A DNA stretch of 64,000 nucleotides, from the NCBI RefSeq assembly GCF_006345805.1, contig NC_043011.1, forward strand, positions 27,540,464-27,604,463, given 5' to 3'. Within the stretch, counting starts at the first letter, position 1; every line of letters begins with the position of its first letter. Shown one piece after another: positions 1-64,000 of this stretch. Below the pieces are notes generated by a model that ran no database searches, was not told where the DNA came from, and saw only the letters and a list, made by a program, of their open reading frames with translations. This stretch comes from Octopus sinensis (lineage: Eukaryota). Both the position numbers and the translations under genes were made by a program.

Positions 1-2685
1 AGTGTGGTGCTTATACCATTTGTCAGCAGTTTTGATTTTATAATGCCAATACATTATCCAACTTAGATACTGGCCAATTCTGTCATGTCTTGATTTGAAA
101 TCTACAGGTGCTAAAACCTTACACCCAGAAATTAGATGGTTCACTGTTTCAATCCCATTGTTGCAGTATCGGCGCTTTAGGCCTACTCCATTTTTCCTCA
201 CATTGGTTTGACAGTTCCGGGTCAATAAGCTCTGATCTTGGGCAGCCAAGATAAAGCCCTCACTCTCTGCCTTTAGCCTTGAGCTCCGTAGCCACTGATG
301 AGTGTGCTTGTTGTCTACATCAGCTTGTTTGCAGCAGGCCACATATTTGCCTTGCAGAGGTTTTTGTTCCCACATATCAGCAAATTGTTCAAACGCATTT
401 TGCTTTGCTACTAATCTCACTTTCCTTGCAACTTCAGTTGCTGCACTTCCATCATGCCTTTCAACCTGCACTTCCATCATGCCTTTCAACCTTTTGGCTA
501 TCATTCATAACAGAATGAAGCTTCTTACATCTTTCGTGGTTTTCAACGAGATTTAGCATCCAGTCGTTAGATGCTTCAAGATATTTTGCCAGTCCAATTG
601 TAGTGGTTTTGTGAGAGACTTCAAAATGGATCGAGCCTCAACCTCCTTGAGGTCTGCGTAGGTAAGGACGATCTGCATCTGTTTTTGGGTGGTGCATCTT
701 ATTGCAAGTCAGCAACTTACGGATTTTCTTGTCGATCTTCTCTATTTCGCTCATATTCCAGTTCAACACATTGAAACTATAAATAACAACCGGAACTACT
801 AAGGAATTTGTAGCTAACACCTTGTTACGTGCGTTTAACTCGGATTAAAGACTGCTCGAACTCGCCTGTAACATTCCTCCCTGACTTACTCATTCATGCG
901 AGGTATTTATAAGTTTGTTCCTGCTCGAGTTCTTTTATGATGGTGACAACATCCAACACCAGTGAATGTGAGGTCTTCAATTTGACTTTCTAGAAAGTGG
1001 CCTTGGCACATTTATCAAGACCAAATTCCATCTCGATGTCATCACTGAATGCTTTTACAGCTCATTATCGTCTTTGCCATACAGGTTTAAGTAATCCATA
1101 AAAAATAGATGACTTATTTTCTTGTCGCCAATTTTATAACCATACCCTGTTCTGTTAAGTTTACTTGTAAGGAGTATTAGGGTTATGCAAAAAATTAAAG
1201 GTGAAAGGGAGTCACTTTGGAAAATGTCGCAGTTGATATTAATATTTTTGTAGTTAGTGCTCCTTTAGAGTGTTATAAGTGGAGATTCGTATTCCACACT
1301 GATATGTTGTTGCGTAGTAAGTGTGAAATAACAGGAGAAATTCTGAAGATATCCAGCGATTTCAAGATCCATGAATGCGGTATGCTGTCAAAGGCCTTTT
1401 TAAAATCAATCCATGCGGAACTAACATTTCTGCATTTGTTATGACAGTTCTCAACGATTGATTAAGAACTTGTTATGACAGAATTTGTTATGACAGTTCT
1501 CATGCGATTGATTAAGAATTGATCTTTTCGGCATCCTTTTTGTTCAGTGGGGAAAATATCGTTCTGTTCCATAAATTTGTATGCTTTCTCCAAGAGGATG
1601 TATATTTAAATTTTATACGTGTAAGATAGACATTTTTGGGGCCGACAGTTTGGAGGAAATTTGTTTTCATTATTTTTCAGGAGTAAATAATACATCTTGT
1701 TAACCAATCAGGTAATTTCATTGGACAACTGCACTAACTTTTCGTGTGCGCACCGGCGCGTTGCGAGCCAGAAATTTGCCACCCTATCATTACGAGAAGA
1801 TTTCCACTTATGAGCCGTCGTGAGTGTCATCCTTAGGTCTGCTATTGTAATGTCTTCCCATGCTTGTTCTGGCAAGTTTTGATAGGATTTTTCTCAGCGT
1901 CTAATCCAGTTTGTATTTTCATTGTAAGGCTTTTCATCGCAGCAGATATTTATCCAAAAGTTTTCAGCTTCTTCCATGAGGGGGGAGTCTTCAGCAGTTA
2001 TTTTCTCCTTTTATATTTCTCTGTAGAATTATTCCACATTGGGTATGAACAGCTTATTTTGCTTCTAAAACTTGTTTCTCTTCTAAAATCTTTGTATTCT
2101 TTGAGCTTTACCTTGGACTTTTTCTTTCAGTGCTTCTTTTGCAGAAAACAGTTCTCTTGGTGAAAATCTATGTTTTCTCTTCATAATTCTTCTTTTCTGG
2201 TTTCTACATCGTTTCCACAGATTAGTTCATTCAATATTGATATTTCATCTCTCATTATTTCAATCTTTTTTTCAATTTAACATTTTCCAGTTTGGAATTC
2301 TTCTCAGGTATGTACTTTGTTTTTTCAGAGGCAAACAACTGGTTTCAATTGTCTTAACAGCTGCGTAAATAATTTCATTTAATTCAGTGAGATCTGGTTT
2401 TAATTCTTGTATAATTTGTTTTGTCACATATTTTTCAGTTTTAATTTGTTATCTGTTTTGGATTGTAATTCAGATTTTATGAAGTGGTTCTCTATCATTC
2501 ATATCGGCGTGTCTTACAACTCCACGCTTATTCAGGATGCACAGAACCCTTCTACCCGTCTACAACAGGTAACCCTAGTTGCCAAGAACCCTATTCTTGC
2601 CAATTGTCCCTAATAACACTGTCCCTGATAATCGACAAGCTCCTTCTCTCAAATTTCAGATCTTATATCTATAGTAGAAAGGATT
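1..2685 (-). mobile_element. Degenerate R4/Dong-like (RLE-type) non-LTR retrotransposon, many stops and frameshifts
   Basis: Minus-strand translation gives RT motifs AWIDFKKAFDSIPHSW (~1350-1400), IFQ.DSLSPLIFC, HLFFMD.LNLY and SDDIEMEFGLDKCAK. It then gives NSLVVPVVIYSFNVLNW...KMHHPKTDADRPYL (638-820) and a decayed CCHC region AESEGFILAAQDQ...ETVNHLISGC (~130-290). The element runs off the window start. Confidence 0.85.
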
Positions 2686-2697
2686 ATTATTATTATT

Positions 2698-2892
2698 AAG
2701 GCGGCGAGCTGGCAGGATCGTTAAGCACGCTGTGTAAAATGCTTAGCAGCATTTCGTCCGTCTTTACGTTCTGAGCTCAAATTCCACTGGGGTTGCTTTT
2801 GCTTTCCATTCTTTCGAAAGACGATAAATTAAGTAGCAGTGAAACACTGGTGTCGATGCAATCGATTCCTCTACTCCACAAAATTTGAAACC
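2698..2892 (+). mobile_element. tRNA-derived SINE family A (degenerate)
   Basis: AAGGCGGCGAGCTGGCAG head and CTGAGCTCAAATTCC B-box-like motif; the same family recurs many times in the window. Confidence 0.75.
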
Positions 2893-2913
2893 ATTATTAT
2901 TATCATTATTTTT

Positions 2914-2929
2914 TATAATAATAATAATA

Positions 2930-3002
<73 letters not shown>

Positions 3003-3003
3003 G

Positions 3004-3042
<39 letters not shown>
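2914..3042. repeat. (AAT)n/(ATT)n microsatellite
   Basis: Directly visible trinucleotide runs in opposite orientations. Confidence 0.95.
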
Positions 3043-3149
3043 TAGCCGTCGATAATATTTGAGCGTCGGCGTTGATGTAATCGACTAATACTCATCACGT
3101 TAAAATTGTTGGTCTTATGCCAAAATTTCAAACTATTATTAAAATATCT

Positions 3150-3520
3150 GTAGGGCTGCAAGCTGGCAGAATCGTTAGCATACCGGGCATAATGCTTAGT
3201 GGTATGTCGTCCGTCATCACTTTCTGAGTTCAAATGCCGCCGGCGTCGACTTTGCATTCATCCTTTCAGGATTGATAAGGTAAGTACCAGTTGAACACTG
3301 GGGTCGATGTAATGGATTTAATCCCTCTCCAGAAACTCCTGACTTTGTACCAACATTTGAAATTATTATAATTATACCTCTACAGTGAAGAATTAGCAGA
3401 ATCGTTATAAGTTCGGGAAAATGTCTTGCAACATTTGTTCCGTGTATTTAATTTCTGAGTTCAAATTCTGTCAAGGTCAACTTTGCCTTTGACCTCTCCG
3501 GCATCGATAAAATACAGGAG
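3150..3520 (+). mobile_element. Two adjacent SINE family A copies
   Basis: GCTGGCAGAATCGTTAGC...CTGAGTTCAAAT...GTCGACTTTGC at ~3160-3310 and again at ~3395-3510. Confidence 0.7.
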
Positions 3521-4228
3521 CAGTCATGTACCGTGGTCAATGTAGTCAACTTACTCCTCTGAAAATGAATGGTTTTGTGCCAAATTTTGTAACCATTCTT
3601 AATATTATATATCTTCAAATTTGTGGACGTTATCAATGATATCATATTTAATTTTTTTTCTGTTTTTTAAATCGATAATAGAATTCATTTTTCCAGCCAG
3701 TCGATTATGACCATTCTGGGGCAACGTCGTCAAGATTAGTTATTGTTAATACGTTCATTTGATATTTTTTTCGGGTGGGGTAGTAGTAAATATATCATCC
3801 AATAATAATATGAAGATTAATATGATACACGAAAATTATTCTGCCAATATATATTTGATTCTCTTCCATTTACAAAAATGCATTATTGTGAAGAACCCCC
3901 CCCCCCAAAAAAAAACCAAAGCAAAAACAAAAGAACAGGAATAACAAAGGGTGAAATGTAGTTAGATGGAAAGCAACGAAATGGAAATAAATGTTTTGTT
4001 TCCAATGTATTTCGACTGAAATTAGATTCTCATTTCCTTTAAGAAAACGGAATTAGTTTTGATTATTGTATAGTATTGCGAAGAGGAAAGAGGAATATAA
4101 AAATACTATTATTATGAATTTTAATCTAATATTCTGTATGTGTGTAGAGTATTGTATGTTTGCATGTACATCTGAATACACACAAACACATAAAGAATAT
4201 GCACATATCTATCATACACATACAAAAT

Positions 4229-4282
<54 letters not shown>

Positions 4283-4751
4283 GTACACACACAAACACAC
4301 ATGCTCTCACACATACATATATGTCTGTTCATTTGTCAATAACATTTGAAAAACTGTTGTGGATTGGAAATTTAATAAAGAAACATTTTTCGTAAAATAT
4401 CATGACCAATATATCTCTTAGTGAATGTCTCATACACTCCGTTCTTATCACCATCTGTACATATAGACCATGACTGCAGGCACACACCAGCTCCCACAAA
4501 ACATGCATATACACATAGGCGTACATATGTGTGTGTATGTATGTTTATGTATGTATGTTTATACATGTATATATATATATATATATGCATAAACCTCTTT
4601 GCGATAAAGTGCCTTTATATTGAGTATAATATGCTATGTAGTCGTATTCTTTTACAGTGTATTTGTCTTATTTGTCTTCTCTAATATAGTCATACATAAA
4701 AGATATATGTGTGTGTGTATGAATGTATGTATATATATATATATATTCATG

Positions 4752-4793
<42 letters not shown>

Positions 4794-4986
4794 CAATACT
4801 AAGCAATTAAGGGTTTAGCAACGAATTGCCTTACCGCACACCGAATTTAGAAATAGCAGTCAAAGAGATTATAGCTATTTCTTCTACTAAAAGGGAGATC
4901 ACAGTAAAGACACAGCATTTGAAAGGCAAACACAAACAGGTAAGAGAGAATGAATTAACGGCAATATATCATACAGTTTTAAGTCA

Positions 4987-5078
4987 CCTACGGACGTACG
5001 TTTCGAGATCAAGTCTTAGGAAAGCATAAGAATTAGATAACTCTACCTTACCCAGACGTCTTCTCTCATCAGCGCAGG
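4987..5078 (-). ncRNA. Type I hammerhead ribozyme, array copy 1
   Basis: Minus strand: CCUGCG-CUGAUGA-GAGA..61-nt stem II..UCUC-GAAA-C-GUAC-GU-C^-CGUAGG. Stem I CCUGCG/CGUAGG; GUC cleavage predicted after 4993. Confidence 0.9.
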
Positions 5079-5566
5079 ATACAAACAATCATGAATGATT
5101 GAATATTGAATTTTGAGATACTAGAAGGCACCAACTCAACTCAGTATCAGAGCGAGGTAGAAGCCACAGCTAGTATCACCAAATTCAAAGTATGAATGAA
5201 AGCTTGTGTCACCAGTCCCTTCCCACCCGCGTGTAGCCAAGACAAGGTGCTGTGGTCATTTACTGGATGAATATGGTATAAGTAACAATGAAGGTGAAAT
5301 TAATTATTTGGAATAATTATCAATTACACCAAGTAGTCTTCGGCATGTGAAAGCCTCATTCGAGGAAAATTTAAGTAATACTAAGCATTAAGGGTTTAGC
5401 AACGAATTGCCTTACCGCACACCGAATTTAGAAATAGCAGTCAAAGAGATATAGCTATTTCTTCTACTAAAAGGGAGATCACAGTAAAGACACAGCATTT
5501 GAAAGGCAAACACAAACAGGTAAGAGAGAATGAATTAACGGCAATATATCATACAGTTTTAAGTCA

Positions 5567-5658
5567 CCTACGGACGTACGTTTCGAGATCAAGTCTTAGG
5601 AAAGCATAAGAATTAGATAACTCTACCTTACCCAGACTTCTTCTCTCATCAGCGCAGG
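5567..5658 (-). ncRNA. Type I hammerhead ribozyme, array copy 2
   Basis: Same fold with intact core; cleavage predicted after 5573. Confidence 0.92.
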
Positions 5659-6149
5659 ATACAAACAATCATGAATGATTGAATATTGAATTTTGAGATA
5701 CTAGAAGGCACCAACTCAACTCAGTATCAGAGCGAGCTAGAAGCCACAGCTAGTATCACCAAATTCAAAGTATGAATGAAAGCTTGTGTCACCAGTCCTT
5801 CCCACCCGCGTGTAGCCACGACAAAGTGCTGTGGTCATTTACTGGGATGAATATGGTTATGAGTAACAATGAAGGGTGAAATTAATTAATTTGGAATAAT
5901 TATCAATTACACCAAGTAGTCTTCGGCATGTAAAAGCCTCATTCGAGGAAAATTTAAGTAATACTAAGCAATTAAGGTTTAGCAACGAATTGCCTTACGC
6001 ACACCGAATTTAGAAATAGCAGTCAAAGAGATTATAGCTATTTCTTCTACTAAAAGGCAGATCACAGTAAAGACACAGCATTTGAAAGGCAAATACAAAC
6101 AGGTAAGAGAGAATGAATTAACGGCAATATGTCATACAGTTTTAAGTCA

Positions 6150-6241
6150 CCTACGGACGTACGTTTCGAGATCAAGTCTTAGGAAAGCATAAGAATTAGA
6201 TAACTCTACCTTACCCAGACTTCTTCTCTCATCAGCGCAGG
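6150..6241 (-). ncRNA. Type I hammerhead ribozyme, array copy 3
   Basis: Same fold with intact core; cleavage predicted after 6156. Confidence 0.92.
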
Positions 6242-6722
6242 ATACAAACAATCATGAATGATTGAATATTGAATTTTGAGATACTAGAAGGCACCAACTC
6301 AACTCAGTATCAGAGCGAGCTAGTATCACCAAATTCAAAGTATGAATAAAAGCTTGTGTCACCAGTCCCTTCCCACCCGTGTGTAGCCAAGACAAAGTGC
6401 TGTGGTCATTTACTGGGATGAATATGGTTATGAGTAACAATGAAGGGTGAAATTAATTAATTTGGAATAATTATCAATTACACCAAGTAGTCTTCGGCAT
6501 GTAAAAGCCTCATTCGAGGAAAATTTAAGTAATACTAAGCAATTAAGGGTTTAGCAACGAATTGCCTTACCGCACACCGAATTTAGAAATAGCAGTCAAA
6601 GAGATTATAGCTATTTCTTCTACTAAAAGGGAGATCACAGTAAAGACACAGCATTTGAAAGGCAAACACAAACAGGTAAGAGAGAATGAATTAACGGCAA
6701 TATATCATACAGTTTTAAGTCA

Positions 6723-6812
6723 CCTACGGACGTACGTTCGAGATCAAGTCTTAGGAAAGCATAAGAATTAGATAACTCTACCTTACCCAGACTTCTTCTC
6801 TCATCAGCGCAG
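6723..6812 (-). ncRNA. Type I hammerhead ribozyme, array copy 4 (core GAAA shortened to GAA)
   Basis: Plus strand reads CGTACGTTCG instead of CGTACGTTTCG, and one stem I base is missing. It is either inactive or a homopolymer sequencing error. Confidence 0.7.
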
Positions 6813-7290
6813 ATACAACAATCATGAATGATTGAATATTGAATTTTGAGATACTAGAAGGCACCAACTCAACTCAGTATCAGAGCGAGCTAGTATCACC
6901 AAATTCAAAGTATGAATAAAAGCTTGTGTCACCAGTCCCTTCCCACCCGCGTGTAGCCAAGACAAAGTGCTGTGGTCATTTACTGGGATGAATATGGTTA
7001 TGAGTAACAATGAAGGGTGAAATTAATTAATTTGGAATAATTATCAATTACACCAAGTAGTCTTCGGCATGTAAAAGCCTCATTCGAGGAAAATTAAGTA
7101 ATACTAAGCAATTAAGGTTTAGCAACGAATTGCCTTACCGCACACCGAATTTAGAAATAGCAGTCAAAGAGATTATAGCTATTTCTTCTACTAAAAGGGA
7201 GATCACAGTAAAGACACAGCATTTGAAAGGCAAACACAAACAGGTAAGAGAGAATGAATTAACGGCAATATATCATACAGTTTTAAGTCA

Positions 7291-7382
7291 CCTACGGACG
7301 TACGTTTCGAGATCAAGTCTTAGGAAAGCATAAGAATTAGATAACTCTACCTTACCCAGACTTCTTCTCTCATCAGCGCAGG
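7291..7382 (-). ncRNA. Type I hammerhead ribozyme, array copy 5
   Basis: Same fold with intact core; cleavage predicted after 7297. Confidence 0.92.
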
Positions 7383-7489
7383 ATACAAACAATCATGAAT
7401 GATTGAATATTGAATTTTGAGATACTAGAAGGCACCAACTCAACTCAGTATCAGAGCGAGCTAGAAGCCACAGCTAGTATCACCAAATT

Positions 7490-7532
<43 letters not shown>

Positions 7533-7939
7533 ATATATACACATACATATGTATATATATATATATTAGCTGCTTTGTTGTATACAGGCAAAGCCACTAC
7601 TAGAAAGAATCATTGAAATGAGTAAATATTGATGCAATGTGGGGCCCTTGTATGACACTTGAGCCCGACGTAAGTTTTGCACATTCTATTACATACTTCA
7701 CGGCTGTGCTGACTAGCAGAAGAAACAGGAGTCACTGTATGAGCTCTTTTGACATGCCTTTTTAATCCTCTAACTGAGAGGCACACCTTTCCACATGTTG
7801 CACATGTTATGTTCTGATGTCAACAATAGCCATATCACAACTCTGATGACTGACCAGGCCTGTACGATTCAATTTCCTCCTACCACAACCCACACACATA
7901 CAGAAAGCAACACTACCTTATTCTCCATAGATTAATTAC

Positions 7940-8305
7940 TTCTAAGCCTTCTACTATTCTCGTGCTTCATTCTCTCTCCTTCAGACCTAGAACAACCACT
8001 TTGCATTCTCTTCCTCCATCCATCTCGGTCTTGTGCCTCTGTATCCCAATCAAACAACTGAAATTCCTGTCTGTGTCAGAGCAATTCTGAGGCAGTCCTT
8101 GAATCTCGTTTTGGGTTTCTGTTCTGGTCTTCCCGCTTACCATACAGAGGTTGCTTGGAGAGTCTTTCATCATTCATTCTTACCAGATGTCCCCCCCACA
8201 CCTCAAAAGACTTGGCAGAATCATTGATTATACACTTCTACTATCATTTTTATCAAGTATCTCTACATCACTGATGGCCATTTTCCAATTCATTCCAAGA
8301 ATTTT
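7940..8305 (-). mobile_element. RTE-clade LINE, 3' end of ORF
   Basis: Minus strand: LRKILGMNWKMAISDVEIL...LLRCGGHLVRMNDERLSKQPLYG, typical of the RTE C-terminus; continues the 9036-11120 fragment. Confidence 0.75.
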
Positions 8306-8335
8306 CCTAAGGCAATATTCCTAAGGCAATATATA

Positions 8336-8397
<62 letters not shown>

Positions 8398-8427
8398 ACA
8401 CACACAAACATATATATATATATATAT

Positions 8428-8786
8428 ATTTGTGAGAATGCTTAGATAACTGCATGACAAGATGGAAGTGAGAGCTAATGTTGGAGGTACCTTGTCAGAT
8501 TCAATTTCTGTAGAAAATGGTTTAAAACAAGGTGATATTCCTACTTCTTAATTTGCTTGTTCTGTATTTTGCAAGGGGTCTATGAAGGTAATAAGACAGT
8601 GAGGAAACTTTTCAACCTCAAAAGACTTTGTGCTAAAACGAAAGTTCTTCATTCTCACATCATTGAGGTCTTGTATGCAGATGATTGTGACCTGCTAGCA
8701 CATTCCCATGATGCAACACATGAAGAATGCGATTTCTGCAGCATGTATAGCAAGGGGCCTAACAATTAACTTGAAAAATAAAACTG
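8428..8786 (+). mobile_element. Inverted duplicate of RTE RT segment 9359-9720
   Basis: Near-identical reverse complement of 9359-9720; encodes LFNLKRLCAKTKV...EVLYADDCDLLAH. Confidence 0.9.
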
Positions 8787-8955
8787 GAGGTACATATATA
8801 TCTTTTATGTATGACTATATTAGAGAAGACAATAAGACAAATACACTGTAAAAGAATACGACTACATAGCATATTATACTCAATATAAAGGCACTTTATC
8901 GCAAAGAGATTTATGCATATATATATATATGCATATATATATATATATAATATAT

Positions 8956-9014
<59 letters not shown>

Positions 9015-9035
9015 TATATTGCCTTAGGCAATATT

Positions 9036-11120
9036 CCTAAGGCATCGTTCCAAATGCCTTACATGCCTACGATAAACAACCTAGGTCTCACTTCCATGTT
9101 GCAAAGATGGCAGCACGCTTATGTTATAAACCCTAACTTTAATTTGGAAAGATATACTATGGCGTGACCAGAAGCACCTGTCAAGCCCACCAAAGGTTTT
9201 ACTAGCCTTGCTGATTCTATATGAAATTTCATCAAGATCAATAGTACTCTAAGTACTTCCTAAATAAATGAATTTAGCTACAACTTCCAACCTTTGAACA
9301 TTCACATTTACAGAAGGTTATGCATAAATCTTAGAAGGGGCAGGATGGTACATTAGAGCAGTTTTATTTTTCAAGTTAATTTTTAAGCCCCTTGCTATAC
9401 ATGCTGCAGAAATCGCATTCTTCATGTGTTGCATCATGGGAATGTGCTAGCAGGTCACAATCATCTGCATACAAGACCTCAATGATGTGAGAATGAAGAA
9501 CTTTCGTTTTAGCACAAAGTCTTTTGAGGTTGAAAAGTTTCCTCACTGTCTTATTACCTTCATAGACCCCTTGCAAAATACTGAGCAAGCAATGTAGAAG
9601 TAGGAATATCACCTTGTTTTAAACCATTATTTTTCTACAGAAATTGAATCTGACAGGGTACCTCCAACATTAGCTCTCACTTCCATCTTGTCATGAAATT
9701 ATCTAAGCATTCTCACAAATTTTTCAGGGCATCCTACCTTTTTCAGGATCTCCCAAAGTACAACTCTATTTACACAATCAAACACTTTAGTCGGATCAAT
9801 AAAAACCTGATATAGGCCCATATCCTGTTCTATGCACTTCTCTTCTAACTATCTAGCTGCAAATATCATATCCATATTACTCATACTACCTCGAAACCCA
9901 CATAGTGTTTCTGGTAGATTCTCATCAGCAATGTGCAGAAGCAATCTATCCAGCATTACCCTATAAAGGACCTTTCCAACGAGAGCAACAGACAAAGGCC
10001 ACGGAAATTGTCACAGACATCCTTTCCATCCTTCGATTTATAGAGTATCTCCATAATCACATCACACCAACCCCAAGGAACCACTTCACTATGCCAATCC
10101 CTCTCAGTCACAACTGTCAACATTGTACAGAGATGTTCACCACCATGTTTGTATATTTCTGCACCTAATCTATCCATACTAGCAGCTTTTCCATTGCTCA
10201 ATTTTCTGATCACTGCATTTATTTCCGCCAGGTTTGGAACCTCTGCTAAAAGATGGTTTGTTGGTCTTTCATGTATATTATCAAGGACAAATAGATCAAC
10301 TCCAGTGGGTCTATTGAGCAACTCATCAAAATGCTCTTTCCATCTCCCAATAATATCTTTAGGATTTTTAAATAATTCTGTGCCATCCTTGCTACGAAGT
10401 GGAGCAGACGTTGATGAAGTTGGACCATAAATTTTTTCAAGAGAGTAAACATCCTTGGAACTGTTAATATTTGAAGCTTCTTGGATTTCATCGCATCTAT
10501 CACTACACCAATTTTCCTGCATCATCCTCAGCTCCCCCTACACTGTTGCTTTCACTGGCTTGAAGCGTGTAGTCACTGTTCTGTTCACTGAAAAGTCAGT
10601 ATCTTGCAACAGGTTGAATGCTTTTAGCATCTCCTCTATAACATAAGACCAATTTCTTCATCATTATCGTGAAACCAATCCAAGTGCTTTGTCTCGACAA
10701 AACCGAGAATGTTACTACAAACCTCATCGACTGTCTCTTTGAACGAATTCCAACTTCCATCACAGGACAAATTATTTATCTCACTCACAAACCCATTGTG
10801 TACTGATGTTGTATTAAGTCTGTTGACATCGATCCGTTTAGGTAACTTATTGTTTGCCCTAAACTTAGGCTTGACAACAAAATTCACATTTGCACGCAAA
10901 AGCTTATACTCCGTCCAGCATTCTGCATCACGCATAACTCGCACAAATAGCAAAGTCCCTGGTATTACGTTTTCTAGTGAAGATATAATCAATAAGGTGC
11001 CATTTCTTAGATCTAGGGGGCATCTACGTCATTTTATACTTATTTTTTAGTTGCAACATTGTGTTCATGACATACAGATCCATCTGTATGTACACATGCT
11101 GATTGAGTATTCAGTATTTG
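9036..11120 (-). mobile_element. RTE (BovB-like) LINE fragment: end of APE, linker and RT
   Basis: WMxPRSKKWHLIDYI-like and RVMRDAECWT.YKLLRA (APE); IYGPTSSTSAPLRSKDG...RWKEHFDELLN; YADD motif (9376-9612); KFIYLGS. Confidence 0.9.
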
Positions 11121-11807
11121 AAGCCTTACTGTACAAATATTAATCGGAAGTCTTCGTATCACGGCAAAAACAACATGTTACACATAAATACATAAAAAAA
11201 AATCCGAAAAAATACCCTATAAATTTTTAAATACTGTTATAGAACACAATATAACTAAATTGGATGATTTATTAGAGGAAGCACTCTTTGAACAATACCC
11301 GTGAAAAATTCTATTAAATATTCATGTGGATAAATTATTAATGTATAAATATGCAAAACCCATTAGTGAATAGAAAATATTCCTGGATTTTGCGATAACG
11401 CGGTTTTATCTCTGGGTGAGGTTTATGATTAGGAAGATAAATATATTTATAATTTCACATTTTCTGCTATTTGTCTTCAGCTAAATGGTTATTATTATTT
11501 AATATGTAGTTTTGGTTTATATGGATATCAATGTTCTTTGTTGTAAATTTTATATTATTTTATTGTTCTTATCAAGTTTGTTGAATTCGAGAGATAATAT
11601 GTTATAAGTCAGTTGTAGCTCGATTCGTGGACTATACTCTGTAGAATTTCATTCCTCAAGCGCGAGCGTGTGTTGTTAGTACGCATATATGCCATCACAT
11701 ATCCCCCACACAGATACAACTAAATACGATGATATAAAGAACATATACGAAACCAAACATGGACCAAGCACATACAAAACCACACACACACCTGTATACA
11801 TACACAA

Positions 11808-12221
11808 AATGAGGGTGAAAAAATTGTATATTAATTTGATAACATCAATTTAACACCAGTGGTTTAGCGCATAAAAAACTGGGATTCAGTAAATATTATT
11901 AATACACATATGAGAGAGAATCCACTAAAGTGGACGCCCTTACGCTAAAGAGAGATCCGCATGAGTCTCAACCACTAAAAATTGTTCTCAAGAAAAACTT
12001 AGCATACTATGATCGTAAGCGAGCAGGACAAATGAAAAATAACAAAAATATAGATTAACCCCATACAATTGTTTCACTGTTAATAAATTATGCAATTTTA
12101 CTTACACAATTAATTTGCAGATCATCAGTGGAGTCCGTCAAAAATATAATTTTCCACTGATGATCTGCAAATTAATTGTGTAAGGGCGTCCACTTTAGTG
12201 GACTCTCTCTCATATGTGTAT
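11808..12221 (-). mobile_element. Non-coding hammerhead-bearing element with inverted 5' end (Penelope pLTR-like)
   Basis: Hammerhead at 12059-12133; inverted arms 11902-11943/12180-12221 and 12101-12132/12153-12184. Confidence 0.65.
12059..12133 (-). ncRNA. Type I hammerhead ribozyme
   Basis: CUCCA-CUGAUGA-UCUG..hairpin..CAGU-GAAA-C-AAUU-GU-A^-UGGGG; palindromic loop III AAUU; U.U at the base of stem II. Confidence 0.75.
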
Positions 12222-12496
12222 ATATACACATATGTGTATGTGCCCCTCTCGCTCTTTAAATATCCATATAGCAACTCTCGCACACATATATACATATTCA
12301 ACAGAATGGGTAAAAACTAAGTGCGTAGCGTTATATTAAATAATATGTACCAAAACTTTAAATAGAAACTGAAATGGAAAATTCACACATACGACGATGT
12401 TAATTCCTCGTTAGTTATTGTCCAAAAGATCATAAGATGTGTTACATGCATATATTCGTAAATATATGTATGCATGTATGTATGTATGTATGTGTA

Positions 12497-12558
<62 letters not shown>

Positions 12559-12577
12559 ATATATATATATATATATA

Positions 12578-12797
12578 CTGTTGTGTCTCGGAGGAGTCAT
12601 TTTCTTTTTATGCCTTATAATTTAACACACACACCAGTAAAATTTCCACTTATTTCTTATTTATATTTTCTTAAAAGTTTCGTTGCGTGTCGCAACCTTT
12701 TCAGCAGTCAAGACTATTGAAAAGGTTGCATGACGCAACGGTGAGTGTGTTAAATTATAAGGCACAAAAAGAAAATGACTCTCCCTAGACACAACAG
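12578..12797. repeat. Fold-back (inverted repeat) element
   Basis: Arms 12578-12630 and 12745-12797 (~52 bp, few mismatches), plus an inner inverted pair CGTTGCG..CAACCTTTTCA / TGAAAAGGTTGC..CGCAACG. Confidence 0.8.
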
Positions 12798-12940
12798 AAT
12801 ATGCTTCAACACACGAACTCACATAAAGAATCTCGCCAACCAAATCCCAAAACAATATATATATATATATATATGGCGGTGCCCCAGCATGGCCACAGCT
12901 CGTGAGCTGAAACTAGAATCAATCAATCAATCATACATAC

Positions 12941-13190
12941 ATGGAGGCGCAATGGCCCAGTAGTTAGGGCAGCGGACTCGCGGTCGTAGGATCGTGGTTT
13001 CGATTCCCAGACTGGGCGTTGTGAGTGTTTATTGAGCGAAAACACCCAAAACTCCACGAGGCTCCGGCAGGGGGTGGTGGTGATCCCTGCTGTACTCTTT
13101 CGCCGCAACATTCTCTCACTCTTTCTTCTGTTGGCCTGCTCGCTTAGCCAGCGGGATGGCATCATTTGAAGGCTAAACCAGCGATGTGTA
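12941..13190 (+). mobile_element. tRNA-derived SINE family B
   Basis: TGGAGGCGCAATGGCCCAGTAGTTAGGGCAGCGGACTCGCGG...GGTTTCGATTCCC (A and B boxes). Confidence 0.85.
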
Positions 13191-13800
13191 GCAACATCTG
13201 GTTTGCCTGGCTGGTCATGTGATCATGTGATATATAACTGTAGCTGACAGAAGGGACGACAAAGGAGCACTATAGGAAAGAACATGAAAATACACAGAAT
13301 GTGCTCGCGAATAACCTCCATTCCTCACCAGCTGCCTACCATTTGTCATTACAATTTTGTCATATTTCAAAAATATTGTTTAATTTCCCGGTCTCAGCAA
13401 CTGGGATATATCGAGTAACTGGAATATAATGAGCGGATATGATATACAAAGATGATCAGAAAAAAGTTGACATGTAAAATAACAAGATGGCATATTGAGA
13501 ACTAACAATAAATAAAGACGAGTCATGAGAAGAACGGGAACAATGTAATTAAGGAAAGAAACGAAAACGTACTATAAGTGAAGAAATAATGAACAACAAC
13601 AGAGACGCATTCGCATTCATAGAATATCGCCTACACGTTAAAAATATGATGCTTTCTATGAGGTAACGCTACGCGTAGATATACACATATATGAGGGTTT
13701 TGTGCATACATGTTTGCATAAATACATGTGCACACACACGCGCGCAAACGCACACACACACACGCACACACACAGACAAACGCACACACACACACACACA

Positions 13801-14112
13801 TGGAGGCACATGGCCCAGAGGCTACAGCAGCGGTCCCGGGATCGAGGGATCGTGGGTTCGAATCTCATACCGTTCGATGTGTGTACTTATGGGCGAAAGA
13901 CCTAAACTCCACGCCGCTCCGGCAGTAAGGTAATGGCGAACTTCTGCTGTTTTTCGCCACAACTTCTTCTCACTCTTTTCTCCTGGATCTAGCAGCTCAC
14001 CTGCAGCGGAATGGCGTCCCGACCAGGTGGGGAACCTATACGCCAATGAAAACTGGAAACTGGCCTTTATGAGCCAGGCATGGCTCGCGAAGGAACGAAC
14101 AATGAACCCCAC
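13801..14112 (+). mobile_element. SINE family B variant
   Basis: TGGAGGCACATGGCCCAG...GGGTTCGAATCTC head with a related body. Confidence 0.75.
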
Positions 14113-14349
14113 CTACATCTCTCTATCTATCTATCATCTATCTATCTATTTTATTTTATTTTTGTTCTTTTCTTCCCTTTTACGATCCCTCTTGATCGAA
14201 AACCTACGCCACCCCTTTCTTTTTTTTTGTTTCTTTTCTTTTGTTTTTTGTTTTTTTCATCCCCCAAAGAAAAGCTCTACCTTGTAACTTGTCCCATCTG
14301 TGTGCAACCCTGTGTGGCCAATAAAGAAACTTATCTATCTATCTATCTT

Positions 14350-14420
<71 letters not shown>

Positions 14421-14442
14421 GTGTGTGTGTGTGAGAGTGTGC

Positions 14443-15004
14443 AGCAGCATGGCTCACTCGTTAGAATGTCGGGCTCACAGCCATAAGGTAGTGAGTTCGA
14501 TTCCGGACCGGGCTGGGAATTGTGTTCTTGAGCAGACAATTTATTTCCCGTTGCTCTAGTTCACCTATCTGTAGAAATGAATTGCGACGTCACTGGTACC
14601 AAACTGTATCGGCCTTTGCGTTTCCTCTACGACGGCTTCATTCAATTTCTGTCTGCTGAAATCCACTGACAAGGCTTTGGTCGGCCCGAGGCTATGGTAG
14701 AAAACACTTGCCAAAGGTGCCACGCAGTGGGACTGAGCCCGGGACCATGTCGTTCGTAAGCAAGCTAGTTACCTATTTCTTTATTACCCACAAGGGGCTA
14801 AACATAGAAGGGACAAACATGGACAGACATAGGTATTAAGTCGATTATATCGACCCCAGTGCTTAACTGGTACTTAATTTATCGACCCCGAAAGGATGAA
14901 AGGCAAAGTCGACCTCGGCGGAATTTGAACTCACAACGTAACGGCAGCCGAAATACCGCTAAGCATTTCGCCCGACGTGCTAATGATTCTGCTAGCTCGC
15001 CGCC
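14443..15004. mobile_element. SINE cluster: family C (+, ~14443-14630), family D (-, ~14630-14772), family A (-, ~14772-15004)
   Basis: Matches to fuller copies at 46248, 21178 and 32584 respectively. Confidence 0.75.
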
Positions 15005-15065
15005 TTGTTATCACACAGCCACTCCTACGCCCCAGGTAATATTGAAATAAGTTTTGTAAGCTTTT

Positions 15066-15607
15066 AATTCCCTCACTTTCTCTTCATGTGCACACATGAT
15101 TTATCACGATTTAGAAAGGAAAAATAACGGTTATATAATCTTATTTTGAAGTTACATACTTTTTGGCGTGACTGGTAACCGGTCAATTGCACAAATGCAT
15201 CATCACGGAATCAGCTATCCTAATTCCAGCGGCTTTATCTATCGAATTGTTAATATTGATATTAGTCATAATGCCCCTATGAAACGCTGAATGATTTAAA
15301 TAACTCTACTAGTTCTGGCTATAATGAGGACTGTCAATCGTAATTAAGTGGCAATAACAATACTGGTGGCCAGTCGTCCCCCAAATGATGTAACTTAATA
15401 AGTAAATCTTTTCGTTCTCTCGACAACGCTTCCTTAACTAAAATCATTGTACAGAAATGTGACGTAACAACTAATAGGAATACTTTTAGTTACATAGGCT
15501 CGACCGCATGTAACTTCAAACGAAAATTATATAAGCATTTTTTCCTTTAGAAATCGTGATAAGGCTTGTGTTACATCACTTACTGAGAAAGTGAAGTGAA
15601 GGAATTA
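15066..15607. mobile_element. Old MITE-like element with long imperfect terminal inverted repeats
   Basis: TAATTCCCTCACTTTCTC...TTATCACGATTTAGAAAGGAAAAA...TTGAAGTTACAT mirrored by ATGTAACTTCAA...TTTTTCCTTTAGAAATCGTGATAA...GAGAAAGTGAAGTGAAGGAATTA. Confidence 0.55.
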
Positions 15608-15614
15608 TAATATA

Positions 15615-15646
<32 letters not shown>

Positions 15647-15882
15647 GCTATAAGCCCATGTGTAAGTAAAAGTATGTATATGTATGTTATTGTCTATGAA
15701 TGTATGTATGCGTGCGTGTATATGTATGTATATATATATATCTTATGTATATAAAATTAATCCAAACAAGAAAGCACAAAAAACACGACAACGCGAGGGC
15801 GTGGAACAAATATAGTATGTGTGTATATATATATATATATGTATATATATATTATATATATATGTAATATATGTGTTATATA

Positions 15883-15915
<33 letters not shown>

Positions 15916-17031
15916 ATATAATATATTATATACACACAATATAGTCCAATCTGAGAGGCATGATAATAGCTCGGATTCTCGGTGTGAAACAACTGGTATC
16001 CGTATCAACCGACACACACACACACACACATACATATATATTAATATATATATATATATATATTATATATATAGAGAGAGAGAGAGATAGAGAGAGAGGT
16101 TGGTCAAAATAATGGAAACACCTTAAAATTTCAAACAAATTTATTTTAATGTGGATCAGGACCACTTTTGGCAGTAACTACAGCTTGAATTCTACTAGGT
16201 ATGGACTTGTACAAAACTTGAATTGCTTCAAATTTTGTGTATGTGTGCGCATGTGCATGTGTGTGTATGCGTGCGTATTTGTGTGCGTGTGTATGTGTGT
16301 GCGTGTGTAAGTGTGTTTACTATGTAAATTCATATCATGAATATTTAGGGCAAGTGCCTGTATGAAGATGGTGCTGTTGTATTCTGTCTCCGGGCACGAA
16401 TGTCTATGTCTCATCAGGCGGCGAAGCAGTACTGTAGGTATTTTGACCCCTTCCACCGCGATGCGAAAACTGCCCAAGGCAAGTTGCCCATGTAGACGAC
16501 CTAACTGCCGGAAAAAACAGCACGAGCTTTATTGTGGAAGATGTTGTGATTCTGGGAGAAATATTTCTACCATCCTCAGTCCTCATGCTTTTTGCTCAGC
16601 CCATCCTCTCCGTTGAGTCAGATGTCGTGGCTTGCTTTCTCATCGGATTCAGACAATTTTCTAGCAAGAATTTTTCGCTCCATCACAGTCAGACTAAGAC
16701 TACGGTCCATGGAAAGAAAACTGTTTCCAATAGATCCTCTAATACCTATCTCTATATTGCCTTACCTTGCTGCCAACACAAACACAAACGAAAGTTTAAT
16801 AGTTCTTTATTGTAATTTAACGGAAAATAGGCCTTATCTATAACAAAATGGTTTCAGAAATATACTCGTTTACAGTAATTCATTTGCGTATGCATATATG
16901 TATGTATATGAAAGCATGAGTGTATATATGTATATGAACATGTATGAGTATATATATATATACGTATGTGAATATGTATGTAAATATGTATGTGCATATC
17001 AGTGTGTCTATGTAACTGTGCGTCTGTCTGT

Positions 17032-17095
<64 letters not shown>

Positions 17096-18035
17096 TTATC
17101 TATCTCCCGCTCTCTCTGTCCCTGTCTGTCTGCCTGTCTCTCTATCTCCCCCCTCCGTCTCTCTCTCTCACTCTATATATATATATAATATATATTATAT
17201 TATATATATATATTTATGAGCATACATGCAAACATACATACATATCGCTCAATCTCTCATTCCACCTATCTTAAGTTAGTATATCTGAACATCTACATTT
17301 CTCTCGATAAATATGCTTTCGACATTATATTCTCTTTTTATTTCTTCCATGATTCTGTAGTAGGCCATTCAGTAAAAGGCTCATTGTATGCATTTTCAGG
17401 TTTAGCTCGTTTATGTGATTTTTTTACTCTTCCTGATTTGAACATTAATTATTAGTTCTTTCATGTTTAGTCGCTGTTCCTGCGCGTGTGATTCCCTGTT
17501 TGAGTCTGTGTGATTGTGTATCTTGAGTCTAGGTGTGTATGTGTCGATACCTACTAATATTTTTACTTTATATGCATTTGTGTCTACACATGCACGCCCC
17601 TCACACAAGCACACCACAAACACACATACATACATATATACACTCGACACGCAGACGTAACTGCATACTTACATACATATATACAAACACACTCACACAC
17701 GCGCATACACAGACACACGCATGTGCACACTCACACATATACAGACATGCACACACACACACACACACATACACACACACACACACACACGCAAACATAT
17801 AGGTGTGCGTTTATATAAACTCAAGTACATACTTAGATTATAGAGCGAACGTTGTAATAAAAACTGCTAAAGAAATACAAGGAAAGCATAACAAAAACTA
17901 AAAAATAACACTCTTACATCACTAGCTACATTTTCTGATGTAAAATATATTGAAATAAGGAACAAGATAAATTGGATGTTTTACACCCTATAAGAGCAGC
18001 TTGTTTCGTTGTAGTGGATATGTATACATACGTAT

Positions 18036-18141
<106 letters not shown>

Positions 18142-18664
18142 AGTATACATATATATATATTATATATATATACATATATATGCTGGCATATAAGTATATA
18201 TTTAGTTAGGATATTATAACACACACTCCACCCACACATATTTTATACAAATATACATACATACCCACCGCATACACACAGCGTATATAATATATATATA
18301 TCATATATATATATTATATATGTAAATATACATACATACATACACGCGTATATATATGTACACATATGTACATATGCACATATATGCGTTTGTAAAAAGT
18401 TCAATGTGGATTCTTCCTTTAATTGGAATGGTTTCCAGAACGAATTCTAACGTTGATTACTTTGCTGAGAGTTTAGTACTGTAAATTGGTGTAGATGTGA
18501 AAAGTAGTACTATTGTATCAAATGTATGGTTAATCTACAGAATACGACTGGACTTGTAGAAATTTATTCTATAAATTCATCATACACTTAATGTACTAAG
18601 TAATATTTCAAATACATATTTATGCCCAAATCATTTACACTTGCGTATTTATACATATCACCTG

Positions 18665-18751
<87 letters not shown>

Positions 18752-18768
18752 TATATATATATAAATAT

Positions 18769-19234
18769 ACAATAAAGGCTTCCAAATAAAGAAGCGCCGT
18801 GCTAGACACACAAAAGGGATAAATTCATGAAAGGAATGAAAATTAAAAACGGTTACCAACTCAGCTAATCCTAGACCGATGGTTTCATCTATTTTTAGCA
18901 AACAAACAGAATTTATCTGCCAAGGCAAGAATCATCAGTAGGGAGCCTTCGTAATCCTAGATGTACAGACCGTTAGAGGCAACGATTTGTATACCCTAAC
19001 TTTTCAAACCAGTGCGCAGACGCAAATCATACCCGGCGACAGAGAAGATGCCGGTAAAAAATTTACGAGCAAATTTATCAAGCAATATTTTAACATAGTA
19101 AATAGGGTAATAAAAAATATATTATTATTACCAGTGACCCAGCACAAAAGATGAATTAGTCACTAGACTATATATTATAGAAATACAATAAAAGGCTCCC
19201 AAATAAAGAAGCGCTTCTTTATTTGGAAGCCTTT
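18769..19234 (-). mobile_element. Hammerhead-bearing non-coding element, ~416 bp period with terminal redundancy
   Basis: Direct repeat 18769-18797/19185-19214; palindrome 19191-19234; hammerhead at 18870-18942. Confidence 0.65.
18870..18942 (-). ncRNA. Type I hammerhead ribozyme
   Basis: CCUA-CUGAUGA-UUCU..hairpin..AGAU-GAAA-CC-AUC-GGU-C^-UAGG. Confidence 0.75.
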
Positions 19235-20340
19235 TTACAAGTCAAAATAGACTTGTTCATTTTCCAGGACCCGGGTGCCTGTCTATGACATTTATCTACG
19301 CGTACCTGACATGTCACAAATTTGTGGTCCGTGTAAGATACAATAAAAATCGTGGACAGCTAAAGGTAACCCTATCTTTTTCCCTAACAAATACTATGCT
19401 CATGTAAGATCTGCGTGCACCGTCGTTATTACTCCACGTCCACTGTGGAACGCTCAGTTCATCCAGTCTGTAACGGTCTACTAGATTATAGCGCTCTAGT
19501 AAATCCTTGAGGGCAGGATTTCCTTTCCTATCAGTCGAGCCAACACTATCCAACCGTGCATCGAGGATAAAGTCTCCTAAGAGAACTACTATTTTTAACG
19601 TCACTAGAAAGTGCTCCAGGTCTCGTAAAAATGCCAGACTGCCTACACTCGTCAGGAGCGTAGACAGCTACCAACCCGAAGGACTGTTTACTCACGTAGG
19701 TTACATCCAGGACGACCAGACTACTTTCTGTGTTCAGAAAGACAGTACTTACCTACAAGTCCAAGTTCTTCCTGAATAAGACCACCACGCCCCCTGCTCC
19801 ATGTCGGTTATGAGCAATAAATTTCTCGTGGCCATTCAAGAGAGGCGAGAACACTTGTGGTCCACTAATCTTAGACTCAGTTACAATGCACACATCTATA
19901 TCATGTGACCTGAGGTCGTCCAGTAAACAAATTTGTTTCCATTTCGACCCCAGATCACGAACATTCATAGGTAAAAAATGTTTAAGGTGTACTTACAGTT
20001 TAAGTTGGAGGAAGGACTGCACAAATTTGCCTCCCTCCCCATTTTTCTCTTTGCTTGGTGTAGCAGCTTGGCTTTTTCTCGGTGTGGCAGCCGGGCTGAC
20101 AATTAGTTTCCCCTCCGCCACCTCGGGGCTGACGTTTCTTACATCTTCCGGGTATCGAGACTCCAGCTCCGAAAATAATTTCTCTTTCATTTTTACAAGG
20201 AACAAATTTTTCAGCAAAAAGAACCTGTAAAGGATTAAAAAATAACAATTCAAAATCTTTCAATAAAAATTTAACAGAAATTTTCTTATCCCCGTAGGAC
20301 AAAAAATTACCGTTTGTCATGTTGGCATGTTGTCAATGTG
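19235..20340 (-). mobile_element. Tx1/L1-like LINE fragment: end of ORF1 and APE endonuclease
   Basis: MNVRDLGSKWKQ..LLDDLRSHDIDVCIVTESK; VVLLGDF...LVDRYRL...QWTWSN; PGSWKMNKSIL. Confidence 0.85.
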
Positions 20341-20604
20341 ACAGTCGTATGAAAGGGAAGAATACTATTACTATTTAGCTCTAGGAAGCACCACTTCCTG
20401 CCGACCTTGACACATTTCCTGTGTCCTTATGTTTACAAAGGAGGTAAAGGCGGAGGGAAAGTGAAGAGAACGAAGAGAGTGCCAAGAAATGTGAGAGATG
20501 GTGGGAGCGAGAAAAAGAAAAGCGGAAGGAACGTAGAAACTGTGAAAGGGGCTAAGGAAAGAGTAAGTGTCGCACAGAATTAATATATATGTATTATAAT
20601 TATA

Positions 20605-20644
<40 letters not shown>

Positions 20645-21177
20645 CCATGTGATTGAGAGAAGCAAGATTTTACCATACAACCACATGTTGGGTGCATTTA
20701 CGTACCCGTAACTAACGGTTCGGCAAAAAGACCAATAGAATAAGTACAAGGCTTACAAAAGCATAATCTTGGGGTCGATTTGTTCGACTAAATGAGGTGT
20801 GGTTTAAACCAAAAGTTGTATGGCAACAATCGAAAATTACGCGCCTTTCTTGGAAATTAAATATGCAGCGTAACTACATATGATTAATCACACATAAATT
20901 TACCACTACGTAGTTTAAATGTGCATAAAAACACCATAGCTTCGAGCTTGATTATCTGAGGTATAGCAAAAACTGACCCTGGTCAACAAAATATGATATT
21001 TTTTCTAGTAGAAAACACGGCTACAACATATATTCAGTAAAATATTTTTATGCAAAAACGATTTTTCTATGCGAAAGCATTTCAATAGGGAATGCGGTTT
21101 GTGTGTTAAGCTCTCCTTTTGAAAACATGCACTTTTGAAAAACATGCTCCTTTTGAAAACATTTAATGTGTAAACAT

Positions 21178-21556
21178 GTAGGCACACGAGTGGCTGTGTG
21201 GTGAGTAGCTTGCTTACCGACCACATGATTCCGGTTTCAGTCTCACTGCGTGGCACCATGGGCAGATGTCCTCTACTATAGCCTCGGGCCAACCAAAGCC
21301 CGGTGAATGGATTTGGTAGACGAAAACTGAAAGAAGCCCGTCGTATAAATATATATGTATAAGTTTGTGTGTCTGTGCTTGTCCCCCTACTATCGCTTGA
21401 CAACCGATGTTGGTGCATTTACGTCCCCGTAACCTAACGGTTCGGCAAAAAGACCAATAGAATAAGTACAAGGCTTACAAAAGCATAATCTTGGGGTCGA
21501 TTTGTTCGACTAAATGAGGTGGTCCAGCATGGCCGCAGTCAAATGACTGAAACAAA
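21178..21556 (+). mobile_element. tRNA-derived SINE family D
   Basis: GTAGGC..GAGTGGCTGTGTGGTGAGTAGCTTGCTTACC...GTAGACG..ACTGAAAGAAGCCCGTCGTATA...CCAGCATGGCCGCAGTCAAATGACTG. Confidence 0.85.
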
Positions 21557-21669
21557 TGTGTTTTACTGTCATGCATGTAAGTGTATAATAAAAATATTTA
21601 CCTCACACTTCTCCTACTTAAAAAAAAATCTTGTATGTATTCAAACATTTAGCTTATTTTCAACTCTTT

Positions 21670-21700
<31 letters not shown>

Positions 21701-22207
21701 CCTTAAATCCCTAAAAGTGTTTAGGCCGAAGGCCGCGGCCATGCTGGGGCACCACCGCATATATACATATGTTACATACATGTTATATATGTTATATATA
21801 TGTGTGTGTATGTGTGTATATATATACATACATATATACATACATACTGACACACACAAACACACACACAACCACTCACACACACAACCACACACACAAC
21901 CACACACATACACACAGTGAACATTAATATTTTCCATACAAGTGGTATTCTATAAACGAACGAAAATCGGCTGATTCACAATAACTTGAAAACAATTGTT
22001 ATACAAAAGACAAAATTCAGATGTGATATTTCATTTATTTTATTAAAACTTTTTAGTTTCCATGCAAGTTACAAAGATTAATATGTCTAAATGAAAAATT
22101 ACACCTGCTTTCGTCTTTTCATTTTTCTAAAAAGATTATAACAAATATTTTCATGTTATTGTGCATCTTCACCCATTTTTCTTATGTATACCCACGCACA
22201 TACACAT

Positions 22208-22208
22208 T

Positions 22209-22291
<83 letters not shown>

Positions 22292-22310
22292 ACACACACA
22301 AATACACACA
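22208..22310. repeat. (CA)n microsatellite
   Basis: Directly visible. Confidence 0.95.
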
Positions 22311-22338
22311 CACTCTCACGCACAGACGTAAACACACA

Positions 22339-23309
22339 CATGAGGGTGGGCTGAAAAGTTCATAGACTGTTTATGAAGGAGTGATGGTAGAGTTGTGAAA
22401 TCTCGTACACTTTAATTTCAACATTTCTTATTAATAACTACTTTTCTTCGTTCCAGGTAACCCGATATCTGACTCTTGAAAGAAGACTTCAAATGTATGT
22501 AGTAGCGACTACTTTTGAAAATGGACGAAATTTGGTATCATAGCGTTATCAAGTACCTGCAGGAATAGTATTTAGCCCCAAAGGACATTCATGCAGACAG
22601 GGTTGCTACTTTAGGGAATGACGCTCCATCTTTATCAACAGTGCAAAAGTAGGCAACTGAATTTTGGAGGTAGAGGGAGAGTCGTGAAGATCACACAACA
22701 TCTGGACGTACCAATTGGTGATGGATGTTATGTGATTGACTATAAATCAAATAGCCAATGGTATTTGTATATATCGTGAGAGAGTTGAGAATATTCTACA
22801 CACCAATCTTGGCATAAAGAAGACTTTTCTGCTCGAGTGGTTCCTTATCTTCTAACTCTCACCTGATCAAAAGCCCACACCCGACTGATCACATTACGGG
22901 ATCATCTGATATTGTTTGAGGCAATGCAGCTGGCGTCCTAACACAGGATGAGATAGAAACAATCCATGAAGTGGAAATACCCATTTTCATCAGCTTCAAA
23001 GAAGCCCATGATCGTTTCATCTGATAATCTCAGATTTTGGGGATGCAAAAGGCATTGTGCTTCAAAAGAGCCACACCATCAATGAAGAGAACTATGCCAA
23101 CTTGCTGAGACAGTTACAAAAGGCTAGCGAGACCAAACGCCCTGGAAAACAGAAGAAAGGGGTCATGTCTCACCGGGACAATGTCCAGCACACAAGACCT
23201 TGGTTTCAATGACTGTTGAGTTGTCTCCATCTGAATATCATCTATTACCCAACTTGAAAAAGTACTTGACTGAGAACCAGTATTGCAGAAATGATGACGT
23301 CATGTGTGC
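22339..23309 (+). mobile_element. Degenerate mariner transposon (5' TIR and transposase pseudogene)
   Basis: TIR-like CATGAGGGTGGGCTGAAAAGTTCATAG. From ATG 22521: MDEIWYHSVIKYLQE..APKDIHADRVATLGNDAPSLSTVQK...SGRT; later HRDN-like and YLLPNLKK-like segments. Confidence 0.85.
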
Positions 23310-23737
23310 AGAATATATATACACACATACACACACATATATATAACATAAGAACCTGCTTTGCTAAAAATAGAAGATAGAATCTTCTAAGCCACATAAG
23401 AATCACAAAATTATTACAGGCATGATAATAAAAAAAAATTAGTGAACCTATCTCGGCCGAGAATGCAAGAGGAATGGTGGTTAATTTGATATCATGATTC
23501 CGAATTTAGCGTCAAAGGTGCCTGATTCTCCTTAGTCAAACCTGCCAGAGGCTACTACTAGAATTTCCCCCACCATGCCTGCAGATTCATTTGAATGCTC
23601 CAGCATCGTTGAAAAAAAGGAAATACGTGAAATTATTTGAAAATAAATATGCGAACGATAATATTTCTAAGAATAATATTGTGCATGTACATATATATGT
23701 TTGTGTGTTTGTGTGTATGTGTGTGTGTGTGTGGAGG

Positions 23738-23970
23738 TGGAGGCGCAATGGCCCAGTGGTTAGGGCAGCGGACTTGAGGTCGGAGGATCGCGGTTTCGAT
23801 TCCCAGACCGGGCGTTGTGTGTGTTTATTGAGTGAAAATACCTAATAGCTCCAGGAGGCTCCGGCATGGGGTGGTGGCGACCCCTGTTGTACTCTTTCGC
23901 CCCTACTTTCTCTCACTCTCTCTTCCTGTTTCTTGAGTGACGCTACGATGGACTGGCGTCCTGTCCAGCA
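23738..23970 (+). mobile_element. SINE family B
   Basis: GGAGGCGCAATGGCCCAGTGGTTAGGGCAGCGGAC...GGTTTCGATTCCC. Confidence 0.85.
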
Positions 23971-23984
23971 TATGTATATGCTGA

Positions 23985-24162
23985 CCAAGATACTCTCATT
24001 GGAATGTGTCTAACGAAGCTTTATTTTTCAACATAGTCCCCTATGCAGTCCCCATATTTTTCCATCGGTGTTGCAGTTCTTTGTTCCTATTGGTGAACAA
24101 GCTTTCATCCTCTTGGTAAAAAATATATAAACAGCACACATGACGTCATCATTTCTGCAATA
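23985..24162 (-). mobile_element. Inverted 3' end of the same mariner transposase
   Basis: Minus strand continues [11 protein letters not shown]... to ...GDYVEK*, the canonical mariner C-terminus. Confidence 0.75.
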
Positions 24163-24247
24163 TATATATTTTATTAATTTGCCTGTACGGCTTATGCTCG
24201 CGGCCACATAACGGTATTATTTTTAGAAATATTATCGTTTTCATATG

Positions 24248-24278
<31 letters not shown>

Positions 24279-24414
24279 TATGTATTTATATGTGTATATA
24301 TATGTATATGCATGTATATATATATGCATATAAATGTATATATATATGATATATATATATGTATATATATGTACGTATATATATATGTGTGTATATATAA
24401 TATATAGTGTATGT

Positions 24415-24448
<34 letters not shown>

Positions 24449-24693
24449 AATATTATATATATATATATATATATACATATATTACAAAATAAGAAAATGG
24501 AGAAACACATCTTAATCAATGATCAACTACCAGATGATACCCAATCACATAACTTATTAAACCAGTATATATGAACATTAAGGTCAAACATAATAATATA
24601 GAACAAAACAATGTACATGAAAGAGTAATATGATACAATAAGTACAGTATGTATAAGTGAATATAAATAAATACAAATATAAATATAAACTAC

Positions 24694-24820
24694 ATCTTAC
24701 AGCTGTTTCGGCCATGCAGATATGTGTGTCTCATTATGCTCATATTATCCATGTGTGATAGGTCAATATGTAGTTATAAATGAGACACTTACAAAAATAT
24801 CCCTAGGCCTCTTCAGAGAT
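24694..24820 (-). ncRNA. Type I hammerhead ribozyme with 100-nt stem II
   Basis: AUCU-CUGAAGA-GGCC..(GAUAU/AUAUC, GUGUCUCAUU/AAUGAGACAC)..GGCC-GAAA-C-AGCU-GU-A^-AGAU. Confidence 0.85.
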
Positions 24821-24935
24821 TATGAAATACAAACTAAATTAAATATGAATATCAGAGGAGGTACGCCCATACAAGAGTGGGTATATACCAATGATATATA
24901 ATATACACATATATATGAGTGCATATACCCATACT

Positions 24936-24974
<39 letters not shown>

Positions 24975-26872
24975 TATGCATAATAATAATATAAATCAAT
25001 ATACATACATATGTTCTATATTCAATGTTACAGTTGGTCAACATAATATTATGATATTACAATGTAGAAAACATACACATATTCATATTCAAATGCAGAT
25101 ATACAAAGTCAAGAGTACATTATATTAAGTTACAAAATGTCATTAATATTAACATTATTACTATTATCATTACCACTATTGCTACTAATATCATTATTAT
25201 TATTATTAATAACATTAATACCAGCAAAACATTATATGCATCACACGGTTAGCAACATGATAGCAAAAACAACAACAACAATTATACTACAGTACCATGC
25301 AAAGCATTAACGATCGGCATATATATATAAAATGAAAAATAAAAACATTGGTTTACATGATATTAAGTTCCACAAGTGTATAAATGTACATGCGAGTGCA
25401 TTCCATAATTTCGACTATGACACATATACAGTATTATGTTCAGAAATAGTTAAGAATCGAACGCTAAATATGATTGGCCTGTACATTTAAATTTCAATTG
25501 TCTTCTTTACGGTTGGTTTGTTAAGAAACACACACACGCACACATGCAAACGTGCGCCCACATACACATAGATGGACAAACCACAACACAGGAGATACCA
25601 GCCTCCCCCCACACATGTTTACATACAAATCTACTCGCATATATCCATAAAAATAGCCAAGGTTGTGAGGAGTTTTCAGGACATTTATAATGAAATAGTT
25701 TTACACCTGTTTCTGGGATGTTATGGATATCATTTTGTCAGAGACAGTGTGAGAAAATATTTGAGTTGGAATTATTGTGGAAAAGGAGGAGATACGGAAT
25801 GTAGAGGGAAATAAGAGAATGAAAGTAGAAATAAGATATATAAAGATATTGTAGTTGCAGTTCCATTATTCGAGGAAAATGATGTAAAGAAGTGGTAAAA
25901 ACTTTCTTGTACATGTCATTTTAAAGTATGGAGCCAGGGAGTCAGTGCGGCTCGTTCGAAAGGGTGCTGTGGTGTGAATCAAACTTTGAGAATGTATTGG
26001 TAGTATTTGTAGATAGATGGTAGGAGGATAGATGCATATGATTAGAAAAAGGAGATAGGTCAAAATGAAAACAGGAAGACAAAATGAGAGGAAGAAAGAG
26101 AGAAAAAGAAAAAAGAAAAAAGGGTGAAAGATGTGAGAAAAGGAATGTTAGTTAGTAGTTAAGGTAATGTAATGGGAGAATGGGAGGGGTGTGGGGGAGG
26201 GAAAGGAAGATATGAGAAGGTAAGGAGTAAAAGAATGTGAGATATATGAGTAGGGGTGATATGATAGCTCTGTCATATATTTCTATTCTTGATTGTTCGT
26301 GTTCGTGTATCTGTGTGTATGTGTGTTTGTATGTGTGTTTTCTAAGGCTTGTGTGCATGTATCCATGTATTATGTGCGTATTTGTACAGATATTCATGTT
26401 AAAGTATACGTCATACATAAGGAATAATCTGATTGTGTACATATTACACATTAAATATAGGGAGAGACAGATGGGTAGACTGATCGATAGATATTCAGTT
26501 AGTAAAATCGATAGACAGATAGATAGATTCATAGATAAATAGATAGATTGACTGATTTCTTCATTGACAGATAGATAGATTCAAAATAGTTAGGTAGGGT
26601 GAAGGATTCAGAAGAGAACCCAGAAAGATTGGAGAATGTGAGAACTTAAATAAAACTTATAAACATTTGGGCATATAGTATTTACGTATGTATATATATA
26701 TATATATATATATATCCGAATGTAAGACTATTTGTGTATCTGTGAATGTCTCTGTGTGTACTAACCATACAATCGCAAACATACTCACAAACACGTGCAC
26801 ACAAACACATATGCATAAGAGCGCGTGTGTATGTATTATATATAAATATATTCGCATTTACATACACGCATA

Positions 26873-26955
<83 letters not shown>

Positions 26956-27446
26956 TATTATACATACATATATATATATATACATATATATGTATGTATA
27001 TATATATTATATATTCTAAGACTATATTAATCAAGTTACAGGAGACCTGATAGCCAATTACTTTGACCACACGATATGATAGGTATTTATTAAATTAACA
27101 CATAATTTAAAAATCACGTAATGTTCACTGCGTGTAATATGATTAATATGATGCAGACAAGAACACCAGACTATAGACTGTTCATTATGTATTATAAGTA
27201 TAAAATTTCTTTTGCAATAAAATTCTGGAGCCAGCTTTCCTTTCATCTTCACGTTAAACCAAATTTTATGAATCAACAAAGAGGGGAGAGAATCAGCGCA
27301 TCTTCGCTAAAGTTGTTAATATTAGGTACCATGGCGAACACTACAGTTCGCCTCAGAATGTGTTTCAAAGAATGTAAGGACAATCTGAATAAATAAAGTG
27401 TGCGCTAACACGGTAAATAGTGTGTGTGTGTGTGTGTGTGTGTGTG

Positions 27447-27485
<39 letters not shown>

Positions 27486-28079
27486 TGCATAGCCACGGCT
27501 GGAGTGCTTGGATAATACGTATGCTCGATTATAGTCGACCTATCACTAGCAAATACGGTCATAGCAAAAACAGCAACAATAACAAGATCGCCAGCACACC
27601 AAGTAAGCATAGTGAGCCATTATTATGGGAATTCTTTCTTTTCTGTGGTTGTTCGATTTCGTCGCCGTAGTAATCACGAAACTACTCTAACAATGTCTGC
27701 CGCCTTAATGAAAGCGGAAGAGGGGGGGGGGAGAGTAAAATAATATAATTTCAAGAAGACAATAACTGAAAAGAGCGAAAGAGAGAAAACACTGGAATAG
27801 CTGATCATAAGTTTACCGGATCGGAATTTGGCCTGCGGCTCAAAAAAAAAAAAAAAAAAAAAAAAAACAACCACAACAACAGCAAAAGCAAAATGACGAG
27901 CAGCAAAAACCCGACAAAAGCAAAAAGAAAAAAAAAAACGGAAATGAAAATCCACAACGACGGGACGTAATCGTGGTCCACAGAGGGATCGCGTTTTAAA
28001 ATATAATTCTACATCATCATCATAACTGGAAGCTCTTTGATTTTATCTCTTCTGGATCACAGCTCAACGAGGATTCCTC

Positions 28080-28460
<381 letters not shown>

Positions 28461-28869
28461 CCTCACCGTCATCATCATCAACAAAAACAATAACTAGTAA
28501 CGAACAATATTTCTTTCGATTTTTTGGTGATAATTACGTTTGCAACCAAAATATGAGTCTTGTTTTTGGCAAAGACAAATAAAATTAACGCTGCTGATTG
28601 AATGTTTAAATAAGGTGTCAAATGCTACTTAGACTCTCACTCAAGACGAATTTCTCCTGTTATTTTAAAATTTATTGAGAAATAATATTCCTAATTTCAC
28701 ATGCACACAGACTCACATATACACAGGCATATACTCATTCGCACACACAAACGCACATATACACAAATACATACATACTTATATACATACATACACACAC
28801 CTATGACTACAAATGGACTTGTATGAATATTATGTGTGTATGCGTGTATGCATGTATGTATATATATAT

Positions 28870-29072
28870 AGTTAATCCAAACATGAAAACACAAAGGGAA
28901 AACACAACAACGCGAGGATGTGGAACAAATATAGTATTCTTGGACGCTCAGGAAGGAAGGGAAGAAGGAGGGCTTAACGTTTCGAGCGGAGCTCTTCGTC
29001 GGAAGCATTGGCGAAGGAAAGATCCAGAGAAGGGAAGACAGAGGGAAAAAACGCCAACGGTATACACGCGGT
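28870..29072 (-). mobile_element. Penelope pLTR-like repeat with a minimal hammerhead (core U-to-C mutation) at 28972-29006
   Basis: Minus strand: GCUU-CCGACGA-A-GAGCUCCGCUC-GAAAC-GUU-AAGC. A partial second copy of this repeat lies at ~15755-15815. Confidence 0.6.
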
Positions 29073-29156
29073 ATATGCATGCATGCATGCATGTATGTAT
29101 GTATGTATGTATGTATGTATGTATGTATGTATGTATGTATGTATGTATGGTATATA

Positions 29157-29213
<57 letters not shown>

Positions 29214-29234
29214 GATATATATATATATTAAATG

Positions 29235-29697
<463 letters not shown>

Positions 29698-31379
29698 GTT
29701 TTTGCGCGCGTGTGTGTGTGTGTGTCTATGTATGTATATATGGATTGTTTCAACTGATTCCGATCTTAATGAATATATGCATTTGTGTTTGCTTGTGTGC
29801 TTGCGCCTATGTTGCTGTTTGTGCGTGAGCAAGAGTGTGTCTGTTACTATATGATCATCCGTTCCAATGGGGAATAACAGCACTTCGTATATATCGTGAA
29901 ATGCTAATGCTACACTCGGATATACTGACGTTTCTCCGCTTGTAAACTGATTTACTTTCTATTTGACTTGACATGGCAACCTCTGGAGGTATAGATACGA
30001 TATTCTTACTCTGAGTCTTTGTGATGGATCTACATGAATTTATTTTCTCCTCAAATTTAATACTAAGATTAGTTGCTTATCAGATTTTCTTAAACTTATT
30101 TGCGATTTCACTATTGGTCGTGGCATCCTCAAAAATTACAGCATTAAACATATTGCTATCGTAGCACGCCTTGTATTTAATTACTTTTTTTTATCTTCTC
30201 TAATTTCGTTTTCAGACTTTGCTTGCAGCATACTTGATGCAAACTCATGTACTGATACAGGGACTTCTCTCTGTACCTTGGGGTGGTGGTGGTCATTATG
30301 GCAATGAAAAGAATTTGTATAGAGGTTATTTCATTTCTTTTGTTATTATTCATCAGCTGTTTGACGTTGAGATCAATCGATGAAATGATTGTTTGATTAA
30401 TCGATCGTTCAGTCAATCAATCAGGTAGCTATGTTTGTCAAAGTCTTCTCATCCCCATTCGTGACCCCATCAAATCGATTAGTTAATAGGTTAAATAATT
30501 AACTACTTTAATAATAATAAAAGAACTGAAATATAACCAGTGCGTGTCCATTATCAAAATAATGATCGGCCCAATATATAACACAATTCCTTTAAATATT
30601 TTTACTATTTCCAGACATTTTCTTTGTTTCTTTGCATAACCTAGATGTAGACTTTTGTGTGTAGCGAAATAACTATATGCAGTAGATCAAATGCTGGACA
30701 TCTTTTGCCATTCATGAGGTTGGCTATGTTGTGACAAGCTTCTTATGCTTAAAAAAAGTATCTGACATTATGTTTATTTTGAATAGTGTACGATATACAA
30801 AACCCAACTTGTTTTGTTGTGAGTTCACTATAGAGATTTATAATAATGTGTGTGGAGCCTTAACAGTTTAGATGTTCTGTAAATGTTTATGTTCTCCATT
30901 CTTAACTCTCTGTACGGTACGTGTAATTTTCTGTAGCAATGTCTAGAAGCGTAGTTGATGGTGACTTTTATATCATCTGGGTGGAATTTATTACATTGAA
31001 AAGAAAACATTGTACGTTCTTTATTGTTCCATCGTCCATTGGTGTCAAGAATGGCATGAATGACGTTGCTAATGCTAATGCTGTTCAACATATCCAGTGC
31101 TATAGCAATTTCAAAAGCAGATATACGCAGATACGCAGACACACACATCAGATATACACAGCCAAACACATTGGATATATGCAACATACACATGCACACA
31201 CAAACTCCCACCACGTTTATGTATTCGTTAATCTGTTTCTCTCTTTCTCTCAAGAGAGAGAGAGAGAGACAGGGGGCAGATATATATAAACATACGTGTG
31301 TACATGTTTGTGTCTATATGTGGTGTTATATATATATATATATATAACACCCACCACATATAGACACAAACACACATAT

Positions 31380-31414
<35 letters not shown>

Positions 31415-32583
31415 AGATTCCTGTACGTATATTATCTTACATACACCTACGTACGACGTGGAGATACCTTTCCTTCCTGATGATGAATGATTGTAAATTT
31501 TATTTTAAAAGAATATCTTTTGTCATTTCTATAGTGAAGTAATAGCTATGTTTCTGGTCTACGGAAACGACTTCAGGAACCAAAAAATTCGTATATGTAA
31601 ACCGTCAGCTGGAATTTTAGCGAAAAAGAAAGAAAGAAACAAAACAGTAGTTCCTCTGCTTTGAAATAAGTTTTTAATGGATGTATTTAATACTTGCTTT
31701 TTTATTTTTATCTTATTTTTGTGTTTTATATTTAATGATATTGTTGCTTTTTGTTTGCCTGTTGCATTGTTGACTGTCATAGACTTAATCGAGACTTAAC
31801 TCTTCCTTATTTAGTGAATCATGTCTATTCCCGGATATCATAAGTTAGAAATATTTATATTATACCTGTTAGCGGTTCCTTTGTCACTGTCTCTTAATAG
31901 ACAGCAACACTTATACTTTAAAACAAAGGTGCAAGAAATACATATCTCGTGTATCTATCCAGTGGTTATGAATTGGTTTTGCACATTGAATAAAAGAGGT
32001 AAATCCGAGAATAATACAAATGTTAAAAACTTTCTATATACACTTTATGTTCTCTAAGAGATAACCACATCGTATAGTTTCTTCTTCAGCGTATTTCTGT
32101 GCTGACTTTGTACATTGTTGTGTTCGAATTAATTTTTCTTCCTTTTCAAAGCTGTACATTAAAGATATCAGGCTTCACTAAATATATCATTCTTTGCCCC
32201 ATTAATTCAAAGGGACAGAGGAAGAATAATTTTTCATGTGTTTAAGCGTGCTGTGAATCGTTATATCATTAGTAAATATAATGTGTCACCAAATTGCTCA
32301 AACTATACTTCTTCAATGAAAATAGTTTTACACTCAAGCTCGTGATTGTTGACTTATGCTACCAATTTGTGAAGTAGCTAAAACCGTCATTCCAAACAGG
32401 AGAAAAAGGGCAGGGATATTCCAATCGACACACCACCAAGCTAAAGGAGTGAAATATTTTCTTTATGCATTTCATGTCACATTGCATGAATAATAGTATC
32501 CTTAGTTGAAGATTTCCAACAGAGTAGATATCGGTTCACCGCATTTCCGACTACGAAGGTTTCAAGGGTGCATGTTAACCAGT

Positions 32584-32806
32584 GATTGCAGAAACGTTAG
32601 CGCGCCGGGCGAAATGCTTTCCAGTATTTCGTCTGCAGTTACGTTCTGAGTTCAAATTCCGCCGAGGTCGACATTGCCTTTCATCCTTTCGGGGTCGATG
32701 AAATAAGTACCAGTTACGCACTGGGGTCGATGTAATCGTCTTAATCCGTTTGTCTGTCCTTGTTTGTCCCCTCTGTGTTTAGCCCCTTGTGGGTAGTAAA
32801 GAAATA
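32584..32806 (+). mobile_element. 5'-truncated SINE family A with 17-bp target-site duplication
   Basis: GGTGCATGTTAACCAGT at 32567-32583 and 32807-32823. Confidence 0.9.
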
Positions 32807-33339
32807 GGTGCATGTTAACCAGTTAAAGGACTTACTTTTTAGCAGTGGAAAGCAGAAAGCCTAGGTGCCACATAAATTGTACCAGCAATCACTAAAGGGT
32901 TATTTGTGTCATAATCTGCATAATATTTCACAACGAGATTATGCATGCCTCTAATTTTGCAACACATTTTGGCATGAGACTCTTTGTATTATATGATGGG
33001 CAGTTCTAACCAATAAAGAAAAGATTCTACTTCGTTTCCTTACAATAGACGAAGCAGCTACAACTGGTGCATGTTTTATCATGACATAAAGAATAGAAGA
33101 CAACGGTTTAAACACTACTGTATTACAGATGAAGTATACAGCGGATGTAATTACATAGGCAAATGTTTTTTGACCGGCGACTTGAAAATTCTGCTATCTA
33201 CAGCACTGCTCATGCTGTTGCTGTTGCTGTTGAGAGAACGGTCTTCGTCCCAGAGCTCGCAAGATGGGAGAAGTCCGAAATGTGGTCCTTTGCTATTCGT
33301 AAAACCCGTAGAAGAGAAAGCAGGTTAACCCCCCCCCCC

Positions 33340-34050
33340 CCCCACCACCGACACCGAGAGCATCGACGGATGGATGAATGCGCATTCAGGCTCAGCAGTT
33401 GCGTAGGAAGTCGGGGACAAGAAACAGGAAGAAAGCGTGAGAGAAAGTTGGGGCGGAAGAGAACAACACGGGTCGCCACCACCCCCTGCCGGAGCCTCGT
33501 GGAGCTTTAGGTGTTTTCACTCAATAAACACACACAACGCCCGGTCTGGGAATCGAGACCGCGAGTCCGCTGCCCTAACCACTGGACCATTGTTGTTGCT
33601 GCTGCTGCTGATGAAACAACTGGTTATAATACTAATATTAATAATATCTTAAACTTCTGTACAAGGCCAGTAATTGTAGAAGAAGAGATTTAGTCGATTG
33701 CATCGACTCCATTTTTAAACTGGTGCTTATTTTATCGACTCATAAAGGACAAAAGATAGTGTCGACCTCGGAGCAATTTGAACTCAGAGGAAATGCCATT
33801 AAGCATATTGACCTATGTGCTTATGATTCTAGGAGCTCGACTCCTTAGAAATAATATTAATCATTTCTACTGTAGGTACAAGGCCTGTAATTTTGTGGAA
33901 GGGTCAAGTCATTTACATCTACCCATGTGTTCAATTGATACTTATTACATAGTCTCTGAAGGGAGGAAAGGCAAAATCGATATCGGCAAAATTTGAATCC
34001 AAAACGTAAGGCCGCAAGAAATGCCAATGTGCATTTTGTTTGGTGTACTA
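33340..34050 (-). mobile_element. SINE cluster: family B (~33340-33588) and two decayed family A copies
   Basis: Reverse complements of the family heads and bodies. Confidence 0.7.
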
Positions 34051-35003
34051 GAAAGACATATTTAAGTTGGAAGCCGCGCCGCCCACACTAAACAGGAAAA
34101 TATAATGGAAAACGAAGTCAAACTCGGTGGAATGAGAACGTAACGAAATACAACTAAATTACTATTCATTTCCATCATTGACAGAAATCCACAGATTTGA
34201 GATTCGTGAACAGACGAATAAAAGCATTCCAGTAATCAAGAGGATTATAAGACAAACTTGTTCTCAGAACTATTTTAGCAAATAAGACGAGGAAACCTGT
34301 GTAAATGTAAATATTGTAAACTAATTCTTTGATATTTTAATGACTTAGCCGACCATCGGCCGTATGACGAGACAAATATTAATCTAAAGAGACTTTAGTT
34401 ATTATAAGTATGTAAATGTCTGAATTTTGAGCGGACTTTTGTTGGTGTGATGTTGTTGTTGTCGACGATGTTGTTATCGTTGTTCATGTACTTGTTATTG
34501 TTGTTATTACTGCTGTTCAGTTCCAGGTGAATCGTGATAGAACAGACATATCATCCAATGCATTCCCATCTCGTTCAAATTTTCTGTTGGACGGGCTTGT
34601 CTAAAGAATATATAGTTTAATATGTTTTTGTAGTTGTTTATATTTTTAAGACGGCAGGTTAGGATGTGAGTGAATCGGACGTCTATTTCTAGTAAATCGA
34701 GCGATAAAATAGAAAGGCTTCACCAATGGGCCAATTTTTCTAAGTTTTGATGTTAGTGCATTGAATTTAGATATCGGTGTTCCTCGGATAAGGATTATGG
34801 TGGTGTGCTGTCTATAATAATGACGATGATGACAATGATGAAAATGATGGTAAAAATGGTAAAGATAATTATATTTTTATAGGATTAAAGGTAATCAGTA
34901 ACTATATTTTTTTCATTTAGGGACAATGTAAATAATGTTTTTTTTCCTGTAGAATGAAATCTTTGCTATTTACACACACATACACACACATTTATGTATG
35001 CAC

Positions 35004-35047
<44 letters not shown>

Positions 35048-36357
35048 GTGTACGCATATATATAAGGATAAATTATCCAGGCGGCTACCGTACAAGCAGT
35101 TAGTTATAATCCAGGTTATTACTAGCTTCATCGTCTTGTAGGTAGTACCTAGGATTACTTTAAAGTAATCTAGACTAGACCAACATTACAGTTCTAAAAT
35201 CGACTTACCCTAACTTATATCATTGTTTTGAATTTCAATGTGTGGAATTATATTAAAATCAATATAGAATTAAGGGTAAGACACTATGACCATTATCTGA
35301 GGTGTTTCATGATACGTAAATATATATACACATACACATACACACACACATGCACACACACACACACACGCACGCACGCACACACACAAATATATAGAAT
35401 GAGAGAAGGAGAGAACGAGAGGGAGTGAGAGGGAAAGGGAAAAAAGGGAGAGAGAGAGATTAAAGATTCCAAACAGGCAGCAATGGATGAACAGATGCCT
35501 AAGATCTGAGAAAGTCTGGTTCTATTAAATTGACAGAAAATTAGAAGCGTTCAGAATTAGTGTCTGATTGAAGAATGAAAAACATAGCCATCTTTGCACA
35601 ATAGGTATTTCACGACTGTGACAACGGCCATGATGCTGTTAACAATATTAACAATGACAAAGACATCAACAGTAGTAACCTCAGCAACAACAACAACAAC
35701 AACAACAACAACAAAAACAACAACAAAAGCAACAGCAAAAGACTGCACCAGTGACTATAATTTAAAGAAGAAAACCTGAATAAGATCGCTAGAAATATTT
35801 AAAATAACGGTCAAATCTATCTTGTATTACATTATCACATGACATCGTCTTTAAGAAAATGAAAGAAACATATAATAAAAATCGAATAAAAGGAATGGTA
35901 CAGTAAATAATGTAGTCCTGGATACATTTTGTCAGAATAAAAAATAAGTGTAAAAAGTGTGTGATTGTTGCTGAAATGTCGTTGCTCATCGTTCAGGGTT
36001 ACATGAAAAAGAAAAAAATAATAGTAGTAAGAAATAACGACAAAAAAACAAAAAAAAACCAAAGAAAAACAGCAGCAATAACTACAATACCAACGATAAC
36101 AGCAGCAGTAGCAATAACAGCGACAGCTACGACTACTCCACCATCAGTCGGTTTCTGAAAATTATCTTTTACCATTGAGTGCCTGACTCCCACACAACAG
36201 TCTATTACACGCATCCATCAAACAATTACATGCCATTCATACAAACTCTCAAGTAATGAAGTGCTTTCATTTGGTCGATTGCTTTGTCAGAAATAGTAGA
36301 CAATTGCCCTCAAAGAGACGCCCATCCAAGAATTTTAGCCTAATTTTGAGATTTGAC

Positions 36358-36495
36358 GGGGAAATTTCGAACCTGGTTTCTTATTCTTAAGGTATTTTTC
36401 GATGTTGTTGTTGTTATTATTATTATTATTGATATTATTATGGAATCGAACTCGGAATCAGTAGCCTGTGCTCTTAACAACTATGCCATATGCCC
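36358..36495 (-). mobile_element. tRNA-like head (family E) directly 3' of the Penelope ORF
   Basis: GGGCATATGGCATAGTTGTTAAGAGC...GAGTTCGATTCC...GGTTCGAAATTTCCCC; homologous to 40407-40709. Confidence 0.7.
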
Positions 36496-36539
36496 GTGGG
36501 CAATTATGGAGTGAATTTTTAAGGTTTATTAATCAAATA

Positions 36540-37665
36540 TTTTTCTATCCTTCCTTAATACCAGTTCCCATATGCTAGTCATATCTGCACTCGGTCTGCT
36601 TAGGAGGCTGTTGTGTCCTAGCATACGTGCTGCTTCTTTTAATGTTCGTATTTTCCAGTGGTGTTCTCTGTCTATTATTTTAACTTCATCCCACAGGGTG
36701 AGGTGGTCTCCATTTTTTCATACATGATCAGTTATATCCGATTTATCTATATCTCCTCGTGTCACAGCTTTGCGATATTCGTCTACCCTTATTTTGAGAG
36801 GGCGGCATGTTTCGCCTTTGTATAACCTACCACAGCTGCATGGCATGGAGTACACGCAGTCTTTGGTCATATTCTCTTCTATTGGTGGTTTTGCTCGAAG
36901 GAGATATTTGCGAAGTGTTTTATTAGTCTTGAATACTGTTCTGATGCCATATGGGCCGCATATCTTTTGTATCGTTTCGGAGAGGCCTTTGTGGACAGTT
37001 TATTGACTTGATCTCTTTTCTTCATAATTGGAGTGGGTAGTACGTTTTGGGGGTAGTTGTTGCTTATTAGATTGTTATTGAGCTTGATCATTTCTTCGTG
37101 GTGTGCATCACGATCGCTACTTATATTCTTTGCACGATGTTTTAGGCACTCAGCAATCCATCTTTTTACACTGTATGGATAGTGGAAATTGAACTTGAGG
37201 TATCGTCCAGTAAAGGTCGGCTTGCAGTATACGGATGTCCTGAATCCATACTTGGTGCGTGTTATTAATACATCCAGGAATGCTAGTTGATTGTATTTTT
37301 CCTTTTCCACTGTGAACTGTATGTATGGCTTTATTGCGTTCACATGATCTAACAGCACTTGGACATCTTCCTGGTGGGGCCAGAGTATAAAGGTGTCATC
37401 AACATATCGCAGCCATAGGATTGGTTTTAGTGGTGTTGATCCTAAAACCAAATTCTCAAAGTATTCCATGTATATATTGACTATTATCGGTGATAATGGC
37501 GATCCCATATCTAAAGTCACTTCTTGCCGATATATATATATCAGCATCCATACTGAAGTTGGTAGATTCTATACAGAATTTCAACATTTCCATCAAGTTT
37601 CTTATTGGTATACTAGTGCGTTCTTTTAGATGGGTGTCTGTCATTAGTTTATCTTGAATCACCGA
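36540..37665 (-). mobile_element. Penelope-like element: RT and decayed GIY-YIG region, 5'-truncated
   Basis: MGSPLSPIIVNIYMEYFE, LRYVDDTF, QFTVEKE, LAFLDVLI and YCKPTFTGRYL in ORF 36879-37547. Confidence 0.9.
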
Positions 37666-37764
37666 TAGTGCCGAAACGTGACAAATATCCGTCAAATGTA
37701 AATAATGTACATAATTCCTCTTCTCTTAAATATAGAACTGTAATTTTCAGATATATTAATCGTT

Positions 37765-37963
37765 TATCTTTCATGTTTCAATCATTAGATTGCGGCCATG
37801 CTGGAGCACCATCTTTAGTCGAACAAACCAATCCCTGGGCTTATTCGTTGCAAGCCTGGTACTTATTGTATCATTCTATTTTCCCGAACCGCTAAGTTAC
37901 AGGGAAATAAATACACCAGCAACGGTTGTCAAGCGATGGTAAGGGGACAAACACAGACGTACA

Positions 37964-38030
<67 letters not shown>

Positions 38031-38432
38031 GACGGGCTTCTTTCAGTTTCCGTTCGACCTGAGGCTATAGTTGAAGACACTTGCCCAAGATGCCACGAAG
38101 TGGGACTAAACCCGGAACCATTTGGTTGGGAAGCAAGCTTCTTACCATATTGCCACGCCTGCGCCTATATATCCTTCTTTTCTTTTTCACTTGTTTCCGT
38201 CATTTGACTGTGGCCATACTGGAGCACCACCTTGAAGGGTTTTTTGTCGAATAAATCGACTACAGAACTTATTATTTTTCAGCCTGTTACTTAGTCTATC
38301 AATCTATTTTGTTGAAAACCACTAACTTACGGGGGCGTATGCACAGCAACACCGGATGTCAAGCGATAATGGAGGGATAAACACAGACACAAAGACATAC
38401 ACATGGATATATACATGTTATATATGTATATG

Positions 38433-38480
<48 letters not shown>

Positions 38481-38790
38481 TCACAACGGGATTCTTTAAG
38501 TTTCCATCTACCAGATCCACTCTCAACACTTTGCTGGGCTTGAGTATATAGTAGAAGGTACTTGCCCAAGGTGCCACGCTGTGGGATTGAACCCGGGGAC
38601 ATTTGGTGGAGGAGCAAGCTTCTTACCACACAGCCACGCCTGCGCCTATGTGTATACATACATTTCCGTATATCGAACCCACCTACACGCCTTTGGTCGA
38701 CTTGAGGTTATAGTAGCAGACACTTACCCTAGGCACCACGCAATGGGACGGCATCCGGTACTTTGTGATTAAAGAGCAAGCTTCTTACTA
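37765..38790 (-). mobile_element. Three tandem or nested SINE family D copies
   Basis: Reverse complements of family D at ~37765-38165, ~38180-38645 and ~38680-38790. Confidence 0.8.
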
Positions 38791-39331
38791 GACAGCTACG
38801 ATTATATTAACCTAATTTTCCGATATAGTATCCCGTGCTTAGAGCGGTAACATGGTGTACAGTCTAGGTGGATTAATTTGAAGTTGGTTAAAGTCATTGT
38901 ATTAACAATCGTATTTGTGTATTTGCAGGCGAGTGGGTAAACACATTTTTTTGGAGCTTGCGAATTCCAATACGAACCGTTTATATTTGCTTAAACAGAC
39001 GGATGCGGGTTGTATCTTTATTGCATTAACACAAAAGAGATACCCGAAGAATAGGATAGCTGAGTCGCTAGAAAGAGCAGTTAAAACTCCAAGCCACCAA
39101 TTTTTGTAATTCCGAAAGTGATTGGAAAATAAGAATTTTTCTATTAATATTCTTGCTACCCTAAGATTTTAATTATTGATAAAATGTTTTTTGGCTAATT
39201 CTGGAAGAAAATCGGCAATTTATGTTTTTAGTGTTGAGTTCCGCTTCTGCGCGGTAGATTCGAAAAATTAGAACCTATAGACACGTGCCGGGTTATTTAT
39301 CGCTCCGTGCCTATGTGTTCAGTCCTGGCAA

Positions 39332-39418
39332 CCTACTGAAGAAGCAGCGCCAGATATAGGCTGAGGTTACTTTATTTCAGTCTGTATTTAAGTCTGCAGA
39401 AACCTTGCAGGATCTAGG
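39332..39418 (+). ncRNA. Type I hammerhead ribozyme, stem III imperfect
   Basis: CCUA-CUGAAGA-AGCAG..AGAUAUAGGCUGAG/UUCAGUCUGUAUUU..CUGCA-GAAA-CCUUGCAGGAUC^-UAGG. Confidence 0.65.
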
Positions 39419-40055
39419 ATTAAAGTAAAAGTTTTTATTTTCCAATCACTTTCGGAATTACAACAATTGGTGGCTTGGAGTTTTAACTGCTCTTTCTAGC
39501 AAGTCAGATATCCTATTCTTTTGTGTTTTAACGTACACTGTATTCTTCTTTAAATAATATATAGTCTATTGACTAATTTTTTCTTTCTCGCTAGACCACT
39601 GGTAACTAAGAATTTTTCTATGAATATTCTTGCTACCCTAAGATTTTAATTAATGATAAAATGTTTATTGCATTAACAGTATGTGCTTTTATGATTATTA
39701 GTTCTCAGTTAGTAGTTATTATACAATAAATGATATCATACTAGAAAAAAAAAACGAAGCTGATAGGAGTATTCTTAAATTTATTTATCTATCTATTCCA
39801 TCAAAACTGCTTACTTCTGCAATGAAACGAAAATTGCTTATCTTGTTTTTTAATTAAAAGTTAATTTTGGGGAATGCCAATCAAAACTGTTTTATTGAAT
39901 ACATCTGGTGTTTTATCGATGTCTATAATATGAATGTAGTTGTTTCAATAATTTGTTTAATTCCAGATTCTATACTTAATCGCTAGTTTTACTTTAACGC
40001 ATTCTGTATAAATATCTAAATTAATTAATCGAATCACATACATACATATAGGTTC

Positions 40056-40104
<49 letters not shown>

Positions 40105-40406
40105 AGATAGATTGTTGTGTACTAGCAAAGTTAAAAAACATGGAAAAAAGATTTAATTATAATCTATATCAAGTTCTCATAATTTTAATGAATATTTCTA
40201 TAATTTTTTTTAATAATATTGTACTAGACTAATTGAATTTGAGAAATTCTATAGAAAATTTGGCTTTATTGTTTGGTTCTATAAAAAAACGTTTCGAAAG
40301 AATTATTGTTGTCTGGCTCTTACAGGAAATAATTTACAGTTAGCAATTGAAATATCTTGATGCTAACTCATATGACCGTTGGGGGTGGGGGGTCATATGA
40401 CAGTGT

Positions 40407-40477
40407 GGGCATATAGCGTAGTGGTTAAGAGCGCGGGCTACTAACCCCAAGATTCTGAGTTCGATTCCAAGCAGCGA

Positions 40478-40538
<61 letters not shown>

Positions 40539-40709
40539 TATTATTATCATTATTATAACATCAAAAAATACCTTAGGAATGAGAACCCAGGTTCGAAAAA
40601 TTTCCCCAAGACAGCCGAATTGTTGTGTCAACAACAAACAAGATGAGGACAAATATCCGTGAAATATAAATAATGTACATAATTCCTCATCTCTTAAATA
40701 TAGAACTGT
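40407..40709 (+). mobile_element. tRNA-derived SINE family E with internal (AAT)n
   Basis: A box TAGCGTAGTGG and B box GAGTTCGATTCC (40457-40468); its tail is shared with 37670-37741. Confidence 0.8.
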
Positions 40710-40774
40710 ATTAATTAAATATTATTTTACAGAATAATAAAATTAAAATTTCTTTGACTAAAACCCTTTCTAAC

Positions 40775-41118
40775 ATGGAAGTATCCAAAGAGCATTTGAG
40801 GTACATAATGCTTTATGTGTACAAAAAAGGAAACTCTGCAGCCGAAGCGACTCGAAACATGCACTCAGTTTATGGGAAAGAATGTTTGAATGAAAGAATT
40901 TGCAGAAGACGGTTTGCAAAAATCAGAAGTGGAGATTTCAACCTTGAAGATGAAGATCGATCAGGACGTGCAGTTGAGTTTGAAGATAAGCTCCTAGAGG
41001 CATTACTTGAAGAAAATCCTGCATCATCAGTTGAAGAATTGGCAATAAAGCTTACTTCAAATCATACAACTGTTAATCGTCATTTTCAACAACTTGGAAA
41101 GGTTCCTAAACTTGGAAA
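40775..41118 (+). pseudogene. Mariner transposase N-terminal HTH fragment
   Basis: MEVSKEHLRYIMLY..KKGNSAAEATRN...GDFNLEDEDRSGR..EF...LLEENP...ELA.KL...HTTV.RH..QLGKV.KLGK. Confidence 0.9.
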
Positions 41119-41129
41119 ATTTAGATTTA

Positions 41130-41670
41130 AATAAGAAAATTTACAAACGCTATAGAACACCCAACCATTGACTTGGCTATATTAATGTAGGTTCCTGCCA
41201 TCCTCCCATTATGTTTAAGAATTTAGCTAAAAACGTTAGCAAAATAATTTCTAGACTCTCCTCCGATATAAACATCTCTAATAGTATTGCCCTAATACAT
41301 AATAAAGCTCTAAAAAATGGTGGTTTTAGCGAGGAAATAACCTATAGAGCTGTTATTAGTGCAGAAATAAAGAGGAAGAAGAATGGGAACAGGAAGATTA
41401 TCTGGTTCACAACACCTTACTTCCCCGAAGTGACCTTTAGTAGAGGTAGATGTTTTTATTACTTATAGATAGGCATTTTCCAATCAATAATTATTATAGG
41501 AGGCTCGTTAATAGACATAATATAAAAATTAGTTTTAGTTCTATTAATAACTTTAAAAATATAATTGCACACAATACACAAAAACAACAAAATGAAGTCG
41601 GTTATTCCTGCACAGTTAAAAATTTGTGTCCGCTAAATGGAGCTTGTATGACCGAGGCCATAGTTTATGA
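41130..41670 (+). mobile_element. Penelope-like (Neptune-type) fragment, RT-EN linker
   Basis: YINVGSCHPP, RKIIWF.TPY, IDRHFP...NRHNIKISFSS...KNII and C.VKNLCPLNGACMTEAIVY. Confidence 0.75.
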
Positions 41671-42720
41671 ATGTGTGTGTACGTGTGTGTGCGTGGACTT
41701 GTGTGTGGGGCTGTCTTGGAGCAGATGTGCGTTACTCTGTGTGCATGTGTGGGTGTATGTGCGTGTGTGTGTATGTGTGTGCGTGTGAGCGTGTGTACAT
41801 GTGTTTCTGTATGTGGATGTGTGTACGTGTGTGCGTGGGGTTGTGAGTATTAGGTATGTGAGCATTCGTGTGTATGTGTGCTCATGTGTGTGAGTGAGTG
41901 TGTGGATATGTGTGTATGAGTGTGTGCGTGTGTGTATGTATGTGTGCATGTATGTATATATTATGTGAGCGTGTGTGTGCGTGTATGTGTATGTATGTGT
42001 GTGCATGTGTGCGCGTGCGTGTGTGTGTGTGCCTGCGTGTGTATTTGTGTATATGTGTGTGTGCGTCTGTGTATGTATGTGTGTGCGTATATGTATATAT
42101 TGCGTGTGTGTGTATGTGTATGTATATGTGCGTATATTTGTGTGTATGTGTGAGTTTCTTTATGCGTGTGTGCGTGGAGCTGTGTGGGGAGTTGTGTGGA
42201 GGTATATGTTGTTCCTGTGTGTGCGTGTGCTTACATGCGTGTGTACTTATGTTTATGTGTGTATAATTGTGTGCGTGTATGTGTGTGTGTTGTGTGTGTA
42301 GGACGTATGTGTGTGTACATGTGCGAGTGTGTGTATGTATCTGTGTGTATATGTGTGTGTGTGTGTATGTGCATGTATTTATGTGTGTGCACGTGCGTGT
42401 GTATGAGCGTATGTGCATGTGTGTGCCTTGTGTGTGCGTGTTGTGTGTGTGGTGTGTGAGGGAGGTGTATCTGCATGGATGTGTGTGCGCGTAGGTGTAT
42501 GAGTGTGTATATAGGCATGTGTGTATGCGCGTGTATACGCATGTGTACGTGTGTATATGCGTGTGTGTATGTGTGTATGTGTGTATGTAATTTGTGTGTA
42601 TGTGCATGTATGTGTGTTGTATGTGTGTTGGAGGTATATGTGCGTTCACGTGTGTGCACGGGTGCGTGTATTTTTTCGTGTGTGTATATGCCCGTGTATG
42701 TGTATATGTGTGCGTGTATA
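41670..42720. repeat. ~1 kb degenerate (TG/TA/TGCG) low-complexity tract
   Basis: Directly visible; source of many spurious ORFs. Confidence 0.9.
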
Positions 42721-42789
42721 TGGAAATAAAATAAAATGTAATGAATTATAATAAAAAAGGTTGATAGGGGATAAAGAAGTTAATATAAA

Positions 42790-43870
42790 ATGGCGCAATA
42801 AAAAACAAAAATGTAATAAAGTGCTTTCTTGCAGGAGGTTGTAGAGACAGTCATTTGGAGGAGGGGGTTGTGTTTTGTCCGAAGAGCATAGTTGTTCCAG
42901 GCGGATTCGCGAGTGTGCGGATCCGTGATGCGGAGTGAGGCCAAAGACGGAGATGTTAGAGGGGGAGTGGTTGACTAAGCGGAAGTGACGGGCAACAGGG
43001 ATGTTCGAACGCAGCCGAAAACCCCTTAGATGTTCGGTGAACCGGTCAGCCAATCAGCGATCCGTTTGATCTACATATAGATTACCGCAGAGGTTGCATC
43101 TAATATAGTATATGAGGCTAGAAGAGGTGCAAGAGAAAGAATTTCTGATGTGAAGAATATGCTGGTTGGAACCAGGTAGTGTTGGTGATGAAGGGACAGG
43201 TGTGGCAGCGGGATCAGGAACACAGGAAGGATCCAGGTGGGGCTGGGGGGAAAAGGAGAAGATGCTACGGACCAGTAGATCGCGTAAGTTCCCGGCGCTT
43301 TTAAAGGAGGACATGGGTGGGCTGGGAAAAATGGAACGGGTGGTGGAATCGAGCTGGAGACGACGGAAGGCCCGTAGGATGCTCCGACGAAGGGGTAGGG
43401 TTGAGGGGTGGAAAAGGAGGAGAAAGTGGGTGCAGTTAGGGGATTTGTATGGGGGAGGAGAGAGGGTGGTGGTGCCATGGATTCGACGAGCGCGTGCACG
43501 TGCGGTTTGGACAAAGGTTGAAGGGTATACTCGATGCATGAATAGGCGGTCAAGGAGGTATTGGGACTGGGTCTTGAAATCCTGGTCCCGGCTGCACAAG
43601 CATCGGAGGCGGAGGAACTGTGAGTAGAGGATGGCCCGTTTGGTGTGGAAGGGATGGGAGAAGTTGAGGTAGCGGTGGGAATCTGTGGGTTTGAAGAAGG
43701 CGGAGGTGGTGAGAGAGTGGGAGGGGAGGTCAATGCTAAGAGAGATATCAAGGAAGTTAACCGAGATGTTAGAGATGGTAGAAATAAATTGGAGAGAGGG
43801 GTGGAAGTTAGAAAGGAAAGAAATGAAGTGGGAGAGTTGTTGACGGGAGAGGGAGTTGGCACCTATACAG
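42790..43870 (-). mobile_element. Penelope-like element fragment: RT thumb and GIY-YIG endonuclease
   Basis: NFHPSLQF...VNFLDISL...FKPTDSH.YL; FSCTSSSLIYYIRCNLCGNLYV.QT.R.LADRFTEHLR; PVARHF. Confidence 0.85.
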
Positions 43871-45441
43871 TTGTCTATGTAGCGATTAGAGGTTCAATAC
43901 CTAGTAATTTTTTTTTGTGTGTGCTTGTGTTTGCGCGTGTGTGTGTATGTATATGTGCATATATGTGTGTGTGTGTGTGTGCGTACGTGAGTGTGTGTGT
44001 GTATATGTAAACGCATACACACATCCTCATATATATCCGACTCGTGTTATGCGAACGACTTATGCCAACAATATACACGATGCCAGTCCATTTTCATATT
44101 GCCTTCGTTATAATCCTCGTATCTGTCTATCGGCCCTTATGTCTGTCTACTTGTCTGTCTGTCTGTCTCTATCTATTTATCTATGTATCTGTCTATGTGT
44201 TTGCATGTGCATGTGGGTGTGTTTGTTTTAGTGTGTATGTCACTGTGTGCATATATATATGTGCATAGGTATGTACTTGTGTATGTATGTCTATCTTAGC
44301 AATCACAAAAATAGTTATAAATGAGAATATACTTCTACTTCGGAATACTAGGTTGAAATCAAGTATGGAGATTGGATATACAAATGGTGGATTGCATTGG
44401 ATTAGTATGTGGTTTTGAATAGAATAATATAAGACTAATATGGATGTGAGTGATAAACGAAACACAGGCCTTAACATGTCGGAGATTTCAGCTGCGTACG
44501 TCGAGTGTAAATGGCTGAAGCATGTTACAGAGTGAATACCAAATCTTTCTTAAATGACGGATGAATGCACGTTGCCATTATAAACTCTACTGACTCGCTG
44601 GTAAACCAAAAAAGAAAAGAAATAAACGGACAGAACATACTTGTATTCATTAAATTAACATTGAGAAAAATTTATAGTCCCGGTGAATCTACTCTTTGTA
44701 CAATTTGTGTAGGCAAATTGGTTACATTTAAGGATAAACTCGGAAATATTTTCGGCTTTTATTGGTGGGATAATGAAAGCGGCTTTTTATGAATGTGGAC
44801 TTATACAACATCACTAGATGGATAGAAAATCTACTCTCCACGGCTTAGCCTGACCAATCACAAAAGCTGCGCCAATAATCAGAATACGTGTATGAGCAAT
44901 TTGAAATGTAGTTATTCACTTTGTGTCTTCATCAAGAACATTATTGATGGAAACACCAGTATCATGTACATCATGGTTATTAGTGTTAGCAACGTGCGCA
45001 ATAGTCGTGGTAGAGGTGACGATATTAGCACAATACAAGAATACTTCCTACACTACAGGACAAACATAATTTCCAGGCATTACCAAAGGCACGCCCATAT
45101 AGGTAGAGTTTGCATATACATACACGCACACCAACACACAAACGCGCATATATATATATATATATATATATGTATGCATAATCATATATGATTATATATG
45201 CGTATACGTGTGTGTGCATATATATATAAGCATACACACACACATATATATATATATACATTTCTACACACACCTACATAAACACGCGTGCACACACATG
45301 CGAACACTGACACGTACACACGCGTATGCAGAATCACACACCTATATAATGTTGGTATAGCCATTATACACATTTATGCACACACACGTTGCAAATAATG
45401 ACTATGTTTAAATAATCCCCATGCACACATTTAATGAAGAA

Positions 45442-45490
<49 letters not shown>

Positions 45491-45647
45491 ATATATATAT
45501 ATATATACATACATATATATATACATACATATATATGCATATATATATATACACTTACATATACATACATATATACATATGCATACACATTTATATCATG
45601 TATTTATATTTTTATATAGACATCTCTCTTTCCCTCACTTTGTGTGA

Positions 45648-45698
<51 letters not shown>

Positions 45699-45741
45699 CA
45701 TACATACATATACACAGACATATACATACACAACATACATT

Positions 45742-45787
<46 letters not shown>

Positions 45788-46247
45788 CATATACATACAC
45801 ATACATTTAAATATATATATACAAACGTATACTTACACACACATACACACACACACACATATATATATACATACATACACATATAGAGACACAAACCATC
45901 TCTCGGCGTTATAGACGTGCCATGCCATACCAAATCAAGTTTGCCAATATGAAAATACTAGCCAGGGAAGTCCCGCTTTTGACTTTGTTTGCAAACTACT
46001 TAATTGCAACTGCAGCTATGTAATGAATGAGCGTTATTATTAAATGCTTTATGTACATTGTCGTATGTTACGTAGTACCAGTATTTTATCAAGCGATTAG
46101 CGGTAAACGTTTATTCATTGAAGAGATAAGCATATGCTTTCCTTTTGACGAGTGACCATTAGTAATTTGATACAATAATGAAAAAAAATGAAAAATAAAA
46201 TTTTGCACTGTATTAAAAAAATGACTGTATAGTTCAGCATGTATAGT

Positions 46248-46582
46248 GAAGGCGCATGGCTCAGTGGTTAGAGCGTCGAGCTTACGATCGTGAGGTTGTG
46301 AGCTCGAATCCCAGACCGGGCTGCGTGTTGTGTTCTTGAGCAAGGCACTTTATTTCACGTTGCTCCAGTTCACTCAGCTGTAGAAATGAGTTGCGACGTC
46401 ACTGGTGCCAAGCTGTATCGACCTTTGTCTTTCCCTTGGATAACACTGGTGACGTGAAGAGGAGAGGCCGGTATGCATGGGCGACTGCTGGTCTTCCATA
46501 AACAACCTTGCCCGGACTTGTGTCTAGGAGGGTAACTTTCTAGGTGCAATCCCATGGTCATTCGTGACCGAAGGGGGTCTTT
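46248..46582 (+). mobile_element. tRNA-derived SINE family C, full length
   Basis: GAAGGCGCATGGCTCAGTGGTTAGAGCGTCG...GCTCGAATCCC; near-identical to 55099-55433. Confidence 0.9.
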
Positions 46583-46699
46583 ATAGTTCAGCATAGTCTA
46601 GCCTACATTAGTAGTTCGATTCCTGATTGAGCTATTAAATTTCAGGTTTTTGTTGTTGTTGTTGTTGTGATCCTTTGTACAGAAGCAGAGATGATTTAT

Positions 46700-46930
46700 C
46701 TATTCGAAACTGTTCCCTACCTTGGCGTTCCAATCTCCCACCAAGATAATGACATCTCTCCGTAGAGCATTGCCCAGTGTCTGCTGAACAACATCATAGA
46801 AATCCTGAATTTCTTCTTCACTAGCTTCACTCGTTGGTGCGTAAACCTGGATGAGTGTAGTGTTTAGAGGGTGACCCCTCAGCCGTATGGTGACGATTCT
46901 GTCATTTACATTGTCTCTGAGATCGGCGAG
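46700..46930 (-). mobile_element. RTE LINE APE endonuclease fragment
   Basis: NDRIVTIRLRGHPLNTTLIQVYAPTSEASEEEIQDFY...IILVGDWNAKVG. Confidence 0.85.
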
Positions 46931-47204
46931 CGGCCTTATTCTTTGTATGTAGCAGCAATGCATAAAGATCACAATGTATCCTCAATGTTAGATAACCAAC
47001 TGTAAGGCAACTAAATAACACAGATGGTTGCGTGCAATCGTGTAAAAGATTAGGCACATTACCCGAGTGCAAGTACAGCATATCTAACGAGCTTCCGCAC
47101 AAATTCTAACATGTATTGAATGTTTATGAAGCTATGGCGTGATTGACTTGTGCAATGTATTGCATCAAATTATGAGGTCAAACCTAGAACCACGTGTATG
47201 TATG

Positions 47205-47628
47205 TATCTATCTTATGTTTTATTGCCCACAAGGAGCTACACACAGAGGGGACAAACAAGGACAGACAAACGGACTGAGTCGATTACATCGACCCCAGTA
47301 CATAACTGATACTTATTCAATCCACCCCGAAAGAATGAAAGGCAAAGTCGACCTCGGCAGAATTTAAACTGTGAACGTAGTGGCAGACGAAATACCTATT
47401 TCTTTACCTACCACGAGGGGCTAATCACACAGGGGACAAACAAGGACAGACACACGGAATAAGTCGATTACATCAACCCCAATGCGTAACTGGTACTTAA
47501 TTTATCGACTCTGAAAGGATGAAAGGCAAAGTCGACCTCGGCGGAATTAGAATTCAGAACGTAACGGCAGACGAAATACTGCTACGCATTTCGCCCGGCG
47601 TGCTAACGTTTCTGCCAGCTCGCCGCCT
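47205..47628 (-). mobile_element. Tandem SINE family A copies
   Basis: Reverse-complement family A body repeated, joined at GAAATAGGTATTTCGTCTGCC. Confidence 0.8.
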
Positions 47629-47636
47629 TATGTATG

Positions 47637-47670
<34 letters not shown>

Positions 47671-47722
47671 TGTATGTATGTATGTATGTATGTATGTATG
47701 TATGCATGTATGTATGTATGTA

Positions 47723-47976
47723 GTGTTAGCCAAAAGTCACCCGACAGTAAATCAAAATTCCATAAATACTTAATATTCAATTTCATATATTCATTCCAAT
47801 TATGAATGTTTAAAAATTGAATACTGTGAGTTAAAATCACAGTTTCTTTTCAACATTTTCTGTTTATTCAACATCTTTTCTGTTTATTAGCGAAGTCTCA
47901 TTCAGTTGTTAAACATAAATTAATCTTGGAATTAAATGGTTTCGATTTACTGTCAGGTGACTTTTGGCTAACCCTG
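47723..47976. mobile_element. Tc1/mariner-type MITE
   Basis: TIRs GTTAGCCAAAAGTCACCCGACAGTAAATC / GATTTACTGTCAGGTGACTTTTGGCTAACCCTG, followed by TA. Confidence 0.75.
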
Positions 47977-48373
47977 TATACATATATTAGATCAGGATTC
48001 AAGCAAATCAGGCACTTAAATAGTAAGGTACCAGGCCGGATCGAAAAGTAAAATGTGTCCACAACAAAAATATACGCGGATACCAAAGTAAAGCTAGGAA
48101 GATATTCAGGTTGTGTATACGATTAACTGTACCTAACTGACTATATCAATAGCCCTGAGGTTGTTCATGAAACGCACATGTCACTGAATGTACAGTTCAT
48201 AAAATACGTAGGTTCTACGCAAGAAGCAGGTTCCGAGCGAAGTGAATGATAATTAAATAACAACAGAGGGATAATGTGTCAATCCACCACAGCTGTTTGC
48301 AACGAATTATTAAATGTTATCAGAAAAATTTAATTTCTAAATCTCTCATAGAAATATGTACGGTGGTGAAGCG

Positions 48374-48627
48374 ATAGAATGGTTGTATACTGTCAATCTA
48401 ACGTGAACGTGACAGTAGGGGGTTACATCACCGCTGTTTAGCCCTAGGAAGCATCGACGCCTCCTGATGGCTCGTGAACGTGACAGTAGGGGGTTACCCC
48501 ACCGCTGTTTAGCCCTAGGAAGCATCGACGCCATCAGGAGGCGTCGATGCTTCCTAGGGCTAAACAGCGGTGATGTAACCCCCAACTGTCACGTTCACGT
48601 TAGATTGACAGTATACAACCATTCTAT
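48374..48627. repeat. 97-bp inverted repeat whose 60-bp spacer is a direct copy of the arm
   Basis: 48374-48470 versus 48531-48627 with one mismatch; the spacer repeats 48402-48459. Confidence 0.95.
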
Positions 48628-48767
48628 TAAATGAAGATATTACATCGTTAGGAAAAATCGTTTTCTTCAGGTAAATACAGGATGTTTGCCTCTCCCCAGA
48701 TTCTACTACATACATTCTACTACGTACATTTCTATTACTCTTCCTCCTGCAGCTGCTGCTGCTGCTA

Positions 48768-48800
<33 letters not shown>

Positions 48801-51014
48801 TTGCCGCTGCTGCCGCTGTTGCCGCTGCCCCTGCCGCTGTTGCTGCTAAAATGGTTTCAGCTGTTCCTTTCCTGGGTTTTCGTTTATTTATGTTTTTTTT
48901 ATTTTATGTTTTTCATTTGTTCTTTCATTCTTCCAAACGTATCTCCCTTCAACAGGGCATAGAGTCTCCCACTATGCAGTAACCATAATACATCCACTTG
49001 TTTGCTGTCAGCGAATTCTATTTTCTTGTAAGCATCCGGAGCAAGCATATAGGAATGAAGCATACACCCAATTTATTGCCCCTAATTTGGTAACTAATTT
49101 TTTGTACTAAGAATTGCATACTGGTGAGATCATGGTGGAACACTACATATCTAATGTGACCTACTAAGAGAGTGTGCCGTCAGACCATTTGAAGGGGAAG
49201 GGTGAAGTCATTGAATGGGGGTACATCGGTATTCTACTTCAAACTTGTTAGTGCATTTATGTTGCTGATACCTTACATGTTGTGACATAATTTGATGCAT
49301 CTGTAGGGTTTAAACTACGTATATAAGTTTTGATGCTTTATATGTACACACATGACGGTGTTACATTTTTGTGAATATACATCGTAAAAACATTGTGGTT
49401 TCTTTCCATCTTGTCCGTACAGAAGATGCACATCTTGATATGTGATTTTCTAATCTGCCAAGTTACTTGTAAGATGTGTTTCTGTCAGTGTTTATGCATA
49501 TTACTTCGTTGCATACATAAACATTCCTTATGTGATTAATTTTATTCAATATACTCTGATGCAAAATACTCCTGATATTTGCCAGTATATCTCGTATTGC
49601 ATGTGAGGTAATGTCTAAGGTGGCCCTCCTGGGTTTTGTTAGTTGAAGCTACTTTATGTGTTGTTCTAGGTAGCCCTTCTTTGTACGAGGTCAGCGATTC
49701 TGCTATCGTCTGAACTAAGCGAAAAATATTCATTGCTTCTAAATCTCTACATTTGTTCTATCAAGGTAAACTGTTCCATGTTGGGGACGTGTAGTCTCTG
49801 GCTTTATGTGTCGGACAATGGAATGTATGAGCATCTGTCGTTCAAACTATCCATTTTTGTTGTGACGCTCTCACAACGTTTGCTGAGGCATGTGTACTTT
49901 TCCTTTTCTTTTATATGTAACCTTTCTTACAGGCTTTGAGCTTTCCCCTTGTCAATATTATTTATGACATTCCGTCCATAACCTCTTAGATGACTATTCA
50001 GTTCTAATGCAGATCTCTAGGATTTGAAGCATAGATGACAAACGAAAGTTGTAACTTCCACTGGATCGATCAGATCATTTGGAGAAATATGAACCCTGTG
50101 AACCACCGTAATCAACTTGCAGGTCATTTGGTACGCTACACTGGTGGAATCACCAGGTCTTGGAGGAATGATGTTAAATACAGTTGATCATTCATAGGAC
50201 CTGAGATAGTTGATATACCAAGTTAAAATTACAAGAAACTTGAAGAAATGTGTGGAGATAGTATTGACCCAGAGGAGTGCGGGTGGAATTCAAAGAATTG
50301 TCACCAGTAGTGGATCTAATAGAAATTGAACCATTGATGAAGTACTATTAAAAGGAAAATAAGTATGTTAAATTGACAGAAAAAAGAAAAGAAAAACAAA
50401 GGAAAAAAGAAAAAGGAGGAAACAACAAGGAAAAAAAAGAGTAAAGTGTTTTACGTTATGTTTAAAAAATATTGAAAAGTAGAACAATTGTAGATAACGT
50501 ATATAATGGTTCAAATACTTGCACTGGTATGTAACATGATAATTAATTGTTATGTAAATACATGATAATAATGGACTGTATAAAAGAAGATTAATGGTAC
50601 TGAATGTGATGAGGGGCGCATGCAGCCATTCTTAACCTCATTGTTACATAATAATCTCATTAATATTCGTTTTATGTATTGTCCCCTCTGTGGTGTCCTG
50701 TCTGTATTTGTTTGTCTCCCTCTATTTTGGCCCCGTGTGGCAAATAAAGAAACGAGTTGGTATACCCAGCCTTGAAGAGGAGTACATGGCCACATGTTTC
50801 ACACTTCCAACATTTTATGCTGTCAATAGGTACATAAAGAACGGCGACGAGCCGGCAAAATTGTCAGCAAAAAGCATGGCAAGCAAGAGGCATTATGATG
50901 CACTCAAGCTTTCCGTTTGCGGAATCAATGCCTATTTAGATTATTGTGACTAGATTACTTATGGATGATGCATAATTAGGGAAGATTTAGATGGAATGAC
51001 GGATCGTGTCAGCT

Positions 51015-51423
51015 GTTCTTCGAAGTGACGACAAGTGGATGGAAGCACTCCGTCGGTTATGACGATGAGGGTTCCGGTTGATCCGAATCAACGGAACAGC
51101 CTGCTCGTGAAATTAACGTGTAAGTGGCTGAGCACTCCACAGACACGTGCACCCTTAACGTAGTTCTCGGGGATATTCAGCGTGACACAGAGAGTGACAA
51201 GGCCGGCCCCTTGAAATACAGGTACAACAGAAACAGGAAGTAAGAGTGAGAGAAAGTTGTGGTGAAAGAGTACAGCAGGGATCACCACCATCCCCTGCCG
51301 GAGCACGTGGAGCTTTTAGGTGTTTTCGCTCAATAAACACTCACAACGCCCGGTCTGGGAATCGAAACCGCAATCCTATGACCGCTAGTCCGCTGCCCTA
51401 ACCACTGGGCCATTGCGCCTCCA
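51015..51423 (-). mobile_element. SINE family B, full length
   Basis: Reverse complement closely matches 57243-57627. Confidence 0.9.
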
Positions 51424-51424
51424 C

Positions 51425-51720
51425 TGATGACAAGTAGGCCATTGATATATAGAAAGAAGAAAGTGCCCCAGGGAATCAACTAGGGTTGATTTAGTGTGGG
51501 GAGGAAGAGCTCTGTCAACACGTCTCTCGAGGGTGCGATCTGAAATGAAGCTACTGATCCAAAGCACGAGAGAAAGGTGGAACCTGTTGGCAGCATGTTT
51601 AGATGGGAGCTTTGATTGTCAGGCACGATCTAAGACTTAGCTGATGTCTAGAGCAGCAAGATTCCCTTCGTTACAGCATGAGTCCAGTAATGAGTGGGAT
51701 TCGGAATCTCGGCATGGTCT
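51425..51720 (-). mobile_element. CR1/Jockey-group LINE RT fragment
   Basis: LAALDISK..DR, LWISSFISDRTL, VPQG-like and FLLYINGL(L) segments across frameshifts. Confidence 0.65.
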
Positions 51721-53027
51721 CACCTATATGAATTTCTCGACGGCAGAAAATGTTACACATTGTATAAATTCAGTAAACTGAGACTATAACAGTGGCTGTA
51801 TAACTCCCTAATAAGCGCAACCCAAATTGTTGCCGCCAATGTTGTTTTCTTTAATCGTTCAACAATTCAGAGAAGTACCATATAAACGTTTCGTAAAGGA
51901 CAGCATTGGGTGTAATGATTTAAACAAATATGAGCCGAGTCAAAAGAGACAATAACAGGTATATCATATACAAAGTAACATAAATTCTTGGTTTATTAGA
52001 AATCATCCTCGCCTCTTGAAGATGTATCGTAATTACCAAACGTCTTTAGGACCAGCTGCACTTGAGAAGTAGAGAAAATCTCAAAAATTAAGTATTTCTT
52101 CAAAGTTGACATGCAATTAAAGAAAGGACCGGCTCATTGCCTGGAGATAGGACTATTGTGGATATGTGTTTCTGACTCAATAACTGTCATCAGCAGGACA
52201 TTCCTCCGACCTTAGACTTATGCAAAAAAAAATAGATCACATCTGTGGCCTACGTAATAAGTTATGCCACTGGTCACTCTGAGTTATTTATCTTATTCCA
52301 TACTTGTTCTATGCAACTCGTCTGGTCTATGAATGTATTCTGCTCTTGTTTTATATAAGTCCCTTGGCTACTGAAGGTCGATGATTATCCTCTTACCTCC
52401 AGACAATGAGCCTGTCATTTTCCTTAAAGTTATGTGAACTTTGGAGAATGCTTCAGTCATGAAATTATCTCCTCTCATGATCTGAAGCTGTTCTTAATTG
52501 CCATTTGGTAATTACGATAAATCCTCTAGAGATGGAGATAATTTCAATGCATCAAAAATTCATGTTGTATGGTATTTCATAAGGGCAGACACCTTCTTAA
52601 GCTATGCCGACAATATTAAGGTGACAAAAGCATCACCACCACCACCACTACAACCATCATATGCTACACGTTATATACAAAAGCTGCAGAATCAGCAGTG
52701 AACACTTCAGGTATCAAAAGCCTCATCGGTAGGACATGTGCGGACGCTACTTAATTTCTCTGGTCTACGAAGATGATTAATCACTGGACAGAATATATAG
52801 AATTTTTTGTTGTTGCCTTTGTTTTTTCTGACTTTGGTTGCGAGTGTTTGTTGAGGAAAGAGGAAACCGTCTCCTACATCTGTAAACTTGCATAAATAAT
52901 TCATTTTAATTAAATCTCCTTGCGTCAATTTCATTACTTTCCCATTTTGTAAATATTTAATTACTAATAAAATTAAGTTTCAAGTCAGAAAATAATAAGT
53001 ACGAAAAAAAATTAACGTCCAGCTGTT

Positions 53028-53079
<52 letters not shown>

Positions 53080-53088
53080 GTGATGATT

Positions 53089-53135
<47 letters not shown>

Positions 53136-53229
53136 GGTGATGATGATTTCATTTTTTGTCACAAGAGTGAAGAACGAGGGGGACAATACAGAGAGAGACG
53201 TAATGTATGGGAGGTTACATATAATAATG

Positions 53230-54260
53230 AAATGATAAAAATAAATAAAATAAATAACAGTATACACGGTATACACTGGAAAAGATGAGACATGTGCATA
53301 GCATACAAAGGTAAAAGAATGTGTGGAGGATGATAGAGATGTGGCCCTCCTGATACAGCAACACCTCTAGGGAGCCCCACTGTCCGAGATTACCCTGAAA
53401 TCCCATGAGCAAGTGCCTTCTTTAGTTCATTCTTTCTGACTCACGTGTCTACACTTAGAGAGGTAGCATCTACTTTTGCCATTTTCGCAACTTTCACCCA
53501 CCTTTCAATAAACTCACTCGAGGACAGCAGTTCCCTCACCGCTGTCAATTTCCTTTTTAAGTAAAACTTGAAAAAGTTAATAAGAGCTCTACCAAAGAGG
53601 AGTGTGTATCTGTCCTCATGCCTTTCAGCCTTTTCCCCCAAAAAAGCCCTTTCGCCACTGCCACCAGGGAAAGGAAAGCTGCCTTGCCTGCCCGATTGAA
53701 GGAGGGCAGCGGTGCAATCATCACTACACACTCGGCCGACAAACAGATCACTACCACGCGAGACAGCAACTTTTCAACATAACTCCATAAGTCAGAATTG
53801 CCCGGACACTGAACGAGGGCATGCAGAACGGTTTCGTCACACTGCGTGCACCTCGGACAAGTCCGTCTGACAGCACATCCGTGCCTGTAGCTTATCTCGA
53901 CCCGGTAGTGCCCATTCCCCAGTAGCTCTGCAGGTCAAGGACATCTGGAAATTATCCATGATAGTTCCCGACAGAAAAGTCCTCCGGAATAGACGCTCTA
54001 GTTCGTTTTCGTCGGCATCTAGTGTCACACTGAGAATGCCGTTGCACTTCACCACCACTAATAACTATAAATATCTAAAGCGGAATATCCACCGACCCCA
54101 TGTCCCGACTGGTAGAGGTTATCAGCGCCTGACGATTTTCTAGGTGCCAGGCGCCCAGTCTCGGTCTTTTCTTCTCCCAGGATTGCAGCTCCGTCAAGGA
54201 GACGAGCCTCACAAATGGAGCCCACACACGCTCACCGTCCAGAAAGGTGGGCGTAATAAT
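53230..54260 (-). mobile_element. Tx1/L1-like LINE 3' end (zinc-knuckle region and 3' UTR)
   Basis: GEWALPGRDKL, then LINFFKFYLKRKL...LSSSEF..RWV.VAKMA, characteristic of the Tx1-like ORF2 C-terminus. Confidence 0.65.
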
Positions 54261-54810
54261 AATAAATAGCTTGTTACAGTACCATACAGTGGCTCGCGTG
54301 GCTTCTGATCTTTACTGATTCGAAGTGTTATTAAGTACATTGTTTTGTCTTAGTATAAAAGATGGGATATAGTAAATATTCTACTCAATACCACAGATTT
54401 GGTTGTCAGTTGTTTGACCTTAACCAGTTGAGCATGTCCCTTGGTAGCTGACGATACGTGTATCACTGATAACGAGCAGAAGTACTTCGGGAGCATCATA
54501 GCCATGTGTTGAGAAAAGTTTTGGGAGGTTTGGATAATTACCTCTGGAAACATTGGTGTTTTGTTCTATATCCTTAAATAATCCTTATTCAGGGACCTTT
54601 CGAGGGATGTGCTATTCGACCTGAAGAAAATTGTAACTGGGCCCCACCTGCAAGATCATGCGCTGTTATGTGATCACCGTGTCGCGCACACATGGTTGTG
54701 ATGGATGTGTCTTTTGTACCCTTATCAGACGGGTAGTCATGATGGGTATACTGGGCTTCGTATATTTTACCCTAGTGTCAATTTGATGGCATGCATTGCT
54801 TTCTCACAAC
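54255..54810 (+). repeat. Unclassified interspersed repeat (SINE-like)
   Basis: Recognised from memory as a common octopus-type repeat; not verifiable within the window. Confidence 0.35.
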
Positions 54811-55025
54811 CAGTGTTCTAGGGTGAATGAAGGATAAGAGATGCTATAGTATGACTGAAAGCTTGGGGAGAGGAAGGGACAGTAGCGAAATAACTTCACG
54901 TAGTTCAACACAGACATTTAAATTGATAGGTTTTCTCTAAGTATGTGGGCATTACTTGTCAGCACAATCTTTTGGATTTCTCTGAGACAAGGTTCTCGTG
55001 GGATATTATCTAGATGTTTTTATTA

Positions 55026-55064
<39 letters not shown>

Positions 55065-55066
55065 TA

Positions 55067-55097
<31 letters not shown>

Positions 55098-55098
55098 G

Positions 55099-55431
55099 TG
55101 AAGGCGCATGGCTCAGTGGTTAGAGCGTCGAGCTTACGATCGTGAGGTTGTGAGCTCGAATCCCGGACCGGGCTGCGTGTTGTGTTCTCGAGCAAAACAC
55201 TTTATTTCACGTTGCTCCAGTTCACTCAGCTGTAGAAATGAGTTGCGACGTCACTGGTTACAAGCTGTATCGAGCTTTGTCTTTCCCTTGGATAACACTG
55301 GTGGCGTGGAGAGGGGAGGCTGGTATGCATGGGCGACTGCTGGTCTTCCATAAACAACCTTGCCCGGACTTGTGTCTAGGAGGGTAACTTTCTAGGTGCA
55401 ATCCCATGGTCATTCATGACCGAAGGGGGTC

Positions 55432-55433
<2 letters not shown>
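55099..55433 (+). mobile_element. SINE family C embedded in (TTA)n
   Basis: Full-length copy with (TTA)n on both flanks. Confidence 0.9.
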
Positions 55434-55500
<67 letters not shown>

Positions 55501-56077
55501 TCATATGCTCGCTATTTGATGCTGAAGAAATGTAATGACAGTTTAAGTACGATATAAATATTTCTCTCTTTACCTTCACTCTTGACACTGAAGCACTGAT
55601 TAATGCATTTACTTGTCTGTTACTCGTCTCTTTCTGTTTTTTCATATCTTACATAGTGATAAATAATATCTAAATTCAAGTCCCACTGGAACCGAACTTT
55701 TAACTGCATTTCTCATCATCACAGGAGAAAGCTATATCAGAACAAATTTATGTTTGTAGATCTGTAGCCATATAATTCCTGTTGAATATTATAGGCGTCA
55801 TAAGGATACTTTCTCACTAACGCCCCTAACTACATGACGTAACAAAGTAGTAAATATGTGTAAAGCAATCTCCGATAAGAAACGTTTGCACATAATTCAT
55901 TGAGAACTAAAAAAGCAGGAGCAATTACAAACTACAAGATGCTCAAGTGCGAGCCTATAAAAAATCAACCAACGAGGGAGACACTAAACGACAAAAGGAG
56001 CTTCAGCCTGGGCACTGGATCTACAATAAATAGTATAGTAATCAAATCAATCTCATATACTCTTTTTACACTTTTAC

Positions 56078-56402
56078 ATGTTTCAGTCATTTGACTGTGG
56101 CCATGCTGGAGCACCGCTTTTAGTCGAACAAATCGACCCAGGACTTATTCTTTGTAAGCCTAGTATTTATTCTATCGGTCTCTTTTGCCGAAACGCTAAG
56201 TTACGGGGACGTAAACACACCAGCATTGGTTGTCAAGCGATGTTGGGGGGACAAACACAGACACGCAAGCACCCCACACACACACATATGTATATACACA
56301 TATACACGACGGGTTTCTTTCAGTTTCCGTCTACCAAATCCACTCACAAGGCTTTGGTCGACCCGAGACTATAGTAGAAGACACTTGCCCAAGGGGCCAC
56401 GC
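56078..56402 (-). mobile_element. SINE family D
   Basis: Reverse complement of family D body. Confidence 0.8.
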
Positions 56403-57242
56403 AGAATCGAAAATTTGATTTATAAGGAACGGTATATGGGATTATATAATGACCATGTTATAACGAAATATTAATGTCAGTAAAATTAAATAGTGTAAGG
56501 AAGGAATCGAATCAGTTAACTCCCTTACAAATAAGCCACAATCTGATCATCTTCTATGCTCCACTTTTTAATCTCTCGGACACGCATATTAAAATATTGT
56601 TACTGTTGTTCACCACACCAACCAACAACAGTGTCTTGACTGAGTAGGCGAATGTTTAAGAACAATCAAGCCTTAACCATCAATCTCTTTGACATAATAT
56701 ATCTAGTACTACTTGTCCAATATGTCTGCTATTTTTCTCTAAACAAAGCAAGATCTAATTTGAGGAACGTTTGGCTGTTATTTTTAGCTAAACTGCCGAC
56801 GGCGTGGAGATGCTATCGACAGGATATCGAAAATGGTTTACAAGAATTTTCGAATGCTACAAATATTACGATAACTATCTATATAAATATGTATGTATGT
56901 ATGCATGTATGTATATATGTATGTATGTATGTATGTGTGTATGTATGTATGTATGTATGTACGTCATTATTCAGTTTATTTCAAGATTTCTAGCCAATAG
57001 AGAAAGAACCGGTTTCTAACCTAGATCCAAAGCTCCTTCATTGAAATTTCAACATCAACAACAGGGTATTTTTGTTTCTATGTATTTACATATGTATGTA
57101 CATACATGGTACATATGTATGATGTGAGTTGTAACAAAGAAAAAATAATCCCTAAGCAGCGTGATGATCAAGTATATTCTAACTATGACCATTCTGTTTA
57201 TAATTGAAGATGAGAGTCTTTAGGACAACATTATACAATCAA

Positions 57243-57627
57243 TGGAGGCGCAATGGCCCAGTGGTTAGGGCAGCGGACTCGCAATCGTAGGATCGCGGTT
57301 TCGATTCCCAGACCGGGCGTTGTGAGTGTTTATTGAGCGAGAACACCTAAAAGCTCCACGAGGCTTCGGCAGGGATGGTAGTGATCCCTGCTGTACTCTT
57401 TCACCACAACTTTCTCTCACTCTTACTTCCTGTTTCTGTTGTACCTGTATTTCAAAGGGCCGGCCTTGTCACTCTCAGTGTCACACTGAATATCCCCGAG
57501 AACTACGTTAAGGGTACACGTGTCTGTGGTGTGCTCAGCCCCTTACACGTTAATTTCACGAGCAGGCTGTTCCGTTGATTCGGATCAACCGGAACCCTCG
57601 TCGTCGTAACCGACGGAGTGCTTCCAT
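57243..57627 (+). mobile_element. SINE family B, full length
   Basis: TGGAGGCGCAATGGCCCAGTGG... to ...GACGGAGTGCTTCCA. Confidence 0.9.
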
Positions 57628-58344
57628 CTATCAGTGAACGAAGGTAACACCATCCATTATACAATCAGTGCTTCATTTTTCTAAATAGAATGAGGTGTTA
57701 TCTTCTGGGCGCTTCATTATTATTTCTTGCGAGTTCCGAGACAACGCAGAGTCTACATCTGTCCGACTGGTATATTGAGGTGACGATTAAGATGACTATA
57801 GTATTTGCATGGTTTTAGACTAAAAAGTATTACACATTTTCGCAATTTAAGTGATTTATGGCCAATTCATTTGGGATAAAATGTTAAGAATAATGTGTAT
57901 GATACCGCTGAATGTGTATTTTACATTACAAATCAAGTGATTCCCGTAATTTCACATAACAAATACTATAAATAAAGTTTTGCATTAATAAATAATGATT
58001 TTATTTTTGCCGGAATGATGTTTGGAATAATAAATGTGTGTAAAGAAGAACTATTACTATTATAACTCCCCTGTCGGTTCATACAAGCAGCAATAAATGT
58101 TGAATAATTGATCATGAGCATTAAAGGTTTTAGAGGCTTTTACATATGCAATCATATGTAGTGTGTTTGTGTGTGTATGTATATATGCATGTCTGTATGC
58201 ATGTATGTATGTATGTGTATGTGCGTGTGCGTAAGCACACACGCATATATATGCATATATGTATATTATATATATACATATATATATATATGTATATCTA
58301 TATATATGTATTTGTCTTATATATATGTTATATATTTATATACA

Positions 58345-58415
<71 letters not shown>

Positions 58416-58799
58416 GCATATGTAAATGTATTGACATATACATACACATACATGTATGTGTGTGTGTGCGTGAAAATGTATATGACTTTGTATGCATACA
58501 TACGCATACACCTACATACATATGATATTACTTCTTTGTTAGCTTTTAAAAGTATTTTCGAATAGTACAAATATTACGATAGCTATTTATTGATATATAC
58601 TTGAGTGTGTGTATAACATTTCCATATACTTAATGTATGTATGATATATGTATATATTTACTATATTCGTCACGGATATTCAAATACAACCCAGCATAGT
58701 GTATCAACAAAAAAAATCCATGTCTGGATTGACTCATAGAAAAACAGTGTCGGAGTAACATTTTTAATTGCAGAATTAGGAATTATGGACGGTGTGGTT

Positions 58800-59150
58800 C
58801 AATTTTGCAGGTGCTGCTATAACGCTCAGAGTAATAAACGTAATGTTCTTGTTGAATATTTGGAAGTTAACACATGAAAGAGATGCATGAACACGGAGAG
58901 TATTCTAGTGGGACCTTGGTCTGAGAGTGAAAGATTGGTGTAGCGGTTACTGCGTAACCTCATGGCGGGATATGACACAATAAAAGTGACAACAGGAGTA
59001 GAGTTGAGTAGCTGTAAATGCCTCAGCGACGTAAATGTAGTTCCAAGTAGCTCTGAGGAGGTAGAAAAAAACTGAAACAGGAGGCAGCGCGGCTATGAGC
59101 CAAACCTTGGAGTGTATTAGTAGGTGACCTTACGCCATTCATTTTCAAGG
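58800..59150 (-). mobile_element. Possible CR1-group LINE 3' remnant
   Basis: LQGLAHSRAASCFSFFY resembles the L.SL..RR.V..LSLFY motif; highly decayed. Confidence 0.4.
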
Positions 59151-59681
59151 TTCCTGGATGCAGTTTAAATTTTTTATGTGTATGACACCTTTGTTTAAGA
59201 CAACAAAATAGTATTCTATTATGAGCCCCTCTTGGACTGTGTATAGTATCAATAATTCTAGGGAACTAAAGAAAAGAGCTCTTCAATGAGATGCGGCCTT
59301 AGCTAAGTTGCGCATATGCTTTCTCCAGGAGAGACTCTATCAACAATTGAAGCGATTGCGTAAGCTGGATGAAATAAATTTTATATCACTTTAATCTTAT
59401 CTTCTTTCTTTGTTAGTCTTTCATCACCCTTCATAATTCATGCATAACAGACTTTCTCATTCTCTCTCCCCTTCATATATACATACATACATACATACAT
59501 ACATACATACATACTTATATATATACGTATTGTGAACTCAAATAAACAAATAATTCAAATAAACGGATTAAAAAAGAAAAGCAACGACGTGATGACGTGC
59601 ATAAAAGAATATATATATATCAACACAACCCCACCATTTATTGATCTATATATATATATATAATATATATATACATACATT

Positions 59682-59890
<209 letters not shown>

Positions 59891-59966
59891 ACGTGGATGG
59901 AAATGAATCTTACTTTTGCTTTTTTCCATGGGTGTGTGTAAGTATTTCATTTATTTCTCATCGTAT

Positions 59967-60025
59967 TTTCTACTGAAGAGGGAAAATTCCATAGAATTAA
60001 TCCTGAAATTGATTTAATATAGAAA
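59967..60025 (+). ncRNA. Type I hammerhead ribozyme
   Basis: UUUCUA-CUGAAGA-GGGA(AAUUC-caua-GAAUU)UCCU-GAAA-UUG-auu-UAAU-A^-UAGAAA; AUA cleavage predicted after 60019. Confidence 0.7.
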
Positions 60026-60409
60026 TAACGAACTTTAAAAAAAAAAATTCTGTTAGCTCGATTTCCTCGATTTCAGCACGACGTATATCTATAGTGAATG
60101 GGTATTATAAATGTGGAAATTGACGATTTAAAGTCGGTTCTCAGCATATAGGTATTGAAATAATTTTTCTAATGCCCTTGTTTATAAGTTATGTATATAT
60201 ATATATACATTCGTAGTTACAGTTGTACAAACACCTATTTCACCACACTATCATATAGGTTTACACATATATTTGAAATGCTTTATAAATCATACTGCAA
60301 TTTCTTACAATGTTTGAAGATATATCAAATCTTATAAAATTAGCAATCCGATTAATAGAGAATAATACCAACATATTTTTAAAAGTATAAAGAAAACTAA
60401 AATCTATCT

Positions 60410-60720
<311 letters not shown>

Positions 60721-62442
60721 AAAACCTTCGGATGGAATTGCATGTGTGAAACAAAATACGGCCTTGACTCACATTCTGCGACGTTGATTTTGCCTGAAAA
60801 GTTTAGTAAGGAAACACAAGGAAACACAAAGAAGTTTCTATAAAACTAGTTTTTAAACATCAGATGGTATATGGGGGTCCACCAGAATAAAATAACAAAG
60901 GATCCATAGATAAAAAAAATTGTTGTGAACCCCTGATTTAGACGTTAATTCAGAAGATGTAATTTAGTTGATCAAGCAATTAGTGTTAAGGAAATTAATT
61001 GTATAAAAGATACCTAAACGTGTCTGAATTTATAGACTGGGTTGAATAACTGAGGAATCTTCAATGCTTATGACTTCTACTACTGTGTTCACTTTCTTTC
61101 CTATTTCTCCAACAGATCAATAACTCTGGTCAGTAAAAGTTATAAGAAAACCTCACCAGTACTCTTTATGCAGTGATTGAGTTTGCATTCTACATTATTG
61201 TATAACACATTCTATCTTTTAACTTCAGCCCAACCATTTTTAAAGGTTTCATGGTTTGCGGTGTCGGCCTCGACCCCATTCTTCCCATACCCATAGTGAC
61301 ATATACAGACATGTGCTAATTCAAGAGTCTGTGAAGTTTACCAGATTTGGGTGTTAATTTGCATTGCTATTTATTTTGGGCCTCTGGTATTTTGTTGCTA
61401 TTTCCATTTCAAACATTGCAAAAGGATATCTGTCAAAATGAAAGCTAATATACCAGTTGTTGGTCTAAAATAAACTATTTTGGCTACATGTTATTACTAT
61501 TCTAAAGACTTCTAATAACACTGGCATCCATGTTGCATTCAACAAATGTTTCTCGCTGGAGTAATTGTTTTTTTCATAAAATGATTAGGTTTCGAGAGAC
61601 CATTTATTTTTCACTCTATATTTCTTCTATTCATATAGCCGGAGGGAGAATATATTTTATGTTATTTCATAGCAATTATATAAGTCATTACTGAGCTCAT
61701 ATCTCCAAGAAAAAATATGCTTTTATAGTTTTGGTTTCATCTATAACTACAACTGATAAGATTCAATTTATCTTTTCCGATATTGTTTTTCACCGGTTAT
61801 TTTCTTGTTAATAACGTGTCAAACCATCTTGTTTGTGGTGATTGCCTGCATGTTGAATACCCGCGCATTATTTAATAAGAAACTTATACTATGACTATTA
61901 TCAGAAGAATAAGCAACTAGGTAACAAGCCTGGCAATACTGCAGAGTAACTTTCTCACAAACACTAAGAATAATCTTCCATAATCAACCTGGTTCTATTC
62001 ACTGCTTCAAGAGAATAGATTTTTAGAGAAAAATATACGGATAATGCTCTGGCATTGTCTGTGAGAGAAGAAACTTTGGAGCCTTAAAATCGCTCTGTAT
62101 ATTGCGGCGAAAAGAGTTGTATGACATGCAAGCGTGATAGACGCATTTCATCATTGCTGAGTCTTGGCAATGCTGTGCGCTTCACTGTTACCTGCATAAG
62201 CAAATCTCGGCACACACGTTGAGAGACGCACCTACACACTCTAAGACACACACATGTAATTATGTTGGTGCAACCATTGAGATTTTAATTCAGGAGCAAT
62301 ACGTAATTCAGTCGATCGAGCAATTAAATCAATGTCGTCGAACAACGGAGATCACCACTCTCTCTCTGTCTGTCTATCCGTCCATCTGTCTCTTCCTCTC
62401 CTGCTGGACACATACATGCTTATATGTATACAAATACAAAAA

Positions 62443-63052
62443 TATACAAGGTGTTCGGGCTAAATTTGAAACTCTCCATAAAACGAAAAGAAAATTTAAA
62501 AAAAAAACAATATTCCACTAAGAAATAGAAGTGTTAAAATGAAAAAAGAAACTAATCAACTAGATTGTGGCCGGGAGATAACATTTTGCTCAAAGTAGTC
62601 GCCCTTAGATTCCACCGCAGCCTCAAGACGGCTCGGAAACGGAGCACGTGCGTTACTACCTGTATCCTTAGGAAGATCTTCAGACATCTCCTTGATCTTG
62701 ACTATCAGCGAGGCAGAGCCGTTGGTGTCTTTGTAAACTGCGCCCCACTTATAATAATCCGTAAGATTACAATCAAAATAATTACGAGGCCAAAATGTGA
62801 AACTTGTGAAGTCGTAAAAATTTTCCAACAAGTACTTCTGACTCTTTCTGAAGGTATGACAAGGAAACGTTTCCTGAATTTAATATACTTACATACACAC
62901 AGATATACATACATACTACATACATACATACATACATACATACATACATACATACATACATACATACATACATACATTCATACATTCATACATTCATGCA
63001 TGCATAATCTCACACGCACACACACACACCCTCTCATACAAACACACACCAC

Positions 63053-63084
<32 letters not shown>

Positions 63085-63300
63085 ATACAGCCTTCCAGCA
63101 GCAACCTTCTCCAACCAGGGTTTGATCTAAGTCTTCAACAACTTCAAACAACATTGTGAATTAAGTTTAAGGCCCTGTTCAAAGATGGCTGCATGTATTC
63201 CAGCAATTGTACGCAGTCAGGAAGCCTACTGTGCCACTCCCCGTTGGCCACGGCTTCGCCAATTCCGTCGACACACGCGGGCATATTTTTGTGCGCATAC
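62443..63300 (-). mobile_element. Tc1/mariner-superfamily transposase C-terminal half, split by a microsatellite (62885-63085)
   Basis: FEQGLKLNS..CLKLL...KPWLEKVAAGR, then PCHT.RKSQK.L.ENFYDFTS..FWP.N..DCN..DYY.WGAV..DTN...SRLEA.VE.KGDYFE. Confidence 0.8.
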
Positions 63301-63647
63301 ATTTTAATTCTTATAAATGGTTTTGTATTTTAGACATTAATGAAGGTTTAAAATAGTGTATAAGGTTTAAAATATTGTATTTTAAATTTTAATGAAGTTT
63401 ATATTATGATGTGTTCATATGTATAAATTGTAATGTTTCGAAATCGATACATATGAAATAAATATCCTATCTCTAAAGGTATGGTTAATATTTTGGGATG
63501 TACACAAATACACTTGTCTTTCTTATTCAGTGGGGTAATTCATCAGATGATACTTAAAATATATATTAACGTAGATATGTTATATTTTATTGCATTTATT
63601 ATACATACATACATACTCACGGGCGCACCCCCCTCACACAGCACATG

Positions 63648-63695
<48 letters not shown>

Positions 63696-64000
63696 ATACT
63701 CTGTTATTTACCTGCATACAAAAAAAACAGGAATTTGTGGTTCATATCCCAAAACATATCGTGTTAATGTTAGTCACTATATTAATATATTATCTAATAA
63801 AGTTCACACAAATAAATGACTAAATGCACTGTGACACAAAGAAGGGTAATACATATGTACATTAGAAATAATGGAGCATCATTCTAATGAAAAAAATAGC
63901 TAGCAACCATAGATCTTTATTTGAATATTATTCGTGCGCGATATTTGCACAGAACATCACAAACAACTTAATAAACGCACAGATACAAATATGCACGCAA

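What the first reader, a model, noticed from the sequence alone, without database searches (positions are those of the whole stretch)
4795..7493. Tandem array of hammerhead-ribozyme units: candidate retrozyme producing ~570-580 nt self-cleaved, possibly circular, RNAs
Seen: ~4.7 near-identical non-coding units, each with a type I hammerhead fold on the minus strand (intact core in four of five). Stem I is CCUGCG/CGUAGG, the core is CUGAUGA...GAAA, stem II is a 61-nt hairpin, stem III has 2 bp closing a palindromic GUAC loop, and the site is GUC. Predicted cuts after 7297, 6729, 6156, 5573 and 4993 give monomers of 568, 573, 583 and 580 nt. Established: type I hammerheads with short palindromic stem III occur in Penelope-like pseudo-LTRs and metazoan non-LTR retrozymes, cleave as dimers in tandem transcripts, and can yield circular RNAs. 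Inference: this is a non-autonomous ribozyme retroelement amplified through a multimeric RNA or cDNA intermediate and inserted into (TA)n, probably using a Penelope RT in trans. Whether this family is already described cannot be checked here.
Basis: partly seen in the sequence, partly recalled or inferred. Interest (0 to 1): 0.92.

Follow-up and report, generated by a model that had tools for sequence, protein, structure and literature searches.

The report
Hammerhead-ribozyme tandem repeat (animal retrozyme)
This is a real 2.7-kb array of about 4.7 non-coding ~575-nt repeats, each carrying a self-cleaving hammerhead ribozyme motif; it belongs to the already described class of animal "retrozymes", so it is a well-formed new example, probably from an octopus-like genome, and not a new kind of element.

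Summary
Window 4790-7493 holds 4.7 head-to-tail units (568/573/583/580 nt, 98-99% identical at aligned bases). Each has a type I hammerhead on the minus strand, with predicted cuts after 7297, 6729, 6156, 5573 and 4993. Four motifs have a complete core. The fifth differs only by 1-nt deletions in homopolymer runs, which may be assembly errors.

Rfam models do not detect the motif, but a descriptor scan finds it, with 0 hits in 30 shuffled windows. The unconstrained fold of a natural two-unit transcript is a textbook double hammerhead. The ribozyme strand folds with z = -6.0; its complement reaches z = -1.8.

The array lies between (TA)n tracts, a documented target of Penelope-like elements (PLEs). 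Two degraded PLE copies lie in the same window, and so does a second, unrelated solo hammerhead element, also between (TA)n tracts. The host is probably an octopod cephalopod.

This fits the known class of metazoan non-LTR retrozymes. Unusual points are the large unit and a 61-nt helix II. No relatives of the unit could be found. Copy number, cleavage, circular RNA and the mobilising enzyme therefore remain inferred. Verdict: new member of a known kind, modest interest.

The parts
4790..7493 (-). Whole tandem array, 4.7 units of ~575 nt. The sense (ribozyme-bearing) strand is the minus strand.
   Evidence: TRF gives period 583, 4.7 copies, 96% matches. BLAST of one unit hits only this region of the window. 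Unit spacings.
7297..7493 (-). 5' partial unit (unit positions ~387-583), ending at the first predicted cut site.
   Evidence: 197 nt, identical to the tail of monomer 3.
7291..7382 (-). Hammerhead 1, complete core, predicted cut after C at 7297.
6729..7296 (-). Monomer 1 (568 nt). Lacks the 13-nt CTGTGGCTTCTAG segment.
6723..6812 (-). Hammerhead 2, defective as assembled (GAA for GAAA, stem I CUGCG for CCUGCG). Nominal cut after 6729.
   Evidence: The differences are 1-nt deletions in homopolymer runs.
6156..6728 (-). Monomer 2 (573 nt). Lacks the 13-nt segment.
6150..6241 (-). Hammerhead 3, complete core, cut after 6156.
5573..6155 (-). Monomer 3 (583 nt), used as the reference unit for folding.
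   Evidence: MFE -170.2 kcal/mol, z = -6.04.
5567..5658 (-). Hammerhead 4, complete core, cut after 5573.
4993..5572 (-). Monomer 4 (580 nt).
4987..5078 (-). Hammerhead 5, complete core (one A-to-C change inside helix II), cut after 4993.
4795..4992 (-). 3' partial unit (unit positions 1 to ~198-204). The array ends about 200 nt after the last cut site.
7493..7566 (.). (AT)n tract bounding the array on its 5' side (minus sense). Presumed half of the split target microsatellite.
4726..4791 (.). (TA)n tract bounding the array on its 3' side (minus sense). Presumed other half of the target.

Best explanation
The array is a non-autonomous, non-coding ribozyme retroelement of the metazoan 'non-LTR retrozyme' class, probably in an octopod cephalopod genome.

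Proposed mechanism. Transcription of the minus strand gives a multimeric RNA. Adjacent hammerheads, one unit (~575 nt) apart, are brought together by the compact fold of the intervening body. They pair through the 8-nt palindrome ACGUACGU into a double hammerhead, with a shared 8-bp helix III and swapped stems I. [quoted passage not shown] In the monomer, stem I holds the two ends side by side, so a host RtcB-type ligase can close them into a circle. Multimeric or circular RNA is then copied by the reverse transcriptase and GIY-YIG endonuclease of a Penelope-like element, which nicks (TA)n or AT-rich DNA. This yields a new tandem array inside a (TA)n microsatellite.

Shown here: the array, the complete hammerhead cores, the type I topology, the dimer-favouring fold, the strand-specific RNA structure, the (TA)n flanks, and PLE copies in the same window.

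Inferred from published work on relatives: transcription, cleavage, circularisation, and the identity of the mobilising enzyme.
For: Array and motif coordinates.

All conserved positions are present in 4 of 5 copies: C3 U4 G5 A6 U7 G8 A9, G10.1-C11.1, G12 A13 A14, A15.1-U16.1, C17. Helix I is open, which is the type I topology. The scan gives 0 hits in 30 shuffled windows.

The geometry is helix I 6 bp, helix II 4 bp before an internal loop, and helix III 2 bp plus a palindromic tetraloop. This matches the published description of canonical metazoan type I hammerheads that act as dimers (PMC4209133).

Two 92-nt motifs cofold into a double hammerhead at -66.0 kcal/mol, against 2 x -28.9 for monomers. 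The single-motif MFE sequesters part of the core, and the canonical monomer fold is 3.2 kcal/mol less stable than that MFE. The unconstrained MFE of the natural 703-nt two-hammerhead transcript pairs the two palindromes, 583 nt apart, with both cores open.

The sense-strand unit folds to -170.2 kcal/mol, z = -6.04, with 0 of 100 shuffles as stable. The complement gives -127.2, z = -1.82. The circular fold has z = -5.2 to -6.5 for all four monomers.

The unit has no coding capacity.

(TA)n lies on both sides, while perfect (TA)>=10 tracts cover only 2.1% of the window. A second, unrelated hammerhead element at 24485-24940 is also bounded by (TA)n on both sides. (TA)n and AT-rich DNA are documented PLE targets (PMC8557442; PMC11167929).

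PLE fragments with an RT YVDD motif and a GIY-YIG-like motif (read by eye) lie at 36721-37568 and 42649-43893. Only the first was searched; it has more than 1000 homologues carrying RVT_1 + PF26215.

The class is documented: circRNA, RtcB ligation and the PLE link in PMC7229834 and bioRxiv 10.64898/2026.07.22.740005.
Against: Rfam covariance models give no hammerhead match at gathering score, nor at E <= 10. The likely cause is the 61-nt helix II, but this was not tested.

No homologue of the unit was found anywhere, so there is no covariation support and no evidence of other genomic copies or of mobility.

The unit shows no sequence similarity to the PLE fragments in the window or to a related PLE locus. 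Those PLE copies are truncated and frameshifted, so no active partner is shown.

No target-site duplication can be read in (TA)n.

In the one PLE studied biochemically, hammerhead cleavage was not needed for insertion (PMC11167929). In Xenopus, only 1 of 9 predicted retrozyme dimers cleaved in vitro. Predicted activity is therefore not guaranteed.

Two adjacent units share a 13-nt deletion. This is not what a fresh rolling-circle copy of one monomer circle would give.
Confidence: 0.8

Rival explanations
1. Same element, different copying route. The array was made by PLE-type target-primed reverse transcription of an unprocessed multimeric transcript, started at a fixed internal site about 200 nt 3' of a hammerhead. 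Ribozyme cleavage and circular RNA are then dispensable for integration.
For: In the Anolis Poseidon element, RT starts at an internal site ~85-92 nt 3' of the hammerhead cut, on unprocessed RNA, after nicking AT-rich DNA. Catalytic hammerhead mutants still insert (PMC11167929).

Here the array ends 198 nt after its last cut site, and the unrelated solo element ends 213 nt after its own, both at (TA)n.

The units are heterogeneous: the 13-nt indel follows the pattern with/without/without/with/with. That fits copying of a heterogeneous multimer better than rolling-circle copying of one circle.
Against: There are only two elements, so similar end positions may be coincidence. The distance differs from the ~90 nt seen in Anolis. 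The heterogeneity could equally arise after insertion through unequal exchange or slippage between the CTAGCT direct repeats, and some of it may be assembly error.
Confidence: 0.35
2. An ordinary satellite. A single hammerhead-bearing PLE tail or pLTR fragment landed in (TA)n and was expanded in place by unequal crossing-over or replication slippage. The ribozyme is then a passenger with no present role, and no RNA-mediated amplification occurred.
For: Only one locus is visible and no relatives were found. Neighbouring units share variants, with m1 close to m2 and m3 close to m4, as local exchange would give. Li et al. 2026 propose local amplification of PLE termini as the origin of such arrays.
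Against: The whole 583-nt unit, not only the ribozyme, has strongly strand-specific RNA structure, z = -6.0 against -1.8 for the complement. The tandem transcript folds into an intact double hammerhead. Both features point to selection at the RNA level. The array starts and ends at different unit positions directly against (TA)n.
Confidence: 0.15
3. Assembly artefact: a collapsed or mis-expanded repeat produced by a long-read assembler, so the copy number and the inter-unit differences are unreliable.
For: All ten 1-nt indels between units sit in homopolymer runs, the usual signature of residual long-read error.
Against: Units also differ by substitutions and by a 13-nt indel in a structured pattern, which artefactual duplication would not create. 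The junctions with unique flanks are clean. An error in copy number would not remove the element itself.
Confidence: 0.04

Closest known systems
Metazoan non-LTR retrozymes (Cervera & de la Pena 2020, PMC7229834; Li, Clavereau & Pollet 2026, bioRxiv 10.64898/2026.07.22.740005), e.g. Mytilus galloprovincialis ~350-390 bp and Acropora millepora 220-240 bp repeats
   Same: Head-to-tail non-coding repeats, each with one type I hammerhead in one polarity. GC below 50%. No LTR. The predicted monomer RNA is highly self-paired with the ribozyme free to fold. PLEs occur in the same genome. The array meets the 'at least 2 consecutive complete hammerheads' criterion.
   Different: The ~575-nt unit is above the 150-450 nt range reported for invertebrates in 2020, although it lies inside the 51-972 bp range reported in 2026. 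Helix II is a 61-nt hairpin, where the usual form is 4 bp plus a small loop. No cephalopod example was found in the searchable literature. Expression and circularity were not tested.
Amphibian satellite hammerheads / axolotl HHR_Amex2 retrozymes (PMC7229834)
   Same: Helix III of 2 bp capped by a tetraloop. Weak as a monomer and efficient as a dimer in tandem transcripts.
   Different: Unrelated sequence. The amphibian units are 330-350 nt and have a short helix II with conserved loop 1 / loop 2 contacts. Here 'loop 2' is an internal loop leading into a long arm.
pDo500 satellite of Dolichopoda cave crickets (PMC2837043, PMC2808323)
   Same: A large (~500 bp) tandem satellite unit carrying a hammerhead ribozyme. 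This shows that units of this size are not unprecedented.
   Different: Insect family with unrelated sequence. I did not compare the ribozyme architecture in detail.
Minimal hammerheads in the pseudo-LTRs of Penelope-like elements (Cervera & de la Pena 2014, PMC4209133)
   Same: Type I topology. Palindromic helix III that implies action as a dimer. Association with PLE biology and with AT-rich or (TA)n targets.
   Different: PLE min-HHRs lack a canonical helix III, or have only a very small one (as in Drosophila, rotifers, shrimps and mosquitos). They have a 4-5 bp helix I and a 6-8 bp helix II, and they flank an RT/GIY-YIG ORF. Here helix I is 6 bp, helix III is 2 bp plus a tetraloop, there is no ORF between repeats, and no similarity to the window's PLE fragments was found.
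Plant LTR retrozymes (Cervera et al. 2016, PMC4918200)
   Same: Non-autonomous and non-coding, giving a 600-1000 nt circular RNA after double hammerhead cleavage. The size range is similar.
   Different: Plant elements have type III hammerheads inside two LTRs, a PBS and PPT, and 4-bp TSDs, and are mobilised by Gypsy elements. None of these applies here.

Membership tests
Hammerhead ribozyme, type I | Conserved core: C3 U4 G5 A6 N7 G8 A9, G12 A13 A14, A15.1-U16.1, H17 not G | tested here: met
   Present in the copies at 7297, 6156, 5573 and 4993. The copy at 6729 lacks one A of GAAA as assembled.
Hammerhead ribozyme, type I | Three helices around the core, with helix I the open one and a G10.1-C11.1 pair | tested here: met
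   Helix I 6 bp, helix II 4 bp + internal loop + extended hairpin, helix III 2 bp + GUAC.
Hammerhead ribozyme, type I | Match to the curated Rfam hammerhead covariance models | tested here: not met
   No hammerhead hit at gathering score over the whole window, nor at E <= 10 on 4500-7800. The 61-nt helix II insertion is the likely reason, but this was not tested.
Hammerhead ribozyme, type I | Compensatory base changes in the helices across homologues | not testable with these tools
   No homologues were retrievable. The five copies are nearly identical.
Hammerhead ribozyme, type I | Site-specific self-cleavage | not testable with these tools
   Needs in vitro transcription. Only thermodynamic support for a double hammerhead is available.
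Metazoan non-LTR retrozyme | Tandem head-to-tail repeats with a type I hammerhead in each unit, at least two consecutive complete motifs | tested here: met
   Three consecutive complete motifs at 6156, 5573 and 4993, plus one at 7297.
Metazoan non-LTR retrozyme | Non-coding, GC below 50%, no LTRs | tested here: met
   ORFs of at most 69 aa with no true homologues. Unit GC is 37.7%. The end pieces are no more alike than internal units, so there is no LTR-like terminal redundancy. PBS and PPT motifs were not searched for.
Metazoan non-LTR retrozyme | Unit length in the reported range | tested here: met
   568-583 nt. This is outside the 150-450 nt of PMC7229834 but inside the 51-972 bp of the 2026 preprint.
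Metazoan non-LTR retrozyme | Monomer RNA predicted to be stable and highly self-paired | tested here: met
   z = -6.04 for the linear fold and -5.2 to -6.5 for the circular fold, with 63-66% of bases paired.
Metazoan non-LTR retrozyme | Dispersed multiple copies in the genome (evidence of mobility) | not testable with these tools
   Only one array in the 64-kb window. The source genome is not in the accessible collections.
Metazoan non-LTR retrozyme | Expression as linear and circular unit-length RNA | not testable with these tools
   No transcriptome data are available here.
Metazoan non-LTR retrozyme | Co-occurrence with PLEs in the same genome | tested here: met
   PLE fragments at 36721-37568 and 42649-43893.
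PLE pseudo-LTR derivative | Sequence similarity of the unit to the terminal repeat of a PLE in the same genome | tested here: inconclusive
   No similarity to anything else in the window or to locus L001. However, the window's PLE copies are truncated and have no recognisable pLTR, and no full-length PLE from this genome was available.
Autonomous PLE | RT plus GIY-YIG ORF between the hammerhead-bearing repeats | tested here: not met
   The units are contiguous and non-coding.
Viroid-like / HDV-like autonomous circular RNA replicon | Ribozymes in both polarities, or a replicase or antigen ORF | tested here: not met
   The hammerhead occurs on the minus strand only. No other Rfam ribozyme is found on either strand. 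There is no ORF.

The most novel reading that the evidence does not exclude
This may be the first cephalopod retrozyme family. Its hammerhead would keep the canonical 6-bp/4-bp helix I/II geometry but replace loop 2 with an internal loop that leads into a ~45-nt arm, possibly a handle for the mobilising protein. Its genomic copies would all end at a fixed site ~200 nt 3' of the ribozyme inside (TA)n. That would show that animal retrozymes integrate by PLE-type internal initiation on uncleaved multimers, and not by rolling-circle copying of circles.
Probability: 0.2. Interest if true: 0.5.

Novelty: new member of a known kind. Interest (0 to 1): 0.3.

Why it matters
The locus is a clean natural example of a double-hammerhead retrozyme at the large end of the size range. 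It probably extends the class to cephalopods.

With the source genome in hand, this family could help settle an open question about animal retrozymes: are new arrays copied from circular RNA by rolling-circle reverse transcription, or from unprocessed multimers by PLE-type internal initiation? The two models predict scattered and fixed 3' ends respectively.

The long helix II also shows that curated covariance models can miss real hammerheads. That matters for genome annotation. Beyond these points it adds one example to a known class and no new principle.

Tried and rejected
1. Rfam search at gathering score and at E <= 10 gave no hammerhead hit, only AT-rich miRNA-like noise in the flanking microsatellites. 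I did not take this as evidence against the motif, because descriptor scans are the standard method in this field and the 61-nt helix II is a poor fit to the models.

2. Searches for relatives of the unit all failed. The + strand ORF in the 5.8-billion-protein index gave nothing. The sense-strand ORF by exhaustive phmmer gave three hits, two bacterial repeat adhesins and one low-complexity repeat protein, all spurious. A core-plus-palindrome DNA pattern gave two matches in JGI metagenomes, neither forming stems I/II, and none in IMG/VR.

3. Exact look-ups of two window ORFs, meant to find the source assembly, found nothing on record.

4. I tested for a higher-order repeat or LTR-like terminal redundancy, prompted by the 99% identity of the first and last 400 nt. 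I rejected it: the end pieces are no closer to each other than to internal units.

5. An alternative cleavage register (GUA, 4 nt upstream, helix III 1 bp + 2-nt loop, stem I only 3 bp) appeared in the relaxed scan. I rejected it as clearly weaker than the GUC register.

6. A weak + strand candidate at 60019 and a relaxed hit at 54560 are AT-rich single motifs without repeat context. I treat them as chance.

7. A PLE-related locus, L001, from an unidentified ENA assembly carries no hammerhead by my scanner and has no similarity to the unit. It gives no help in linking the ribozyme type to a PLE clade.

8. No tRNA-like sequence was found that could explain the SINE-like repeats.
Full report
OBSERVATION. 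Read on the minus strand, window 4790-7493 is a head-to-tail array. It consists of a 197-nt partial unit, four full units and a ~198-nt partial unit. TRF with a long maximum period reports period 583, 4.7 copies, 96% matches and 2% indels. The default TRF run missed it because its period limit is 500. The pattern CTGATGAG-N(45-70)-CGAAACGTACGTC occurs four times on the minus strand and in none of 100 shuffles. The predicted cleavage-site cytosines are at + coordinates 7297, 6729, 6156, 5573 and 4993, which gives monomers of 568, 573, 583 and 580 nt.

VARIATION BETWEEN UNITS. The units are 97.9-99.1% identical at aligned bases. They differ mainly by one 13-nt indel lying between CTAGCT direct repeats and by ten single-base indels. 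All ten single-base indels lie in homopolymer runs. That pattern is typical of residual long-read error. The copy at 6729 looks defective because it has GAA for GAAA, CUGCG for CCUGCG and TT for TTT. Those changes are all 1-nt deletions in homopolymer runs, so the copy may be intact in the animal.

IS IT A HAMMERHEAD? Each intact motif reads 5'-CCUGCG / CUGAUGA / 61-nt hairpin opening with G and closing with C / GAA / A-C-GUAC-G-U / C^ / CGUAGG-3'. Every conserved core position is present, the G10.1-C11.1 pair is present, and the open helix is helix I, so the topology is type I. An RNAMotif-style scanner I wrote finds exactly the four intact motifs in the array. It finds none in 30 shuffles of the whole window on both strands.

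Against this, Rfam's covariance models give no hammerhead match, either at gathering score on the whole window or at E <= 10 on the region. The 61-nt helix II, in place of the usual 4 bp and a small loop, is the likely cause, but I could not test a trimmed version. The membership row 'matches Rfam model' is therefore recorded as not met, and the descriptor definition as met.

The geometry is helix I 6 bp, helix II 4 bp up to an internal loop, and helix III 2 bp with a palindromic tetraloop. This is what Cervera and de la Pena describe for canonical metazoan type I hammerheads that act as dimers (PMC4209133).

HOW IT SHOULD WORK. A single 92-nt motif prefers a fold in which part of the core is paired (-28.9 kcal/mol). 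The canonical monomer fold is less stable, at -25.7. Two motifs cofold at -66.0 into a textbook double hammerhead: ACGUACGU pairs with its twin to form an 8-bp helix III, and both cores stay open.

More tellingly, I folded the natural 703-nt transcript that spans two consecutive hammerheads, with no constraints. Its MFE structure (-210.1 kcal/mol) pairs the two palindromes 583 nt apart, swaps the two stems I as a double hammerhead requires, keeps both stems II, and leaves both cores unpaired. The ~480-nt body between them folds as a closed multi-branched domain, and this closure is what brings neighbouring ribozymes together.

The structure is specific to the ribozyme strand. The sense unit folds to -170.2 kcal/mol, z = -6.04, with 0 of 100 shuffles as stable and a centroid close to the MFE. 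The complement gives -127.2, z = -1.82. Circular folds of all four monomers have z = -5.2 to -6.5. In the released monomer, stem I holds the 5' and 3' ends side by side, which is the arrangement needed for ligation.

These results are thermodynamic predictions. Cleavage and circularisation are inferred from experiments on other retrozymes, which showed dimer-dependent cleavage, RtcB ligation and abundant circRNA (PMC7229834).

CONTEXT. The unit occurs nowhere else in the window. It is non-coding: its ORFs are at most 69 aa and have no true homologues. No ribozyme is found on the + strand.

The array is bounded directly by (TA)n on both sides, at 4730-4791 and 7493-7566. Perfect (TA)>=10 tracts cover only 2.1% of the window.

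The scan also found a second, unrelated hammerhead-like motif on the minus strand, with a predicted cut after 24698. It has the same unusual design: CUGAAGA, a ~96-nt helix II, and helix III of 2 bp plus a palindromic AGCU loop, so ACAGCUGU is again an 8-nt palindrome. It lies in a solo ~456-nt insert that is also flanked on both sides by (TA)n. Two independent hammerhead elements both sitting in (TA)n argues for targeted integration. (TA)n and AT-rich DNA are the documented targets of PLE endonucleases (PMC8557442; PMC11167929).

The window also holds two degraded PLE copies on the minus strand. The first, at 36721-37568, has RVT_1 with a YVDD motif, followed in another frame by CVYSMPCSCGRLYKGETCRPLKIRVDEYRKA, which I read by eye as a GIY-YIG-like motif; Pfam gave no hit for that stretch. 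The second, at 42649-43893, also has no Pfam hit and is called a PLE from motifs read by eye. The first copy has more than 1000 homologues carrying RVT_1 and PF26215. Both copies are truncated or frameshifted, so no active partner is shown, and their clade was not determined.

Immediately 5' of the array, on the same strand, is the decayed 3' end of a LINE (7610-11028). Its only named relatives are Octopus bimaculoides proteins at 72% and 79% identity. Together with ~36% GC and 9.6% simple repeats, this suggests an octopod cephalopod host. This is an inference from two TE-derived proteins, not an identification.

MECHANISM OF SPREAD AND RIVALS. The published model for animal retrozymes is as follows. 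A multimeric RNA self-cleaves, the monomers are ligated into circles, and an RT, probably from a PLE, copies the circle into tandem cDNA (PMC7229834). The 2026 preprint adds that these elements derive from PLE terminal repeats.

A concrete alternative comes from the Anolis Poseidon element. There the protein nicks AT-rich DNA and starts reverse transcription at an internal site ~85-92 nt 3' of the hammerhead cut, on unprocessed RNA. Ribozyme mutants still insert.

Here the array ends 198 nt after its last cut site and the solo element ends 213 nt after its own. The 13-nt indel follows the pattern with/without/without/with/with along the array, which a fresh rolling-circle copy of one circle would not give. 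Both facts lean weakly toward copying of a heterogeneous multimer or toward later local exchange. With one array and one solo element, they cannot decide the matter.

Pure in-place satellite expansion remains possible, at about 0.15. It does not explain the strand-specific structure of the whole unit. An assembly artefact is unlikely, because the units differ in a structured way.

COMPARISON AND NOVELTY. The locus meets every defining feature of a metazoan non-LTR retrozyme that can be tested in sequence. It has tandem type I hammerheads, with three consecutive complete motifs. It is non-coding, GC is 37.7%, and it has no LTR-like ends. The monomer is strongly self-paired, and PLEs occur in the same genome. 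Dispersed copies, expression and circularity could not be tested.

It differs from the 2020 invertebrate examples in unit size (~575 nt against 150-450) and in its long helix II. However, unit lengths of 51-972 bp are now reported, and the ~500-bp pDo500 cricket satellite is an older precedent. I found no paper on cephalopod retrozymes in the searchable library. That is absence of evidence in a limited library, not proof of novelty.

I therefore rate it a new member of a known kind, with interest about 0.3. Its interest score of 0.92 is not.

LIMITS. No homologue of the unit could be retrieved by any route. As a result there is no covariation test, no copy-number estimate, no empty-site comparison and no link to a specific PLE.

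Noticed in passing
window 24485-24940 (minus strand); predicted cut after 24698: A second, unrelated hammerhead-like element present as a solo ~456-nt insert. It reads AUCU/CUGAAGA/~96-nt helix II/GAAA/C-AGCU-G-U/A^AGAU, so ACAGCUGU is an 8-nt palindrome, and two copies cofold through that palindrome. (TA)n lies on both sides (24243-24482 and 24938-24977). It has no sequence similarity to the array unit. It is probably a monomer of another retrozyme or PLE-tail family with the same target preference.
   Followed up: partly
window 36721-37725 (minus strand): Degraded Penelope-like element. It has RT with YVDD (Pfam RVT_1, E = 1e-9), then in another frame a motif I read by eye as GIY-YIG-like (CVYSMPCSCGRLYKGETCRPLKIRVDEYRKA; no Pfam hit). 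It is frameshifted in the RT, and its 5' side abuts (AT)n at 37967-38029. It has more than 1000 homologues with RVT_1 + PF26215, the best at 65-72% identity. No hammerhead was detected next to it.
   Followed up: partly
window 42649-43893 (minus strand): Second PLE-like fragment, called from motifs read by eye (RYIDN..., LIYYIRCNLCGNLYVDQTDR, LADRFTEHLR as a GIY-YIG-like motif). It is embedded in a G/T-rich stretch with (TG)n and (GTGT)n, where GC skew reaches +0.55. Pfam gives no hit, and the clade was not determined.
   Followed up: no
window 7610-11028 (minus strand); 8428-8786 versus 9359-9720; 4536-4712 versus 8792-8966: Decayed LINE directly 5' of the array on the same strand, with a C2H2-like tail, a YADD RT motif and an N-terminal region. 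Its closest named relatives are Octopus bimaculoides proteins (72-79% identity). The LINE is rearranged: a 360-bp RT piece is duplicated in inverted orientation (96% identity), and a 177-bp segment next to the array's left (TA)n tract recurs inverted at 8792-8966 (92% identity).
   Followed up: partly
window 12942-13132, 23738-23930, 33423-33592, 51232-51423, 57242-57434: Five copies, in both orientations, of a ~190-bp interspersed repeat (83-92% identity), probably a SINE. ARAGORN finds no tRNA-like fold in the window.
   Followed up: partly
window 14770-15006, 32588-32809, 47219-47629, 2698-2865: Another short interspersed repeat family (78-90% identity), including a 184-bp x 1.8 tandem at 47242-47579.
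   Followed up: no
window 40715-41131 (+ strand): N-terminal HTH_48 domain of a Mos1/mariner-type transposase (Pfam E = 3e-18). Only a fragment is present.
   Followed up: no
whole window: Very high simple-repeat load. 9.6% of the bases lie in repeats of period <= 6, mostly (TA)n (43 perfect tracts of at least 10 units), with (TATC)n, (TG)n and (ATAC)n. No evident host exon was seen. LINE endonuclease or RT remnants lie at 1-504, 19317-19667, 46703-46981 and 53560-53934.
   Followed up: no
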